A stretch of DNA of 64,000 nt, from NCBI GenBank assembly GCA_950097015.1, contig CATNEN010000034.1:4650001-4714000 (forward strand), in the 5' to 3' direction. Every line of letters begins with the position of its first letter. The stretch's first letter is position 1. The notes under the pieces are model-generated. The model did no database searches and had not been told where the DNA came from. It saw nothing but the letters and a program-made list of their open reading frames with translations. This document shows positions 1 through 64,000 of the stretch, in pieces. Made by a program: the position numbers and the translations under genes. The DNA is from Macrostomum hystrix (lineage: Eukaryota; Animalia; Platyhelminthes).

Positions 1-330
1 CGCGTAGAGAGCCCCAATCTAGAGCTAAAGAATCAGGCAATCTGACAATTTATTTTTTGAACTCATTCCTATTTGTAATTTGCCTCGCCGCAGCTTTTTG
101 TACTTCAAAGCAACATAATCGCGTAGAGAGCCCCAATCTAGAGCTAAAGAATTAGGCAATCTGACAATTTATTTTTTGAAATCATTCCCATTTGTAATTT
201 GCCTCTCCGCAGCTTTTTGTACTTCAAAGCAACATAATCGCGTAGAGAGCCCCAATCTAGAGCTAAAGAATTAGGCAATCTGACAATTTATTTTTTGAAA
301 TCATTCCCATTTGTAATTTGTCTCGCCCGC
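1..330. repeat. 119-bp tandem repeat, about 2.8 copies, ending at the PTB exon acceptor
   Basis: cgcgtagagagccccaatctagagctaaag starts at 1, 120 and 239. Confidence 0.95.
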
Positions 331-332
331 AG

Positions 333-3300
333 ATTTTTTCTCGCTTCGGAATGGTCCAGAAAATCGTCATCTTCAGCAAAAACAGTAAGCACAGGCGGCC
401 GGCATGCTTAAATATGCAAGGCAGAAGATGGAAAATAGAAATGAGAGAGACCCGGGGACAAGCAACCGGGGCTCTAATTGATGCGGGAAGCTGCGACAGC
501 GGGGAATTCAATTTCTGCTTCTGCAACTGTCGCACGTCGCAACTGTGCGGGTCTGCAGGGTTAGGGCTGGGGCGGTGGGTCCCATCCCCGCCCCCCCTAC
601 TTCTGTTCTCTAGCTGAGTTTTTTCTAACAAAAAACGCAGTTCCCGGATCCATGGGAAAGACAGTAGGTCCCCGACCGTCTCTCGGGGGTTCCCTCAGCT
701 GCCACCCGCATCCGTGCCGGGCTCGAGTCGCTGTTAAATCCTATCCGCCCAGTCCCCGTATTCCGCCCGCCCTCCCCCGCCAGACCCACCGACATCACAA
801 ACCCCAGCGTCGAAGAGCTCGGCTCAAGACCAGGCAATCCAGCGCGATTGATTTTCTCCTCCCCATGATTAATAATCCCTAAACCTCGGCAAAACAGCTT
901 CCTTTCACACATCCCCCAAAATCCAATCCTCTAACCTCGGCCTCGCAAAAATCCTTTTGCAGACACATTCCAGGCGCTGATTCAGATGGGCAGCACCACG
1001 GAGGCGCTGGCTGCCAAGCTGGTGAGTGTTGCGAGCAAACACGATGTGCCAAATTTGCAACACAGCTGCGGCTTAGCAATATTGGCGAAAATAGCGCCAC
1101 TTGAACCAGCCCGAGTAGGCCTCTAAAATCTCCTCACTGCCGCCTTCATCTGTCCCATTTTTTTCGTACCTTACGGAGTTACAAGTCTACCCATCTGAGC
1201 TCGCTGTTCATAGCGAGGCAGCACTCACACGCAAAATTATTGCTTTTTTAGTCCGCACGAAAAGGAAACGACCACTGGCTGTTACGAGCCTATATTTCGT
1301 AGTATGTATTTTTAAGAGGGTTACGAGAAGAATCCGCATTTGCCTTTTTTCCATTCCCCATTTATCTCTCTATAATTTAACTCCCATACTACCTCGTGCT
1401 ATATCTTTTTTTGTAATGCAGAAAGTTAAGCTCTGTCACTCAGTTGAATTTGCACTCGTTTAATACAAAATGCCTGCTAACTTTTTAGGTTTTAAACGAT
1501 CAGAATATCTACAATGGCTGTTGCACACTGCGCATCGACTTTAGCAAACTCAACACCCTCAATGTGAAATTCAACAATGAGAAAAGCCGCGACTTCACCG
1601 TCAATCGGGCGCCAGGAGACAATCCGCTGGCTTACTTTGATCCCAACTTGGCGCCGCACCTGGGTAATAAAATGCCGTCAGGGGTGGTGGTTGCCGTCAG
1701 GGGTGGTGGGTGCCGTCTGGGGTGGTGGGTGCCGTCTGGGGTGGTGGTTGCCGTCTGGGGTTGTGGTTACCGTCTGGGGTTGTGGTTCCCGTCTGGGGTT
1801 GTGGTTCCCGTCTGGGGTTGTGGTTGCCGTCTGGGGTGGTGGGTGCCGTCTGGGGTGGTGGGTGCCGTCTGGGGTGGTGGTTGCCGTCTGGGGTTGTGGT
1901 TACCGTCTGGGGTTGTGGTTCCCGTCTGGGGTTGTGGTTCCCGTCTGGGGTTGTGGTTGCCGTCTGGGGTGGTGGGTGCCGTCTGGGGTGGTGGGTGCCG
2001 TCTGGGGTGGTGGGTGCCGTCTGGGGTTGTGTGTGCCGTCTGGGGTGGTGGGTGCCGTCTGGGGTTGTGGGTTCCGCTTAGGTAGGGGTGCCATCTTAAG
2101 TGAGGTTGCCGGTCTGGGTGTTGTGGGTGCAGTCTGAAATCTTATGTGGTGGAGGTGGCAGGTGTGTTTGGGCGTTTCGTGGAATGAAGAGTCTTACTGA
2201 CTTACTTACTGACTGAGTCTATCATTTTTTCTGAATGCAAGCCATTGAAATCGAAACGAAAAAATCTTTTTTTTCTGAATAGAATCGATCACGATCGACC
2301 ATGATATTATTCGAACTGATTGTCTCAACACCAAGAGCGAGTGGATGCCAGAAATTTTAGCTGAAATGGAGACAGCTCTAATTAACTAGCAGACACAAGC
2401 GAGTCTTGTCTGTAAAACCGGATAAATTTCGACAATTTAACAGTGGCCTGGTCATAGAAAGATTCGAGAAATATCGACTGCTCTTCCACCTCTCTTCACC
2501 GTATTGGGTGGTGGATCGGTTGGGCGACAATTAATTGAGTTAGACACTGTGCTCAAATTTAGTCATTGGGACGATTCGAATACTTGACCGTAACCGGATT
2601 TGCGCTCGCGTGAGGACCTAAAGAGACAGTTGGGCTGTAGGGGGTGGGTGGGGTTGAAGTAGGGCTGAGCACACACATGCTTGTTGGCCGATGGCTTGAC
2701 ATTAATTCGCATTGATTCCGCTCCTGTCAGGAACAAACATTTGCCAGACCCCCTACCCCGATCCCATTCCCTATTGGGATAGGGAATCGCTCCCCTGCCC
2801 AATCTGTCAATACTCGATCTATCCAGTCAGTGATTAAACCCAGCCGACCCGAACAGGCCTTCAACTCTAGAGCCTCATCTGCAGGCTTCGATGTCGAATC
2901 GCCCAGTTCGCAACAGTAGCCAAGTACAGGAAAGACTGTCACTGGAATCCCAGCCACTAAGAGCAGTGAGAGACAGGCGAGGTCAGGCAGAATTTGCCCG
3001 TTGTCCCATGGGAATGACTGCTGAAGACAATTTCAACAGCAACTGGAGAGCAAATAGCAAATTGAGTTCTGGCACTTGTTATGTAGCCTTCCCTGTGTCT
3101 TTCACTTCTCTATTCTCTCTTCTCTCTCACTTGGGAATTCTATGGTATCTGATGGGTCACTAAAAACGTCACATTTGTAGAAATAATAAGAAAAACTGTG
3201 TGGATGTAACAATATTCTGATTCCATCTTTTGTGACAGGTGCCACCCTGTTTCCGGCCATGATCCCCGGCTTGCACTCCGGTTTTGAGCTGGCTCAGGCT

Positions 3301-6300
3301 CCCTTTCTCACCCACACTTTTGATGGTGAGCTACTCAACAGACGTCCGCCGTCCAAAATATTTTAAATTCTTGTCTAGACAGCGAAATCTGATTGCAAAT
3401 ATTGAAAATTTCATTTTAGGCCAACCAAATCTGGGAATAATTCCCGGTGAGTTTGTCGATCCTTCAGGTACGTTTGCTTTATTTCCTAGAATAACACTCG
3501 TTACTAGCACCGCAATCGCTAAGTATTTTCACCTGGTAATTTTACTAGAGCCCTCATATTTTCTATCCCCTCTTCTCTGTGATTGGTGGAGAGCATTTTC
3601 TGACCAGTCGATTCCCCACTCTCCTATTGGATGAGAGCATTTGCTGGCCTGAAGATTTCTCGCTTACCTATTGGCTAAGAAGAAGAAGAAGTAGATTTTC
3701 TGTTCGGCTCTCTCCTATTGGCTGAGAGCACTGACTAGCCCGTAAAGCCACCCGGCTTTCTGCCAACTTTTAACCCCTCTTGCATTTCTGATTGGATAAA
3801 ATAACTTATCAGATGAACAACAACCAAAAACACATTGAAATGATTCGCATCGACAGCGGCTACAGCCCAACAACTGCCGGCCATGTCAATGCACAGCCTG
3901 ACTAGCCCTGGATTGCAATTCGGCCATGCGATATTGGCCCAGCAGGCCAGTGTCAACTCAATCTTGCTCGTGTCCAATTTAGATGAAGAGGTGAGTGCCT
4001 GTTTTTTGTTTATTTCATTTGTGCTGATTATATCGGCTGTTTCGATTGATTTTCAGCCAGTCTTAAAAGTGCAAATTAAAATTTGATTTGCTTTTTATCG
4101 ATAGAGAATTGAACCAATCGAAAGATCAGCCTTTTAAAAAACTTTCCTAACCTTTCCGTGCACCCTGGACGACAATATTTATTAGCTTCATTTTAAACTT
4201 TAATTAAGGCAGCTGCAGTCTGATCTAAGCTTGTTTTTAAATAAGTTGCAGTAGTCATTTTTGAAATAATGACAGAAATATTTTTTAAGTAATTGGTCTT
4301 TTCACGAGGCTTCCATTAAGCACATAGCAACATATTTTTTCAAGTATGCAATTTACCACCTTCTTTACTAACACTCTTTATGCGCTTGGTAAATATGTAT
4401 GTAAAAATTGTGTCTTTCAAGTTTCTTTGAAAGCCATTGGAGTGGGGCAGGTGAGAAAAACGCCAGACAATCAGGAGTGAGGTCGCTATACGATTTGGCT
4501 AGGAGAGATAGCAAAGGGGAGCCAACGTACACATCCAAATGTGCATACCCTAATGTACATACCCACATGTACATACTACAAGCATGTACATACTCAAATG
4601 TGCATGCCTAAACGTACAAAACTGAATGTACAGTCTTGCAGTAATCAATAGGGGGTGGCCTAAATGTTACACCCGAAAACGACACCTAAAAACTGATTGG
4701 CTGGCTCTGCCCTGCACCCTTGATGACACAGCTGGAAGGCAATTGGTTAACAGCCTCTCTAGCGCACTAGCCAATCACCACAAAGTGATAATTTTATGGG
4801 TGAAGAAAATTTTTTTGTTTTAGACAGACTAGTCATCATTGATAATGTTAATTCAGATTATAGGAAAGCATACCAAGAGCTTCTTGATTATTCTATTATT
4901 TAAAGTGAGAAACTAGCAAATAAAATTGCATGATATTATCCTTTTATTTTTTATGCAGCATTTACATTTCCGCTACTAAATAATTCTTCATCTCTTCCTT
5001 TCGCAACCTGATTTCGCTTCTGTCAGTACAATTCTTTTCAACTTAAGCATTCTCCAGTTTCTGTGCATAAAGCTTCTAATACGGTAACTGGCCTGTCTCA
5101 AATCTCATCTGCCTTAATCTATAAAACAAAGACTTTTCTATTTCACTTGAAGCTGCAGGAGTTGATTTGGAAAAAAGCGAATGAAAATATTATTTCATCC
5201 TTCTCCTGCCTTTGTTGCTCTCTCTCTCAATTCTATAGAAGATTACTCCTGACGCTCTCTTCACACTTTTTGGTACGTCTGTTTACTTTTTGCTTCTAAC
5301 CTTGCCTTGCTACTAATAGTATTGAATATCGGCACTTAGCAATAATTTATTTAAAATGTTCTTTGTAGTTAGCAATTTAGCTTTTCTTCTTAACTTTCTT
5401 TTCCGAATCTATACCCAGAGTGTTTGTGCTTGCCTACATACCTGCTAGAACAGCGTCTGTTGCTTATTTTAGCCAGAAAAATAGTAGTTGTTATATTTTA
5501 ATCGAAAAAGTGCATGCAGACAAAGCATTTTCCATCGAGCTAGAGTTCAGTATACTGTTTATTAATTAAATTTTTATGTGCGTCTAGTTAGAAACTACTC
5601 ATTTGATTATTTTAATATGGATACTCATAAGTAGTATCACTGGCTGTACGCTTGAAAACCGAATTAATTTAGTAGTTTGTCTTCAGTCCAATAGTTGGGT
5701 CACAGAAAGCCAGACATTAATCATTCATAATAGTATTTATAATTATGGCGAAGGGATGCGAGAAAAATTCGAAGAAATTTTATAACAACGCCAGAAAATT
5801 TATCCTAATTACTGGCGTCCCATTTCCTCCTGTGTGTTGGCGCTTGCGTAACGGTTTAAAATGCACCAATGTTGCGTTGCTGTATAAATTTCTAAATTAC
5901 ATGTTACACACGTTGCTGAGGCACCGTTTTTTACAATAAATTTTGACACTATATGCACGCGTAATGAAAAGCGCATTGTACTTGGTACGTGTACTAATGT
6001 GAGCTTTTGCGAGTTGACTTTGATCAAGCGCTTAATTAAAGCGAATAGCATTAACACGTTGCGTTAACAAATAATTATGATGCAATTCACTACATATCCA
6101 CCAACGAGCCCTGCATTTCACACCTCTACCCTAACAGATAAAGCAAAAAGACCCAGCGTTTCACACCTCTACCCTAACAGATAAAGCAAAAAGACCCTGC
6201 ATTTCACACCTCTACCCTAGCAGATAAAGCAAAAAGACCCAGCGTTTCACACCTCTACCCTAACAGATAAAGCAAAAAGACCCAGCGTTTCACACCTCTA

Positions 6301-7639
6301 CCCTAACAGATAAAGCAAAAAGACCCAGCGTTTCACACCTCTACCCTAACAGATAAAGCAAAAAGACCCAGCGTTTCATACCTCTACCCTAACAGATAAA
6401 GCAAAAAGACCCAGCATTTCACACCTCTACCCTAACAGATAAAGCAAAAAGACCCAGCATTTCACACCTCTACCCTAACAGATAAAGCAAAAAGACCCAG
6501 CGTTTCACACCTGCACCCTCAAAGTGCAGGCATCTACTCTGACACTCTAAAATCAACAGAAGCCAATAGAAGCCTTTCCCTGCCCAATTACTCATTTACC
6601 TACAGGCGTTTATGGAGATGTACAGCGGGTGAAGATCATGTACAACAAGAAGGACAACGCACTTATCCAGTTTACGGACGCCAACCAGGCCCAGCAGGCG
6701 CTGCAGAATCTCAACGGCGTGAGGCTGTTCGGCCGGCCGCTGAAGATCGCCTTCAGCCGGCACGCCCAGGTTGCCCTGCCCAAGGAGGGCGCCGACGCCG
6801 GCCTGACGAAGATCTTCACCAGCAGTCCGCTGCACAGGTTCAAGAAGCCGCACTCGAAGAACTTTCAGAACATCTTCCCGCCGTCGCAGATTCTGCATCT
6901 GAGCAACATCCCACAGGAGGTGCCCGAGGATAGGATCAAGACCATCTTCAATGAGTTCGGCTTTAACGTGGTCGCCATAAAGTTTTTTCAGTGAGTCCGG
7001 ATGCATGTGTAGTCCAAGCAATTTTTTATTGACTCCCCTTATCTGCCTCTCTCAGAAACAAAACAAAACTTCATTGCTGTGTACAAACTTTTTCAACAAA
7101 TAAAAATATCTATTTTCTAAAGGAGGTTCGAAAAATATCGTTTCTAACCTCATCTCTCAGAATCAGTATCACTCAGAATTCTCACCTGCCATACGAGTAT
7201 CACTCAGAATTCTCACCTGCCATACGAGTATCACTCAGAATTCTCACCTGCCATACGAGTATCAATCAGAATTCTCACTTGCCATACGAGTATCAATCAG
7301 AATTCTCACCTGCCATACGAGTATCAATCAGAATTCTCACCTGCCATACGAGTATCAATCAGAATTCTCACCTGTCATACGAGTATCAATCAGACAGTTC
7401 TTTATGCCTTTTACTTTTCTGCTACAGGAAGGAGAAGAAGATGGCTTTGGTCCAGATGCCCTCAGTGGAGGATAGCGTGATTGCTCTGATCGTAAGTAGG
7501 GGCAGTTTTAATTGCCGTTTTGTCAAACTTCACACTGTGGTGAACAAACCAATATTTTATTACTTTCTAGAAGCTACACAACTATCAGTTGAGCGCCAAT
7601 TATCACCTCAGAGTCAGCTTCAGCAAGTCCGTCATCTGA
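333..7639 (+). CDS. PTBP1: Polypyrimidine tract-binding protein (PTB/hnRNP I), 5'-partial, RRM2-RRM4; exons 333-384, 963-1021, 1489-1663, 3239-3325, 3857(or 3866)-3990, 5239-5272, 6606-6990, 7428-7491, 7571-7639
   Basis: Spliced translation gives [65 protein letters not shown]...[38 protein letters not shown]...[30 protein letters not shown]...[14 protein letters not shown]...[22 protein letters not shown], matching PTBP RRM2/3/4. All junctions are AG/GT and the total of 1059 nt keeps frame. The linker-exon acceptor at 3857/3866 is the least certain. Confidence 0.95.
1675..2140. repeat. G/T-rich 17-18-bp minisatellite (gccgtctggggtggtgg[t/g])
   Basis: About 25 units starting about 10 nt after the donor at 1664. 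Confidence 0.95.
3575..3800. promoter_or_regulatory. Cluster of reverse CCAAT boxes in PTB intron (possible internal promoter)
   Basis: ATTGG at 3582, 3626, 3670, 3717 and 3791; the first four are spaced 44-47 bp apart. Confidence 0.35.
5239..5272 (+). CDS. PTBP1: 34-nt PTB microexon ([12 protein letters not shown]), equivalent to vertebrate PTBP1 exon 11 / PTBP2 exon 10
   Basis: ctctctctcaattctatag|AAGATTACTCCTGACGCTCTCTTCACACTTTTTG|gtacgt. It is required to join NLDEE (phase 0) to G-VYGDVQ (phase 1). Confidence 0.92.
6113..6517. repeat. 43-bp minisatellite, about 9 copies
   Basis: Unit tttcacacctctaccctaacagataaagcaaaaagacccagcg. Confidence 0.95.
7162..7392. repeat. 31-bp minisatellite, about 7 copies
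   Basis: Unit gagtatcaatcagaattctcacctgccatac. Confidence 0.95.
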
Positions 7640-9003
7640 CAACCCGGGCCTTCGTGTGAGCGAGTTGCCAGCGGCCAATAATTAATAGTTTATTACTTGA
7701 TCTTTTAGTTTTTTTGTATTTATTAAGTCCTAAAAGCAGCTTGAAGTGCCTACTGCAAGTAGAGTGTGTCAGCTATCAAAAATCATAACTGATTTGAAAT
7801 TTAGGCATCTCCGGAACTGGATAAAGTGCGTTGTAGTGTCTTTTGTAAAGAAAATTTGTCCCTTTCATAGACTGTGTTTTTTATTTGTTGTCAATTGCTG
7901 TTGTGTAACTTTTAAATTCAGTCCAACGGCCATGCAAACGAGTTGTCTAGGCTTTTTTTAAATCACCGATAAATTATGACGAGTTTATTTTCAGAGAAAA
8001 GAAAAAACTGCTTAATTGCCTGCAAAGCCGAATAATTGTGTCGTTAAAACTTGCGGTTAATTCATTTTAATTGTCTTTTTTAACTGTCGCATTTGATCAA
8101 AACGATTTAAATGATGAATTATCGTATTTTAGATGTGGACTTCGCATAGCTTTCCTGTTGTTGAGCAACTTCTGACAATTGCATCTAAGAATGTCTAAGA
8201 AAATCTGTTGTGTCCTCTGAGCATCGCGCTGTGCACTTTAAAAGTGCATTGATCTGATTCTACGAGACTTTGTGAATATCTATAAAACATTATTTAGCAT
8301 CTCCTGTTGCACAAGTTCACAGCAATGCACTTTAGGTAATTAACTTTAAGCAGAATTGACAAATATTCAAAGAAATCCAGTTTCACTGAGTTTGCACCAA
8401 CTGCTGCCACAGTGCTTCAGTTGCCTTGTGATGCTGCTCTGCTTTATTGAACTCAATTTGTTCCCAAGTTTTGTTCCCAAGTTTGATTTCCTGCCGTTAA
8501 AGCGGCTTTTTTGCTACCGACCGAGCGCTAAGTCTTTGTCCTCAACAATTCACCCGAGAGGCCTTAGGTTATTATTATAAATTATTTTTACCTGTTGAGC
8601 TTCGCGCGTCTAATTGTATATCTGATTTCCGTGCAATTCATTCGCTCCCCCCACCACAAGGAATTTTGACACATTTGACACATTTGACACCTGACACAGC
8701 GATGACAAATGTCGGAAGCCTATACCCCGAACCCAAATTTATCTGCACCGATTTTATTGGCTGTTATTGTAGACACGATCCGATACAAAGGACTAAAATT
8801 TCTACCTTTTTGTTCGTCGTGAAAATGTGTCAAAAATATTTGGTAAAAAATGTGCGCAACTGCCTGAAGCGAAATAAATTATCAAGATGAAAATTTTCCG
8901 CTTCGATGTCAACTGATTGGCTATTAGCACTGAAACTCAAGCAGTTCGTTGTCTTTGTTTTTCTAGCACTACTGTTTTATATGATTCTGAACTTTAGCCA
9001 GAC

Positions 9004-9690
9004 GTCAGTCACTGCAGCAGAGCTCATCTCAGCCAGTCAGTCACTGCAGCAGAGCTCATCTCACCCAGTCAGTCACTGCAGCAGAGCTCATCTCAGCCAG
9101 TCAGTCACTGCAGCAGAGCTCATCTCACCCAGTCAGTCACTGCAGCAGAGCTCATCTCAGCCAGTCAGTCACTGCAGCAGAGCTCATCTCAGCCAGTCAG
9201 TCACTGCAGCAGAGCTCATCTCAGCCAGTCAGTCACTGCAGCAGAGCTCATCTCACCCAGTCAGTCACTGCAGCAGAGCTCATCTCACCCAGTCAGTCAC
9301 TGCAGCAGAGCTCATCTCAGCCAGTCAGTCACTGCAGCAGAGCTCATCTCACCCAGTCAGTCACTGCAGCAGAGCTCATCTCACCCAGTCAGTCACTGCA
9401 GCAGAGCTCATCTCAGCCAGTCAGTCACTGCAGCAGAGCTCATCTCAGCCAGTCAGTCACTGCAGCAGAGCTCATCTCAGCCAGTCAGTCACTGCAGCAG
9501 AGCTCATCTCAGCCAGTCAGTCACTGCAGCAGAGCTCATCTCAGCCAGTCAGTCACTGCAGCAGAGCTCATCTCAGCCAGTCAGTCACTGCAGCAGAGCT
9601 CATCTCAGCCAGTCAGTCACTGCAGCAGAGCTCATCTCAGCCAGTCAGTCACTGCAGCAGAGCTCATCTCAGCCAGTCAGTCACTGCAGT
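9004..9690. repeat. 32-bp minisatellite, about 21 copies, between the convergent PTB and IFT80 3' ends
   Basis: Unit gtcagtcactgcagcagagctcatctcagcca. Confidence 0.95.
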
Positions 9691-9949
9691 CATGCAAAGC
9701 ATCTAATATGATTAAATGATTGTCCAAGAGAGTCAGAATTATGTTGTAATAAGCAGATTAGAATAAGCAGTTTGATAAAGAAACATGATCACCTGACAAC
9801 TATCATTGTATTTGTATCTCTCAGAACCAAAAGTTTCAGTTTAGAGCAGGTCAGTGAATAGTTTTGGAATGTCTGTCAGCATTTGCTCATAGCAACTGAA
9901 GTTATACGTCCAGCGTCCGCCTGTGGCACACTCGCATTTTCAACGAGTT

Positions 9950-12900
9950 CTACTTCCCAGGCCGTCTGGCCGCAGTTCCAGAGGCGGGGCCAGCGCCACC
10001 AGAAGGCCGCTCGCGCTCATTCTTGTACTCGGTCTCCACCTTCTTTTGCACCTCCTCCCAGGATGGCACGGCCTGGCAAATGAAGGATAACGGAAAGGGA
10101 ATTTTCAATAGCCGTACTCCAAGAAGACTGGAGTCTTACTCAACAGTAGCGCACTGTAAAAAGTACACTGCACATCAGCCAACCCCCCTGAGTTTGACGA
10201 TAGGCAGGGCTGAGTGGCAGGGTGGTCAAACGCGTTTGCCTCTCGCACCAAGGTCCCTGAGCTCGATTCCGCGGCGAGGCCACATTTATTTAGGGCGCAG
10301 CCGCGGAGAGAAGGCTTGGGGGCTTGTCGTGCAATTTACGCCCTTGAGGGTCAACCTCCAAGACAAAGTGAGAGTGTACACTGCCTGACGATCAGAAAGT
10401 CAGGGCAGATATACACACCTGTGTGAGCGTGTGCCTGCCTACGGTATCTGTGTGCGGGAGTCAGCGAAATGGGCAGAAGTGCCTCCTTGCTGGCTGCGGG
10501 TCTAGTGTCACTAAATGATGTGCCATTGACCGCAGCCCTCCTGAAATAAATAATAATAGTATTATATTATTACTGACGATAGGCAATTAGAAAATGGTTA
10601 ATTGTCCACCTCAGATCCACGAGCTAATAGGGAATATCACTCACCTGGCGAATTACAACCCTTTGTTCACAAACAAATCTCGTCAGTTAAAGAATTTTTA
10701 AAACCCCAGAGCTATAAGATAATCACTAAGCAGCTTAGCAAAATCGGTTTGCACATTCAAAAGCATTAAAAGGCCAAATATCCCAGTTTCTCACTTCTTC
10801 TGCCAGTTGTTTAAACTTTGGCAGCGTTTCCTTGCGGCCAACTCGCTCCAGAAATTGGCGCCGATAAGCCAGCACAATGTCCACATGCGCTCGGTGCTTC
10901 TGAGCCAGGTCCAGAGCTCGCTCCCAGCTGTAGAGGCCCAGGTGAAGCATGATTGCACGGAACAGCAGACCTGCCTGCACTAGCAGGCCCTCTGCATCCT
11001 GAACGTTGCCAGACAGCAGAAGCATCTCGGCGTTGCTGGCCTCTTTAAGCGGCAACGACCGGATGTACTGGATGTACTCAACTTTGTCCGGCTCGGCGAT
11101 GGCAGCGAACGCCGTCTCCGCGGTGTCCAGATCCCGTTTGGCGATGCTCATCGCAGCCAGCACCGCCCAGAGAATTTCATCGTCGACGAAGTGGCAGAGC
11201 TTGATGGCTTCGCGCCACTTGCCGACAGCCGCGTAGCCGTGTAAAGTGCACGGATAGGGCGAGATGCTGACCGTCACAGGCGAGCCGTCCGACTTGCGGA
11301 CCGCGATGGATCGGCCGAGGAAGCCGACAAGCTGCGGACTCTTGCCGAACTCGATTGCCGCGTCCCGCTCGTAGACGGTTCGCCGAACCAGGGCGGCGTC
11401 CTGCAGCGCCGCAGCGGGGTAATAGTACACTAGCAGCTTGTTTCCAGCCAGACAGGCCAGCATGTTGGCGTCGCTGTTCCAACGCATGGACTCAACCATG
11501 GTTCCAATCTTAGCCACTCGGCGCTGGCCACCGTAGGTGCGAACCTGGATAAGCCACATATTTTCATCTATGTGTTCTTCTTTAAGCATTTAAGCACAGG
11601 AATTATGTTGAAACGCGTTTCAAAACATATCTACGCAGAAGATATGGCATAGAGTTTTAGGGACGTATTTATTTAGATCCAGATGGCCGAAGGCCCTCTA
11701 AATCTGGCTGTACTGAATCTGGTACTAAATTATCTACTACTAATAAGCCAGTACTAAATCTGGCTGTACTGAATCTGGTACTAAATTATCCAGTACTAAA
11801 TCTGGCTGTATCTCAGGATAAATCCCTAAAAATTACTGCATCTAGAGTTAATCCCTCAATCTGGCAGTACCTAGGGATAAAACCTTCAACATGACTGATT
11901 CTAGGGATAAATCCCTCAACATGACTGATTCTAGGGATAAATCCCTCAACATGACCGATTCTAGGGATAAATCCCTCAACATGACTGATTCTAGGGATAA
12001 ATCCCTCAACATGACTGATTCTAGGGATAAATCCCTCAACATGACCGATTCTAGGGATAAATCCCTCAACATGACTGATTCTAGGGATAAATCCCTCAAC
12101 ATGACTGATTCTAGGGATAAATCCCTCAACATGACTGATTCTAGGGATAAATCCCTCAACATGACTGATTCTAGGGATAAATCCCTCAACATGACTGATT
12201 CTAGGGATAAATCCCTCAACATGACTGATTCTAGGGATAAATCCCTCAAAATGACTGATTCTAGGATAAATCCCTCAACATGACTGATTCTAGGGATAAA
12301 TCCCTCAACATGACTGATTCTAGGGATAAAACCTTCAACATGACTGATTCTAGGGATAAATCCCTCAACATGACTGATTCTAGGGATAAATCCCTCAACA
12401 TGACTGATTCTAGGATAAATCCCTCAACATGACTGATTCTAGGGATAAATCCCTCAACATGACTGATTCTAGGGATATATCCCTCAACATGACTGATTCT
12501 AGGATATATCCCTCAACATGACTGATTCTAGGGATAAATCCCTCAACATGACTGATTCTAGGGATAAATCCCTCAACATGACTGATTCTAGGGATAAATC
12601 CCTCAACATGACTGATTCTAGCGATAAATCCCTCAACATGACTGATTCTAGGGATAAATCCCTCAACATGACTGATTCTAGGGATAAATCCCTCAACATG
12701 ACTGATTCTAGGGATAAATCCCTCAACATGACTGATTCTAGCGATAAATCCCTCAACATGACTGATTCTAGGGATAAATCTCTCAAGTCCAGCGCATGGA
12801 CTCAACCATGGTGCCAATCGTGGCCACTGGACGCTGGCCACCTTAAATGCGAACCTGAGTAGCCATATATTTTCAAAAATGTGTTCTTCTTTAACGCAAG

Positions 12901-14493
12901 TAAGCATAGGAACTATATTGAAACGCGTTTCCAACACGTATCTGCTTCACAGTTCTGATCCATGACTTTTCATGATGTTTACTTACTCCAGAATTAGCCT
13001 ACCTGGGTTATAAATAAGTCCCGATTTCTATCGATGATCGCCAGTTTTCGATCAGTGGCGGGTCCGCACTGGTCGAGAGCAACCTCAGCAACCTCCGTCT
13101 TGTGCATGATTGGCTTGCCGTCGCCTACAAGCCTGCCAGTTGCCGTGTCGAACGCGTAAATAGCCTTTTCGTCTGTTTTATCAGCGAGCACAACAGTGTC
13201 CGGGCTGATGGAGCAGGTGAGAGGGCTGAGTGTGTCGGCGCGCATGTCTTGATAGCGCGGTGAGCAGATCAGACGACCCTCGTATGAGTACACATGCACA
13301 GATCCCTGGTCTGCTAAGAGGAATTGCTTCTCGCACATGTCAATCATCGTGACACAGCCGCCTTTCAAGTCGAATATCGTCGGTGTGTTCCAGTTCCGAG
13401 TGCCATAGACGAAGCATTGGGTGGCAGTGCATACAACCAAGTGATTCCAGTTGAGGCTCACCTTCACGATGCGATCGCGAAAGTCTAGCTTGTCTGTAGC
13501 ATCGTCTAGAACGTTGCGCACCGAAATAGACTTCTCACTTTCAATAACAGCCTCGATGTTCTTCCACTCGAGCCGGCGCCCGACCACCTGGCAGAAGACC
13601 ACGCGACCGTTGCCACCGGCGGCCACTGCCTGGGTACTATCGCTGCTCCAGCACACATTGAACACGGAACCGCAGTCAATCTTCTCCAAGCTGTAAGACC
13701 AGCCGCAACGGTCGCACAGGCGGATGGAGTTGAAACTGCCGACCAGAAACAGTTCGCCGTCCGGCGACCAGCTGACGGAGGTCACGGGGTAGTCGGAGAC
13801 TGCGGGGCTGGAGTACACGCAGCGACCAAATGAGTCCCACAGCTTGTAGCGACAGTCCTCGGCGCCGGACACAATGAGATTGTTGATCGGATTCCAGTCC
13901 ACCTTCAGCACTAGGTTTTCGTGCGCCTTCCAAGCTGTTGGACGAGCGTTTGGTTGCAGCGACTTCAGAACCAGCTGTTTGCCCAGACTGTACACAACTT
14001 GATCTGAGTTGGCGCTCCAGGATCCTGAGTAGACTGGATAGGCATTCTGAGACAGCACAGAGCGCAGCATGCCATTCCGAGACCAAATCTTCACCGCGCC
14101 GTCCTCGCCACAACTCAAAAGCATGCTGCCGTCGTGGCTCCAGCGGACTGACAGAACCGCGCCCGTGTGTCCTTCGATCACTTTCTCAACGCGGCCAGCA
14201 CGCGACATGATGTATAGCTTGCCGTCAGTCGAGCCCAATACAAAGACCTCCGAGCCGGTGACCTTCTTTGGTCCGCCGCCACCTCCAGACGCTGCCGGCA
14301 GCCAGTGCATGTCTGTTGGGAAAACGCCATCGGCCAGCTTTGGCAGCGCCTGCGAGTCAGAAGAGTTCAGATTCCATCGGATCAGTTGATGATCATCGCC
14401 AGCAGAGATCACCTCCTCGGGACTGGCAAAGCCGACTGCGCTTACCAAATCTGTGTGTTTTTGATCCTTAGCAATTAAAGTCTTCAACTTCAT
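9950..14493 (-). CDS. IFT80: Intraflagellar transport protein 80 (WD40 IFT-B subunit), 787 aa; exons 14493-13003, 11544-10795, 10072-9950
   Basis: MKLKTLIAKDQKH..GRVEKVIEGHTGAVL..GEDGAVKIWSRNGMLRS..WKAHENLVLKVDWNP..WNTPTIFDL..DRNRDLF | GTMVESMRWN..YSWERALDLA..HVDIVLAYR | SWEEVQKKVETE follows human IFT80 along its length. Junctions are phase-0 GT-AG; stop TAG at 9952-9950. Confidence 0.96.
10207..10573 (+). mobile_element. tRNA-derived SINE, full-length copy with 12-bp TSD, in IFT80 intron 2
   Basis: Head with A-box-like TGGCAGGGTGG and B-box-like GCTCGATTCC; AT-rich tail (aaataaataataatagtattatattattac); TGACGATAGGCA at both 10195-10206 and 10574-10585. Homologous copies at 44.6-45.15 kb. 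Confidence 0.85.
11845..12785. repeat. 30-bp minisatellite, about 31 copies, in IFT80 intron 1; internal palindrome AGGGAT-AA-ATCCCT
   Basis: Unit aacatgactgattctagggataaatccctc. Confidence 0.95.
12789..12950 (-). pseudogene. Degenerate duplicate of the IFT80 intron-1 3' end plus first about 66 nt of exon 2 (pseudo-exon, TAA at codon 4)
   Basis: 12789-12950 aligns with about 11480-11640. Minus strand actcag|GTT CGC ATT TAA GGT GGC CAG versus the true atccag|GTT CGC ACC TAC GGT GGC CAG. Confidence 0.85.
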
Positions 14494-15400
14494 TGCAGCT
14501 GAAAGTTTTTTTCGCGAATTCAAGAAGCATTAGCTCGCATCTCGCTGTTTTACGAACTAACTTAATACATCACTAGTACATTAATATACATGAAGCAACA
14601 TACAAGTATCCAAAACATTTTTTAGCTCTAATGCATATAAAAGGCACAAAATTTTCATCGTGAAATTTTCTCTTTTCCCAATATATAGTGAAGAAAAATA
14701 CATACAGACCCTTAAAGTTAAAAACATTTAAGATGTTGTTGTGAAAACATATAAGAGTATAGTAAGGCTAGAAACAAAGTGTGCTCAGTAACTTACACTC
14801 TTTTATGATCATCAGAAGTGAATATCTAAGTGAATATTATATATTTTACAGAAACGAAATCACCTTTGCATGATTACGTGCTTCAGAGGCATTTTATGTA
14901 AAATTAAAGTCCATATGAAAATAGGTGCACAATAAAATGTTGAGTCTTTTGGATTCAGAAACTACTGACAAAAATGACTCAGAATGCTTATTTGATCTTA
15001 AAAAGCGTCTCAATAGTCATTAATTTCTTCTGCCTACAATAGTCAGCTGTAATTTGACATCTAATTAGAAATGATTTTAGGAATGGATATTCCTAAAATG
15101 ATTTTGGAAATGGATTTACAATTTCAAATTTAGGAAATTTTTTAGGAAATAATTTAGACTATTTTTTAGATATGAAGAGAAGAAAATGCACATAGAAAAT
15201 TTGGTCTTAGTCAATTAGAATAAACTGAAATTAGTCTACAATCCTTTTAGTATCAGTACCCGAGTTAGTAAAAAGTACTAGAAGCGCTATTATGATCATT
15301 TACTGAACTTTCAATCCACCACATGGAATGTGGTGCAATTTATCGCTCTAATATGCGATATATCTACTTTTCGAATTTGTTCACTACGTTTTACTCCTCG

Positions 15401-15452
15401 ATGAATTTGGTCAAAAGACAAACAGACAGCATTTTCGATGTTGTAGAAATTA
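15401..15452 (+). CDS. Candidate ATG-bearing first exon of the TRIP12-region transcript
   Basis: ATG at 15401, 17 open codons, then a consensus GTAAGT donor at 15453. It lies about 0.9 kb from the IFT80 start, in divergent orientation. Confidence 0.3.
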
Positions 15453-15683
15453 GTAAGTCATGAAAAAGTTCCACATTTTTCTATTTAAATTTTTCGTTAC
15501 TGGTGTAAATAAACTTGCGTAAAACAAATATCAATACTGAGAAATTCTTTGTGAGGCAAGTATAATATGGAAAGCTAATAAAACATAATTTTACACAAAA
15601 TATTTTATTCCTATAAAAAATTGGTTCGTACTTGTAATTGATCAGCTGTTAATGCGAGAATTCATCTATTATTTTCCTTTCAG

Positions 15684-15737
15684 ATCAAACTGCGACTCGT
15701 CTGCGAGTGATCACCTGCCGTCACCGAGCAGTTTTAA
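15684..15737 (+). CDS. Candidate small 5' exon of the TRIP12 transcript (54 nt)
   Basis: attattttcctttcag|atcaaac...gttttaa|gtaaag. Open in two frames and phase-compatible with the 25961 exon. Confidence 0.4.
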
Positions 15738-16268
15738 GTAAAGCAAGTGATATATGTTTAACTTATTATTGTTGCATCATAAAATTATCAATACGTCTAC
15801 TATTCTTTGAACTTTTGTAAGTTTTTTTCTTTGGCATGTACGCAGTACACAAGCACTTTGAGTAGCCATCTAGGCTAGCAAGACCTAGAGTCCTAGACTG
15901 ACTGTGACATACTTAGCTTTAGAAATATTGGTAGGATTACTGTAAACTTTAAGTCCTACCTATAAGAAATATTGTAAGGTAACTGGGATATATATATTGC
16001 ATAAGCCAATATGCATGTGTCAATATGCATTAGGCCTAGGCCTATGCAATTTACAATATATATTGCATAATTGTTTTTGTAAGAGCTTTTATGTGAAGTT
16101 TCTTTTCAATTTAAATCATTCATTATATTAGAATTGCCTTTGGCCTCCCTTGTATTATGACTTTGCTATTTGTCTCAGCCAGCCTCACTTCCCTACCATT
16201 TTTAATTCATTCATTTTTATTGTTGCCTAGCCCTAGGTTTTGTCAATTTAGATTGCCATTATGGAAGT

Positions 16269-17200
16269 GCTTATTCCCATGGTCCGGTGCAGATAATTTC
16301 AATTTTATCCAAATGGATCAGTGCCGCTAATTTTCTGCTTATCCACACAGCAGCTTGTATGAATAGGTCTACTTTCAAGTCCCTACCTCAGGGGTCAGCA
16401 GACTTATTAGCTAGTGGGCCAAAAAGAGAACCTAAAAGATGGCAGCGGGCCGCATTGACTGTAGAAAGATGAGATAGGGGAGAGATGAGACATGGGAGAG
16501 ATAAGACAGCAGAAAGATGAGACACGGAAGAGACGAGACAGGGGAAAGATGAAACAGGATACTGTAGGTGTCGGAAGGGGCAACAGGCCGGATTTGGGAG
16601 CTTCGAGGGCCGCATCTGGCCCGCGGGCCGGAGTTTGCCAACCCCTGCCCTACCTATTCTTCTCTGAGCATAAGGCTTTTGCTTCAGAATATAGTGTATA
16701 GTGTACACTATCAATGCATACTGTAAAAGAATAACAAAGATGTATAATATGTTTGACGAGTTTGGTGCTGACTAGAATTCTGCTGGTTGACTTTAGTATG
16801 ATTCTCTTTGATAGACTTTTTATTTTTTAAGTCAATACATTTTGAATGAAAACACGTAACGATGAAAAAATATTTAGTAAGTTGTTATTAAAATAATTAA
16901 AAAGGATGACATTAATGTTGGTTAATGAATGTGTAGGTCGAAATGTAGAACATTGTCATAACACACTGGCAACTTTGTCCATCTATTGGCTCGAGGGTGC
17001 AACAAAACGTTCAAACCTGAAAGGGCCTCGTTTTAAAGAACAGAACCGTGTAGATAAAATTTAAATTAATGGCACGCATATATAAAGAGTTGTATACCTA
17101 TTCATACAAGCTGCCGTGTGGATAAGCAGAAAATTTAATTATCGGCATGGATCCGTGTGGATAAAATTGAAATTATTGGCATGGGACCATGGGAATAAGC
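16269..17200. mobile_element. Foldback/MITE-like element with about 100-bp imperfect terminal inverted repeats (16269-16368 and 17096-17200)
   Basis: gcttattcccatggtcc..ataatttcaattttatcc..ttttctgcttatccacacagcagcttgtatgaataggt versus acctattcatacaagctgccgtgtggataagcagaaaatt..ggataaaattgaaattat..ggaccatgggaataagc. Confidence 0.65.
16389..16647. mobile_element. Non-autonomous hAT DNA transposon (MITE), 259 bp
   Basis: Termini CAGGGGT..ACCCCTG; right end GGCCCGCGGGCCGGAGTTTGCCAACCCCTG typical of hAT (Charlie-like) ends; perfect 8-bp TSD CCCTACCT at 16381-16388 and 16648-16655. Confidence 0.85.
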
Positions 17201-17804
17201 TCTGCCTATAGTTATAGCTTATATGATAGCTTCTCTTTAAAAATGTTGCTTGGCCAGGCCACCAGGGTGCTGGTCATTTTGTCAACTGTCATATCATTAA
17301 CAAAGTACTTTTAGTCATAACAGGCTATGCCAATAATTCCTTATCTTAGGCACAGCAGCAGGCTAGCAGCAATCCTAGTCACCTTGTCAACTGCTGTTTA
17401 GTCAAGTGGTTAACAATGTGACCAGAATTAAGGGGTGCCCTAATTTGTAGTTGAAAAGTGAACAGAATTGCCAAGGCTAGACATCTGTGGTTGACAAAGT
17501 GACCAAGCTTTCTTGGCTATTGTATAAACTAGTTTTCAACTAGCTGTGGAATGCAATATACAACATGCAACATGACTATGACATAAACATTTGTACTCAG
17601 CTGACTACAATATATTGCAACTTTAGTCCCCCACCAGTCCTTAGATCTGTGTATATATATATCCCTACCCAATGATGGCCAATCACCAACAGAATTGCTA
17701 CCTGATGTGTACTATGAGCATTGTTCTTTGCTAAAGAAGGACAAACATTGCTAAAGGGGACATTGTTTTTCTGCTAAAGATAGGCATTGGTTCTCTGATA
17801 AAGG

Positions 17805-18500
17805 GGAGCAAACCTTGCTAAAGGAAGGGCAAACCTTGCTAAAGGAAGGGCTAACCTTGCTAAAGGAAGGGCAAACCTTGCTAAAGGAAGGGCTAACCTT
17901 GCTAAAGGAAGGGCAAACCTTGCTAAAGGAAAGGCAAACCTTGCTAAAGGAAAGGCAAACCTTGCTAAAGGAAAGGCAAACCTTGCTAAAGGAAAGACAA
18001 ACCTTGCTAAAGGAAAGACAAACCTTGCTAAAGGAAAGACAAACCTTGCTAAAGGAAGGGCAAACCTTGCTAAAGGAAAGGCAAACCTTGCTAAAGGAAA
18101 GGCAAACCTTGCTAAAGGAAAGGCAAACCTTGCTAAAGGAAAGGCAAACCTTGCTAAAGGAAAGGCAAACCTTGCTAAAGGAAAGGCAAACCTTGCTAAA
18201 AGAAAGGCAAACCTTGCTAAAGGAAAGGCAAACCTTGCTAAAGGAAAGGCAAACCTTGCTAAAGGAAAGACAAACCTTGCTAAAGGAAGGGCTAACCTTG
18301 CTAAAGGAAGGGCAAACCTTGCTAAAGGAAAGGCAAACCTTGCTAAAGGAAAGGCAAACCTTGCTAAAGGAAAGACAAACCTTGCTAAAGGAAAGACAAA
18401 CCTTGCTAAAGGAAGGGCAAACCTTGCTAAAGGAAAGGCAAACCTTGCTGAAGGGGCGCAACCTTGCTAACGGGGGGTAATCTTTGCTAAAGGGGGTCAT
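17805..18500. repeat. 21-bp minisatellite, about 32 copies
   Basis: Unit aaaccttgctaaaggaaaggc. Confidence 0.95.
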
Positions 18501-18854
18501 TTATTTTCTGCTAAAGGTATGAATTTTTATTCACTAAATTGGTTCTTGGCTAAAAAAAATATTTTTCTAAATTCAGATTTTTCTAATTCCAAAATGCAAT
18601 TTGACAGCTAAATCATATGATTGGAAGCCATCTGGCCATATCAACAGTCTATGCAGTGTGATTGGTATCAACAGTGGCAGCATAGGTCATGCGGCACAGG
18701 CATCTTACAGGCTCAATATCAAATCTTAATGTGGCAAGACAAATTCAGGCAGGCTTGTAACAATTGCCAGGTGGAGGTTGAGGTTGTGGCAGCAGAGGCC
18801 ATGGCAATGGAGGTTGTGGCAGTGGAGGCTTGACTTGTTAACAAATTGACCAGG

Positions 18855-18975
18855 GTTTGAGATGGCCCAATTGGCTAGTTGATGAAGTGACACAAGTTTA
18901 AGATGGCCCAATTGGCTAGTTGATAAAGTGATACGAGTTTAAGATGGCCCAATTGGCTAGTTGATAAAGTGACCA
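18855..18975. repeat. 41-bp repeat, 3 copies
   Basis: gatggcccaattggctagttgataaagtga at 18861, 18902 and 18943. Confidence 0.85.
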
Positions 18976-21303
18976 AATACTGGCATGGATCCAGTTGATG
19001 ACCATTTGATAAAATGACAGTTAAGGAAGTGGCTAGCACCCGCCAATATGGGTCCATGTAACATTAAAATAGACTACAATGGAACCAAGGCTTTAAAAGC
19101 TTTGCTGATTTATTGTTAATATTTTTAAAACAAAAATAAAATAAAAAACTTGAAAGAAAAACAATTTTATACATTTCCAGAAAAAAATGTTTTTGTATAG
19201 AAATTATAGCAAGTTGTAGTTGCAAATTTAATATATTTTTGTCTCCATTTTTGTCGCTTTTTTTAACTAAGGTAATAGCCATGGCTTATTAGACACCAAT
19301 AATTGGTTAATCTCAGTTTCAAGATGTTTAGTTTTTTTAAGCAATAAATATTGTTTAGAATCTGAACTTATACATCATTAACAAGTTAATTATAATATGA
19401 TACATAGTTTGTTAAAAAATGCTAATGAGATTTCAAAATATCAACCAGACATTAGCAGCTCTTAAAGCCATATTATAAAATAAAATATAAAAACTACTGC
19501 TTATGTACCTTAGTAGTCCATTGTAGTCTGTTGCTGCCTGTTTCAGCGTTTACATGGACCCCAACAGTAGTAATGCTTAACAGTAAGCAGTAATTTAGCA
19601 ATAATGCTAAATATAATGACAATAAAAATAATTGCTTTGGTCTTCTACCAATACCAACACAGAAAGCACCATATTAGGCCTACCATTGTGTGTAGCGACA
19701 ACTATACTCGTATAATATAACAAATTGTAATGCATAGCTAAATGTGCACAACACAAACTAAGTGTAGGCTACACATACTTATCTATGTCTATATTTGTCA
19801 ATCAAGGACACAAAATTATGCAATAGAATGCATTTATTTATGGGATCTGGGGTATACAAGTATATTCACTGTGCTGCCAATTAGGAGAAGCTCATTACTA
19901 AGTAACTGTTGTATTTGATATGCTACAAATATAAACACTAATTTTAATTTAATAGTTCAATTTCTGGCCGCTATTAAGAATTCATAAGCAAGAACTTCCA
20001 CAACTCACTATTAAGATTAATAGCTGCCATGTTTCTAATAGAGGGTTGCAAATTACTAATTCTCAAGGTTAAGAGCATGCCACTGTCATTCCTTTAATTT
20101 CCAGAATTTAGCAGGCCTAATGTGGTGATTTGCTACCCATATAGACCAGGCCAACATATCCATAAGCAAGCCACAACTCCTTTTTAAGGGCATGGCAGGC
20201 TTCTTGAACTTTAATCCTATAAAATATTTTGGGCTTTCCAATTGGCTTCAAACTTCACCTAATGACCTCAGTTGGTCTACAACCCACTAAAAGACTGAGG
20301 TTAGTTGACTTACAATCAGTTGTAGCTTACCTGTACATTAAAAATGGATATATATTAAAAGTTTTATTAAAATTTGCTCATAGTTTTATAAAAATTTTAA
20401 GTATCTCCTTTTTTGAACATTAATTTTTTATGAAAAAATTACTTATAGCATGAGCTTCATTGTAGGATCAAGTTGTTGCTATCATTGTCATAGTGTATGA
20501 TTCTCATATATTAAGGTCTCTCAAAAGTCCTTTGGCCCACCCTATAATAACAATATAGAATTAATCTTTAATATGTCCCTATGTCTGTATTGAAGTTTAA
20601 ACCTATTTATTATTCACACCCACCCAAAAGCCCCATAATCTCCATTTCCCACTTATTGTGGTCTTCCAATATATTGGGGTACCCATAAGAGCCCTTATGC
20701 CCATCCTAATTAACAAGCAATCTTCAGTTTGGCAATTTATAACTAGAATAGTAGTACTAAAGAATAGTACAATGGGCATTCAATTAGTTAAAGCCTTACT
20801 AAGCACAGTTTTGAATATTAGCCTTTTATATTATTTGGTAGAATTATATTTTTGTCTTAAGAAAAATACAAATGCATTGTTTAAAAAACTTATATACACT
20901 TGTCTCATCTCTTTTTTATGGTTAGATTCCAACGAGATGTTTCCTGCTTATAACCACCATCTATATGGTTTATTTTTACTTTAAATTTAAAGTATTTTTT
21001 GCGAAGAAATAATTTTATTAAAGCACTAGTACTGATGCATGGTTTGCTGTTTTTAGAATATCCATAAGATAATTTTAATTTAGATAATACACTTACAAAA
21101 GCATACCTTTTCTGTTGCAGAACAAACCACTTCCATGATTTGTCCTGCGAAACAACCTTATGGCAAGGAAAAGTAAGAAATCTACTCGCGCAAGTAAGCA
21201 GCCAGCTGAGAAACAATCTGTTATCAGGTGAGTGCCAGATGGGATTATCATGGGATAATGACAGATGCACTGACACATTGGCATTTGTGAATGGGATAAT
21301 GAC

Positions 21304-22053
21304 AGGGCTGTCAGTGCAGACGTACAGCACGACATCGCCAGGCTTCAGGTCGGGCTGCACTCGCCGCCACTTGCCCCTAGCTCCGAGGCCGGGTAGCCAC
21401 TCTCGCAACCACCGACGCCAGAACGCCTTCACCAGCTGCTGCACGTAACGCCACCGCTTGGTAGGATTGAACGCCTCATCAGCTGCGATCTCCTGTGCCA
21501 GCTGCCCGCCGACGTTCTCGTACAGAAAATGCGCCGGCGTCAGGACAGGATCGTCGCCCGGATGCGATGACTGGTATGTCAACGGCCGCGAGCGCGAGTT
21601 CAACAGCGACTCAGCTCCCGTAAACGCTGTCACCAGCTCCTCATCGCTGACTTCTGCTGTTGTCAGGATGGCACTGATCGCTTTCTTTGCCGACTTAATC
21701 ATGGACTCGTGGACACCGCCGAAGTGTGGAGCTGCAGGTGGATTAAAATGCCACTTGATCGGCATGTGGCATGTGCGCAGCTGCAATTCGTTCTTGTCCA
21801 CCGACTTCCACAGCGCTTTCAATTCTTTGTCGGCTCCTACGAAATTTGTTCCATTGTCTGAAAATATTTCTTGAATCTGACCTCGGTGGCTGATCATTCT
21901 AAATAGAGCATTAAGGAAACTGCTCGTATCAAGGCCGTACGCCATCTCCAAGTGGACTGCACGCGTTGCCATGCACGTGAAGAGCGTCAAGTAACACTTC
22001 TGCCGAACACGTCCTCGACCCTGCTTCGTCAGGAATGGTCCGCCGAAATCCAC
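21304..22053 (-). mobile_element. BEL/Pao LTR-retrotransposon pol fragment (integrase core plus C-terminal extension), no LTRs
   Basis: VDFGGPF..KCYLTLFTCMATRAVHLE..FLNALFRMISHRG..IFSDNGTNFVGA..WHFNPPAAPHFGGVHESMIKSAK..LNSRSRPLT..LTPAHFL..FWRRWLREWL..LKPGDVVL is the BEL/Pao integrase signature. Confidence 0.9.
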
Positions 22054-25000
22054 TGACACATGCACTAACACACTGAGAATGGGACAATGACAGATGCACT
22101 AACACACTGAGAATGGGATAATGACAGATGCACTGACACACTGAGAATGGGATAATGACAGATGCACTGACACACTGAGAATGGGATAATGACAGATGCA
22201 CTGACACACTGAAATTGGGATAATGACAGATGCACTGGCACACTGAGAATGGGACAATGACAGATGCACTGACACACTGAAATTGGGACAATGACAGATG
22301 CACTGACACACTGAGAATGGGATAATGACAGATGCACTGACACACTGAGAATGGGACAATGACAGATGCACTGACACACTGAGAATGGGACAATGACAGA
22401 TGCACTGACACACTGAGAATGGGACAATGACAGATGCACTGACACACTGAAATTGGGACAATGACAGATGCACTGACACACTGAGAATGGGATAATGACA
22501 GATGCACTGACACACTGAGAATGGGACAATGACAGATGCACTGACACACTGAGAATGGGACAATGACAGATGCACTGACACACTGAGAATGGGACAATGA
22601 CAGATGCACTAACACACTGAGAATGGGACAATGACAGATGCACTAACACACTGAGAATGGGACAATGACAGATGCACCAACACAATGAGAATGGGATAAT
22701 GACAGATGCACTGACACACTGAGAATGGGACAATGACAGATGCACTGACACACTGAGAATGGGATAATGACAGATGCACTGACACACTGAGAATGGGACA
22801 ATGACAGATGCACTGACACACTGAGAATGGGATAATGACAGATGCACTGACACACTGAGAATGGGATAATGACAGATGCACTGACACACTGAGAATGGGA
22901 TAATGACAGATGCACTGACACACTGAAATTGGGATAATGACAGATGCACTGGCACACTGAGAATGGGACAATGACAGATGCACTGACACACTGAAATTGG
23001 GACAATGACAGATGCACTGACACACTGAGAATGGGAGAATGACAGATGCACTGACACACTGAGAATGGGACAATGACAGATGCACTGACACACTGAGAAT
23101 GGGATAATGACAGATGCACTGACACACTGAGAATGGGACAATGACAGATGCACTGACACACTGAGAATGGGACAATGACAGATGCACTGACACACTGAGA
23201 ATGGGACAATGACAGATGCACTAACACACTGAGAATGGGACAATGACAGATGCACTAACACACTGAGAATGGGATAATGACAGATGCACTGGCACACTGA
23301 GAATGGGATAATGACAGATGCACTGGCACACTGAGAATGGGATAATGACAGATGCACTGGCACACTGAGAATGGGATAATGACAGATGCACTGGCACACT
23401 GAGAATGGGATAATGACAGATGCACTGACACACTGAGAATGGGATAATGACAGATGCACTGACACACTGAGAATGGGATAATGACAGATGCACTGACACA
23501 CTGAGAATGGGATAATGACAGATGCACTGACACACTGAAATTGGGATAATGACAGATGCACTGGCACACTGAGAATGGGACAATGACAGATGCACTGACA
23601 CACTGAAATTGGGACAATGACAGATGCACTGACACACTGAGAATGGGATAATGACAGATGCACTAACACACTGAGAATGGGACAATGACAGATGCACTAA
23701 CACACTGAGAATGGGATAATGACAGATGCACTGGCACACTGAGAATGGGATAATGACAGATGCACTGGCACACTGAGAATGGGATAATGACAGATGCACT
23801 GACACACTGAGAATGGGATAATGACAGATGCACTGGCACACTGAGAATGGGATAATGACAGATGCACTGACACACTGAGAATGGGATAATGACAGATGCA
23901 CTGACACACTGAGAATGGGATAATGACAGATGCACTGACACACTGAGAATGGGATAATGACAGATGCACTGACACACTGAAATTGGGATAATGACAGATG
24001 CACTGGCACACTGAGAATGGGACAATGACAGATGCACTGACACACTGAAATTGGGACAATGACAGATGCACTGACACACTGAGAATGGGATAATGACAGA
24101 TGCACTGACACACTGAGAATGGGACAATGACAGATGCACTGACACACTGAGAATGGGATAATGACAGATGCACTGACACACTGAGAATGGGACAATGACA
24201 GATGCACTGACACACTGAGAATGGGATAATGACAGATGCACTGACACACTGAGAATGGGACAATGACAGATGCACTGACACACTGAGAATGGGACAATGA
24301 CAGATGCACTGACACACTGAGAATGGGACAATGACAGATGCACTAACACACTGAGAATGGGACAATGACAGATGCACTAACACACTGAGAATGGGATAAT
24401 GACAGATGCACTGGCACACTGAGAATGGGATAATGACAGATGCGCTGGCACACTGAGAATGGGATAATGACAGATGCACTGGCACACTGAGAATGGGATA
24501 ATGACAGATGCACTGGCACACTGAGAATGGGATAATGACAGATGCACTGACACACTGAGAATGGGATAATGACAGATGCACTGACACACTGAGAATGGGA
24601 TAATGACAGATGCACTGACACACTGAGAATGGGATAATGACAGATGCACTGACACACTGAAATTGGGATAATGACAGATGCACTGGCACACTGAGAATGG
24701 GACAATGACAGATGCACTGACACACTGAAATTGGGACAATGACAGATGCACTGACACACTGAGAATGGGATAATGACAGATGCACTGACACACTGAGAAT
24801 GGGACAATGACAGATGCACTGACACACTGAGAATGGGATAATGACAGATGCACTGACACACTGAGAATGGGACAATGACAGATGCACTGACACACTGAGA
24901 ATGGGACAATGACAGATGCACTGACACACTGAGAATGGGACAATGACAGATGCACTAACACACTGAGAATGGGACAATGACAGATGCACTAACACACTGA

Positions 25001-25930
25001 GAATGGGATAATGACAGATGCACTGGCACACTGAGAATGGGATAATGACAGATGCACTGGCACACTGAGAATGGGATAATGACAGATGCACTGACACACT
25101 GAGAATGGGATAATGACAGATGCACTGGCACACTGAGAATGGGATAATGACAGATGCACTGACACACTGAGAATGGGATAATGACAGATGCACTGACACA
25201 CTGAGAATGGGATAATGACAGATGCACTGACACACTGAAATTGGGATAATGACAGATGCACTGGCACACTGAGAATGGGACAATGACAGATGCACTGACA
25301 CACTGAAATTGGGACAATGACAGATGCACTGACACACTGAGAATGGGATAATGACAGATGCACTGACACACTGAGAATGGGACAATGACAGATGCACTGA
25401 CACACTGAGAATGGGATAATGACAGATGCACTGACACACTGAGAATGGGACAATGACAGATGCACTGACACACTGAAATTGGGACAATGACAGATGCACT
25501 GACACACTGAGAATGGGATAATGACAGATGCACTGACACACTGAGAATGGGACAATGACAGATGCACTGACACACTGAGAATGGGATAATGACAGATGCA
25601 CTGGCACACTGAGAATGGGATAATGACAGATGCACTGGCACACTGAGAATGGGATAATGACAGATGCACTGACACACTGAGAATGGGATAATGACAGATG
25701 CACTGACACACTGAGAATGGGATAATGACAGATGCACTGACACACTGAGAATGGGATAATGACAGATGCACTGACACACTGAGAATGGGATAATGACAGA
25801 TGCACTGACACACTGAGAATGGGACAATGACAGATGCACTAACACACTGAGAATGGGACAATGACAGATGCACTGACACACTGAGAATGGGATAATGACA
25901 GATGCACTGACACACTGAAATTGGGATCAT
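22054..25930. repeat. 34-bp minisatellite, about 114 copies (plus about 2 degenerate units at 21245-21305)
   Basis: Unit tgacagatgcactgacacactgagaatgggacaa with variants (ctaac/ctggc, gataat, gaaattggg). Confidence 0.97.
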
Positions 25931-25960
25931 ATTTAAATAAACTGTTTACTGTTTTTGCAG

Positions 25961-26006
25961 ACGAAAGCACTCAAGCACAGCTAGCAGCTGCACAGCTTCA
26001 AGCTCG
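25961..26006 (+). CDS. Candidate small 5' exon of the TRIP12 transcript (46 nt)
   Basis: actgtttttgcag|acgaaagc...aagctcg|gtaagc. Strong splice sites; open in two frames. Confidence 0.45.
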
Positions 26007-26260
26007 GTAAGCTATGTTTTTTTGCTATCAACTAGATTTCGTTGAATTCAAATCAGCACAAACAGAAGACAATTTAGATAAAATGTCAAATTGGCCGCCG
26101 GCACAGGCAACAGCTACTGTGCACCGCTTCCAAAGCCTTTTCTAAAGTGTTTCCATTTTACTGAGACCCTAATTTCCTAACTCTCTGTCAATGTATTTAT
26201 CACCTGTGTGTCATTGTCTGTGAAAAGGAATTTCATTCCGCTTGTGTCCACCTCCTGTAG

Positions 26261-26550
26261 GCCGCGAAGCAACCGGCGCGGTCGTATTCTCGCATTCAGA
26301 AGCACCAGCAGCCAAGCCAGGAAGCGGAAGCAAATCAAGCCAGCAGTAGCGGCGATAGCTCCCGGAAGAGGCATCGCAGTCAGTCAACGGACTCAGAGCA
26401 GCGGATTGAACAGCAAAGTCCGAATCGTCGAGCCGCAGGCAGGAGCAACAGAAACCGGTCCCAGCCGGCTGTTACTAGGGTCCTTCGCTCAGCGTCCAGG
26501 CGTCAAGCCCGAGAAAAGGCATCGCTGGCGTCTCCGCCTCAACCCGAACC

Positions 26551-26582
<32 letters not shown>

Positions 26583-26631
26583 TAAACGAACAGCAGTCTG
26601 TCCCGTCTGATAGTTCACACCCGTCTTTCAG
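26261..26631 (+). CDS. TRIP12: Candidate TRIP12 N-terminal low-complexity exon (371 nt, R/S/Q-rich, poly-Q)
   Basis: cctcctgtag|GCC GCG AAG...TTC AG|gtttgt. 123 open codons ([33 protein letters not shown]) in a GC-rich island among AT-rich intron. Confidence 0.6.
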
Positions 26632-27109
26632 GTTTGTGAATCCGCTTAGATTAGTTGCACTTTTACATTCGCTTACTGCCTTACTATTAGTAGGGTAATT
26701 CGAAATTCTTCGATCTTTTAATTTGTATTTGACTCAAATTTTTCTAGTGGTCCTTGATTTGACTGTTTTTTCGGCTATTTTTTTAGACAGAAATGTTATT
26801 AGACAAATCTAGTAGGTATATTGTGGGTTTGTGTACGCGTGTGTGCTCAGCCTTATTTTCGATCGGCCGAATCCTTATCGCGGCATTTATTGTTTGCTTT
26901 TATGTAGTAGATCGACTCTTCGTATCTAACCGTTTGCTGGTTGCCTCTTTTCCTGTCTTTATCGCTTCTATTTGTATTCGAACTGAGATTTCTGCTTTAA
27001 TTATGCCTGCTTCCTTATTATTCACCAAAATCTCTGGAACTAAAACCTTCCATAGCATTAGCTCTCTTTCTTATTTATGATTATTGCTTTTGCCTTCTGT
27101 CTTCTCTAT

Positions 27110-27935
27110 ACCCTACTTCTCACCGGTGTCTACCTGCTTTTCCCTAATACTCATCGGTGTCTCCCTGCTGCTCACAGTGCCTTCCTACTTCTCACAGTAT
27201 CTCCGTACTTCCCATCTTGTCTCCCTGCTTCCTCTTTCTCACCGGTGTCTCCCTACTTCTTTATAATACTCATCGGTGTCTCCCTGCTTCTCCCTAATAC
27301 TCATCGGTGTCTCCCTGCTTCCTCTTTCTCACCGATGTCTCCCTACTTCTCCATAATACTCATCGGTGTCTTCCTACTTCTCAAAGTGTCTCCCTACTTC
27401 TCACTGGTGTCTCCCTGCTTCTCCGTAATACTCACAGTGTCTCCCTACTTCTCACAGTATCTCCGTACTTCCCATCTTGTCTCCCTGCTTCCTCTTTCTC
27501 ACCGGCGTCTCCCTGCTTCTCCCTAATACTCATCGGTGCCTCCCTGCTGCTCATAGTGTCTCCCTACTTCTCATAATGTCTCCCTACTTCTCATAGTGTC
27601 TTCCTACTTCTCAAAGTGTCTCCCTACTTCACACTGGTGTCTCCCTGCTTCTCCCTAGTACTCATAGTGTCTCCCTGCTGCTCACAGTGCCTTCCTACTT
27701 CTCACAGTGTCTCCCTACTTCTCATCGTGTCTCCCTACTTCTCATAGTGTCTCCCTGCTGCTCACAGTGCCTTCCTACTTCTCATCGTGTCTCCCTGCTG
27801 CTCATAGTGTCTCCCTACTTCTCATAGTGTCTCCCTACTTCTCATAGTGTCTCCCTACTTCTCATAGTGTCTCCCTACTTCTCGTAGTGTCTCCCTACAC
27901 CTCATAGTGTCTCCCTACACCTCATAGTGTCTACT
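27110..27935. repeat. Composite CT-rich about 20-bp minisatellite
   Basis: gtgtctccctacttctcata and ctcatcggtgtctccctgcttc units. Confidence 0.9.
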
Positions 27936-28129
27936 TCTCACGCTTCTAGTCTATAACACCCATTGCCAGCCCCGTGCTTTCAAAGCTCTACTGTATCAAA
28001 CAGTCTCAGGACTGAAACTAGGTCAGCCAAACTGACTTTGCAAGAATTAGAATTAGCACACTTTCTGGACAGGCAAAACCTATTAAATTTGTTCTTTCGG
28101 CGATACATCTGCGCTGCCTCAAAACCGGT

Positions 28130-29430
28130 TGCTCACTCTCCCACTCCCAGTTTCTCACTCTCCCACTCCAAGTTTCTCACTCTCCCACTCCCAGTTTCTT
28201 ACTCTCCCACTTCCAGTTTCTCACTCTCCCACTGTAACTCCCAGTTTCTCACTCTCCCACTGTAACTCCCAGTTTCTCACTCTCCCACTGTGACTCCCAG
28301 TTTCTCACTCTTCTACTGTCACTCCCAGTTTCTCACTCTCCCACTCCCAGTTTCTCACTCTCCCACTCCCAGTTTCTTACTCTCCCACTCCTAGTTTCTC
28401 ACTCTCCCACTCCCAATTTCTCACTCTCCCACTCCCAGTTGCTCACTCTCCCACTCCCAGTTTCTCACTCTCCCACTCCCATTTGCTCACTCTCCCACTG
28501 TCACTCCCAGTTTCTCACTCTCCCACTGCCACTCCCAGTTGCTCATTCTCCCACTGTTACTCCCAGTTGCTCACTCTCTCACTGTCACTCCCAGTTTCTC
28601 ACTCTCCTACTGTCGCTCCCAGTTGCTCACTCTTCCACTCCCAGTTGCTCACTCTCTCACTGTCACTCCCAGTTGCTCACTCTCTCACTGTCACTCCCAG
28701 TTTCTCACTCTACCATTGTCACTCCCTGTTTCTGACTCTCTCACTGTCACTCCCAGTTTCTCACTCTCCCACTCCCAGTTTCTCACTCTCCCACTCCCAG
28801 TTTCTCACTCTCCCACTCCCAGTTTCTCACTCTCCCACTCCCAGTTTCTCACTCTCCCACTCCCAGTTTCTCACTCTCCCACTCCCAGTTTCTCACTCTC
28901 CCACTCCCAGTTTCTCACTCTCCCACTCCCAGTTTCTCACTCTCCCACTCCCAGTTTCTCACTCTCCCACTCCCAGTTTCTCACTCTCTCACTGTCACTC
29001 CCAGTTGCTCACTCTCCCACTCTCAGTTTCTCACTCTCCCACTGTCACTCCCAGTTGCTCACTCTCCCACTGTCACTCCCAGTTGCTCACTCCCCCACTC
29101 CCAGTTTCTCACTCTCCCACTCCCAGTTGCTCACTCCCCCACTCCCAGTTGCTCACTCTCCTACTCCCAGTTTCTCACTCTCCCACTCCCAGTTGCTCAC
29201 TCCCCCACTCCCAGTTTCTCACTCTCCCACTCCCAGTTGCTCACTCCCCCACTCCCAGTTGCTCACTCCCCCACTCCCAGTTTCTCACTCCCCCACTCCC
29301 AGTTTCTCACTCTCCCACTCCCAGTTGCTCACTCCCCCACTCCCAGTTGCTCACTCTCCCACTGTCACTCCCAGTTTCTCACTCTCTCACTGTCACTCCC
29401 AGTTTCTCACTCTACCATTGTCACTCCCTG
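28130..29430. repeat. 22-bp pyrimidine-rich minisatellite
   Basis: Unit actcccagtttctcactctccc, some with ctgtca insertions. Confidence 0.95.
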
Positions 29431-30653
29431 TGATAACTGAAAGCAAAAAGTTTTAGTATGTACTTTTCGCTAGACAACGTTTGCTTGACCACTAAGCTGT
29501 ATGTTCCATTTTATCTAAGACCAAATGTTAGCTAACCTATACATGACCACTAACCACAGTTATTTAGGACAAGCCGAGTGTTTCCTCAGAAGACACCCTA
29601 GAGCACGCGTTGGTATCTCAACTTTATGTGCTGAGAAAATGCACATGTATTTAATCTATGGAGTGAATTCTAAGTAGACTGTGTAGGTTAATTAGACCCT
29701 GGATGAAGGCTTTAAAATTGGGTTGTCGACCGTGCATGGACAACTGACGAGACAGCACTGAATTGTGTGAGTGAACGAAGCCCCGCCTAGTACGCTGAAC
29801 TGGTTAGGGCGGAAATGCGGGGCAGAAGCGGTTTGGAAGGCCGTCACTGCTCTGTCCCCCCCTCCCTACCGCCTGTCCTCTCGCCTCGTAACTTTCTCTC
29901 TCCTTCTCTCCCCGTGGTGAACAACGCGACAAAAAGAGATCAGCTGATCGACTTGTGGCTTGGAGGTGGTTGCTTATGTACAGCCTGTTCTGTACGCACT
30001 TCTGTACTGTGTTGTTTCATTCTTTGCTGCTTTTCCCTTTTTCTTCTTCTTCTAAATCTCTAAAGTTGACTATGTTTGTCTTTTTCTAAATTTCAACCGG
30101 TCTCGTGGATAATCATTTTTCCCGCAATTACTGAGCTGCCCTATTGAGTGTATACACGACTGTACAGATATCTGCGTACACCTGGCATTACACTATTAAG
30201 GCTGGCAGTCAGCGAGAACCGCCCAACAGAGGTGAGGAGAGAGAGAGGGAGAGAGAATGCTGCTCTCCAATAGAATTCGCTCTGTTTTTTATGTCTCTAG
30301 TTATATACGCACTCACTCTATCAATGTCCCGCCTCTCCCTGTGTCAGATTTTCTAAGATTCGTGCACTTTTTGTGGTACCCACCCACCTCCGCCCCACCC
30401 CCTTTCCATTTATCGTTTCTCACCCGCTAAGAGCTCTTCGCCCCTGAGAGTACTCAAAGGTTCCCGCCCTTCTTAGTCGCTTGCTAAATGAAATATTATT
30501 TCGTGCTCAAAGCTTGCCATTGTCGAGCTCATTTTTTCGTATTCTCCCTAGTGACAATACTGGAAATTGTTCAGCAGATCCACAGTTCCTCCTATGCTGT
30601 GGGCTACTTAGATAAGATAAAAGATTAGATTCTTTATCAACGCTGCCTTTTAG

Positions 30654-30794
30654 ATCTGTACCGTTGAAAAAGCGGGCGCGGCTAACATTAGCCGAGGCCG
30701 GCAACAGCAGCAGCAGCAGCAGCCGGGTTCAGCAGCAACTGCCGGAGTCCCGCGATCCGGTAGCCAACACGGGCAACTGCGCTGCCAGCACGAA
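30654..30794 (+). CDS. TRIP12: Candidate TRIP12 N-terminal exon (141 nt, phase 2-2) containing the NLS-like PLKKRARL
   Basis: gctgccttttag|A TCT GTA CCG TTG AAA AAG CGG GCG CGG..ACG AA|gtgagt. It is open and phase-compatible with both the 26631 donor and the 38357 acceptor. Confidence 0.65.
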
Positions 30795-31739
30795 GTGAGT
30801 CTCGATTCTTCATGTCTTCATTTTCAAGTAGAAATCCTTTTTTATAAATCTCTGATTTCGGGAGTTATTGTTTGTGAGTCTCCAATCAGTAATTAAGGAC
30901 TTGAATTACCAATCATTTAGGAATCCGTTGCCAAACCATTTTTAATACATCTCAAACCTTCTATCTTCAACATTCTCTTGGCCTCCTCGATCTGCCTTTT
31001 CACGGATATCTCTGAATTATGTCATCTCCAAATGTTAAAATCTGAACTCCCAGATTCCTCAATTCCAGAATTCTCAAACACCCCCACTTCCAGATGTGGC
31101 GTCTCAAATTTTATATACCTTATTTCTCAATTCCACAATCGCAGTTTTTTAAATCCTCAATCACTGAAGTCTCAAATCCTCAATCCCTGAATTTTTTTAA
31201 TCCTCGATCCCTGAAGTTTCAAATCCGGAATCTCTGAAGGTTTAATATCCTAAATCACTGAAGTCTCAAATCCTCAATCCCTGAATTTTTTAAATCCTCG
31301 ATCCCTGAAGTTTCACATCCCTGCTCTTAATGTCTGAAGTTTTTAATCCTGAATCCCTGAAGTCTGAAATTCTCAATCCCTTAATCCCGGAGGTCTGTGC
31401 TGTCGGTATGTTTTAACTATTTTTTCGTTTCAAAAGCTGTGATACTTGTATTACTCGCTTATTATTTATTTGACTCTTTTCTGCTTTACTTCAGTCAACT
31501 TCCTGAACCATTTTCTACTCTCCCACGAACCTCACACCCCTGCCTCTTGACTGCTTTAAATATGAAGGCCATTAGAATTGGGCTGCACTAGTTTATATGA
31601 AGCATATGCTAGTTTCACCCAAACAAAATACTCAGTCCGTCCCATATCAAACTCCACTGAAACTAGAATTTGCAAGCTTGTTTAGCTGGTACACCGCATT
31701 TCTATAGTTATGGCCAGTTAGTTCTTAGTCTTCAGCCAA

Positions 31740-33895
31740 AAGTGTCTGAGGCCTTCAATTTCCTGTCTAAGGCCTTCAATCTCCAATGTCTGAGGCTTTT
31801 AATCCCAAATGTCTGAGGCCTTTAATCCATAATGTCTGAGGCCTTTAATCCCAGTGTCTGAGGCCTTCAATTTCCTGTCTAAGGCCTTCAATCTCCAATG
31901 TCTGAGGCCTTTAATCTCCTATGTCTGAGGCTTTTTAATCCCCTATGTCTGAGGCCTTTAATCCCAATGTCTGAGGCCTTTAATCCCAGTGTCTGAGGCC
32001 TTCAATCTCCAATGTCTGAGGCTTTTAATCCCAAATGTCTGAGGCCTTTAATCCCAATGTCTGAGGCTTTTAATCCCAAATGTCTGAGGCCTTTAATCCC
32101 AGTGTCTGAGGCTTTTAATACCCTATGTCTGAGGCTTTTTAATCCATAATGTCTGAGGCCTTTAATCCCAGTGTCTGAGGCCTTCAATTCCCAGTGTCTG
32201 TGGCCTTCAATTCCCAGTGTCTGAGGCCTTCAATTCCCAGTGTCTGAGTCCTTCAATTCCCAGTTTCTGAGTCCTTCAATTCCCAGTTTCTGAGTCCTTC
32301 AATTCCAGTGTCTGATTCCTTCAATTCCCAGTGTCTTAGGCCTTCAATTCCCAGTGTCTGAGGCTTTTTTATCCCCAGTGTCTGAGGCCTTCAATTCCCA
32401 GTGTCTGAGTCCTTCAATTCCAGTGTCTGAGGCCTTCAATTCCCAGTGTCTAAGTCCTTCAATTCCCAGTGTCTGAGTCCTTCAATTCCCAGTTTCTGAG
32501 GCCTTCAATTCCCAGTGTCTGAGTCCTTCAATTCCAGTGTCTGAGGCCTTCAATTCCCAGTGTCTAAGTCCTTCAATTCCCAGTGTCTGAGTCCTTCAAT
32601 TCCCAGTGTCTGAGTCCTTCAATTCCCAGTTTCTGAGTCCTTCAATTCCCAGTGTCTGAGTCCTTCAATTCCCAGTTTCTGAGTCCTTCAATTCCCAGTT
32701 TCTGAGTCCTTCAATTCCAGTGTCTGAAGCCTTCAATTCCCAGTGTCTGAGTCCTTCAATTCCAGTGTCTGAAGCCTTTTATTCCCAGTGTCTGAGTTCT
32801 TCAATTCCCAGTGTCTGAGTCCTTCAATTCCCAGAGTTCTTCAATTCCCAGTGTCTGAGTCCTTCAATTCCCAGTGTCTGAGGCCTTCAATATCCAATGT
32901 CTGAGTCCTTCAATTCCCAGTGTCTGAGTCCTTCAATTCCCAGTGTCTGAGTCCTTCAATTCCAGTGTCTGAAGCCTTCAATTCCCAGTGTCTGAGGCCT
33001 TCAATTCCCAATGTCTGAGTCCTTCAATTCCCAGTGTCTGAGTCCTTCAATTCCCAGTTTCTGAGTCCTTCAATTCCCAGTTTCTGAGTCCTTCAATTCC
33101 AGTGTCTGAAGCCTTCAATTCCCAGTGTCTGAGTCCTTCAATTCCCAGTGTCTGAGGCCTTCAATATCCAATGTCTGAGTCCTTCAATTCCCAGTGTCTG
33201 AGTCCTTCAATTCCCAGTGTCTGAGTCCTTCAATTCCCAGTGTCTGAGTCCTTCAATTCCAGTGTCTGAAGCCTTCAATTCCCAGTGTCTGAGGCCTTCA
33301 ATTCCCAATGTCTGAGTCCTTCAATTCCCAGTGTCTGAGTCCTTCAATTCCCAGTGTCTGAAGCCTTCAATTCCCAGTGTCTGAGTCCTTCAATTCCCAG
33401 TGTCTGAGTCCTTCAATTCCCAGTGTCTGAAGCCTTCAATTCCCAGTGTCTGAGTCCTTCAATTCCAATGTCTGAGTCCTTCAATTCCAGTGTCTGAGTC
33501 CTTCAATTCCCAGTGTCTGAGTCCTTCAATTCCCAGTGTCTGAAGCCTTCAATTCCCAGTGTCTGAGTCCTTCAATTCCCAGTGTCTGAGTCCTTCAATT
33601 CCCAGTGTCTGAAGCCTTCAATTCCCAGTGTCTGAGTCCTTCAATTCCCAGTGTCTGAGTCCTTCAATTCCCAGTGTCTTAAGCCTTCAATTCCCAGTGT
33701 CTGAGTCCTTCAATTCCCAGTGTCTGAAGCCTTCAATTCCCAGTGTCTGAGTCCTTCAATTCCCAGTGTCTGAGTCCTTCAATTCCCAGTGTCTTAAGCC
33801 TTCAATTCCCAGTGTCTGAGTCCTTCAATTCCCAGTGTCTGAGGCCTTCAATTCCCAGTGTCTGAGGCCTTCAATTCCCAATGTCTGAGGCCTTT
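31740..33895. repeat. 22/23-bp minisatellite with a polar change of consensus
   Basis: tgtctgaggcctttaatccca(a/g) grading into tgtctgagtccttcaattcccag. Confidence 0.95.
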
Positions 33896-35189
33896 CTCAA
33901 AATCAAATTAAGTTTTGTTCCTACGCACAAACAATTAGTTTTTTGTCTGTCTTTGGCCTGTCACTCACTCAGTTCCTTGCGTGAAATCTACACAGAATTA
34001 TTTTTTGACTGGCCAGTAGCTGGGTGGGTGTTTTAAATCACTGCTGCATCTCGTATATCAAGCCTGTTTTCAAGTTGTCGCCAAGCACAATAACTAATTG
34101 TTTGCTTGTGGTGTTGTGTTGTTTTCCAACTCGACAATGAATACTGGCTACTGCTTATAATCAACAATGTTGATTTCCGCATTAGTTCGTTTCTATCTAA
34201 TTCTCTGTCTCACTACTGCTGGTTAGTAGTGCAATTTATAAACCATTTTTTTGAAGTGCTCCAAACTGAGATAGAGAATAATAAATGTTCTAGCATGTTT
34301 TACTGTGTCTGCAATTTTCATGTAATGATTGACACTGGTACAGTACTGGTACAAGTTGTCTGCGTACCAGCCTACCACCTCCCTAACTCCCTGGGAGAGA
34401 GAGTCATTGTGGCTACTCAAGTCAATCATTGCTGTCTATAGTGTGTGATTGTAGAGATTGATATAAATGTTTAGTCATTGCTCTAGTTCAGCTGTATCTT
34501 ATAAGAAGGAGAAGAAAGGAAAGCATTTCCCTTGGACAGGCCACTTGGGTGCTGCCTGTGCTTGCACTTGTATATATTCCATCTCATCTATCTCCACCCC
34601 CCTTACTCGTGTCAGGAATACTGAGTGATTGCCAAAATATCAGGCTTAGATGTGTGGATTGGCCTAGTGTAGAATGAGCACTGCTCTAGTTCGTTTCTCT
34701 TTTCTTATTTTTGGCTCTGCACGCCATGGCAGTCACACTGTTGACCGGGGGCTGGTTGCACTTTTAATGCATTCCGTTCGATTTTCGCGACTCAGAGACA
34801 GGGAGAAAGAAAGCTAACTGGAGAAGTCGCTGAAATAGAGTAAGGCTAGATCCCTAAATTTTTTTGTCCCATTTGTCCAAAGCCGATTGTGATATGTGGA
34901 TCTCTGTAGGATTCCAAAGCGTTCCCTCTGAAACTAGCTTGCATATTGAAGTGGTCGTTCAACAAAATATGACTGTGCGTTTCCTAGGATTATCTTGTAA
35001 CTGCCTGGCCTTTCGATCTTCGTAAATGTCGCTAGCGAATCTTCTGCTGCACTTTCTGCTAAATTGTTTAGCCAAATAGTTTAGTAGACAATGTTTACAA
35101 TACTAAATAATGCCAATGCCAGGCATCATAGTTATTGCTTCGGCGGAAGCATTAGCTAGTGTCTTGGAAAAAGAAATGTGCCTGTGCCT

Positions 35190-36830
35190 AGAAGCGCTGT
35201 GCCTAGAATAATAGCAGAAACTGTGCCTAGAATAATAGCAGGAACTGTGCCAGGAGCTAGAGCTAGAATCGCAGCAAGAACTGTAGCTAGAATCGCAGCA
35301 GGAACTGTATCTAGAATCGCAGCAGGAACTGTATCTAGAATCGCAGCAGGAACTGTATCTAGAATCGCAGCAGGAACTGTATCTAGGATCGCAGCAGGAA
35401 CTGTATCTAGAATCGCAGCAGGAACTGTATCTAGGATCGCAGCAGGAACTGTATCTAGGATCGCAGCAGGAACTGTATCTAGGATCGCAGCAGGAACTGT
35501 AGCTAGAATCGCAGCAGGAACTGTATCTAGAATCGCAGCAGGAACTGTATCTAGAATCGCAGCAGGAACTGTATCTAGGATCGCAGCAGGAACTGTATCT
35601 AGAATCGCAGCAGGAACTGTAGCTAGAATCGCAGCAGGAACTGTAGCTAGAATCGCAGCAGGAACTGTAGCTAGAATCGCAGCAGGAACTGTAGCTAGGA
35701 TCGCAGCAGGAACTGTAGCTAGAATCGCAACAGGAACTGTATCTAGAATCGCAGCAGGAACTGTAGCTAGAATCGCAGCAAAAACTGTAGCTAGGATCGC
35801 AGCAGGAACTGTAGCTAGAATCGCAACAGGAACTGTATCTAGGATCGCAGCAGGAACTGTAGCTAGAATCGCAGCAAAAACTGTAGCTAGAATCGCAGCA
35901 GGAACTGTAGCTAGGATCGCAGCAGGAACTGTAGCTAGAATCGCAGCAGGAACTGTATCTAGGATCGCAGCAGGAACTGTAGCTAGAATCGCAGCAGGAA
36001 CTGTAGCTAGAATCGCAGCAGGAACTGTATCTAGAATCGCAGCAGGAACTGTATCTAGGATCGCAGCAGGAACTGTATCTAGGATCGCAGCAGGAACTGT
36101 ATCTAGGATCGCAGCAGGAACTGTATCTAGGATCGCAGCAGGAACTGTAGCTAGAATCGCAGCAGGAACTGTAGCTAGAATCGCAGCAGGAACTGTATCT
36201 AGAATCGCAGCAGGAACTGTATCTAGGATCGCAGCAGGAACTGTATCTAGGATCGCAGCAGGAACTGTATCTAGAATCGCAGCAGGAACTGTAGCTAGAA
36301 TCGCAGCAGGAACTGTAGCTAGAATCGCAGCAGGAACTGTAGCTAGAATCGCAGCAGGAACTGTATCTAGGATCGCAGCAGGAACTGTAGCTAGAATCGC
36401 AGCAGGAACTGTAGCTAGAATCGCAGCAAAAACTGTAGCTAGAATCGCAGCAAAAACTGTAGCTAGAATCGCAGCAAAAACTGTAGCTAGAATCGCAGCA
36501 AAAACTGTAGCTAGGATCGCAGCAGGAACTGTAGCTAGAATCGCAGCAGGAACTGTATCTAGGATCGCAGCAGGAACTGTAGCTAGAATCGCAGCAGGAA
36601 CTGTAGCTAGAATCGCAGCAAAAACTGTAGCTAGGATCGCAGCAGGAACTGTAGCTAGAATCGCAGTAAGAACTTGATTTAGAATCGCAGCAGGAACTGT
36701 ATCTAGGATCGCAGCAGGAACTAGAATCGCAGCAGGAACTGTATCTAGAATCGCAGCAGGAACTGTAGCCAGAATCGCAGCAGGGACTGTATCTAGAATC
36801 GCAGCAGGAACTGTAGCCAGAATCGCAGCG
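35190..36830. repeat. 24-bp minisatellite, about 68 copies
   Basis: Unit ctagaatcgcagcaggaactgta(g/t). Confidence 0.95.
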
Positions 36831-38405
36831 GGAACAAATAATTCAGAAGTGTTTCTGCAGAAGCACACTCCTGCACAAAGGGCGGTCGGTGCTTTAGCAA
36901 AGAACAAACAGAATTGCTGCGATGCAGTGGGCAAAAGAGGAAGTTGTGCGGGAGTCACTCAGTGCAGGCGGGAGTAAGGTGCCTTGATTAACAAGTCCGC
37001 TGCATTGCTGAGTCACGGACTAAGCTCGCATATCTGCAAGGAAATTAGTAACACAGAGGACAGGGAAGCTTTCAGTTTTTCCGTTTCTGCAAGCAAACTG
37101 TACTTTTGCATGTAATTTGTTAATTAGAATGGCACTGAAGCTACTCTAAATTCTAAAAAGATTTCCTGAGTTTTGTACTTATTAATAATTGATCAACCTG
37201 GTTTTTGAAACGACAGTTCGCGGTGTAATTTCAGTTTTATATACCGATTTTTTAGTGATGCTGAATGTTGACCAGAATGGGTTATGAGAGTCGTTAAAAT
37301 GTATTTTCCTTCCATCTTTCTTTCTCGAATGCATTATTACAGCTAGCTTTACTGAGACTTGGAGTTCCCTCTTCTAGACTGTAATTTTCTTCTTTCTTTA
37401 GCTTCAAGGCGGTGTAAGTATAGGGTTGGACTTGCTCTATCGATTTTTGCGGCACATCGCCTCCTCAGCCTTCTTAGCCGTCCGCCTCACTCCAAATGCC
37501 GTCTCCTTCCACCTTTCCGACTATAGTCCGAGTACTTTCAGGCCCACCCCATCACTCTCTCCCCTTCTATCCCCCTCTCTCTCTCGGATCCGTACACACA
37601 GACAGAAAGACAGAGTCGCTCTCTCATTTCCTGCAGTAGTTTGCATTGGCGCAGCGCACACTGCAACTGTAAAGAGGTCCTGAAATCTGGGGCTTTGCGC
37701 TAGTGAGGTGGGGCCCGCTTATGAATACAGAGAAGCTTCCTAACTATATAGGACAAACCAGCTTGCAATTTTGCTTTGTTGCGTATCCATTCTCCCTCAT
37801 CCCTTCGTTACTAGCCCACCTCAACAAATCGATTATCCTCCTCATCTAACTCTTAGGCTCTGTTTTCTAGCCTCTACCCTGCTCAATTCTCATAACCTGC
37901 GCCCACCAACCCCTCCTTCCGCTGTCACTCCTCCACCTCCGACAGACCTCTCTCTATCTCGCTGTCCCTGGCAACGCTAGACTCAAATAGAAAACCGCTA
38001 GCAACCCTCCGCTCTCCTCCTAAGGCCGGACAGGACCTCCTAAGGTCGCAAAGGGACCCGCTCTCTGTCTCCATCTCCGTTGTCCTGCTCTTCCTCCCCT
38101 GTCCTCCCCTCGCTGCTTTTCCCCCATCTGTTTTGCCTCACCTTTGCAGTTCTTGCTCGACTACCCTCTTGTCGGCTCCTCGCACAGTCGCAGCCGCTGC
38201 TCTGCATCCTCGACTCCCCTCGTATTTTATTCCCTGCGGTTGCAGCTGTCTGCGCAATTTCCCTACTCAGTCCCAACACCCCCTGAGCCCCGGCTGCGGC
38301 CTGCATTCGCCAGATCTCCCCGGCAGCAAAATTGATTGCTTAAAATGCATCTTCAGGCATCGGGGCAGTCGCAGCTCCTCGTCAGGGCTAGCCGCCTTTG
38401 GTGCT

Positions 38406-41400
38406 ATGGCCACACAGCAACAGCAGCCGCAGTCATCCTCGCACGTAGCCGCTGCCCTATCTGAGGCGGTCGCAGCCTCGGCTTCCGCCTCTTTCATGGC
38501 CGACGGGCGCGGCTCTAGCAGTGCCAGCGTTGCCGACGTCTCAACCGCCGCCGCGGCCGGTTCCGCTGCAGCATCCTCCGCTGGAGCTGCAACCTCTTCT
38601 TCGTCTTCTCACCAGTCGGCGCCGCCGCCGCCGCCTCCGCCGCCTCAGGCGCCGCGCAGCTTCCGTTTCGGCTCGGCGGACGCCATGCTGCTCCACTGCG
38701 GCCTAGCCGACGGCACACCCGAGGAGCTGCAACGCCTCGAACAGCTGCTGGAGTCTAACGCCTTCCTTGGCGCCCACATGCACCAGCTGGTGGCGACCCG
38801 CCTCTCCACCGGGGCCGCCCAGCGCGCCCAGCACCTGCTGCAGACCCTCCAGGCCGCTAATTCCGATCCTGAGGCTACGCTGCGCTGCCTGCACGACCTT
38901 CACCAGCTGCTGCTCATGGGCAACGAGGAGTCTCTAGCCGGATTCCCCGCCAAGGCCGCTGTGCCGCTCATCGCCCAGTGCCTGCATTCGCCCTGCGTCC
39001 AGACCAGCTTCTTGGCCTGCCAGTGTTTGAACTGCCTGCTTGACAGGCTGCCCCGCAGCGCATCCTGTGCCCTGGACGCCCTGCCAGCGCTGCTAGAAAA
39101 GTCCCAGCCGTTAGAGGTCATCGACGTAGCCGAAGCTGCCCTATCGGCGGTGGAACTTCTGTCCCGTCGTCACGGACGAGCTGTCCTTCAAGCTGGCGGC
39201 GTCTCCGCCTGCCTTTACCACATCGACTTCTTCACCGCCGACATGCAGGCTCGCTCTCTAGCCGTAGTGGCCAACTGCTTCCAACACGTCCGCCCAGAGG
39301 ACTTCCACTTTGTGGCCGACTGTCTAGCTCCGCTGGCTGAACGGCTTCGCCAGCCCGACCAGAGGGTGGCCGAACGGGTCGCCACCTGCTTCTGCCGCCT
39401 GCTAGAGAGCTGCCAGTCTGACCGCGGACTCTTGATGCGCGTGGCTAGCCAGGGCGCCCTGCTGGCCAACCTGCAGCAGCTGCTGGTGGCTGGCAGTCCC
39501 TGTGCCTTCCACACCGCCCTGCGCGCTCTCCGCACCGCCAGCGCTGCCTGCCCGGAGCTGGCCGTTCAACTGCTGCGCGACGGCCTGGCCGACACCCTGC
39601 GTTACCTGCTGGCGCCCGCCGCCTCGGCCCGCTCCGCCTCTTCAGGTGACACCCTGGAGATTGTCCGACTGGTCTGTGAACTTCTGCCTCCGCTGCCTAG
39701 CCCTGGCTCTGCGTCTGCTGCTGCCGCCGCCGCCGCTGCTGCTGCGACATCTGCCAACGCCGAAGCGGTTGCACTAGGCGGCTTTGCTGTCTGCCCAACC
39801 GGCCCCACAGCCCAGTGGATGTGGCAGGATGACAAAGGCGGCTGGCGGGCCTACTCACCGGACACTAGCCAGGCTATTGAGCAGGTCTACCAGTCTGGGG
39901 ATCAGTCGGAGGTTCCCATAGTGGCGGCCGGTCGGACCTACCTTGTTGATTTGGCTCGCGGTGAACAGGTGAGTATTGGAGCCAGGTATATTTTCCACGT
40001 TTTTTTTCTTTGGTTCAGGCAAGCCCTATTATTTATTGATGGTTCCAATTAATATTATAATTCAGGTGAACGAAGAGACTGGGAATGCTCGAACAGTGCA
40101 GCGACGTCTGCTAGACTCTCCGACCTCTTCGCCGGCATCTGGCACCAGCGCCAACGCTGCCATCATCTCTAGTGGCGCCACATCGGCAGCCGCCGCCGCC
40201 TCCTCGGCTGCGGCCGGACGCGACGCTCGCGCTGAGCTAATTGCTGAGGCCGGCGAACTGGCGGCCCGCCTTGTTGAAACCCTGCTGCCGGCCCTGCTTG
40301 ACGCCTTCGCCGACTCAAGCAGCCAGTCGGTTCGCCTGGCCTGCCTGCAGGCTGTGCTCCGCCTACTCTGCCACTGCGAGCCGGCCCTCCTGCGGCCGGC
40401 AGTCAGTCCGCACAGTTTGGCCGGCTGCCTGGCCGGGATGCTGGCCGCCCAGGATCTGCGCGTTGTGGCCGGTGCCGTCCAGCTGGCTGGCCTGCTGCTC
40501 GCCCGCCTGCCCGACCAGCTCACCGTCAGCTTCCGTCGGCAGGGTGTGGTGCACTCGCTGGAGCGAATAGCCAACGGCTCGCATCCGCTCTTTCAGCAGC
40601 AGCAGCAGTCCACTGTTTCATCATCCACCATCGGCTCCTCCGCTGCCCACGCAGCCGCGCACCCGTCGTCCTCTAGCGGCGGCTCGGCCACCGCGCCTAC
40701 AACGCCGACAACTCCAACTACACCCACCACACCAGAGCCTGCCACCGCCGCCGCCACCGCTCGCCTGACAGACTTCCTGCGGCGTCGGAAGACCGCTGCT
40801 GCTGCTGCTGCTGCTGCTTCATCCAGCTCCGCCATGTCGAATCAGGCGGAGGAATCCACCGCGGCCAACAGCGGCCGGGTGACTCGCAGCGGTCGCAGCG
40901 ACGCCAGCGGCTCCACTCGCGCCAAATCCGGTCGGCTGGCTGCTCGGGCGCACAGCCTGTTCAGCCATCTGGCGCCGTGGGCTCAGCGGCCGCCGCCGCC
41001 GCCTCCAGCGCGTCCTTCAGCCGCCGAACAGGCCCAGGCGCAGGCGCAGGCCGCTGCCAGAGCAGGAGATCGAGTGCGCGCATGGGCCAGTGAGCAGGCC
41101 GCCCGACTGTGCCGGACTCACTTTGCCTCTCCGCTGCCCTCGGATCCGGTGGCCGCGGTGGCCAGACTGGGTCAGCTGGCCCAGCGTCTCCCCGACTCCC
41201 TGGCCGAGGTGGCCAACCTGCTTGGCCAGGCCGATCTCAGCGCCTTCGAACTGCTGCACTGCGGCCTCCTGCCGGCCCTGCACGCCTGCCTCTGTCCCCG
41301 CCCGCCGGCCTGTCCGGACCGGCCGCTGCGCGCATTCGCTGCCGCATTCCTTCGCCTGCCAGACTTTCCGCTCAGGTCCGCAATGCCTGCGTCGGCATCC

Positions 41401-42395
41401 GGCTCGCTGTCGCGCCTTGTATCCCAGCTGCTGGCCTGCCTGCACCAGACTGAGGCCTTCAGCGTGCGCGTGGCCGACGCCCGCGGTGGCGGCTCCCTGC
41501 TGAGCCAGCTGGGCTCGCATCAGCTCCGCTGCCTGCTAGTCCGCCACCCCAGCGCGCCTCCGCCACAGGATCCGCACTCGGAGCCGGCTGGTCCCGTCAA
41601 GGTGGGTGGCAGATTTTTGTACTATTTTACTGGACAGTTACCTCATTGTAGAAGCAATAAACTGCACTGGTATGCTTTTGATTTGACATTTAAAAGACAC
41701 GCTATTTTTCCCCCCGGGGCATTTCAAATACCCACTGCCTACTTCACGACAGCTTCAAACCGAATGACCGATTTTCGTGAAGGTCCACCATATACATCAA
41801 AATTTCCCGACGATCTCGACGATGCCAATGTTTTGTGATTGTGGAAGTTGTTTTATCGGATAGAGAAAAGTTTTGCCTGTGTCCTGAATTTTTATTGCGG
41901 GAGTCTGTCTACTACCGCCGTTTACCTATTGACCGTTTACCTAGCAATCTGGCCCTGTTAGTCTTATAGTATTTATAATTATAATCCAATTTGCCCCGAA
42001 CGCCGCAGGTTGATCCGCTCGCCCTAGTGCACACAGTTGAGCGCTATCTGGCCGAACGTATCGGCGACGTCGAAGACGCCGACCGTGGCGGCGACGGCGA
42101 AAGCTCCGACACGGAGCCGGACGAATCGGCTGACTCAGTTGAACCGGCTGCGGCTGCCGCTGCTGCAGCCGCTGCTGCCGCCGCATCCGCGGCCCGTCAT
42201 CGCCGCCGCCGACGCCTCCAGCTGCTGATTGGCGACGCCGTGTTGCAGTCAAGCATGACCGTCCTGCAGGCCGTCCGGCTGCACAGCGCCGGCTGCAGCT
42301 CAGATGATAGCGACCCAATGTCCGGCCTCGCTACTGTGTGGGCCCGCACCCATACTATTTATTATCGACCTATGCCTGTTGCATACTCTAGCGGA

Positions 42396-42430
<35 letters not shown>

Positions 42431-45400
42431 CAATCAGCAGCATCGCAGGGCTCGAGCTGCAACTGAGGGCTCTTCGCCAGCTTCACATGTCGGCTTCTCT
42501 GCCAGAACTAGTGCGGTTTCGCCGCTGCGCCAGTATCAGGATCAGCAGCTCCTAATTGGCATAACCGGCCTTACCGATCAGTGCCGCTCCGTGCTGTCTC
42601 TGCTGTCTGTGCTGTTCGGCCTCAACCAGCACTATCCCGCACTGTACAGTGCCGCCTATTGCGAAGCGGAGCCGCTACTGCCGCCTGTTGACTTTGTTAG
42701 CGCTAAACTGACCGCCAAAGTGATTCGTCAGCTCCAAGACCCGCTGGCTGTGCTCACTGGACAGGTTAGTAATCTTAATTAATAGCATAGCATGACCCTG
42801 AGCACACCCTAACTTTCTCATTGTCAGGCAGTGTATACACCCTCACTGTGCTCTTAATATAAAATTGGAAGGTGACAGGTACTCAAGGTCAATATATTCT
42901 CAATTCTCAGGTGCCCTCATGGGTTGGCCAGCTGGCGGCCGCCTGTCCCTTCCTGCTGGGCTTCGAGGCTCGCCACCTGCTGCTCTACGTGCTGCATTTT
43001 GATCGCGACCGGGCCCTACTGCGCCTTCAGGAGCTGAGCGGCGATGCGGCCGCCGGTCAGGATGCTGCGGCAGCTGCGGCCGGGGCTGCCGGCGCCGACT
43101 CTAGCCGGTCAGGCCGCGTTGCGCCCAAAGTTGAGAAGCGCCGCCGAGTTGTCAGCAGGCGCGATATGCTGCGCTCGGCTGAACGGGTCCTCGATGAGAT
43201 GGGCAACTCGCGCGCCCTGCTAGAGATCAGCTACGAGGGCGAGGTTGGCACCGGCCTGGGCCCAACTCTAGAATTCTACTCGCTAGTTAGCCGCGAGTTC
43301 AGCCGAGCGGATCTGGGTCTGTGGCGCTCTGGTCACGAACAGCCGGACGGCCTGCTTAGCTCGCCCTGCGGACTCTACCCGCGTCCGCTGCCCCGCAACG
43401 GTCACGGCCTGCAGCGCATCCGGCAGCGCTTCCGCACCCTTGGCCGATTCATGGCCAAATCTGTGCTGGACTCGCGCAAGCTCGACCTGGCACTGTCGCC
43501 AGTGTTCTACCAGTGGCTGCTGGGCCAGGAGAGTCAGCTGGGCTACAGACAGCTGGCGTTGGTGAGCCGCATTCTGCTCTTCGATTCGCCTCCAGCCAAC
43601 ACCTACTCACCCGATCTCAGTCTCACAGTCTCATCTCCCGTGTCTCATCTTTCCCGTGTCTCATCTTTCCCGTGTCTCATCTCTCCCCTGTCTCATCTCC
43701 CGTGTCTCATCTCTCCCGTATCTTATCTCCTTTATCTCATCTCTCTCGTGTCTCATCTCTCCTCTGTCTCATCCCTTCGGTGTCTCATCTCTCTCGTGTC
43801 TTATCTCTCCCCTGTCTCATCTCTCTCGTGTCTCATCTCTCCCCTGTCTCATCTCTCCCGTGTCCCAGCCTTATCTCCCCCACTCTCATGTTTGCATCTG
43901 ATCTGATCTCATGTCTCTCGTCTCCCTAATGCCTCCAGGTGGACCCAGATCTGGCGCGCACATGGCGACAGCTGGCACAGTTAGCTCTGCGCCGTCGGCA
44001 AATCCTGGAGGACTCGTCTCACACCCCAACCTCCAGAGAGCTGGCAATTGGCGCGCTGAACAATCTTGACGGCTGTCCGGTTGAGGAGCTCGGCCTGGAT
44101 TTCACTCTCCCCGGCTACCCGGATCTCGAGCTCAGCCGAGGCGGTCGGGACACCGTGGTCACGCTGGACCGTCTAGACGAGTACCTGGAACTCGTGGCTT
44201 ACTGGACCCTTGTTGAAGGTGTTCGCCGGCAGATGGAAGCCTTCATAGAGGGTTTCGAGTCTGTGCTGCCGGCCTCCAATTTGCGCCTATTCAGACCGGA
44301 CGAGCTCGAGCTGGTGTTCTGCGGCGCACCTGCCGGCTCCGACGCCTGGGACGCCGCGACTCTGTCGGAGGCCTGCCGACCGGATCACGGCTTCACGCTG
44401 GAGAGTCGGGCAATTCGACTGCTGTTCCAGCTGATGTCCGGATTTGACCTGGCTCAGAGGCGCAGCTTTCTGCAGTTTGTCACCGGCTCGCCAAGGCTGC
44501 CAGTTGGCGGTGAGTCATACATGAGCATGAGCTCATGATCGGGGAATTAAGTGCCTGGCTCTAGGATCTGATCTCTCCCGTTGATTCGGAGAACAGTAGC
44601 ATTGGCAGGAGGCTGTGAACACTTTCGACCTGCAGCCAGCGTGTGGTGGCAATTCTGCCCATTCCGCTGACTCCTGAGCACACACGCTCGCACAGGTGTG
44701 TACATCTGACCAGACTTCATCATCGTCAGGCAGTGTACACTCTCACTTTATCCCTCAAAGCTTTTTCACTCCTGGGCATAAATTGCATGACAAGCTCAAA
44801 TGAATTTGGCCTAGCCAAGGATTTGGGGGGGAGGGTGAGTGGCAGAGCTGTTAACGCTTGAGGTCCCTGAGCTCGATTTCGCGGCGAGGCCACATTCATT
44901 TCGAGAGCAGTCGCGGAGAGAAGGCTTGGGGGCTTGTCATGCAATTTACACCGTTAAGGCCCAATCTCCAAGGCACAGTGAGAGTGTACACTGTCTGGTG
45001 ATGAGAAAGTCAGGGCAGATGTACACACATGTGTGAGCGTATGCTTGCGTACGGTATCTGTGAGTGTGTGTGCTCAGCGAAATGGGCAGAATTGCCTCCT
45101 CGCTGGCTGCGGGTCTAGTGTCACCAAATGATGTGCCACTGCCCGCTATTTTTGCCATTTTTTATTTGCCGCGGATTCGAGCCCAGGTCTTTAGTCCGAG
45201 AGACTGAGGCGTTTCAACTCCGCCATCCGCCCCCACCATAAAATTGAGTGCGAAATAAAATATTTGCAAGCGAATTCTCAGCCGAACCCACCTCCTGCAC
45301 AGGCTGGCGCGCCCTCCATCCGCCTCTAACTGTCGTAGTGAAACGCTTCGAAGGCGATGACAATCCGGACAAGTACCTGCCGTCCGCCACCACCTGTGTG

Positions 45401-45499
45401 AACTATTTGAAACTGCCCGACTACTCTAGCGCCGAGGTGATGCAAGCCAAGCTGCAGCAGGCTATGGACGAGGGCCAATTAGCTTTTCACCTTAGTTGA
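38406..45499 (+). CDS. TRIP12: E3 ubiquitin ligase TRIP12/ctrip (ARM repeats, WWE, HECT), 1757 aa from ATG 38406; exons 38357/38406-39968, 40066-41601, 42009-42764, 42911-43561, 43939-44509, 45303-45499
   Basis: [14 protein letters not shown]; WWE domain ([38 protein letters not shown]); [14 protein letters not shown]; [26 protein letters not shown]; [15 protein letters not shown]; C-terminus [27 protein letters not shown] with the catalytic Cys. All junctions are in frame. Confidence 0.94.
42805..42850 (-). mobile_element. Short fragment of the same SINE
   Basis: actttctcattgtcaggcagtgtatacaccctcactgtgc resembles the reverse complement of SINE positions about 10365-10400. Confidence 0.5.
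43620..43925. repeat. About 17-bp CT-rich minisatellite filling a TRIP12 intron
   Basis: Unit tgtctcatctctccc(c/g); the same family occurs inverted inside the hAT MITE (about 16470-16560). Confidence 0.9.
44615..44820 (-). mobile_element. Inverted partial copy of the same SINE body
   Basis: ggcaattctgcccatt..gtgtacatctg..cagtgtacactctcact..aaattgcatgacaagc is the reverse complement of the SINE body. Confidence 0.8.
44830..45150 (+). mobile_element. Second copy of the same SINE (head partly deleted), in the last TRIP12 intron
   Basis: gaggtccctgagctcgatttcgcggcgaggccacatt..gagaaggcttgggggcttgtc..gtgagagtgtacactg..gaaatgggcagaa..gctggctgcgggtctagtgtcac aligns collinearly with 10240-10530. Confidence 0.85.
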
Positions 45500-45611
45500 G
45501 CCTGCTAATGTATTTGTCGAAGTCGGTTCTGTATCTGTAAACAATCTGGTATTTACCGATGCACCTTTAGAACTAATTCTAACTGCTAATTGATTTGATT
45601 GTTCCTTAATT

Positions 45612-45617
45612 AATAAA
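45612..45617 (+). terminator. Candidate poly(A) signal for TRIP12
   Basis: AATAAA about 110 nt after the stop codon, followed by T/GT-rich sequence. Confidence 0.5.
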
Positions 45618-45949
45618 CAGTTGTATGTACAAATATTATACGCATTGTGATGGCTGCTCCTAGATTTTATGTGGCTCCTTGTGTATTTCGATTCTGCTCT
45701 GGTCTTCGCTTATTCCTTAATTTTCTTAATTTCCTTAATCTCAAAATTGATCGCGGCTCTCTAACACAAAACAAATTGTCTTTCCTTTCTGCTGTTGTGT
45801 CATTTCGGTGCGAAATCTACTTAATTTGCATATTAATAATCTATGGATCAATCTATTGCCAACTTCTAATATGTAAAAACTCACTACTGTAAGTACTAGA
45901 GAGGCACCTCTTGAATTGCTAGATCGGGTGGCACTCGCTATTATGTTTT

Positions 45950-46620
45950 ATGTCTCATACCTGTTCCTTCTTAACTCATACCTGTTCTTTCTTAACTCAT
46001 ACCTGTTCTTTCTTAACTCGTAACTGTTCTTTCTTAACTCGTAACTGTTCTTTCTTAACTCGTAACTGTTCTTTCTTAACTCATAACTGTTCCTTCTTAA
46101 CTCATAGCTGTTCTTTCTTAACTCGTAACTGTTCTTTCTTAACTCATACCTGTTCTTTCTTAACTCATAGCTGTTCTTTCTTAACTCGTAACTGTTCTTT
46201 CTTAACTCATAACTGTTCCTTCTTAACTCATAGCTGTTCTTTCTTAACTCGTAACTGGTTCCTTCTTAACTCATACCTGTTCCTTCTTAACTCATAGCTG
46301 TTCTTTCTTAACTCGTAACTGTTCTTTCTTAACTCGTAACTGTTCTTTCTTAACTCATAACTGTTCCTTCTTAACTCATAGCTGTTCTTTCTTAACTCGT
46401 AACTGGTTCCTTCTTAACTCATACCTGTTCGTCCCTCACTCATACCTGTTCGTCCCTCACTCATACCTGTTCGTCCCTCACTCATACCTGTTCCTTCTTA
46501 ACTCATGCCTGTTCGTCCCTCACTCATACCTGTTCCTTCTTAACTCATGCCTGTTCATCCCTCACTCATACCTGTTCCTTCTTAACTCATGCCTGTTCGT
46601 CCCTCACTCATACCTGTTCC
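45950..46620. repeat. 21-bp minisatellite downstream of TRIP12
   Basis: cttaactc(g/a)taactgttcttt grading to ctcactcatacctgttcgtcc. Confidence 0.93.
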
Positions 46621-49039
46621 TTCTTTTATCTCTAGCTGAAACGCAGATCTGCAATTAACGCGGTTTCCAGCCATTGCTTTGAACAATTCCTGTCTAACTA
46701 CCTGCCCGTCTTTGTCTAGCTTGCTGTAAATCAGCCTTTTCATTCTTTGTGGCATTATGAAGGTACATTGTGATGGCCTTCCGAAATTTTAAATGAATAT
46801 TCTATAGCTGTTATTTGTATTTTGTTTTAACTGATTGCATTAATAACACTGAGCAACTGTCTTGCGATAATGCAAGTGTGTCTCTTCGAAGCAATGTGTT
46901 AAATTTATTATTTATTATATTGAGGCACTACAAAGCTATTATCCACCCTTTATTAACGAACCCAATATGTGTCCATTGTGTCCCTTTTAATTTAAATTCT
47001 GATTCTTTCAGTTCAGGTATTGTTTCTGTACGCATTGTCTCCTGTCTGATTCCACGAGTAAGATAGGCTCTACTATATGATTATTATTTACTATTAGTAG
47101 TGCTATTATAATCTGTCTATTCGCTTTCTAAACTTGTACATAGGCTTATTTTGTCTAGTATTCTATATATTCTGGTATTGAATCATTCAGAAAGAAAATA
47201 ACTTATTTAGATGGGCACCCGTTCATTCGTAAGCTTGATGGGTCATTTGTAAGATCAATTGTTCATTTTTGTAGGTCGATTGATCATATTCAGATGACAA
47301 TGACTCATTAAGGAAATCAGTGACTCATTTTTATTGTTATTATTCAGAAGCTTGATGACCCACTTAGAAGGGTAATGACCCAATAACCCTCCCAAGCACT
47401 AAACGGTCTTTCTATTGTTGCCGACCAGCCAATTGTTTTTTAAAGTGCATGCGCACTTTTGCATATAGGCAGGCACCCACAGTAGCAACGGCCAGTTGGC
47501 GAAAATTTCGGCCTCTAAACCCAAATCGCTTTGCGTGTCGTCTGTCCTCTCCTCTCTTTCGATTATAATTTTTTTTTATCATTTTAGTTCCGTGCTGTGT
47601 GACCGTATTGCAATAATTTGATGAAATTCTACTAACTTTTATTCTCCGTGTTTTCCAACTTTCTTTGCGACCTTAAACTTGCTATTATATATATTCAGCT
47701 ACTATATATGCTTTTCACTAACTATTACTGATTATATAGAACTTGTGTGTTGCAGTTTCGTGTCCGTGCTCCGCTTTTTAATTAACGTCACTAAAAACCC
47801 TCACACAGGGCCTCTCTGCATTGTGCATCCAATTTTTGTTTATTAAAACAAATTACAAGTATAAATATACCGGAAGAGGAATTCTAAATTACTATTGAGC
47901 GGTCAGTGTCGCTTTTGTCACACTCACAGACACACACGCCTATTTATGCCATCTGGAAAAAGCGGTCTATTGTGAAAGTAAACATCTTATTGAGTATAAA
48001 AGAAAAGCACGCATATTGTTAAAAAACTGAAAATGTGAGTCTGCTTAGCCTATTCCTCCTTTTTTCTTCTAGTTTTGTTTACTTCTTAGATGAATGTTGC
48101 TTCACTACACTACTTAATGTTAGTAGTGTTGCTATCGAAATTGCTGCCACGTGACAGAAATCGCATGATCATGTGACAGTTGAAAAATTATTGCGAACAT
48201 GGAGAAGCATGCTAGTGTTGATCTTATCTCGACGCTTGGTATTAATAGTGCAATGTAATTGCCCCTCAGATAGTAAACTTGGCAAATACCAGCTGTTCAA
48301 AGTAATTATTTTTAGCTTATATGAGTTAAACACGTTACCATACTGTTATTTTCACTCCAATATTTTTTAGCCTTGGCTAAAGCGTGTTTACTTAATGACT
48401 TAATGCTGGAACTTGCAGCTTTGCGACTGTACTAGGTGAGCGGGAGTATATCTGCCCGTGTCTTTCATGTCTATTAGGACTAGGAAGTCGGTCAGGGCTT
48501 GGCTGGTCAATAAATAATTAATGAAATGCTGAAAATCGAAATCCAATTTAAACTTCAAAGAAGTCGGTTGTGAGTAATTAACATCATACATCGGTTGTAC
48601 GATACGGCGGGAAATATCCTGTTATTTTACGCCCTATTGAAACTTTTAGAGCAACAGGCATTTTGGCTTGCAATAGATAAAGTATTCCAATAGGCCGTTT
48701 TTTATAAGCAAGCTACTTGTAATATAATATATTCAATATAATCCTAGACATATAGGAAAACGTCTCTGGTAAATTTTTCTGTCTGCGAAATTGAACTATC
48801 TGTGTTTGTTGGCGCACTTTAAAGTACATATTCATCAAGAAAGAACATTTGTTCAGTCCGTAGTTTACTTACTTACTAGCACTTTTAAATTTACTAGGAT
48901 GACCGTATCATTAATTGACTTAAATATAGGTGAATCTGTGTTTGAGATGAAAAAATTGATTGGTTAAGTAAATTGTGTCAGAGACCGGATTCCTACTCTA
49001 CATACATCGAAATAACGAGTGAGTAACTTGAACTTGGTC

Positions 49040-50185
49040 ATGGGGATCATGGTCAACTTGGGGATCATTGTCAACTGGGTGATCATCATCAACTGGGGGA
49101 TCATCATCAACTGGGGGATCTTTGTCAACTGGGGGATCATTGTCAACTGTGGGATCATTGTCAACTGGGGGATCATTGTCAACTGGGGGATCATTGTCAA
49201 CTGGTGGATCGTTGTCAACTGGGGGTTCATTGTCAACTGGGTGATCATCATCAACTGGGGGATCATTGTCAACTGGGGGAACATTGTCAACTGGAGGAAC
49301 ATTGTTAACTGGGGATCATCATCAATGGGGAGTCATCATCAACTGGGGGATCATTGTGAACTGGAGGATCTTTGTCAACTGGGGGATCATTGTCAACTGG
49401 GAGATCATCATCAACGGGGGGATCATCATCAACTGGGGGATCATTGTCAACTGTGGGATCATCATCAACTGGGGGATCATTGTCAACTGTGGGATCATTG
49501 TCAACGGGCGGGATCATTGTCAACTGGGGGATCATCATCAACTGGGGGATCATTGTCAACTGGGGGATTATTGTCAACTGGGGAATCATCATCAAATGGG
49601 GGATCATGGTCAACTTGGGGATCATTGTCAACTGGGTGATCATCATCAACTGGGGGATCATCATCAACTGGGGGATCTTTGTCAACTGGGGGATCATTGT
49701 CAACTGTGGGATCATTGTCAACTGGGGGATCATTGTCAACTGGAGGAACATTGTTAACTGGGGATCATCATCAATGGGGAGACATCATCAACTGGGGGAT
49801 CATTGTGAACTGGAGGATCTTTGTCAACTGGGGGATCATTGTCAACTGGGGGATCATTGTCAACTGGGGGATCATCATCAACTGGGGGATCATTGTCAAC
49901 TGGGGGATCATTGTCAACTGGGGGTTCATTGTCAACTGGCGGGATCATTGTCAACTGGGAGATCATCATCAACGGGGGGATCATCATCAACTGGGGGATC
50001 ATTGTCAACTGTGGGATCATTGTCAACTGGGGGATCATTGTCAACTGGGGGATCATTGTCAACTAGGGGTTCATTGTCAACTGGGGGATCATTGTCAACT
50101 GGGGGATCACTTGTCAACTGGGGGATCATCATCAACTGGGAGATCATCATCAACGGGGGGATCATTGTCAACTGGGGGTTCATTG
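49040..50185. repeat. 18-bp minisatellite, about 63 copies
   Basis: Unit gatcattgtcaactgggg. Confidence 0.95.
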
Positions 50186-52202
50186 TAGCTTTAAAAAGCT
50201 GTAAATTCAGTTGCTAAAAAGTATATACTAGACGAATTAAAAGTATTTCTGCTCCCCAAAGGGGGGCAAAACTTGCTAGTTGAGTTACTATATTTAATCC
50301 CTCGATAGCAGCTTTTGGGTTATCTCTATATTATTTTTCTATATTGGTGGTGACAATGTACTCGTAATTTAGAATGTTAACATTTTAGATTAGACATTTA
50401 GTATAAGTAGATGTACTCGAACAATAACTACAGCAGTGTCTTCCAATATGTGTTTGTATGTACTTTTTGCGCACCGTCCTTTAACAAGCCATCTCGCGGC
50501 TTTATTGATCTTATTTCGCTTAGGCTAGGCTAGGATCTGTGATCGCGATGTGAACTTTAATCTCACCTATCTAAGGTTAGATTTTTTGTTACACAGCGCA
50601 TTGTGTCCCTTGAAATCTTATAATGAAATTTTCTGACTGCATTTGTTTATTTGAATTAACTAGGCTATGGAAGAAAACATATTTAGTACATTGTTTTTTA
50701 TTACTATCCTGTACACAATATACTACTTACTAAGTTTTATCTGCGTGCGTTTGTGAATTATAAAGTTTACATTCAGCTGTAGTTTGTATTTGATAGGCTA
50801 TAGGCGATTATATTTGTCATTATGTGTGTCATTCGCTCATACTCCAATAGAATATACACCATTTATTAACATCAAGTACAGCCACTTAGCATTGTCACCT
50901 TCGCATTAAAGCCATAATTAGCACCAGATTAGCCCGCAATTGTCCGGTTTATGACAGAATACAGTCCTAAATTAACGGGCTATAATTGATTGCGTCTCGT
51001 GACTCTCACCTATTGGTCTGTGTGTATTTCATTAAAGCAATTAATTCGTGAGAATGCCAGTGTGGAATGAGTAGATTGTAATTCGCGAAAAGTACCTTTC
51101 TATGAAAATGATATGAAGTATCGCATAATTATATGGAATTTCTCAGTATAAAAATACTCTTGTGAACTTTCAAAAGACTGCCTACATAATCAAATTGTTA
51201 TGATATGCTGCTACAACAAATAAAAATGAAATTTCAATTCTGCCCTCTAATTAGCATCTTTTACCTTAGCTTTCGACCTTTAAATTCTTATTATTCAATT
51301 TTAAGATTCTAATTTTGTCCTTCATTTGTACTTATAAATATAATTTAGTAGTGGTTGAGTAGGTTTTTTTCATTTAATGTCAGTCAGCAGTCAGATAATT
51401 TTGTAATGCAATTGTAATGATTTTGAATTCTAGAAAGTTCTTTAAGTTTACTTGCAGTGCAGATTCAGCAACCCCCTCCGCGGCAGCGCCCCTCCTCAAA
51501 ATGAGTGCTAGTTTAGAATTTCGTTTAATACAAGTGTAAGAGTCCAGACAGGCAGACTAGACTATGGTTTTTAGGGGACAAAAAATGAGAAAAAAACTAA
51601 GCCATGTGAAAGGTGACATCGCAGGCAGTTTAGGGTTGGGCTTCGTATTTTCCTTCCCCTTATTTTCTATCTTTGGAAAATGCGAAGAGTCAAGAGACTT
51701 GTGGACTCGTGTAGGACTGGCCTCTATTTCTGAAGGCACCCGCCTCATCCTACGCCGGCTTGCTTGTGCCAGCCAATGGAGGCGAATGGCACAGCCATTG
51801 CTCCGGTTTAAAGTTCATTTGGCCCTAATTCAGTGCAAGGGTATAAAATATTTTTCGTCTTCTCTCTCCCCCCCTTGGGTGCACCAACCCCAAACACTGC
51901 GAATTTCAGCCAACCCAAAGTCTCCGCTCTTTCGTCACACAAAATAAGTGCGCGTCCTCTATACACCCGCCTCAACCTCCCCAATCCGGGCAAGGAAAAG
52001 AAAAACTTGTTTTCCAGCCCAATGCGAGGATATATATAGCAGCAGAAAGCGGCAAAGTCAAGCGCATCGTTAACAAATTACTCAAGTCTGTGAAAACAAG
52101 CCGATAGCTAAATAGGACTATTCTGCTATCGCTAAATTCCTGCGGCAATAAAAAGTAGAATTTTTGCCACGAAATCAACTTTTACAGAACTACAAAACAG
52201 TG

Positions 52203-53576
52203 ATGATGGTCTACGGACATCCTGCATCAGCGGCTGACAGAGCGTTCTTCTTGCAAAAGTAAGAAATCATTAAATATGCATTCTACAACAATGCATTAAG
52301 TTTATAAATATTTAAGTTAACAATGAATCCTTTTAGACTTCTTAAAAAATACCTCGAATGTTTTATTCTGCCAACGTCTATATCGGTTATCCCTTATCGG
52401 TTATTAGTCTTATGTTTTCCCGAAAATTCCAAAGTTCAATTGTCCTTTTATTCACTCTAGTAGAGTCTAGTCAGTTTCTTGGACTATCCTAACACGATTT
52501 GCTGTGCTTTATTCTTTCTTGGTCTAAGGGTTGAAGAGAACAGAGGGTGGGTGGTCTTTGTTTTGCTGTTTTCTCACGAGCCCCGCCAGTCCCCGTTGGC
52601 TGTACACCCTCCCCAGTCCCCCATAGAACTTGGGGCACCAACCCCGCACACATTGTGTCATGTGTTTACAGGCCCAGTTAGACTGGGGGTGGGGGACTAC
52701 AGCCAACCCCAAGCGCCACACGACTTGGACCTTCTGCCCTGCACAATAATAAGGACACCCCAGGGCCCAAAACAAAGTATAACTAATGTCCCAAAAGTCG
52801 GCTTCCAGTGCACCCACCCCAATTCCAGTCTGGACTCTGGCTCTGGGGCTCTTCAGGACCTTCATATATAGCTAGGGATTTCCTGTCCTTTGCTCTACTT
52901 TTACTCCACCAAAAGTATCAATGACGACAGTCGAGCCTCATTGTACCCAGTCTGGGAAACCTTAAAAGAGGTGGTTAACCAACAGGCGCGAAACAAAGCA
53001 GAAATGTCCCCAGACAGTCCCCTACCAGCCTCTAATTGCTTGGCCAGCCAAGTGCAACAGCTCGGCTCTTCTATCTTCAGCTTTCTGTCGTCGGTGAAGC
53101 ACCAGTCTGACGAGGCCTCGCCGACGCCGCCCCAGTTTCACGTCGGCGGCTTTGTTGGACCCTTTAACGGTCTGATTCATCCGGTGCCCGAGCCTCTAAT
53201 GGCGGCCACTGCTGCTAGTGCAACCATGACCGCGCAGCCGCAGGCGTCAATTTCTACGAATAATGGCGGCGGTGGCGGCAGCGGCTTTCTGTACAATCTG
53301 CTCACAGCTCGCGATGCTTCGGCAATTCAGCAGCGCAGCGCCTTCCACGGCGGCGGCAGTGGCGGTGGCGGCGGCAGCGGCAGCGGCGTCGGCGCTGGGA
53401 CATCCTCACGTGCCGGCAGCTCAGCGGCCTCAATGCCTGCATTCGCATCAGCAGCAGGGCCTGGAATCTCGGCCGCCATCTCGCTAGCCGACTTTCCGCG
53501 CCGCTCGAATTCTATGGGCAATCCGAGTATGAGGCGCGGCAGCGCGCACCTACTGCCGCCACCGAGCCAGCTGCTT

Positions 53577-53621
<45 letters not shown>

Positions 53622-55561
53622 CCTCACCACAATCATCAACCGCAGTCCCAGGCCTCCAGCACCAGACCTTCATCAGTGCCCCGCGGCCTGCATGCCGTCG
53701 CAGCAGTCGCCGGCGCACCCTACTGCGGCATGTCGCCGTCGACATCTTCGCCAAGCGCCTGCGGGTTTAGCTCCTCAGAGGAGCCGTTGGACCTCAGCAG
53801 CAGCATGCGAGCCATGGCGGCGCACGAGCATCAGCTGGCGATGATGGCAGCCGCTGACGCTGACAGCAGCATGGGCTCGCCACCGGAGCAGCAGCCGATG
53901 CTGCGTACCATCCTCAGCCAGGCCGCCCACCGGTTCCAGGCGCAACAGCAGCCGGTTCAGCTGGCCAAGAAGAATGTCATGGTGGCGCAGTCGCATGTCT
54001 CCGATTGGCTGCGGAAAGGCTCCGAGCTGGTGCAGACTAACGCTGCCCTGTTTGGCGCGCTGGATCGCGGCGCCCAGGCAGCCCTGCTGTGCCGAGCTTG
54101 GCCCAGCATCATCCAGCTGTACATGCTGGAGAACAGCTTCCATTTCGCCGTGACACCGTGCTCCATAGACTCCGCCGACGATCAGGTGAATCGAGTCAGC
54201 CGGCTGCCAACTAAGAAGTTCGCCGAAGATCTTCAGCGGCTGATCACTGCTGCCTCGGCCATCCCGTTTGACAACATGACCTACAACCTGCTACGCCTTG
54301 CTGCCATATTCAAGCGTGAGTTGCACTGCTTTGAATTTCTCCCTGGAAAATCCCAAACAACATCTATGGGATGCGATCCCGATGCGCAATTAGGACAGTA
54401 GGGGACAGTTGTGTCACAATGAATCATTTGCCGTATATCACCCCAGCTCAGTCTATCCCCTTGATTGCGCTTTAGTCACCCCTTCTCGTCTACCCCTGCC
54501 GACCCGCAAGGCAATGCCCAAATGCCTGGTTCATCATGTTTATTAGGAATGCGCGCTATTGCCATTGCTAACGGCCCTGTGTTGTTATGCGCCGGAATGC
54601 ACTCAAGTGCTTACGCATTGGCGCAGTCACTCACTCACTCACTCACGTGTCTCAGTGCCCCCACCCATCCTCCCTTCTTTTCCTATCTCTTTTCTCCCGC
54701 TTTTCTGGCCTTGGTTGCTTTTTTCTCTTCTCTCCTTGTAATTTCTCTCTCTCTGATAGCCAATTGCACTTTTTGGGACCCCCGGACCCCCCACTCAATC
54801 TACGCCCAATTTTGGGCCCGCCAGCTCCCGAACCAACCCTCTCCGCTGCTTAGTCACCGCGTGTAGCAACCTTCTTCCTTCGTTCTGTCCCCCCTCTCTC
54901 CCACACGGGGGGGGCAGCGCACCCGGGCTGACTCACCATCTGGCAGGCAGTAGAGGACGGGAGAACGGGGCGCTGCTGGGGTGGGGCCAACTTGACCGCC
55001 GCGTGAACTTGCTTCGGACTTTATTCTCGCGGCCGGAACGGCACATCCGTGGGCCTAATGTGATTTCTGCTTGTCTCGATTTCCCTCACTGGAAACTATT
55101 TTTGGGAGCTAAAATAAGCTAAACGGAATGCCATTTCTCGCCCAATTCAGGCATGCGGGACCACTTTCGGGAATTTGATCACTGGTGCTGGTTAACTAAT
55201 TCCTCTATGCACTATTTCTATTCGTCACCGGAACTGTCCCGGCATTCGTTTTTTGGGTCAGAAAGTGAATTAGTCAGTGGTCCAGTGATGACTCAATTCA
55301 GGTCAACAAATAAATTGCTTTTCCCCCTTCATTTCAGCCGAATCTGTGCATGAGGTCCACCTGCAGGAGGTCCAGGAGGAGATCATGAAGCACGTCATGC
55401 GCCACCTGGAGATGAAGGGCATGGCCAAGCACGCGAAGGATGCTGTGGCCGTGCTTCACGCTGTGTCAGCAACAGACAAGGAGATGCTGGAGAATCTCTT
55501 CTGTCGCCACCTGCTCAGCCTGTCTGTTGACGAGTTTATCAAAGGCAAACTCGGCTGTTGA
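52203..55561 (+). CDS. Nuclear receptor with LBD but no DNA-binding domain, NR0B (DAX-1/SHP)-like, about 559 aa; exons 52188/52203-52258 (tentative), 52916-54315, 55338-55561
   Basis: The LBD region PMLRTILS..QPVQL..LVQTNAALFGALDRGAQAALLCRAWPSIIQLYMLENSFHFAV..RLPT..LQRLI..YNLLRLAAIFKP|E..LENLFCRHLLSLSVDEFI parallels SHP ([51 protein letters not shown]). No C4 zinc finger is present in the ORF, and none was found between TRIP12 and this gene. Junction 54315|55338 is GT-AG and in frame. Confidence 0.75.
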
Positions 55562-55623
55562 TAGAAATCAACTCTGCTCAATTCAGTGTCTACCTTCATT
55601 CACTGACTTCCTCCATGTCCTTC

Positions 55624-55936
55624 CTCACCCCTCCTGACACATCCTGACCCTCCTGAAACACCCCGACCCTCCGGACACACTCTGACCCCTACTGACACAT
55701 TCTGACCCTCCTGACACATCGTGAAACATATCCTGACCCCTCCTGACACATCCTGACCCCTCCTGACACACCCCGACCTTCCTGACACACCCCGACCCTC
55801 CTGACACATTCTAACACCTCCTGAACACTCTGACCCCTACTGACACATCGTGAAACTCATCCTGACCCCTCCTGACACATCCTGCCCCCTCCTGACACAT
55901 CCTGACCCCTCCTGACACATCCTGACCCCTCCTGAC
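55624..55936. repeat. About 20-bp minisatellite just after the receptor stop codon
   Basis: Unit cctcctgacacatcctgacc. Confidence 0.9.
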
Positions 55937-57269
55937 AACTTTGTGAACAACCCAGTGACCTCTCTGATCCTCTTCTAATGATCATTCCTATCGTTTTCCC
56001 TCGGCAGGTCTGCTTTCCCACTCCGACCTGTTTCCTCCAGACAATTTTGCTAAGCGCAGTTGCTTTGTATTGTAATCTTTGTCCAGTCTGCTTGACTTGT
56101 AGTTTAAAATTCTGTATAAAAAATAACGCTGTTTATTTCCTTCTTTACTTTATTGCAAATGCCAGGATAAAAATCTGAGTTTTGCTTTTTTGAATGCTGA
56201 AAATGGCACTCGAGTTTTTACAAATTAACTTTCCGATGTAGTTTCTTGCCCGGTAAAACAAGTATTTGTTCTATTAATCCTTGTTCCATATTCAACAGAA
56301 GAAACGACACAAACATTTCTGGTTGAATTGCAGCTCATCATCTATATTTTTTCTTCAGTTTCTGTCAGTGAACCCAGTGTTGGATTCGCTGCCAAGTCTT
56401 GCAATTGTGCTTTGTCGATAAATTATTATTTTTTGTTGTCATCAACAGTTGTTGATTTCTAATGCTATTTTATTCTCTTCTCGGTTCATTCAGTCGTAAG
56501 TAAAGACACCCCTGACTCCCAGGTGATTTCGCTCATCCATGTTTTGTTCTCTTTGTCTTATTTCTTAACCGGAATTTGAATCCCCAATTATAGTTAACGA
56601 ATTCCTGTACTCCTGTATTTACCTGCAGTATATACTAGATCATTTGGCGGGACTGTGACTTTAATTTAGGATTGCATTTCCCTAAACGTAATCTGGCATG
56701 TGTTTAACATATTGCTGATTGTCTATAGAAACACGCATGCATACACCGCTGCAGCTTGCTATTGCCTGTACATAAAACCGCTTTTTATTCTGTTATTCAA
56801 GTCGGGCATTAGATCCCTAAACCCAAATCAATGTTGTCGTTTTTTGTTTAATTATCGACTTTGAGAATTTCCCTTTCGCTCTCGTTTGCTTTTTTGTCGC
56901 TTATTCCCTATCGAACGCACCTTTGCCTTTTAAAGCCATTGTCACATCCGTAACACAAATTAATATGTACTCATTTGGACTGTCTTTAGAAGCGTTGTCT
57001 GTTGATCCATTTTTTCTATTATTGTCTCTAGTTTGTGTTGTTGCAGTGCTTCAGTGCAAAGTAGTTTTATTAATTAACATATTCTTGTGCATAACTCGTG
57101 TTTACAAAACACCTTAGCGATCTGTTGTCATCCATTCAATGATTTGTGTTCATGCTGTTTTGTAGCTGTGTTTTTATGTTCCCATTGCGTCTGTGTCCTG
57201 TTGTACTTTTTTCAAAATACAATTTTTGACAATTGTCTAGAAATGAATTTCTGTCAAAGACTTAATTTT

Positions 57270-58600
57270 ATTTTCTGGGTTCACAATGGATTTCTGGGTT
57301 CACAATGGATTTCTGGGTTCACAATGGATTTCTGGGTTCACAATGGATTTCTGGGTTCACAATGGATTTCTGGGTTCACAATGGATTTCTGGGCTCACAA
57401 TGGATTTCTGGGTTCACAATGGATTTCTGGGTTCACAATGGATTTCTGGGTTCACAATGGATTTCTGGGTTCACAATGGATTTCTGGGTTCACAATGGAT
57501 TTCTGGGTTCACAATGGATTTCTGGGTTCACAATGGATTTCTGGGTTCACAATGGATTTCTGGGTTCACAATGGATTTCTGGGTTCACAATGGATTTCTG
57601 GGTTCACAATGGATTTCTGGGTTCACAATGGATTTCTGGGCTCACAATGGATTTCTGGGTTCACAATGGATTTCTGGGCTCACAATGGATTTCTGGGTTC
57701 ACAATGGATTTCTGGGTTCACAATGGATTTCTGGGTTCACAATGGACCTCACAATGGATTTCTGGGTTCACAATGGACCTCACAATGGATTTCTGGGTTC
57801 ACAATGGACCTCACAATGGATTTCTGGGTTCACAATGGACCTCACAATGGATTTCTGGGTTCACAATGGACCTCACAATGGATTTCTGGGTTCACAATGG
57901 ACCTCACAATGGATTTCTGGGTTCACAATGGACCTCACAATGGATTTCTGGGTTCACAATGGATTTCTGGGTTCACAATGGATTTCTGGGTTCACAATGG
58001 ACCTCACAATGGATTTCTGGGTTCACAATGGACCTCACAATGAATTTCTGGGCTCACAATGGATTTCTGGGTTCACATTGGATTTCTGGGTTCACAATGG
58101 ACCCAGGGTGTTAGATTTCTGTTCTCTGAGGTTCACAATGGACCAAGGGTGTTAGATATCTGTTCTCTGAGGTTCACAATGGTCCCAGGGTGTTAGATTT
58201 CGGGTCACTCAGGTTTGCAATGGATGTAGGGTGTTAGATTTCTTATCTCTGATGCTCACAATGGACCCAGGGTGTTAGATTTCTGTTCTCTGAGGTTCAC
58301 AATGGACCCAGGGTGTTAGATTTTTGTTCTCTGAGGCTCACAATGGACCCAGGGTGTTAGATTTCTGTTCTCTGAGGTTCACAGTGGTCCCAGGGTGTTA
58401 GATTTCTGTTCTCTGAGGTTCACAATGGTCCCAGGGTGTTAGATTTCTGTTCTCTGAGGTTCAAAATGGACCCAGGGTGTTAGATTTTTGTTCTCTGAGG
58501 CTCACAATGGACCCAGGGTGCTAGATTTCTGTTCTCTGATGTTCAAAATGGACCCAGGGTGTTAGATTTCTGTTCTCTGAGGTTCACAATGGACCCAGGT
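57270..58600. repeat. Compound minisatellite: 19-bp, then 31-bp, then 41-bp units
   Basis: gggttcacaatggatttct; the same plus cacaatggacct; gggtgttagatttctgttctctgaggttcacaatggaccca. Confidence 0.95.
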
Positions 58601-59299
58601 TACAATATTTATTAGTTAACGATTACTTTTTACGACTTTTTTATGCTAAAATTTCTCAGCTGAAAGTCTACGATTAGAATTTCGAAATGTGAGCCTGTCT
58701 TTCGCATTGCAATGGCTGCACTACCTATTCTTTGGAGCACGTAGCACAGTAAAAAGCAGCAGAAAGAATTTAGGTGCTTTGTGTTATTTTCGTTTTGATT
58801 CATTCTTTTTGTTACGGAGTGAATGCAATGGTCCAGGTCTAGCCTACAGTTTGATGTAAAGTATATTAGACTCTGAATGGATGCTAATAAAAGCTTATAC
58901 TATTAGATAATATACGATTATACGTCGTATACTGCTTGCTATCTTACGAGTTTTAATGTAGTGCAGCCCAACCGACGCACCCCACAATAATCTGGTTCGA
59001 GCATACCTAACCTTTTCTTTATTCTTTTGCACCCAAGAAAACATTTTTTGCAATCTGCACAACTTTACAAGAAATATTTATTGTGTAAAGGCTTATTTAC
59101 ACTGCCCGAAAACTACTGGTTTTTTGTGTACATCTGTGAGATGTATATGTGAAAAGCAATAAAAAATTATTTTGAGTACAATCCTGTGCTCAGGGCAGTG
59201 TGAGTCTTTAGTCTCTGAACTCCCACACTTAAAAATCCCAAAACTGTGCCACAGCCCACAGTCAAGCTATGCGCCTGTCAAGCTTAGTTCCATTTTATC

Positions 59300-59745
59300 C
59301 CTCACCCATCTCTGTATCCCTCACCCATATCATTATCCCTCACCCATCTCTGTATCCCTCACCCATCTCTGTATCCCTCACCCATCTCATTATCCCTCAC
59401 CCATCTCTGTATCCCTCACCCATCTCTGTATCCCTCACCCATCTCATTATCCCTCACCCATCTCTGTATCCCTCACCCATCTCTGTATCCCTCACCCATC
59501 TCATTATCCCTCACCCATCTCTGTATCCCTCACCCATCTCTGTATCCCTCACCCATCTCTGTATCCCTCACCCATCTCTGTATCCCTCACCCATCTCATT
59601 ATCCCTCACCCATCTCTGTATCCCTCACCCATCTCTGTATCCCTCACCCATCTCTGTATCCCTCACCCATCTCTGTATCCCTCACCCATCTCTGTATCCC
59701 TCACCCATCTCATTATCCCTCACCCATCTAATTATCCCTCACCTG
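59300..59745. repeat. 19-bp minisatellite
   Basis: Unit atccctcacccatctc(tgt/att). Confidence 0.95.
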
Positions 59746-61371
59746 TCTCATAGTTCATTCTCCATCAGATTTTTCTATTTTATCTGTCTCTCTCTTTTAT
59801 ATTATTCCAGTAGTTTTCTAGTTATTCCTATGCAGTTCTGTCAAGAACATAGGGTTTGCAAAGTGCTATGTAAGCAATGCTTTGCATTCTGGTTTAGAAT
59901 TTGCAAAAGTTTTTCTTTATACGAGTATTTAGGGGTTACAATGCAAAATCTCGGAGTGGGTATTACGTAATGTCTATTTCCAAGCATGTAAAACTACGAA
60001 ACACATAAATGAAGGTTATGTATAGGGCACATTGTGCCTCCAAACCCTCCCCACCCCCGCCAAACTCATTGATCCACGCCCAAAAAGCTTTCAGCCAGAC
60101 CGTCCGTCGGTCCCTGTCGGCGTCCACCGGCCCGGCTCCGGTTGCTTGAGTGAGGGCTGCTGAGTCACGCACTGGGCGCATGACCTATTCGTATGCTATA
60201 CGTGCAAAGGCGTGCTGTGGGGTATTGCTGGGTCCCGCCCCTCATCAGACCCCCCAGCGGTTACGTAACCCCATGGGTACACACATTTTCCTATACCGCG
60301 CAGACAGTAAATTAGAGATTAGGCCTATATAGTTAGACGAACAAGGCAGGATTTGGAAAACTGCTGCAAAATACTAGAGCGAGGATTTCGGTTGCGTAAT
60401 CGCCTGCCCGCCCAGAGGCCTCTTTGGACTAAAAGCTGCCTGGAGCCGGGCGGACTCGCAGGAAATGAGTGGCTTGAGAGGTGGGGCTTCAGTCTAAGGG
60501 ACTGGAAAGTGTTAGTCATCATCAGCAAGGCATGATCTAAGCTGCATGGGCTTCGGCTAGCAGCCCACGCGCACTCAACTCATTAGCTTTTTCTGGGGCC
60601 TGTGTGTTGCGTAATTTCTGTATGACTAATTGTCACATGCTGCCAGCTAGCTATAGCAGCAACTGACAATCCAAGGTCGGGTTTAGTTTTAGAAAGTAGA
60701 ACTGTTCGCCAATAAACAAAAATTAACGAACCAAAAAACTCGTCACTCGTCAAATATTATACGAGTACCATTCCCATTATCTAACTGATGCGTAAATGGG
60801 CAATCTATAGGATCAAGTGATTGTGTGCACGGAAACTTAAAAAATGAAATACGAGTTATAGTGTTCTCAGTGGAAACAACACGGCTCTGTGACTCATTTC
60901 TCTGCCGTTCTATTCCCAACCCTTACTCGTTCTTTATCAGCGAAAAAATACCACTTATATTTGTGCATGCTTTTGGAAAACTAAAATTAGAAGTTGGGCT
61001 ATCAAGGAGGTACGCCGCTCGTAATTGCTGGAATTTAGCAATCTGCTAATAGCTCGTATGACCTTTATAGATGACTTTATGCTCATGGCAGCTCAGTGTA
61101 ATACGAGTGCAACTGCGCCATGAGTCAGTGACACTGAGGATATTTTTTATTCAAGAAGTGGGTTGCCGTGAAAGAAAAGCGCTTCGACCCTCTCTTCATC
61201 GGGGTTCATAGCTGGGTAGATCGAGTACGGAGTTGTGTCCAAACAGTCCAACGACCTCTAAATAGCAAAAACTATGAGTATGTCAGCGTCATTGGTGACG
61301 AAACTAGGAGTGTGCCTGCGTCATTGGCGAAGAAGCTTGTAGGATGTCTGTGTCATTTTAAGGAAGCTAGA

Positions 61372-61700
61372 AGTAATGTCAGCGACATTGGTGGCGAAGT
61401 TAGAAGTAATGTCAGCGACATTGGTGGCGAAGTTAGAAGTAATGTCAGCATCATTGGTGGCGAAGTTAGAAGTAATGTCAGCGACATTGGTGGCGAAGTT
61501 AGAAGTAATGTCAGCGACATTGGTGGCGAAGTTAGAAGTAATGTCAGCATCATTGGTGACGAAGTTAGAAGTAATGTCAGCGACATTGGTGACGAAGTTA
61601 GAAGAAATGTCAGCATCATTATTGACGAAGCTAGAAATATGCTAGCGTCATTGTGACGAAGTATTTCAGCGTCATCGTGACGAAGCTAGAGGTATGTCAG
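61372..61700. repeat. 33-bp minisatellite
   Basis: Unit gaagttagaagtaatgtcagcgacattggtggc. Confidence 0.9.
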
Positions 61701-62060
61701 CGTCTTTGGTAACGAAGCTATGAAGGTGTTTTTGTGTAAGGCTGTCTCGACACTCCAGCTTTCCCTTAATTCGCTCATGCCTCGCAGATAAAAATTGTTG
61801 AACTCCAGAACTGGCTGCAGTGGACTCAGGTTGGCTCATTAAACTTGTGTCAAACAAAGTCCAGTTGCAGTCTGGTTGCACTAATATTTGTTGACTGTCA
61901 GCGCTGTTTACATTCCTGACCAGTTTGGGTTGGACTCTGTTCTGGGTGGGGTAAGGAAATTTCCAGATTGAAAAACTGAGTCGCCAGATTTTGCAGGTTC
62001 TCGAAATTCACAGGTTTTCTCTTTGTGAGCTAACAATCTCTGTTCCATTTCTGGGGGGGC

Positions 62061-63200
62061 AGTCTCCCCAATCCAGTCTCCCCAATCCAGTCTCCCTAAT
62101 CCAGTCTCCCTAATCCAGCTCCCCAATCCAGTCTCCCCAATCCAGTCTCCCCAATCCAGTCTCCCCAATCCAGTCTCCCCAATCCAGTCTCCCTAATCCA
62201 GCTCCCCAATCCAGTCTCCCTAATCCAGTCTCCCTAATCCAGCTCCCCAATCCAGTCTCCCTAATCCAGTCTCCCTAATCCAGCTCCCCAATCCAGTCTC
62301 CCCAATCCAGTCTCCCCAATCCAGTCTCCCTAATCCAGTCTCCCTAATCCAGCTCCCCAATCCAGTCTCCCCAATCCAGTCTCCCTAATCCAGTCTCCCT
62401 AATCCAGCTCCCCAATCCAGTCTCCCCAATCCAGTCTCCCTAATCCAGTCTCCCCAATCCAGTCTCCCCAATCCAGTCTCCCCAATCCAGTCTCCCCAAT
62501 CCAGTCTCCCTAATCCAGCTCCCCAATCCAGTCTCCCCAATCCAGTCTCCCTAATCCAGCTCCCCAATCCAGTCTCCCTAATCCAGTCTCCCTAATCCAG
62601 CTCCACAATCCAGTCTCCCCAATCCGGTCTCCCCAATCCAGTCTCCCCAATCCAGTCTCCCTAATCCAGTCTCCCTAATCCAGCTCCCCAATCCAGTCTC
62701 CCCAATCCAGTCTCCCTAATCCAGTCTCCCTAATCCAGCTCCCCAATCCAGTCTCCCCAATCCAGTCTCCCTAATCCAGTCTCCCTAATCCAGCTCCCCA
62801 ATCCAGTCTCCCCAATCCAGTCTCCCTAATCCAGCTCCCCAATCCAGTCTCCCCAATCCAGTCTCCCCAATCCAGTCTCCCTAATCCAGCTCCCCAATCC
62901 AGTCTCCCCAATCCAGTCTCCCCAATCCAGTCTCCCTAATCCAGTCTCCCCAATCCAGTCTCCCTAATCCAGCTCCCCAATCCAGTCTCCCCAATCCAGT
63001 CTCCCTAATCCAGCTCCCCAATCCAGTCTCCCCAATCCAGTCTCCCCAATCCAGTCTCCCTAATCCAGCTCCCCAATCCAGTCTCCCCAATCCAGTCTCC
63101 CTAATCCAGCTCCCCAATCCAGTCTCCCTAATCCAGTCTCCCCAATCCAGCTCCCTAATCCAGCTCCCCAATCCAGCTCCCAAATCCAGCTCCCTAATCC
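62061..63200. repeat. 13/14-bp minisatellite
   Basis: aatccagtctccc(c/t) and aatccagctcccc. Confidence 0.95.
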
Positions 63201-64000
63201 TGTCATTATAGAATTTTTTAAAGGAAAAATGACACATCTGTTTGACATGTTTTCTCGAAATTTTCCCAAAATATTCAAGTAATTGAGAAAGCTATGTATA
63301 GCAGCTACATATAGGTATTCACATAATTTGCTAGAGCAGTGCAGTTCAGGTTTTGCAGTTACTGCATGTGCAAGAATAATAAATAGAAAAAAATACATAG
63401 GGTATTGTCGTACCAAATCCAGGTGGGTCCTTGTTGTGAAGGAAAAAGACAAATCCAGAAAAAATGCCAATAAAGCAAGCACAATGAGAAGGTAATTGTC
63501 CCTTAGAGATTATCTCGTTTTTAATTGTCCCTTGGGCCTAGAGCCCAGTGTCTCTGACTAGCTGACTCAGATACCCAAACCATGAGGTAGGCACAGAGTG
63601 ACGGTAAAAGTGCTTCCGCAGTCTCCGCGGCCGATCTAAATTTAGAATAATTTGTCCCGCATGCATCCAGCTGCATTGGACAATCAAGTACTACAAGCCA
63701 GTCGCGTAAACACCCAATATGAACCTATTACTCATGTTCACCTGTTCACCTGTTTTCGCCTGGTTTGCACTCGAACAGTTTCTGGTGCGTACTGCATAAG
63801 CCTGTGAGTGTGCTCTGACCTACTATCTGAAGCTAAACTTTCTTATAAAATGTAAATGTCCTTAAGAATAATGACCTCGGATAAGTAAGTTTAACTGCTG
63901 ACTCACCCGCTGCAAGGCTAAGGGCTATCCTATTAATCTATAGCCATGCAGGGTCAAACCTGCAAACCTGTTTTGAAAGACCACTTTGTCTCGATACGTA

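Follow-up and report, generated by a model that had tools for sequence, protein, structure and literature searches.

Does a locus on the forward strand of the 64-kb stretch of Macrostomum hystrix DNA analysed here (the window) encode a nuclear receptor with no DNA-binding domain (DBD), and to which receptors is it related? Receptors of the NR0B type were long regarded as a vertebrate novelty and have since become known from molluscs and annelids. A first-pass annotation made from the sequence alone had read the locus as a DBD-less, NR0B-like receptor. Spliced mRNA, family membership and the predicted fold, described below, support that reading. We consider it probable that the gene is an expressed DBD-less nuclear receptor, the flatworm orthologue of spiralian Nr0b1/2 on a long branch, which would act as a co-repressor.

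Transcript structure

Spliced contigs from four public runs, whose RNA origin was inferred from GT..AG joints, match the window with 100% identity and prove a three-exon gene on the + strand (coding 52203-52258, 53081-54315 and 55338-55561), with the ATG at 52203 and the stop codon at 55559-55561. Both joints, 52258>53081 and 54315>55338, were seen in the four runs, and the first of them has a depth of 14-22, whereas colinear, unspliced contigs have a depth of 3-5.5. The parts of the gene are as follows.

Exon 1, 52048..52258, + strand: 5' UTR, starting at 52048 or earlier, then the initial 56 bases of the coding sequence; product MMVYGHPASAADRAFFLQ plus two bases of Asn19, from the contig joint 52258>53081
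Intron 1, 52259..53080, + strand: 822 nt, GT..AG, phase 2; interrupts NR box 1
Exon 2, 53081..54315, + strand: N-terminal arm and first two thirds of the ligand-binding domain (LBD)
LBD, first part, 53931..54315, + strand: aa 303-431, VQLAKKN ... LRLAAIFK, plus the first base of Pro432
Intron 2, 54316..55337, + strand: 1022 nt, GT..AG, phase 1; inside the LBD at IFK-P-ES; joint in four runs
Exon 3, coding part, 55338..55561, + strand: aa 432-504, last third of the LBD

The arm encoded by exon 2 contains low-complexity sequence, polyQ, the NR boxes and a PLDLS motif, and exon 3 encodes ENLFCRHLL and the C-terminal helix SVDEFIKGKL; the 3' UTR extends past 55700. The first-pass annotation had placed the outer ends of the gene at 52203 and 55561, which are the exact ends of the coding sequence. 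Its product of about 560 aa was too long: the contigs join 52258 to 53081 and give 504 aa, and the acceptor near 52.9 kb that it implied is ruled out by these joints in RNA-derived contigs. The phase-1 intron that it had proposed at IFKP/E was found as described, with the donor GT at 54316, the acceptor AG ending at 55337 and a split Pro codon, CCC, at the IFK-P/ES junction. Lack of expression, which it had named as evidence against itself, does not apply to a gene that is transcribed and spliced in four runs. A minor alternative 5' end is perhaps marked by unspliced contigs of low depth at 52823-53066.

The reading frame is unbroken in three Macrostomum sequences, and comparison with the congener gave a dN/dS of about 0.14 for the LBD and 0.27 for the arm; purifying selection acts on the gene. 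M. lignano carries two genes of the NR0B family. Its assembly has the genomic locus at the end of a contig and with a frameshift, so that this locus gave no information on synteny or on exons upstream.

Absence of a DNA-binding domain

The spliced protein has six cysteines and no CxxC, which bears out the earlier statement that the ORF holds no CxxC pair. Neither the zf-C4 pattern C-x2-C-x13-C-x2-C nor a P-box was found in six frames across the whole 64-kb window, so that the absence of a zinc finger noted previously for 45.5-52.2 kb also held; 15 isolated CxxC tetrapeptides occur on the + strand between 45.5 and 56.5 kb, and they form no finger. Upstream on the + strand, where the first-pass annotation had placed it, lies TRIP12 (WWE, TPR_TRIP12_N and HECT domains), whose HECT domain ends at 45499. 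In the four runs the contigs start at 52048-52076 and show neither joints to upstream sequence nor loose ends. The mRNA is transcribed and spliced without a DBD, and three in-frame stops, at 52071, 52113 and 52149, lie ahead of its ATG. A congener transcript has the same start and the same structure, and upstream stops are present there too.

A spiralian family of DBD-less proteins

A first word-index search returned three Macrostomum proteins only. By comparing a Macrostomum-only profile with 1.84 billion representatives, we obtained 114 matches at E<=1e-3, all without a DBD, and the first-finger motif is present in none of the 220 family proteins collected. The named members are all spiralian, from molluscs (Dax1/NR0B1), annelids, nemerteans, a brachiopod and rotifers. 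Among them are Azumapecten farreri Dax1 and the NR0B1 proteins of Plakobranchus and Elysia, and further members were found in Owenia, Capitella, Lineus, Tubulanus, Lingula and rotifers. A word-index search with the full-length family alignment retrieved family members only, among them proteins named Dax1/NR0B1. The gene tree, computed from family members only, follows phyla with the minimum number of label changes, and its Macrostomum branch is very long. ORF calls break off at the LBD intron site in 102/220 family proteins; the phase-1 intron occupies the same site in one further relative and a site one codon away in Owenia, and the distance from this intron to the C-terminus is 74 aa in the window protein and 82 aa in Owenia.

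The closest systems for comparison are the spiralian Nr0b1/2 genes, namely Dax1 of the scallop Azumapecten (Chlamys) farreri (UniProt S4T5C6), CgNR0B of Crassostrea gigas, BgDAX/LgDAX and nr0b1/2 of Platynereis dumerilii. With these the window protein shares the lack of a DBD, the C-terminal position of the LBD, the motif order NR box, NR box, PxDLS, NR box, LBD, and a phase-1 intron after the LF(N/K)xG site. However, identity in the LBD is just 23-31%, and the Macrostomum protein falls below the threshold of the Pfam model PF00104, which most of the others match. It also lacks the Cys-rich CxC element ahead of box 1, has shorter helices 9-10 and ends in VDEFIKGKLGC, whereas the spiralian proteins have VLLKEMLQ at this position, and its gene has an additional intron, which splits NR box 1. 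On these sequence comparisons, the window gene appears to be a fast-evolving flatworm member of the NR0B family known from molluscs and annelids, and it extends the family to flatworms.

The ligand-binding domain

The motifs PVQL, F..L....Q..LL...AW and ENLFCRHLL, which had first suggested an LBD, are all present in the protein. PF00104 gave no match to the exon translations at E<=10, and none to the full-length Macrostomum orthologues and their LBD parts; the same model matches 25 of 34 family LBDs, the best at 1.8e-20. Against the PDB sequences, neither a phmmer search with the LBD nor the Macrostomum-only profile retrieved a solved receptor even at E<=10. Matches of complex-I NDUFV3 to the LBD were weak and were taken as chance. 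Since no solved receptor was matched directly, the LBD assignment rests on transitive homology and predicted structure.

In an ESM feature search with the LBD, 28 of the 30 matches carry PF00104. A family HMM from which the Macrostomum rows had been removed gave the window protein a score of 131.4 bits (E = 3e-33), with positions 6-213 of the 216 in the model aligned, and the family profile, in turn, retrieved 682 PDB sequences at E<=1, including COUP-TF2 (4.5e-26, 94.9 bits), DAX-1 (3.5e-25, 92.0 bits) and SHP (71.7 bits). The matches of PF00104 and of the family profile show that the DBD-less family is a true nuclear-receptor LBD family, and the C-terminal 200 aa of the window protein belong to this LBD-bearing, zinc-finger-less family.

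The fold was predicted for the M. lignano orthologue, which stands in for the window's own protein and is 88% identical to its LBD. The AF2 model of this orthologue (pLDDT 94.5, pTM 0.90) yielded only LBDs among the Foldseek matches listed. In structural alignments its top two matches were DAX-1 (Z 19.3) and SHP (Z 18.9), followed by NR2F6, TLX, COUP-TFII, TR4 and PNR at Z 17.2-18.7, with the remainder at Z <=15.2; the matches at Z 17-19 span 171-189 residues. The M. lignano orthologue is thereby predicted to have the alpha-helical sandwich fold of an LBD, and the modelled fold comes closest to those of DAX-1 and SHP together with auto-repressed orphan receptors of the NR2 group. The first-pass annotation had treated a missing PF00104 hit as grounds for giving up the receptor reading. 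The hit is indeed missing, yet we uphold the LBD because the transitive profile evidence and the fold overrule this result.

NR boxes and a PLDLS motif in the arm

Ahead of the LBD, the following short motifs were located.

NR box 1, 52251-52258 and 53081-53087, + strand: LQNFL (aa 17-21, within FFLQNFLSS), split by intron 1
NR box 2, 53289..53303, + strand: LYNLL (aa 89-93, within GSGFLYNLLTARD), from the protein motif and family alignment
PLDLS, 53784..53798, + strand: aa 254-258, a CtBP-binding-type PxDLS motif by sequence, from the family alignment
NR box 3, 53901..53915, + strand: LRTIL (aa 293-297), immediately ahead of the LBD, from the family alignment

LQNFL of the first box lines up with ILQNLL/ILQTLL in the family members from annelids, brachiopods and nemerteans, and LYNLL of the second with TLQSVL, HLYNAL and KLFNIL of the spiralian family; we take LYNLL to resemble the LYxxL boxes of DAX-1/SHP. 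LRTIL aligns with SLLRNLL of the family, and both of its Leu columns are invariant in the family alignment. PLDLS aligns with EP(M/I)DLSCK of the spiralian family, and 153 of the 178 long-arm family proteins carry a PxDLS-type motif. The protein has three LxxLL-type NR boxes N-terminal to the LBD, each paired with a conserved family box, and the three boxes, PLDLS and the LBD are collinear with those of the spiralian family.

Relation to vertebrate receptors and alternative readings

Like DAX-1 (NR0B1) and SHP (NR0B2), the window protein is DBD-less and carries LxxLL-type boxes N-terminal to its LBD, and these two receptors are the best structural matches of the M. lignano model. The position of the LBD intron may also be comparable, about 74-82 aa from the C-terminus in the family and 80 aa in sea bass DAX1, where it lies at aa 221/222 of 301 (PMC1891300). 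Pairwise sequence similarity to them was not detectable with phmmer or the Macrostomum-only profile; the window gene has three exons, not two, and its protein lacks the 65-70-aa DAX repeats. NR2F6, COUP-TFII, TLX, PNR and TR4 share the LBD conformation class, with profile scores equal to those of NR0B, but they are themselves DNA-binding receptors with a zf-C4 DBD.

Profile scores and structural Z do not separate NR0B from NR2F/NR2E, and we provisionally place the family with vertebrate NR0B rather than NR2E/F because published trees group its mollusc and annelid members with NR0B (PMC4070562, PMC4388693, PMC13012086). The spiralian DBD-less family, the window gene included, could instead descend from a receptor of the NR2 type (COUP-TF, TLX or PNR-like) by independent loss of the DBD, in which case its likeness to DAX-1/SHP would be convergent and it would not be orthologous to vertebrate NR0B. 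Such an origin would fit the score of the family profile for COUP-TF2, which is slightly above that for DAX-1 and well above that for SHP, the Z values of NR2F6 and TLX, which lie within about 1 unit of those of DAX-1/SHP, and the scattered NCBI auto-names of members (PNR-like, COUP-TF2-like, dissatisfaction-like, NR2C1). We nevertheless judge it fairly unlikely, given those same trees, the top two structural ranks of DAX-1 and SHP, and a similar architecture, in which the arm bears NR boxes and the LBD has an intron some 80 aa before the C-terminus (for sea bass DAX1, PMC1891300).

That the locus is a decaying or neutral relic, a functionless LBD-like remnant that Pfam for this reason does not see, is very improbable. 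The missing PF00104 match, the very long branch and the low-complexity-rich arm might be read in this way, but three Macrostomum sequences keep an open frame, with the low LBD dN/dS given above, short linear motifs have been kept across phyla and the fold of the M. lignano orthologue is confidently predicted; a pseudogene is ruled out by expression and correct splicing in four runs together with dN/dS. More improbable still is an overlooked DBD exon, located farther upstream or added by trans-splicing or alternative splicing, which would make this an ordinary nuclear receptor. Spliced-leader trans-splicing is in use in Macrostomum, the transcription start is not provable from contigs, and a minor unspliced or alternative 5' form at 52823-53066 could be invoked, all of which would leave room for such an exon. 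Against it stand the three stops between the contig starts and the ATG and their counterparts in the congener, the four runs without upstream joints or loose ends, TRIP12 ending at 45499 on the same strand, and the lack of a DBD in all 220 relatives; the contig joints, the upstream stops and the six-frame motif scan, which found no zinc finger anywhere in the window, rule out a hidden DBD exon.

Proposed mechanism

As an expressed flatworm orthologue of spiralian Nr0b1/2, the 504-aa protein combines an N-terminal arm, which is disordered, with the LBD at its C-terminus, and would be unable to bind DNA. Its NR boxes may dock it onto the AF-2 coactivator groove of DNA-bound receptors, which the docked protein would then silence by means of its LBD and of CtBP brought in by PLDLS. 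RIP140/NRIP1 is a co-repressor with LxxLL boxes and PxDLS-type CtBP motifs. The window protein would resemble it in having NR boxes for docking on liganded or active receptors and a CtBP-type motif for repression, although the two are unrelated in sequence and RIP140 has no LBD; it could thus be a DAX-1/SHP-like co-repressor with RIP140-like logic, and we infer a co-repressor circuit in Macrostomum. The PxDLS motif between NR boxes 2 and 3 is near-universal in the spiralian family, the window gene included, and is not known from vertebrate DAX-1 and SHP. We therefore put forward, only tentatively and as a rather doubtful reading, that the ancestral NR0B was an adaptor that bore three NR boxes and tethered CtBP, and that Macrostomum has kept the arm of this adaptor while its LBD drifted beyond Pfam, perhaps with a new role.

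Implications for flatworm nuclear receptors

Transgenesis and RNAi are established in M. lignano, whose gonads and regeneration are well studied, and the proposed DAX/SHP-like repression and the role of the CtBP-type motif are therefore directly testable. In molluscs and annelids, knock-out of NR0B alters growth, lifespan and reproductive timing (PMC13012086). A three-way comparison reported DAX in snails and humans, not in Schistosoma (PMC4388693), and flatworm receptor catalogues derive from searches for the DBD (PMC8363021), with DBD queries only in the platyhelminth survey, in agreement with the earlier suggestion that a gene of this kind would be missed by DBD-based surveys. At least the early-branching Macrostomum lineage retains an NR0B-family gene. 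This gene provides a case in which an LBD can diverge far and yet retain its fold, intron and linear motifs, and such divergence below Pfam recognition is a warning for Pfam-based receptor counts.

Gene structure and expression

Contigs from four runs of one study were aligned over 50300-55700 and matched the window at 100% identity. The joints 52258>53081 and 54315>55338, both GT..AG, were recovered in 4/4 runs at a depth of 14-25, with 5' starts at 52048-52076 in the four runs and no loose ends or joints to upstream sequence in the run contigs over this interval. Because these contigs skip the introns, they are of RNA origin, and the gene is therefore expressed. The run-contig joints define the following coding sequence:

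52203-52258, 53081-54315 and 55338-55561, + strand: CDS, 504 aa

The first-pass annotation had placed the gene ends, 52203 and 55561, exactly, while the RNA joints shorten its estimate of about 560 aa to 504 aa. The frame 52890-54401 contains a GT donor at 54316, with an AG acceptor just before 55338, and joining 54315 to 55338 yields IFK-P-ES, with the Pro codon split in phase 1. Another Macrostomum species is represented by a Logan contig of 1.9 kb that lacks introns (L001, coding for P0002); it matches window blocks 52200-52258, 53774-54314 and 55337-55561. Stops lie in frame upstream of the ATG at 52149, 52113 and 52071, and the congener transcript likewise has in-frame stops upstream of its ATG. 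A CAG-type repeat at 53566-53633 codes for a 16-residue polyQ; every RNA contig is interrupted at this tract, and it is the genome sequence and the congener transcript that support an unbroken exon 2 here.

Colinear contigs were also found in intron 1 at 52823-53066, at a depth of 3-5.5 compared to 14-22 for the spliced form. They may represent a minor alternative first exon replacing NR box 1, or simply pre-mRNA. They begin at 52823-52825 in two runs. From 52890 onward the reading frame is uninterrupted, an ATG follows at 53004, and the M. lignano orthologue, as modelled in UniProt, has its N-terminus in the corresponding stretch (MQQLGTTIFSFLSS).

Minisatellite arrays lie on both sides of the gene, their periods ranging over 10-129 bases and their copy numbers reaching 83:

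45954-46625, minisatellite
49042-50186, minisatellite
55622-55937, minisatellite
57272-58599, minisatellite
59296-59743, minisatellite
61363-61662, minisatellite
62060-63204, minisatellite

One of them, in the 3' UTR, starts 60 bases past the stop codon; its copy arrangement in the RNA contigs differs from that in the window.

A nuclear-receptor LBD without a DNA-binding domain

The first-pass annotation had named a missing PF00104 match among the outcomes that would refute its reading. PF00104 indeed matched none of the exon pieces, full-length orthologues and orthologue LBD segments, and no PDB chain was found at E<=10 by phmmer or a Macrostomum-only profile; the PF00104 result is nevertheless overruled, and the LBD identity upheld, by a feature search, transitive profiles, a family HMM and the predicted fold. 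In a language-model feature search, 27-28 of the 30 nearest clusters carried PF00104, and the M. lignano orthologue bears the UniProt name 'NR LBD domain-containing protein'. Searching 1.84 billion representatives with the Macrostomum-only profile returned 114 proteins at E<=1e-3 (44 at E<=1e-10), and 34 LBDs from these matches were aligned. PF00104 matched 25 of the 34 (best 1.8e-20), and the profile of this alignment matched COUP-TF2 (4.5e-26), DAX-1 (3.5e-25) and SHP (5.5e-19), as well as USP/RXR and PNR. Its HMM, built without Macrostomum-like rows, matched the window spliced protein at 131.4 bits (E = 3e-33, library of 1.84 billion), covering 208 of 216 model positions.

Using the same alignment, AlphaFold2 modelled the M. 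lignano LBD, which is 88% identical to the window LBD, with pLDDT 94.5 and pTM 0.90. Every one among the Foldseek matches listed was a receptor LBD. VIA-align gave Z 19.3 for DAX-1 (rmsd 2.6, 175 residues), followed by SHP (18.9), NR2F6 (18.7), TLX (18.0), COUP-TFII (17.6), TR4 (17.6), PNR (17.2) and RXR (15.2), with the remainder at about 14.

The absence of a zinc finger, as first annotated, was borne out: the six Cys of the 504-aa protein form no CxxC, and the whole 64 kb, read in every frame, contains neither C-x2-C-x13-C-x2-C nor a P-box. The upstream same-strand neighbour was also correctly recognised:

38133-45499, + strand: TRIP12-type HECT E3 ligase gene with WWE, TPR_TRIP12_N and HECT domains, the HECT ending at 45499

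Minisatellite makes up most of the 6.5 kb separating this gene from the receptor gene. The TRIP12-type exons are very alanine-rich and of low complexity.

A spiralian family with conserved motifs and intron

The first-finger motif was found in 0 of the 220 family proteins collected, and the named members are spiralian only. They comprise molluscs (Dax1 of Azumapecten farreri, NR0B1 of Plakobranchus and Elysia marginata, and many others), annelids (Owenia, Capitella), nemerteans (Lineus, Tubulanus), the brachiopod Lingula and bdelloid rotifers. A second, divergent M. lignano paralogue (A0A1I8F4F9, P0004; LBD identity 52%) indicates that the gene was duplicated within Macrostomum. The nearest non-Macrostomum relative, L003:2025-3365 (P0005; ENA ERZ25070786, ctg93981l), perhaps from another flatworm, has FLYNLL, EPLDL and MLRTIL in common with Macrostomum. 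In an unrooted ML tree of 48 family LBDs, rows clustered by phylum with the minimum possible label changes, and Macrostomum plus L003 formed a single long-branched clade (SH-aLRT 94). Between window and congener, dN/dS came to about 0.14 for the LBD and 0.27 for the arm N-terminal to it, with dS near saturation.

In a full-length alignment, four linear motifs of the Macrostomum proteins are common to the family, in the same order.

Linear motifs in Macrostomum and in the family
NR box 1: Macrostomum FFLQNFL; family ILQNLL
NR box 2: Macrostomum FLYNLL; family TLQSVL, HLYNAL, KLFNIL
PxDLS (window 53784-53798): Macrostomum EEPLDLS; family EP(M/I)DLSCK
NR box 3: Macrostomum MLRTIL; family SLLRNLL

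The PxDLS-type (CtBP-binding) motif is present in 153 of 178 long-armed members, at a median of 64 aa upstream of the LBD; the paper on Platynereis nr0b1/2 refers in its main text to LXXLL motifs and not to CtBP (PMC13012086). The phase-1 LBD intron is also conserved within the family: Owenia splits the Gly of LFNE-G, and the 60-nt phase-1 intron of L003, at LLK-G, coincides exactly with the Macrostomum site; the ORF caller had read through it. ORF calls end at this site in 102 of 220 family proteins. From the intron to the C-terminus there are 80 aa in sea bass DAX1, whose intron lies at aa 221/222 of 301 (PMC1891300), 82 in Owenia and 74 in the window gene.

Relation to NR0B and implications

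Neither profile nor structure scores distinguish NR0B from NR2F/NR2E, and the link of the family to vertebrate NR0B rests on literature, the sea bass DAX1 intron position included. Published members include the mollusc CgNR0B (PMC4070562) and BgDAX and LgDAX, DAX being listed as common to snails and humans, not Schistosoma (PMC4388693). In Platynereis nr0b1/2, exon 1 measures about 1.3 kb and LXXLL-related motifs are conserved; the gene is described as the only one orthologous to dax-1 and shp, the Ecdysozoa having lost it (PMC13012086). The platyhelminth survey searched genomes using DBD queries and retained only receptor-zinc-finger sequences. Another study had listed two M. lignano 'NR0' members; according to the survey both carry DBDs, one belonging in subfamily 6 and the other having an atypical P-box (PMC8363021). 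Our literature search found no report of an NR0B-type gene in any flatworm.

Collectively, the window gene is a further member of an already known spiralian NR0B-type family, of which we found none previously reported from flatworms. Its protein would dock via its NR boxes onto the AF-2 groove of DNA-bound receptors and repress them by means of both its LBD and CtBP recruited to PLDLS.
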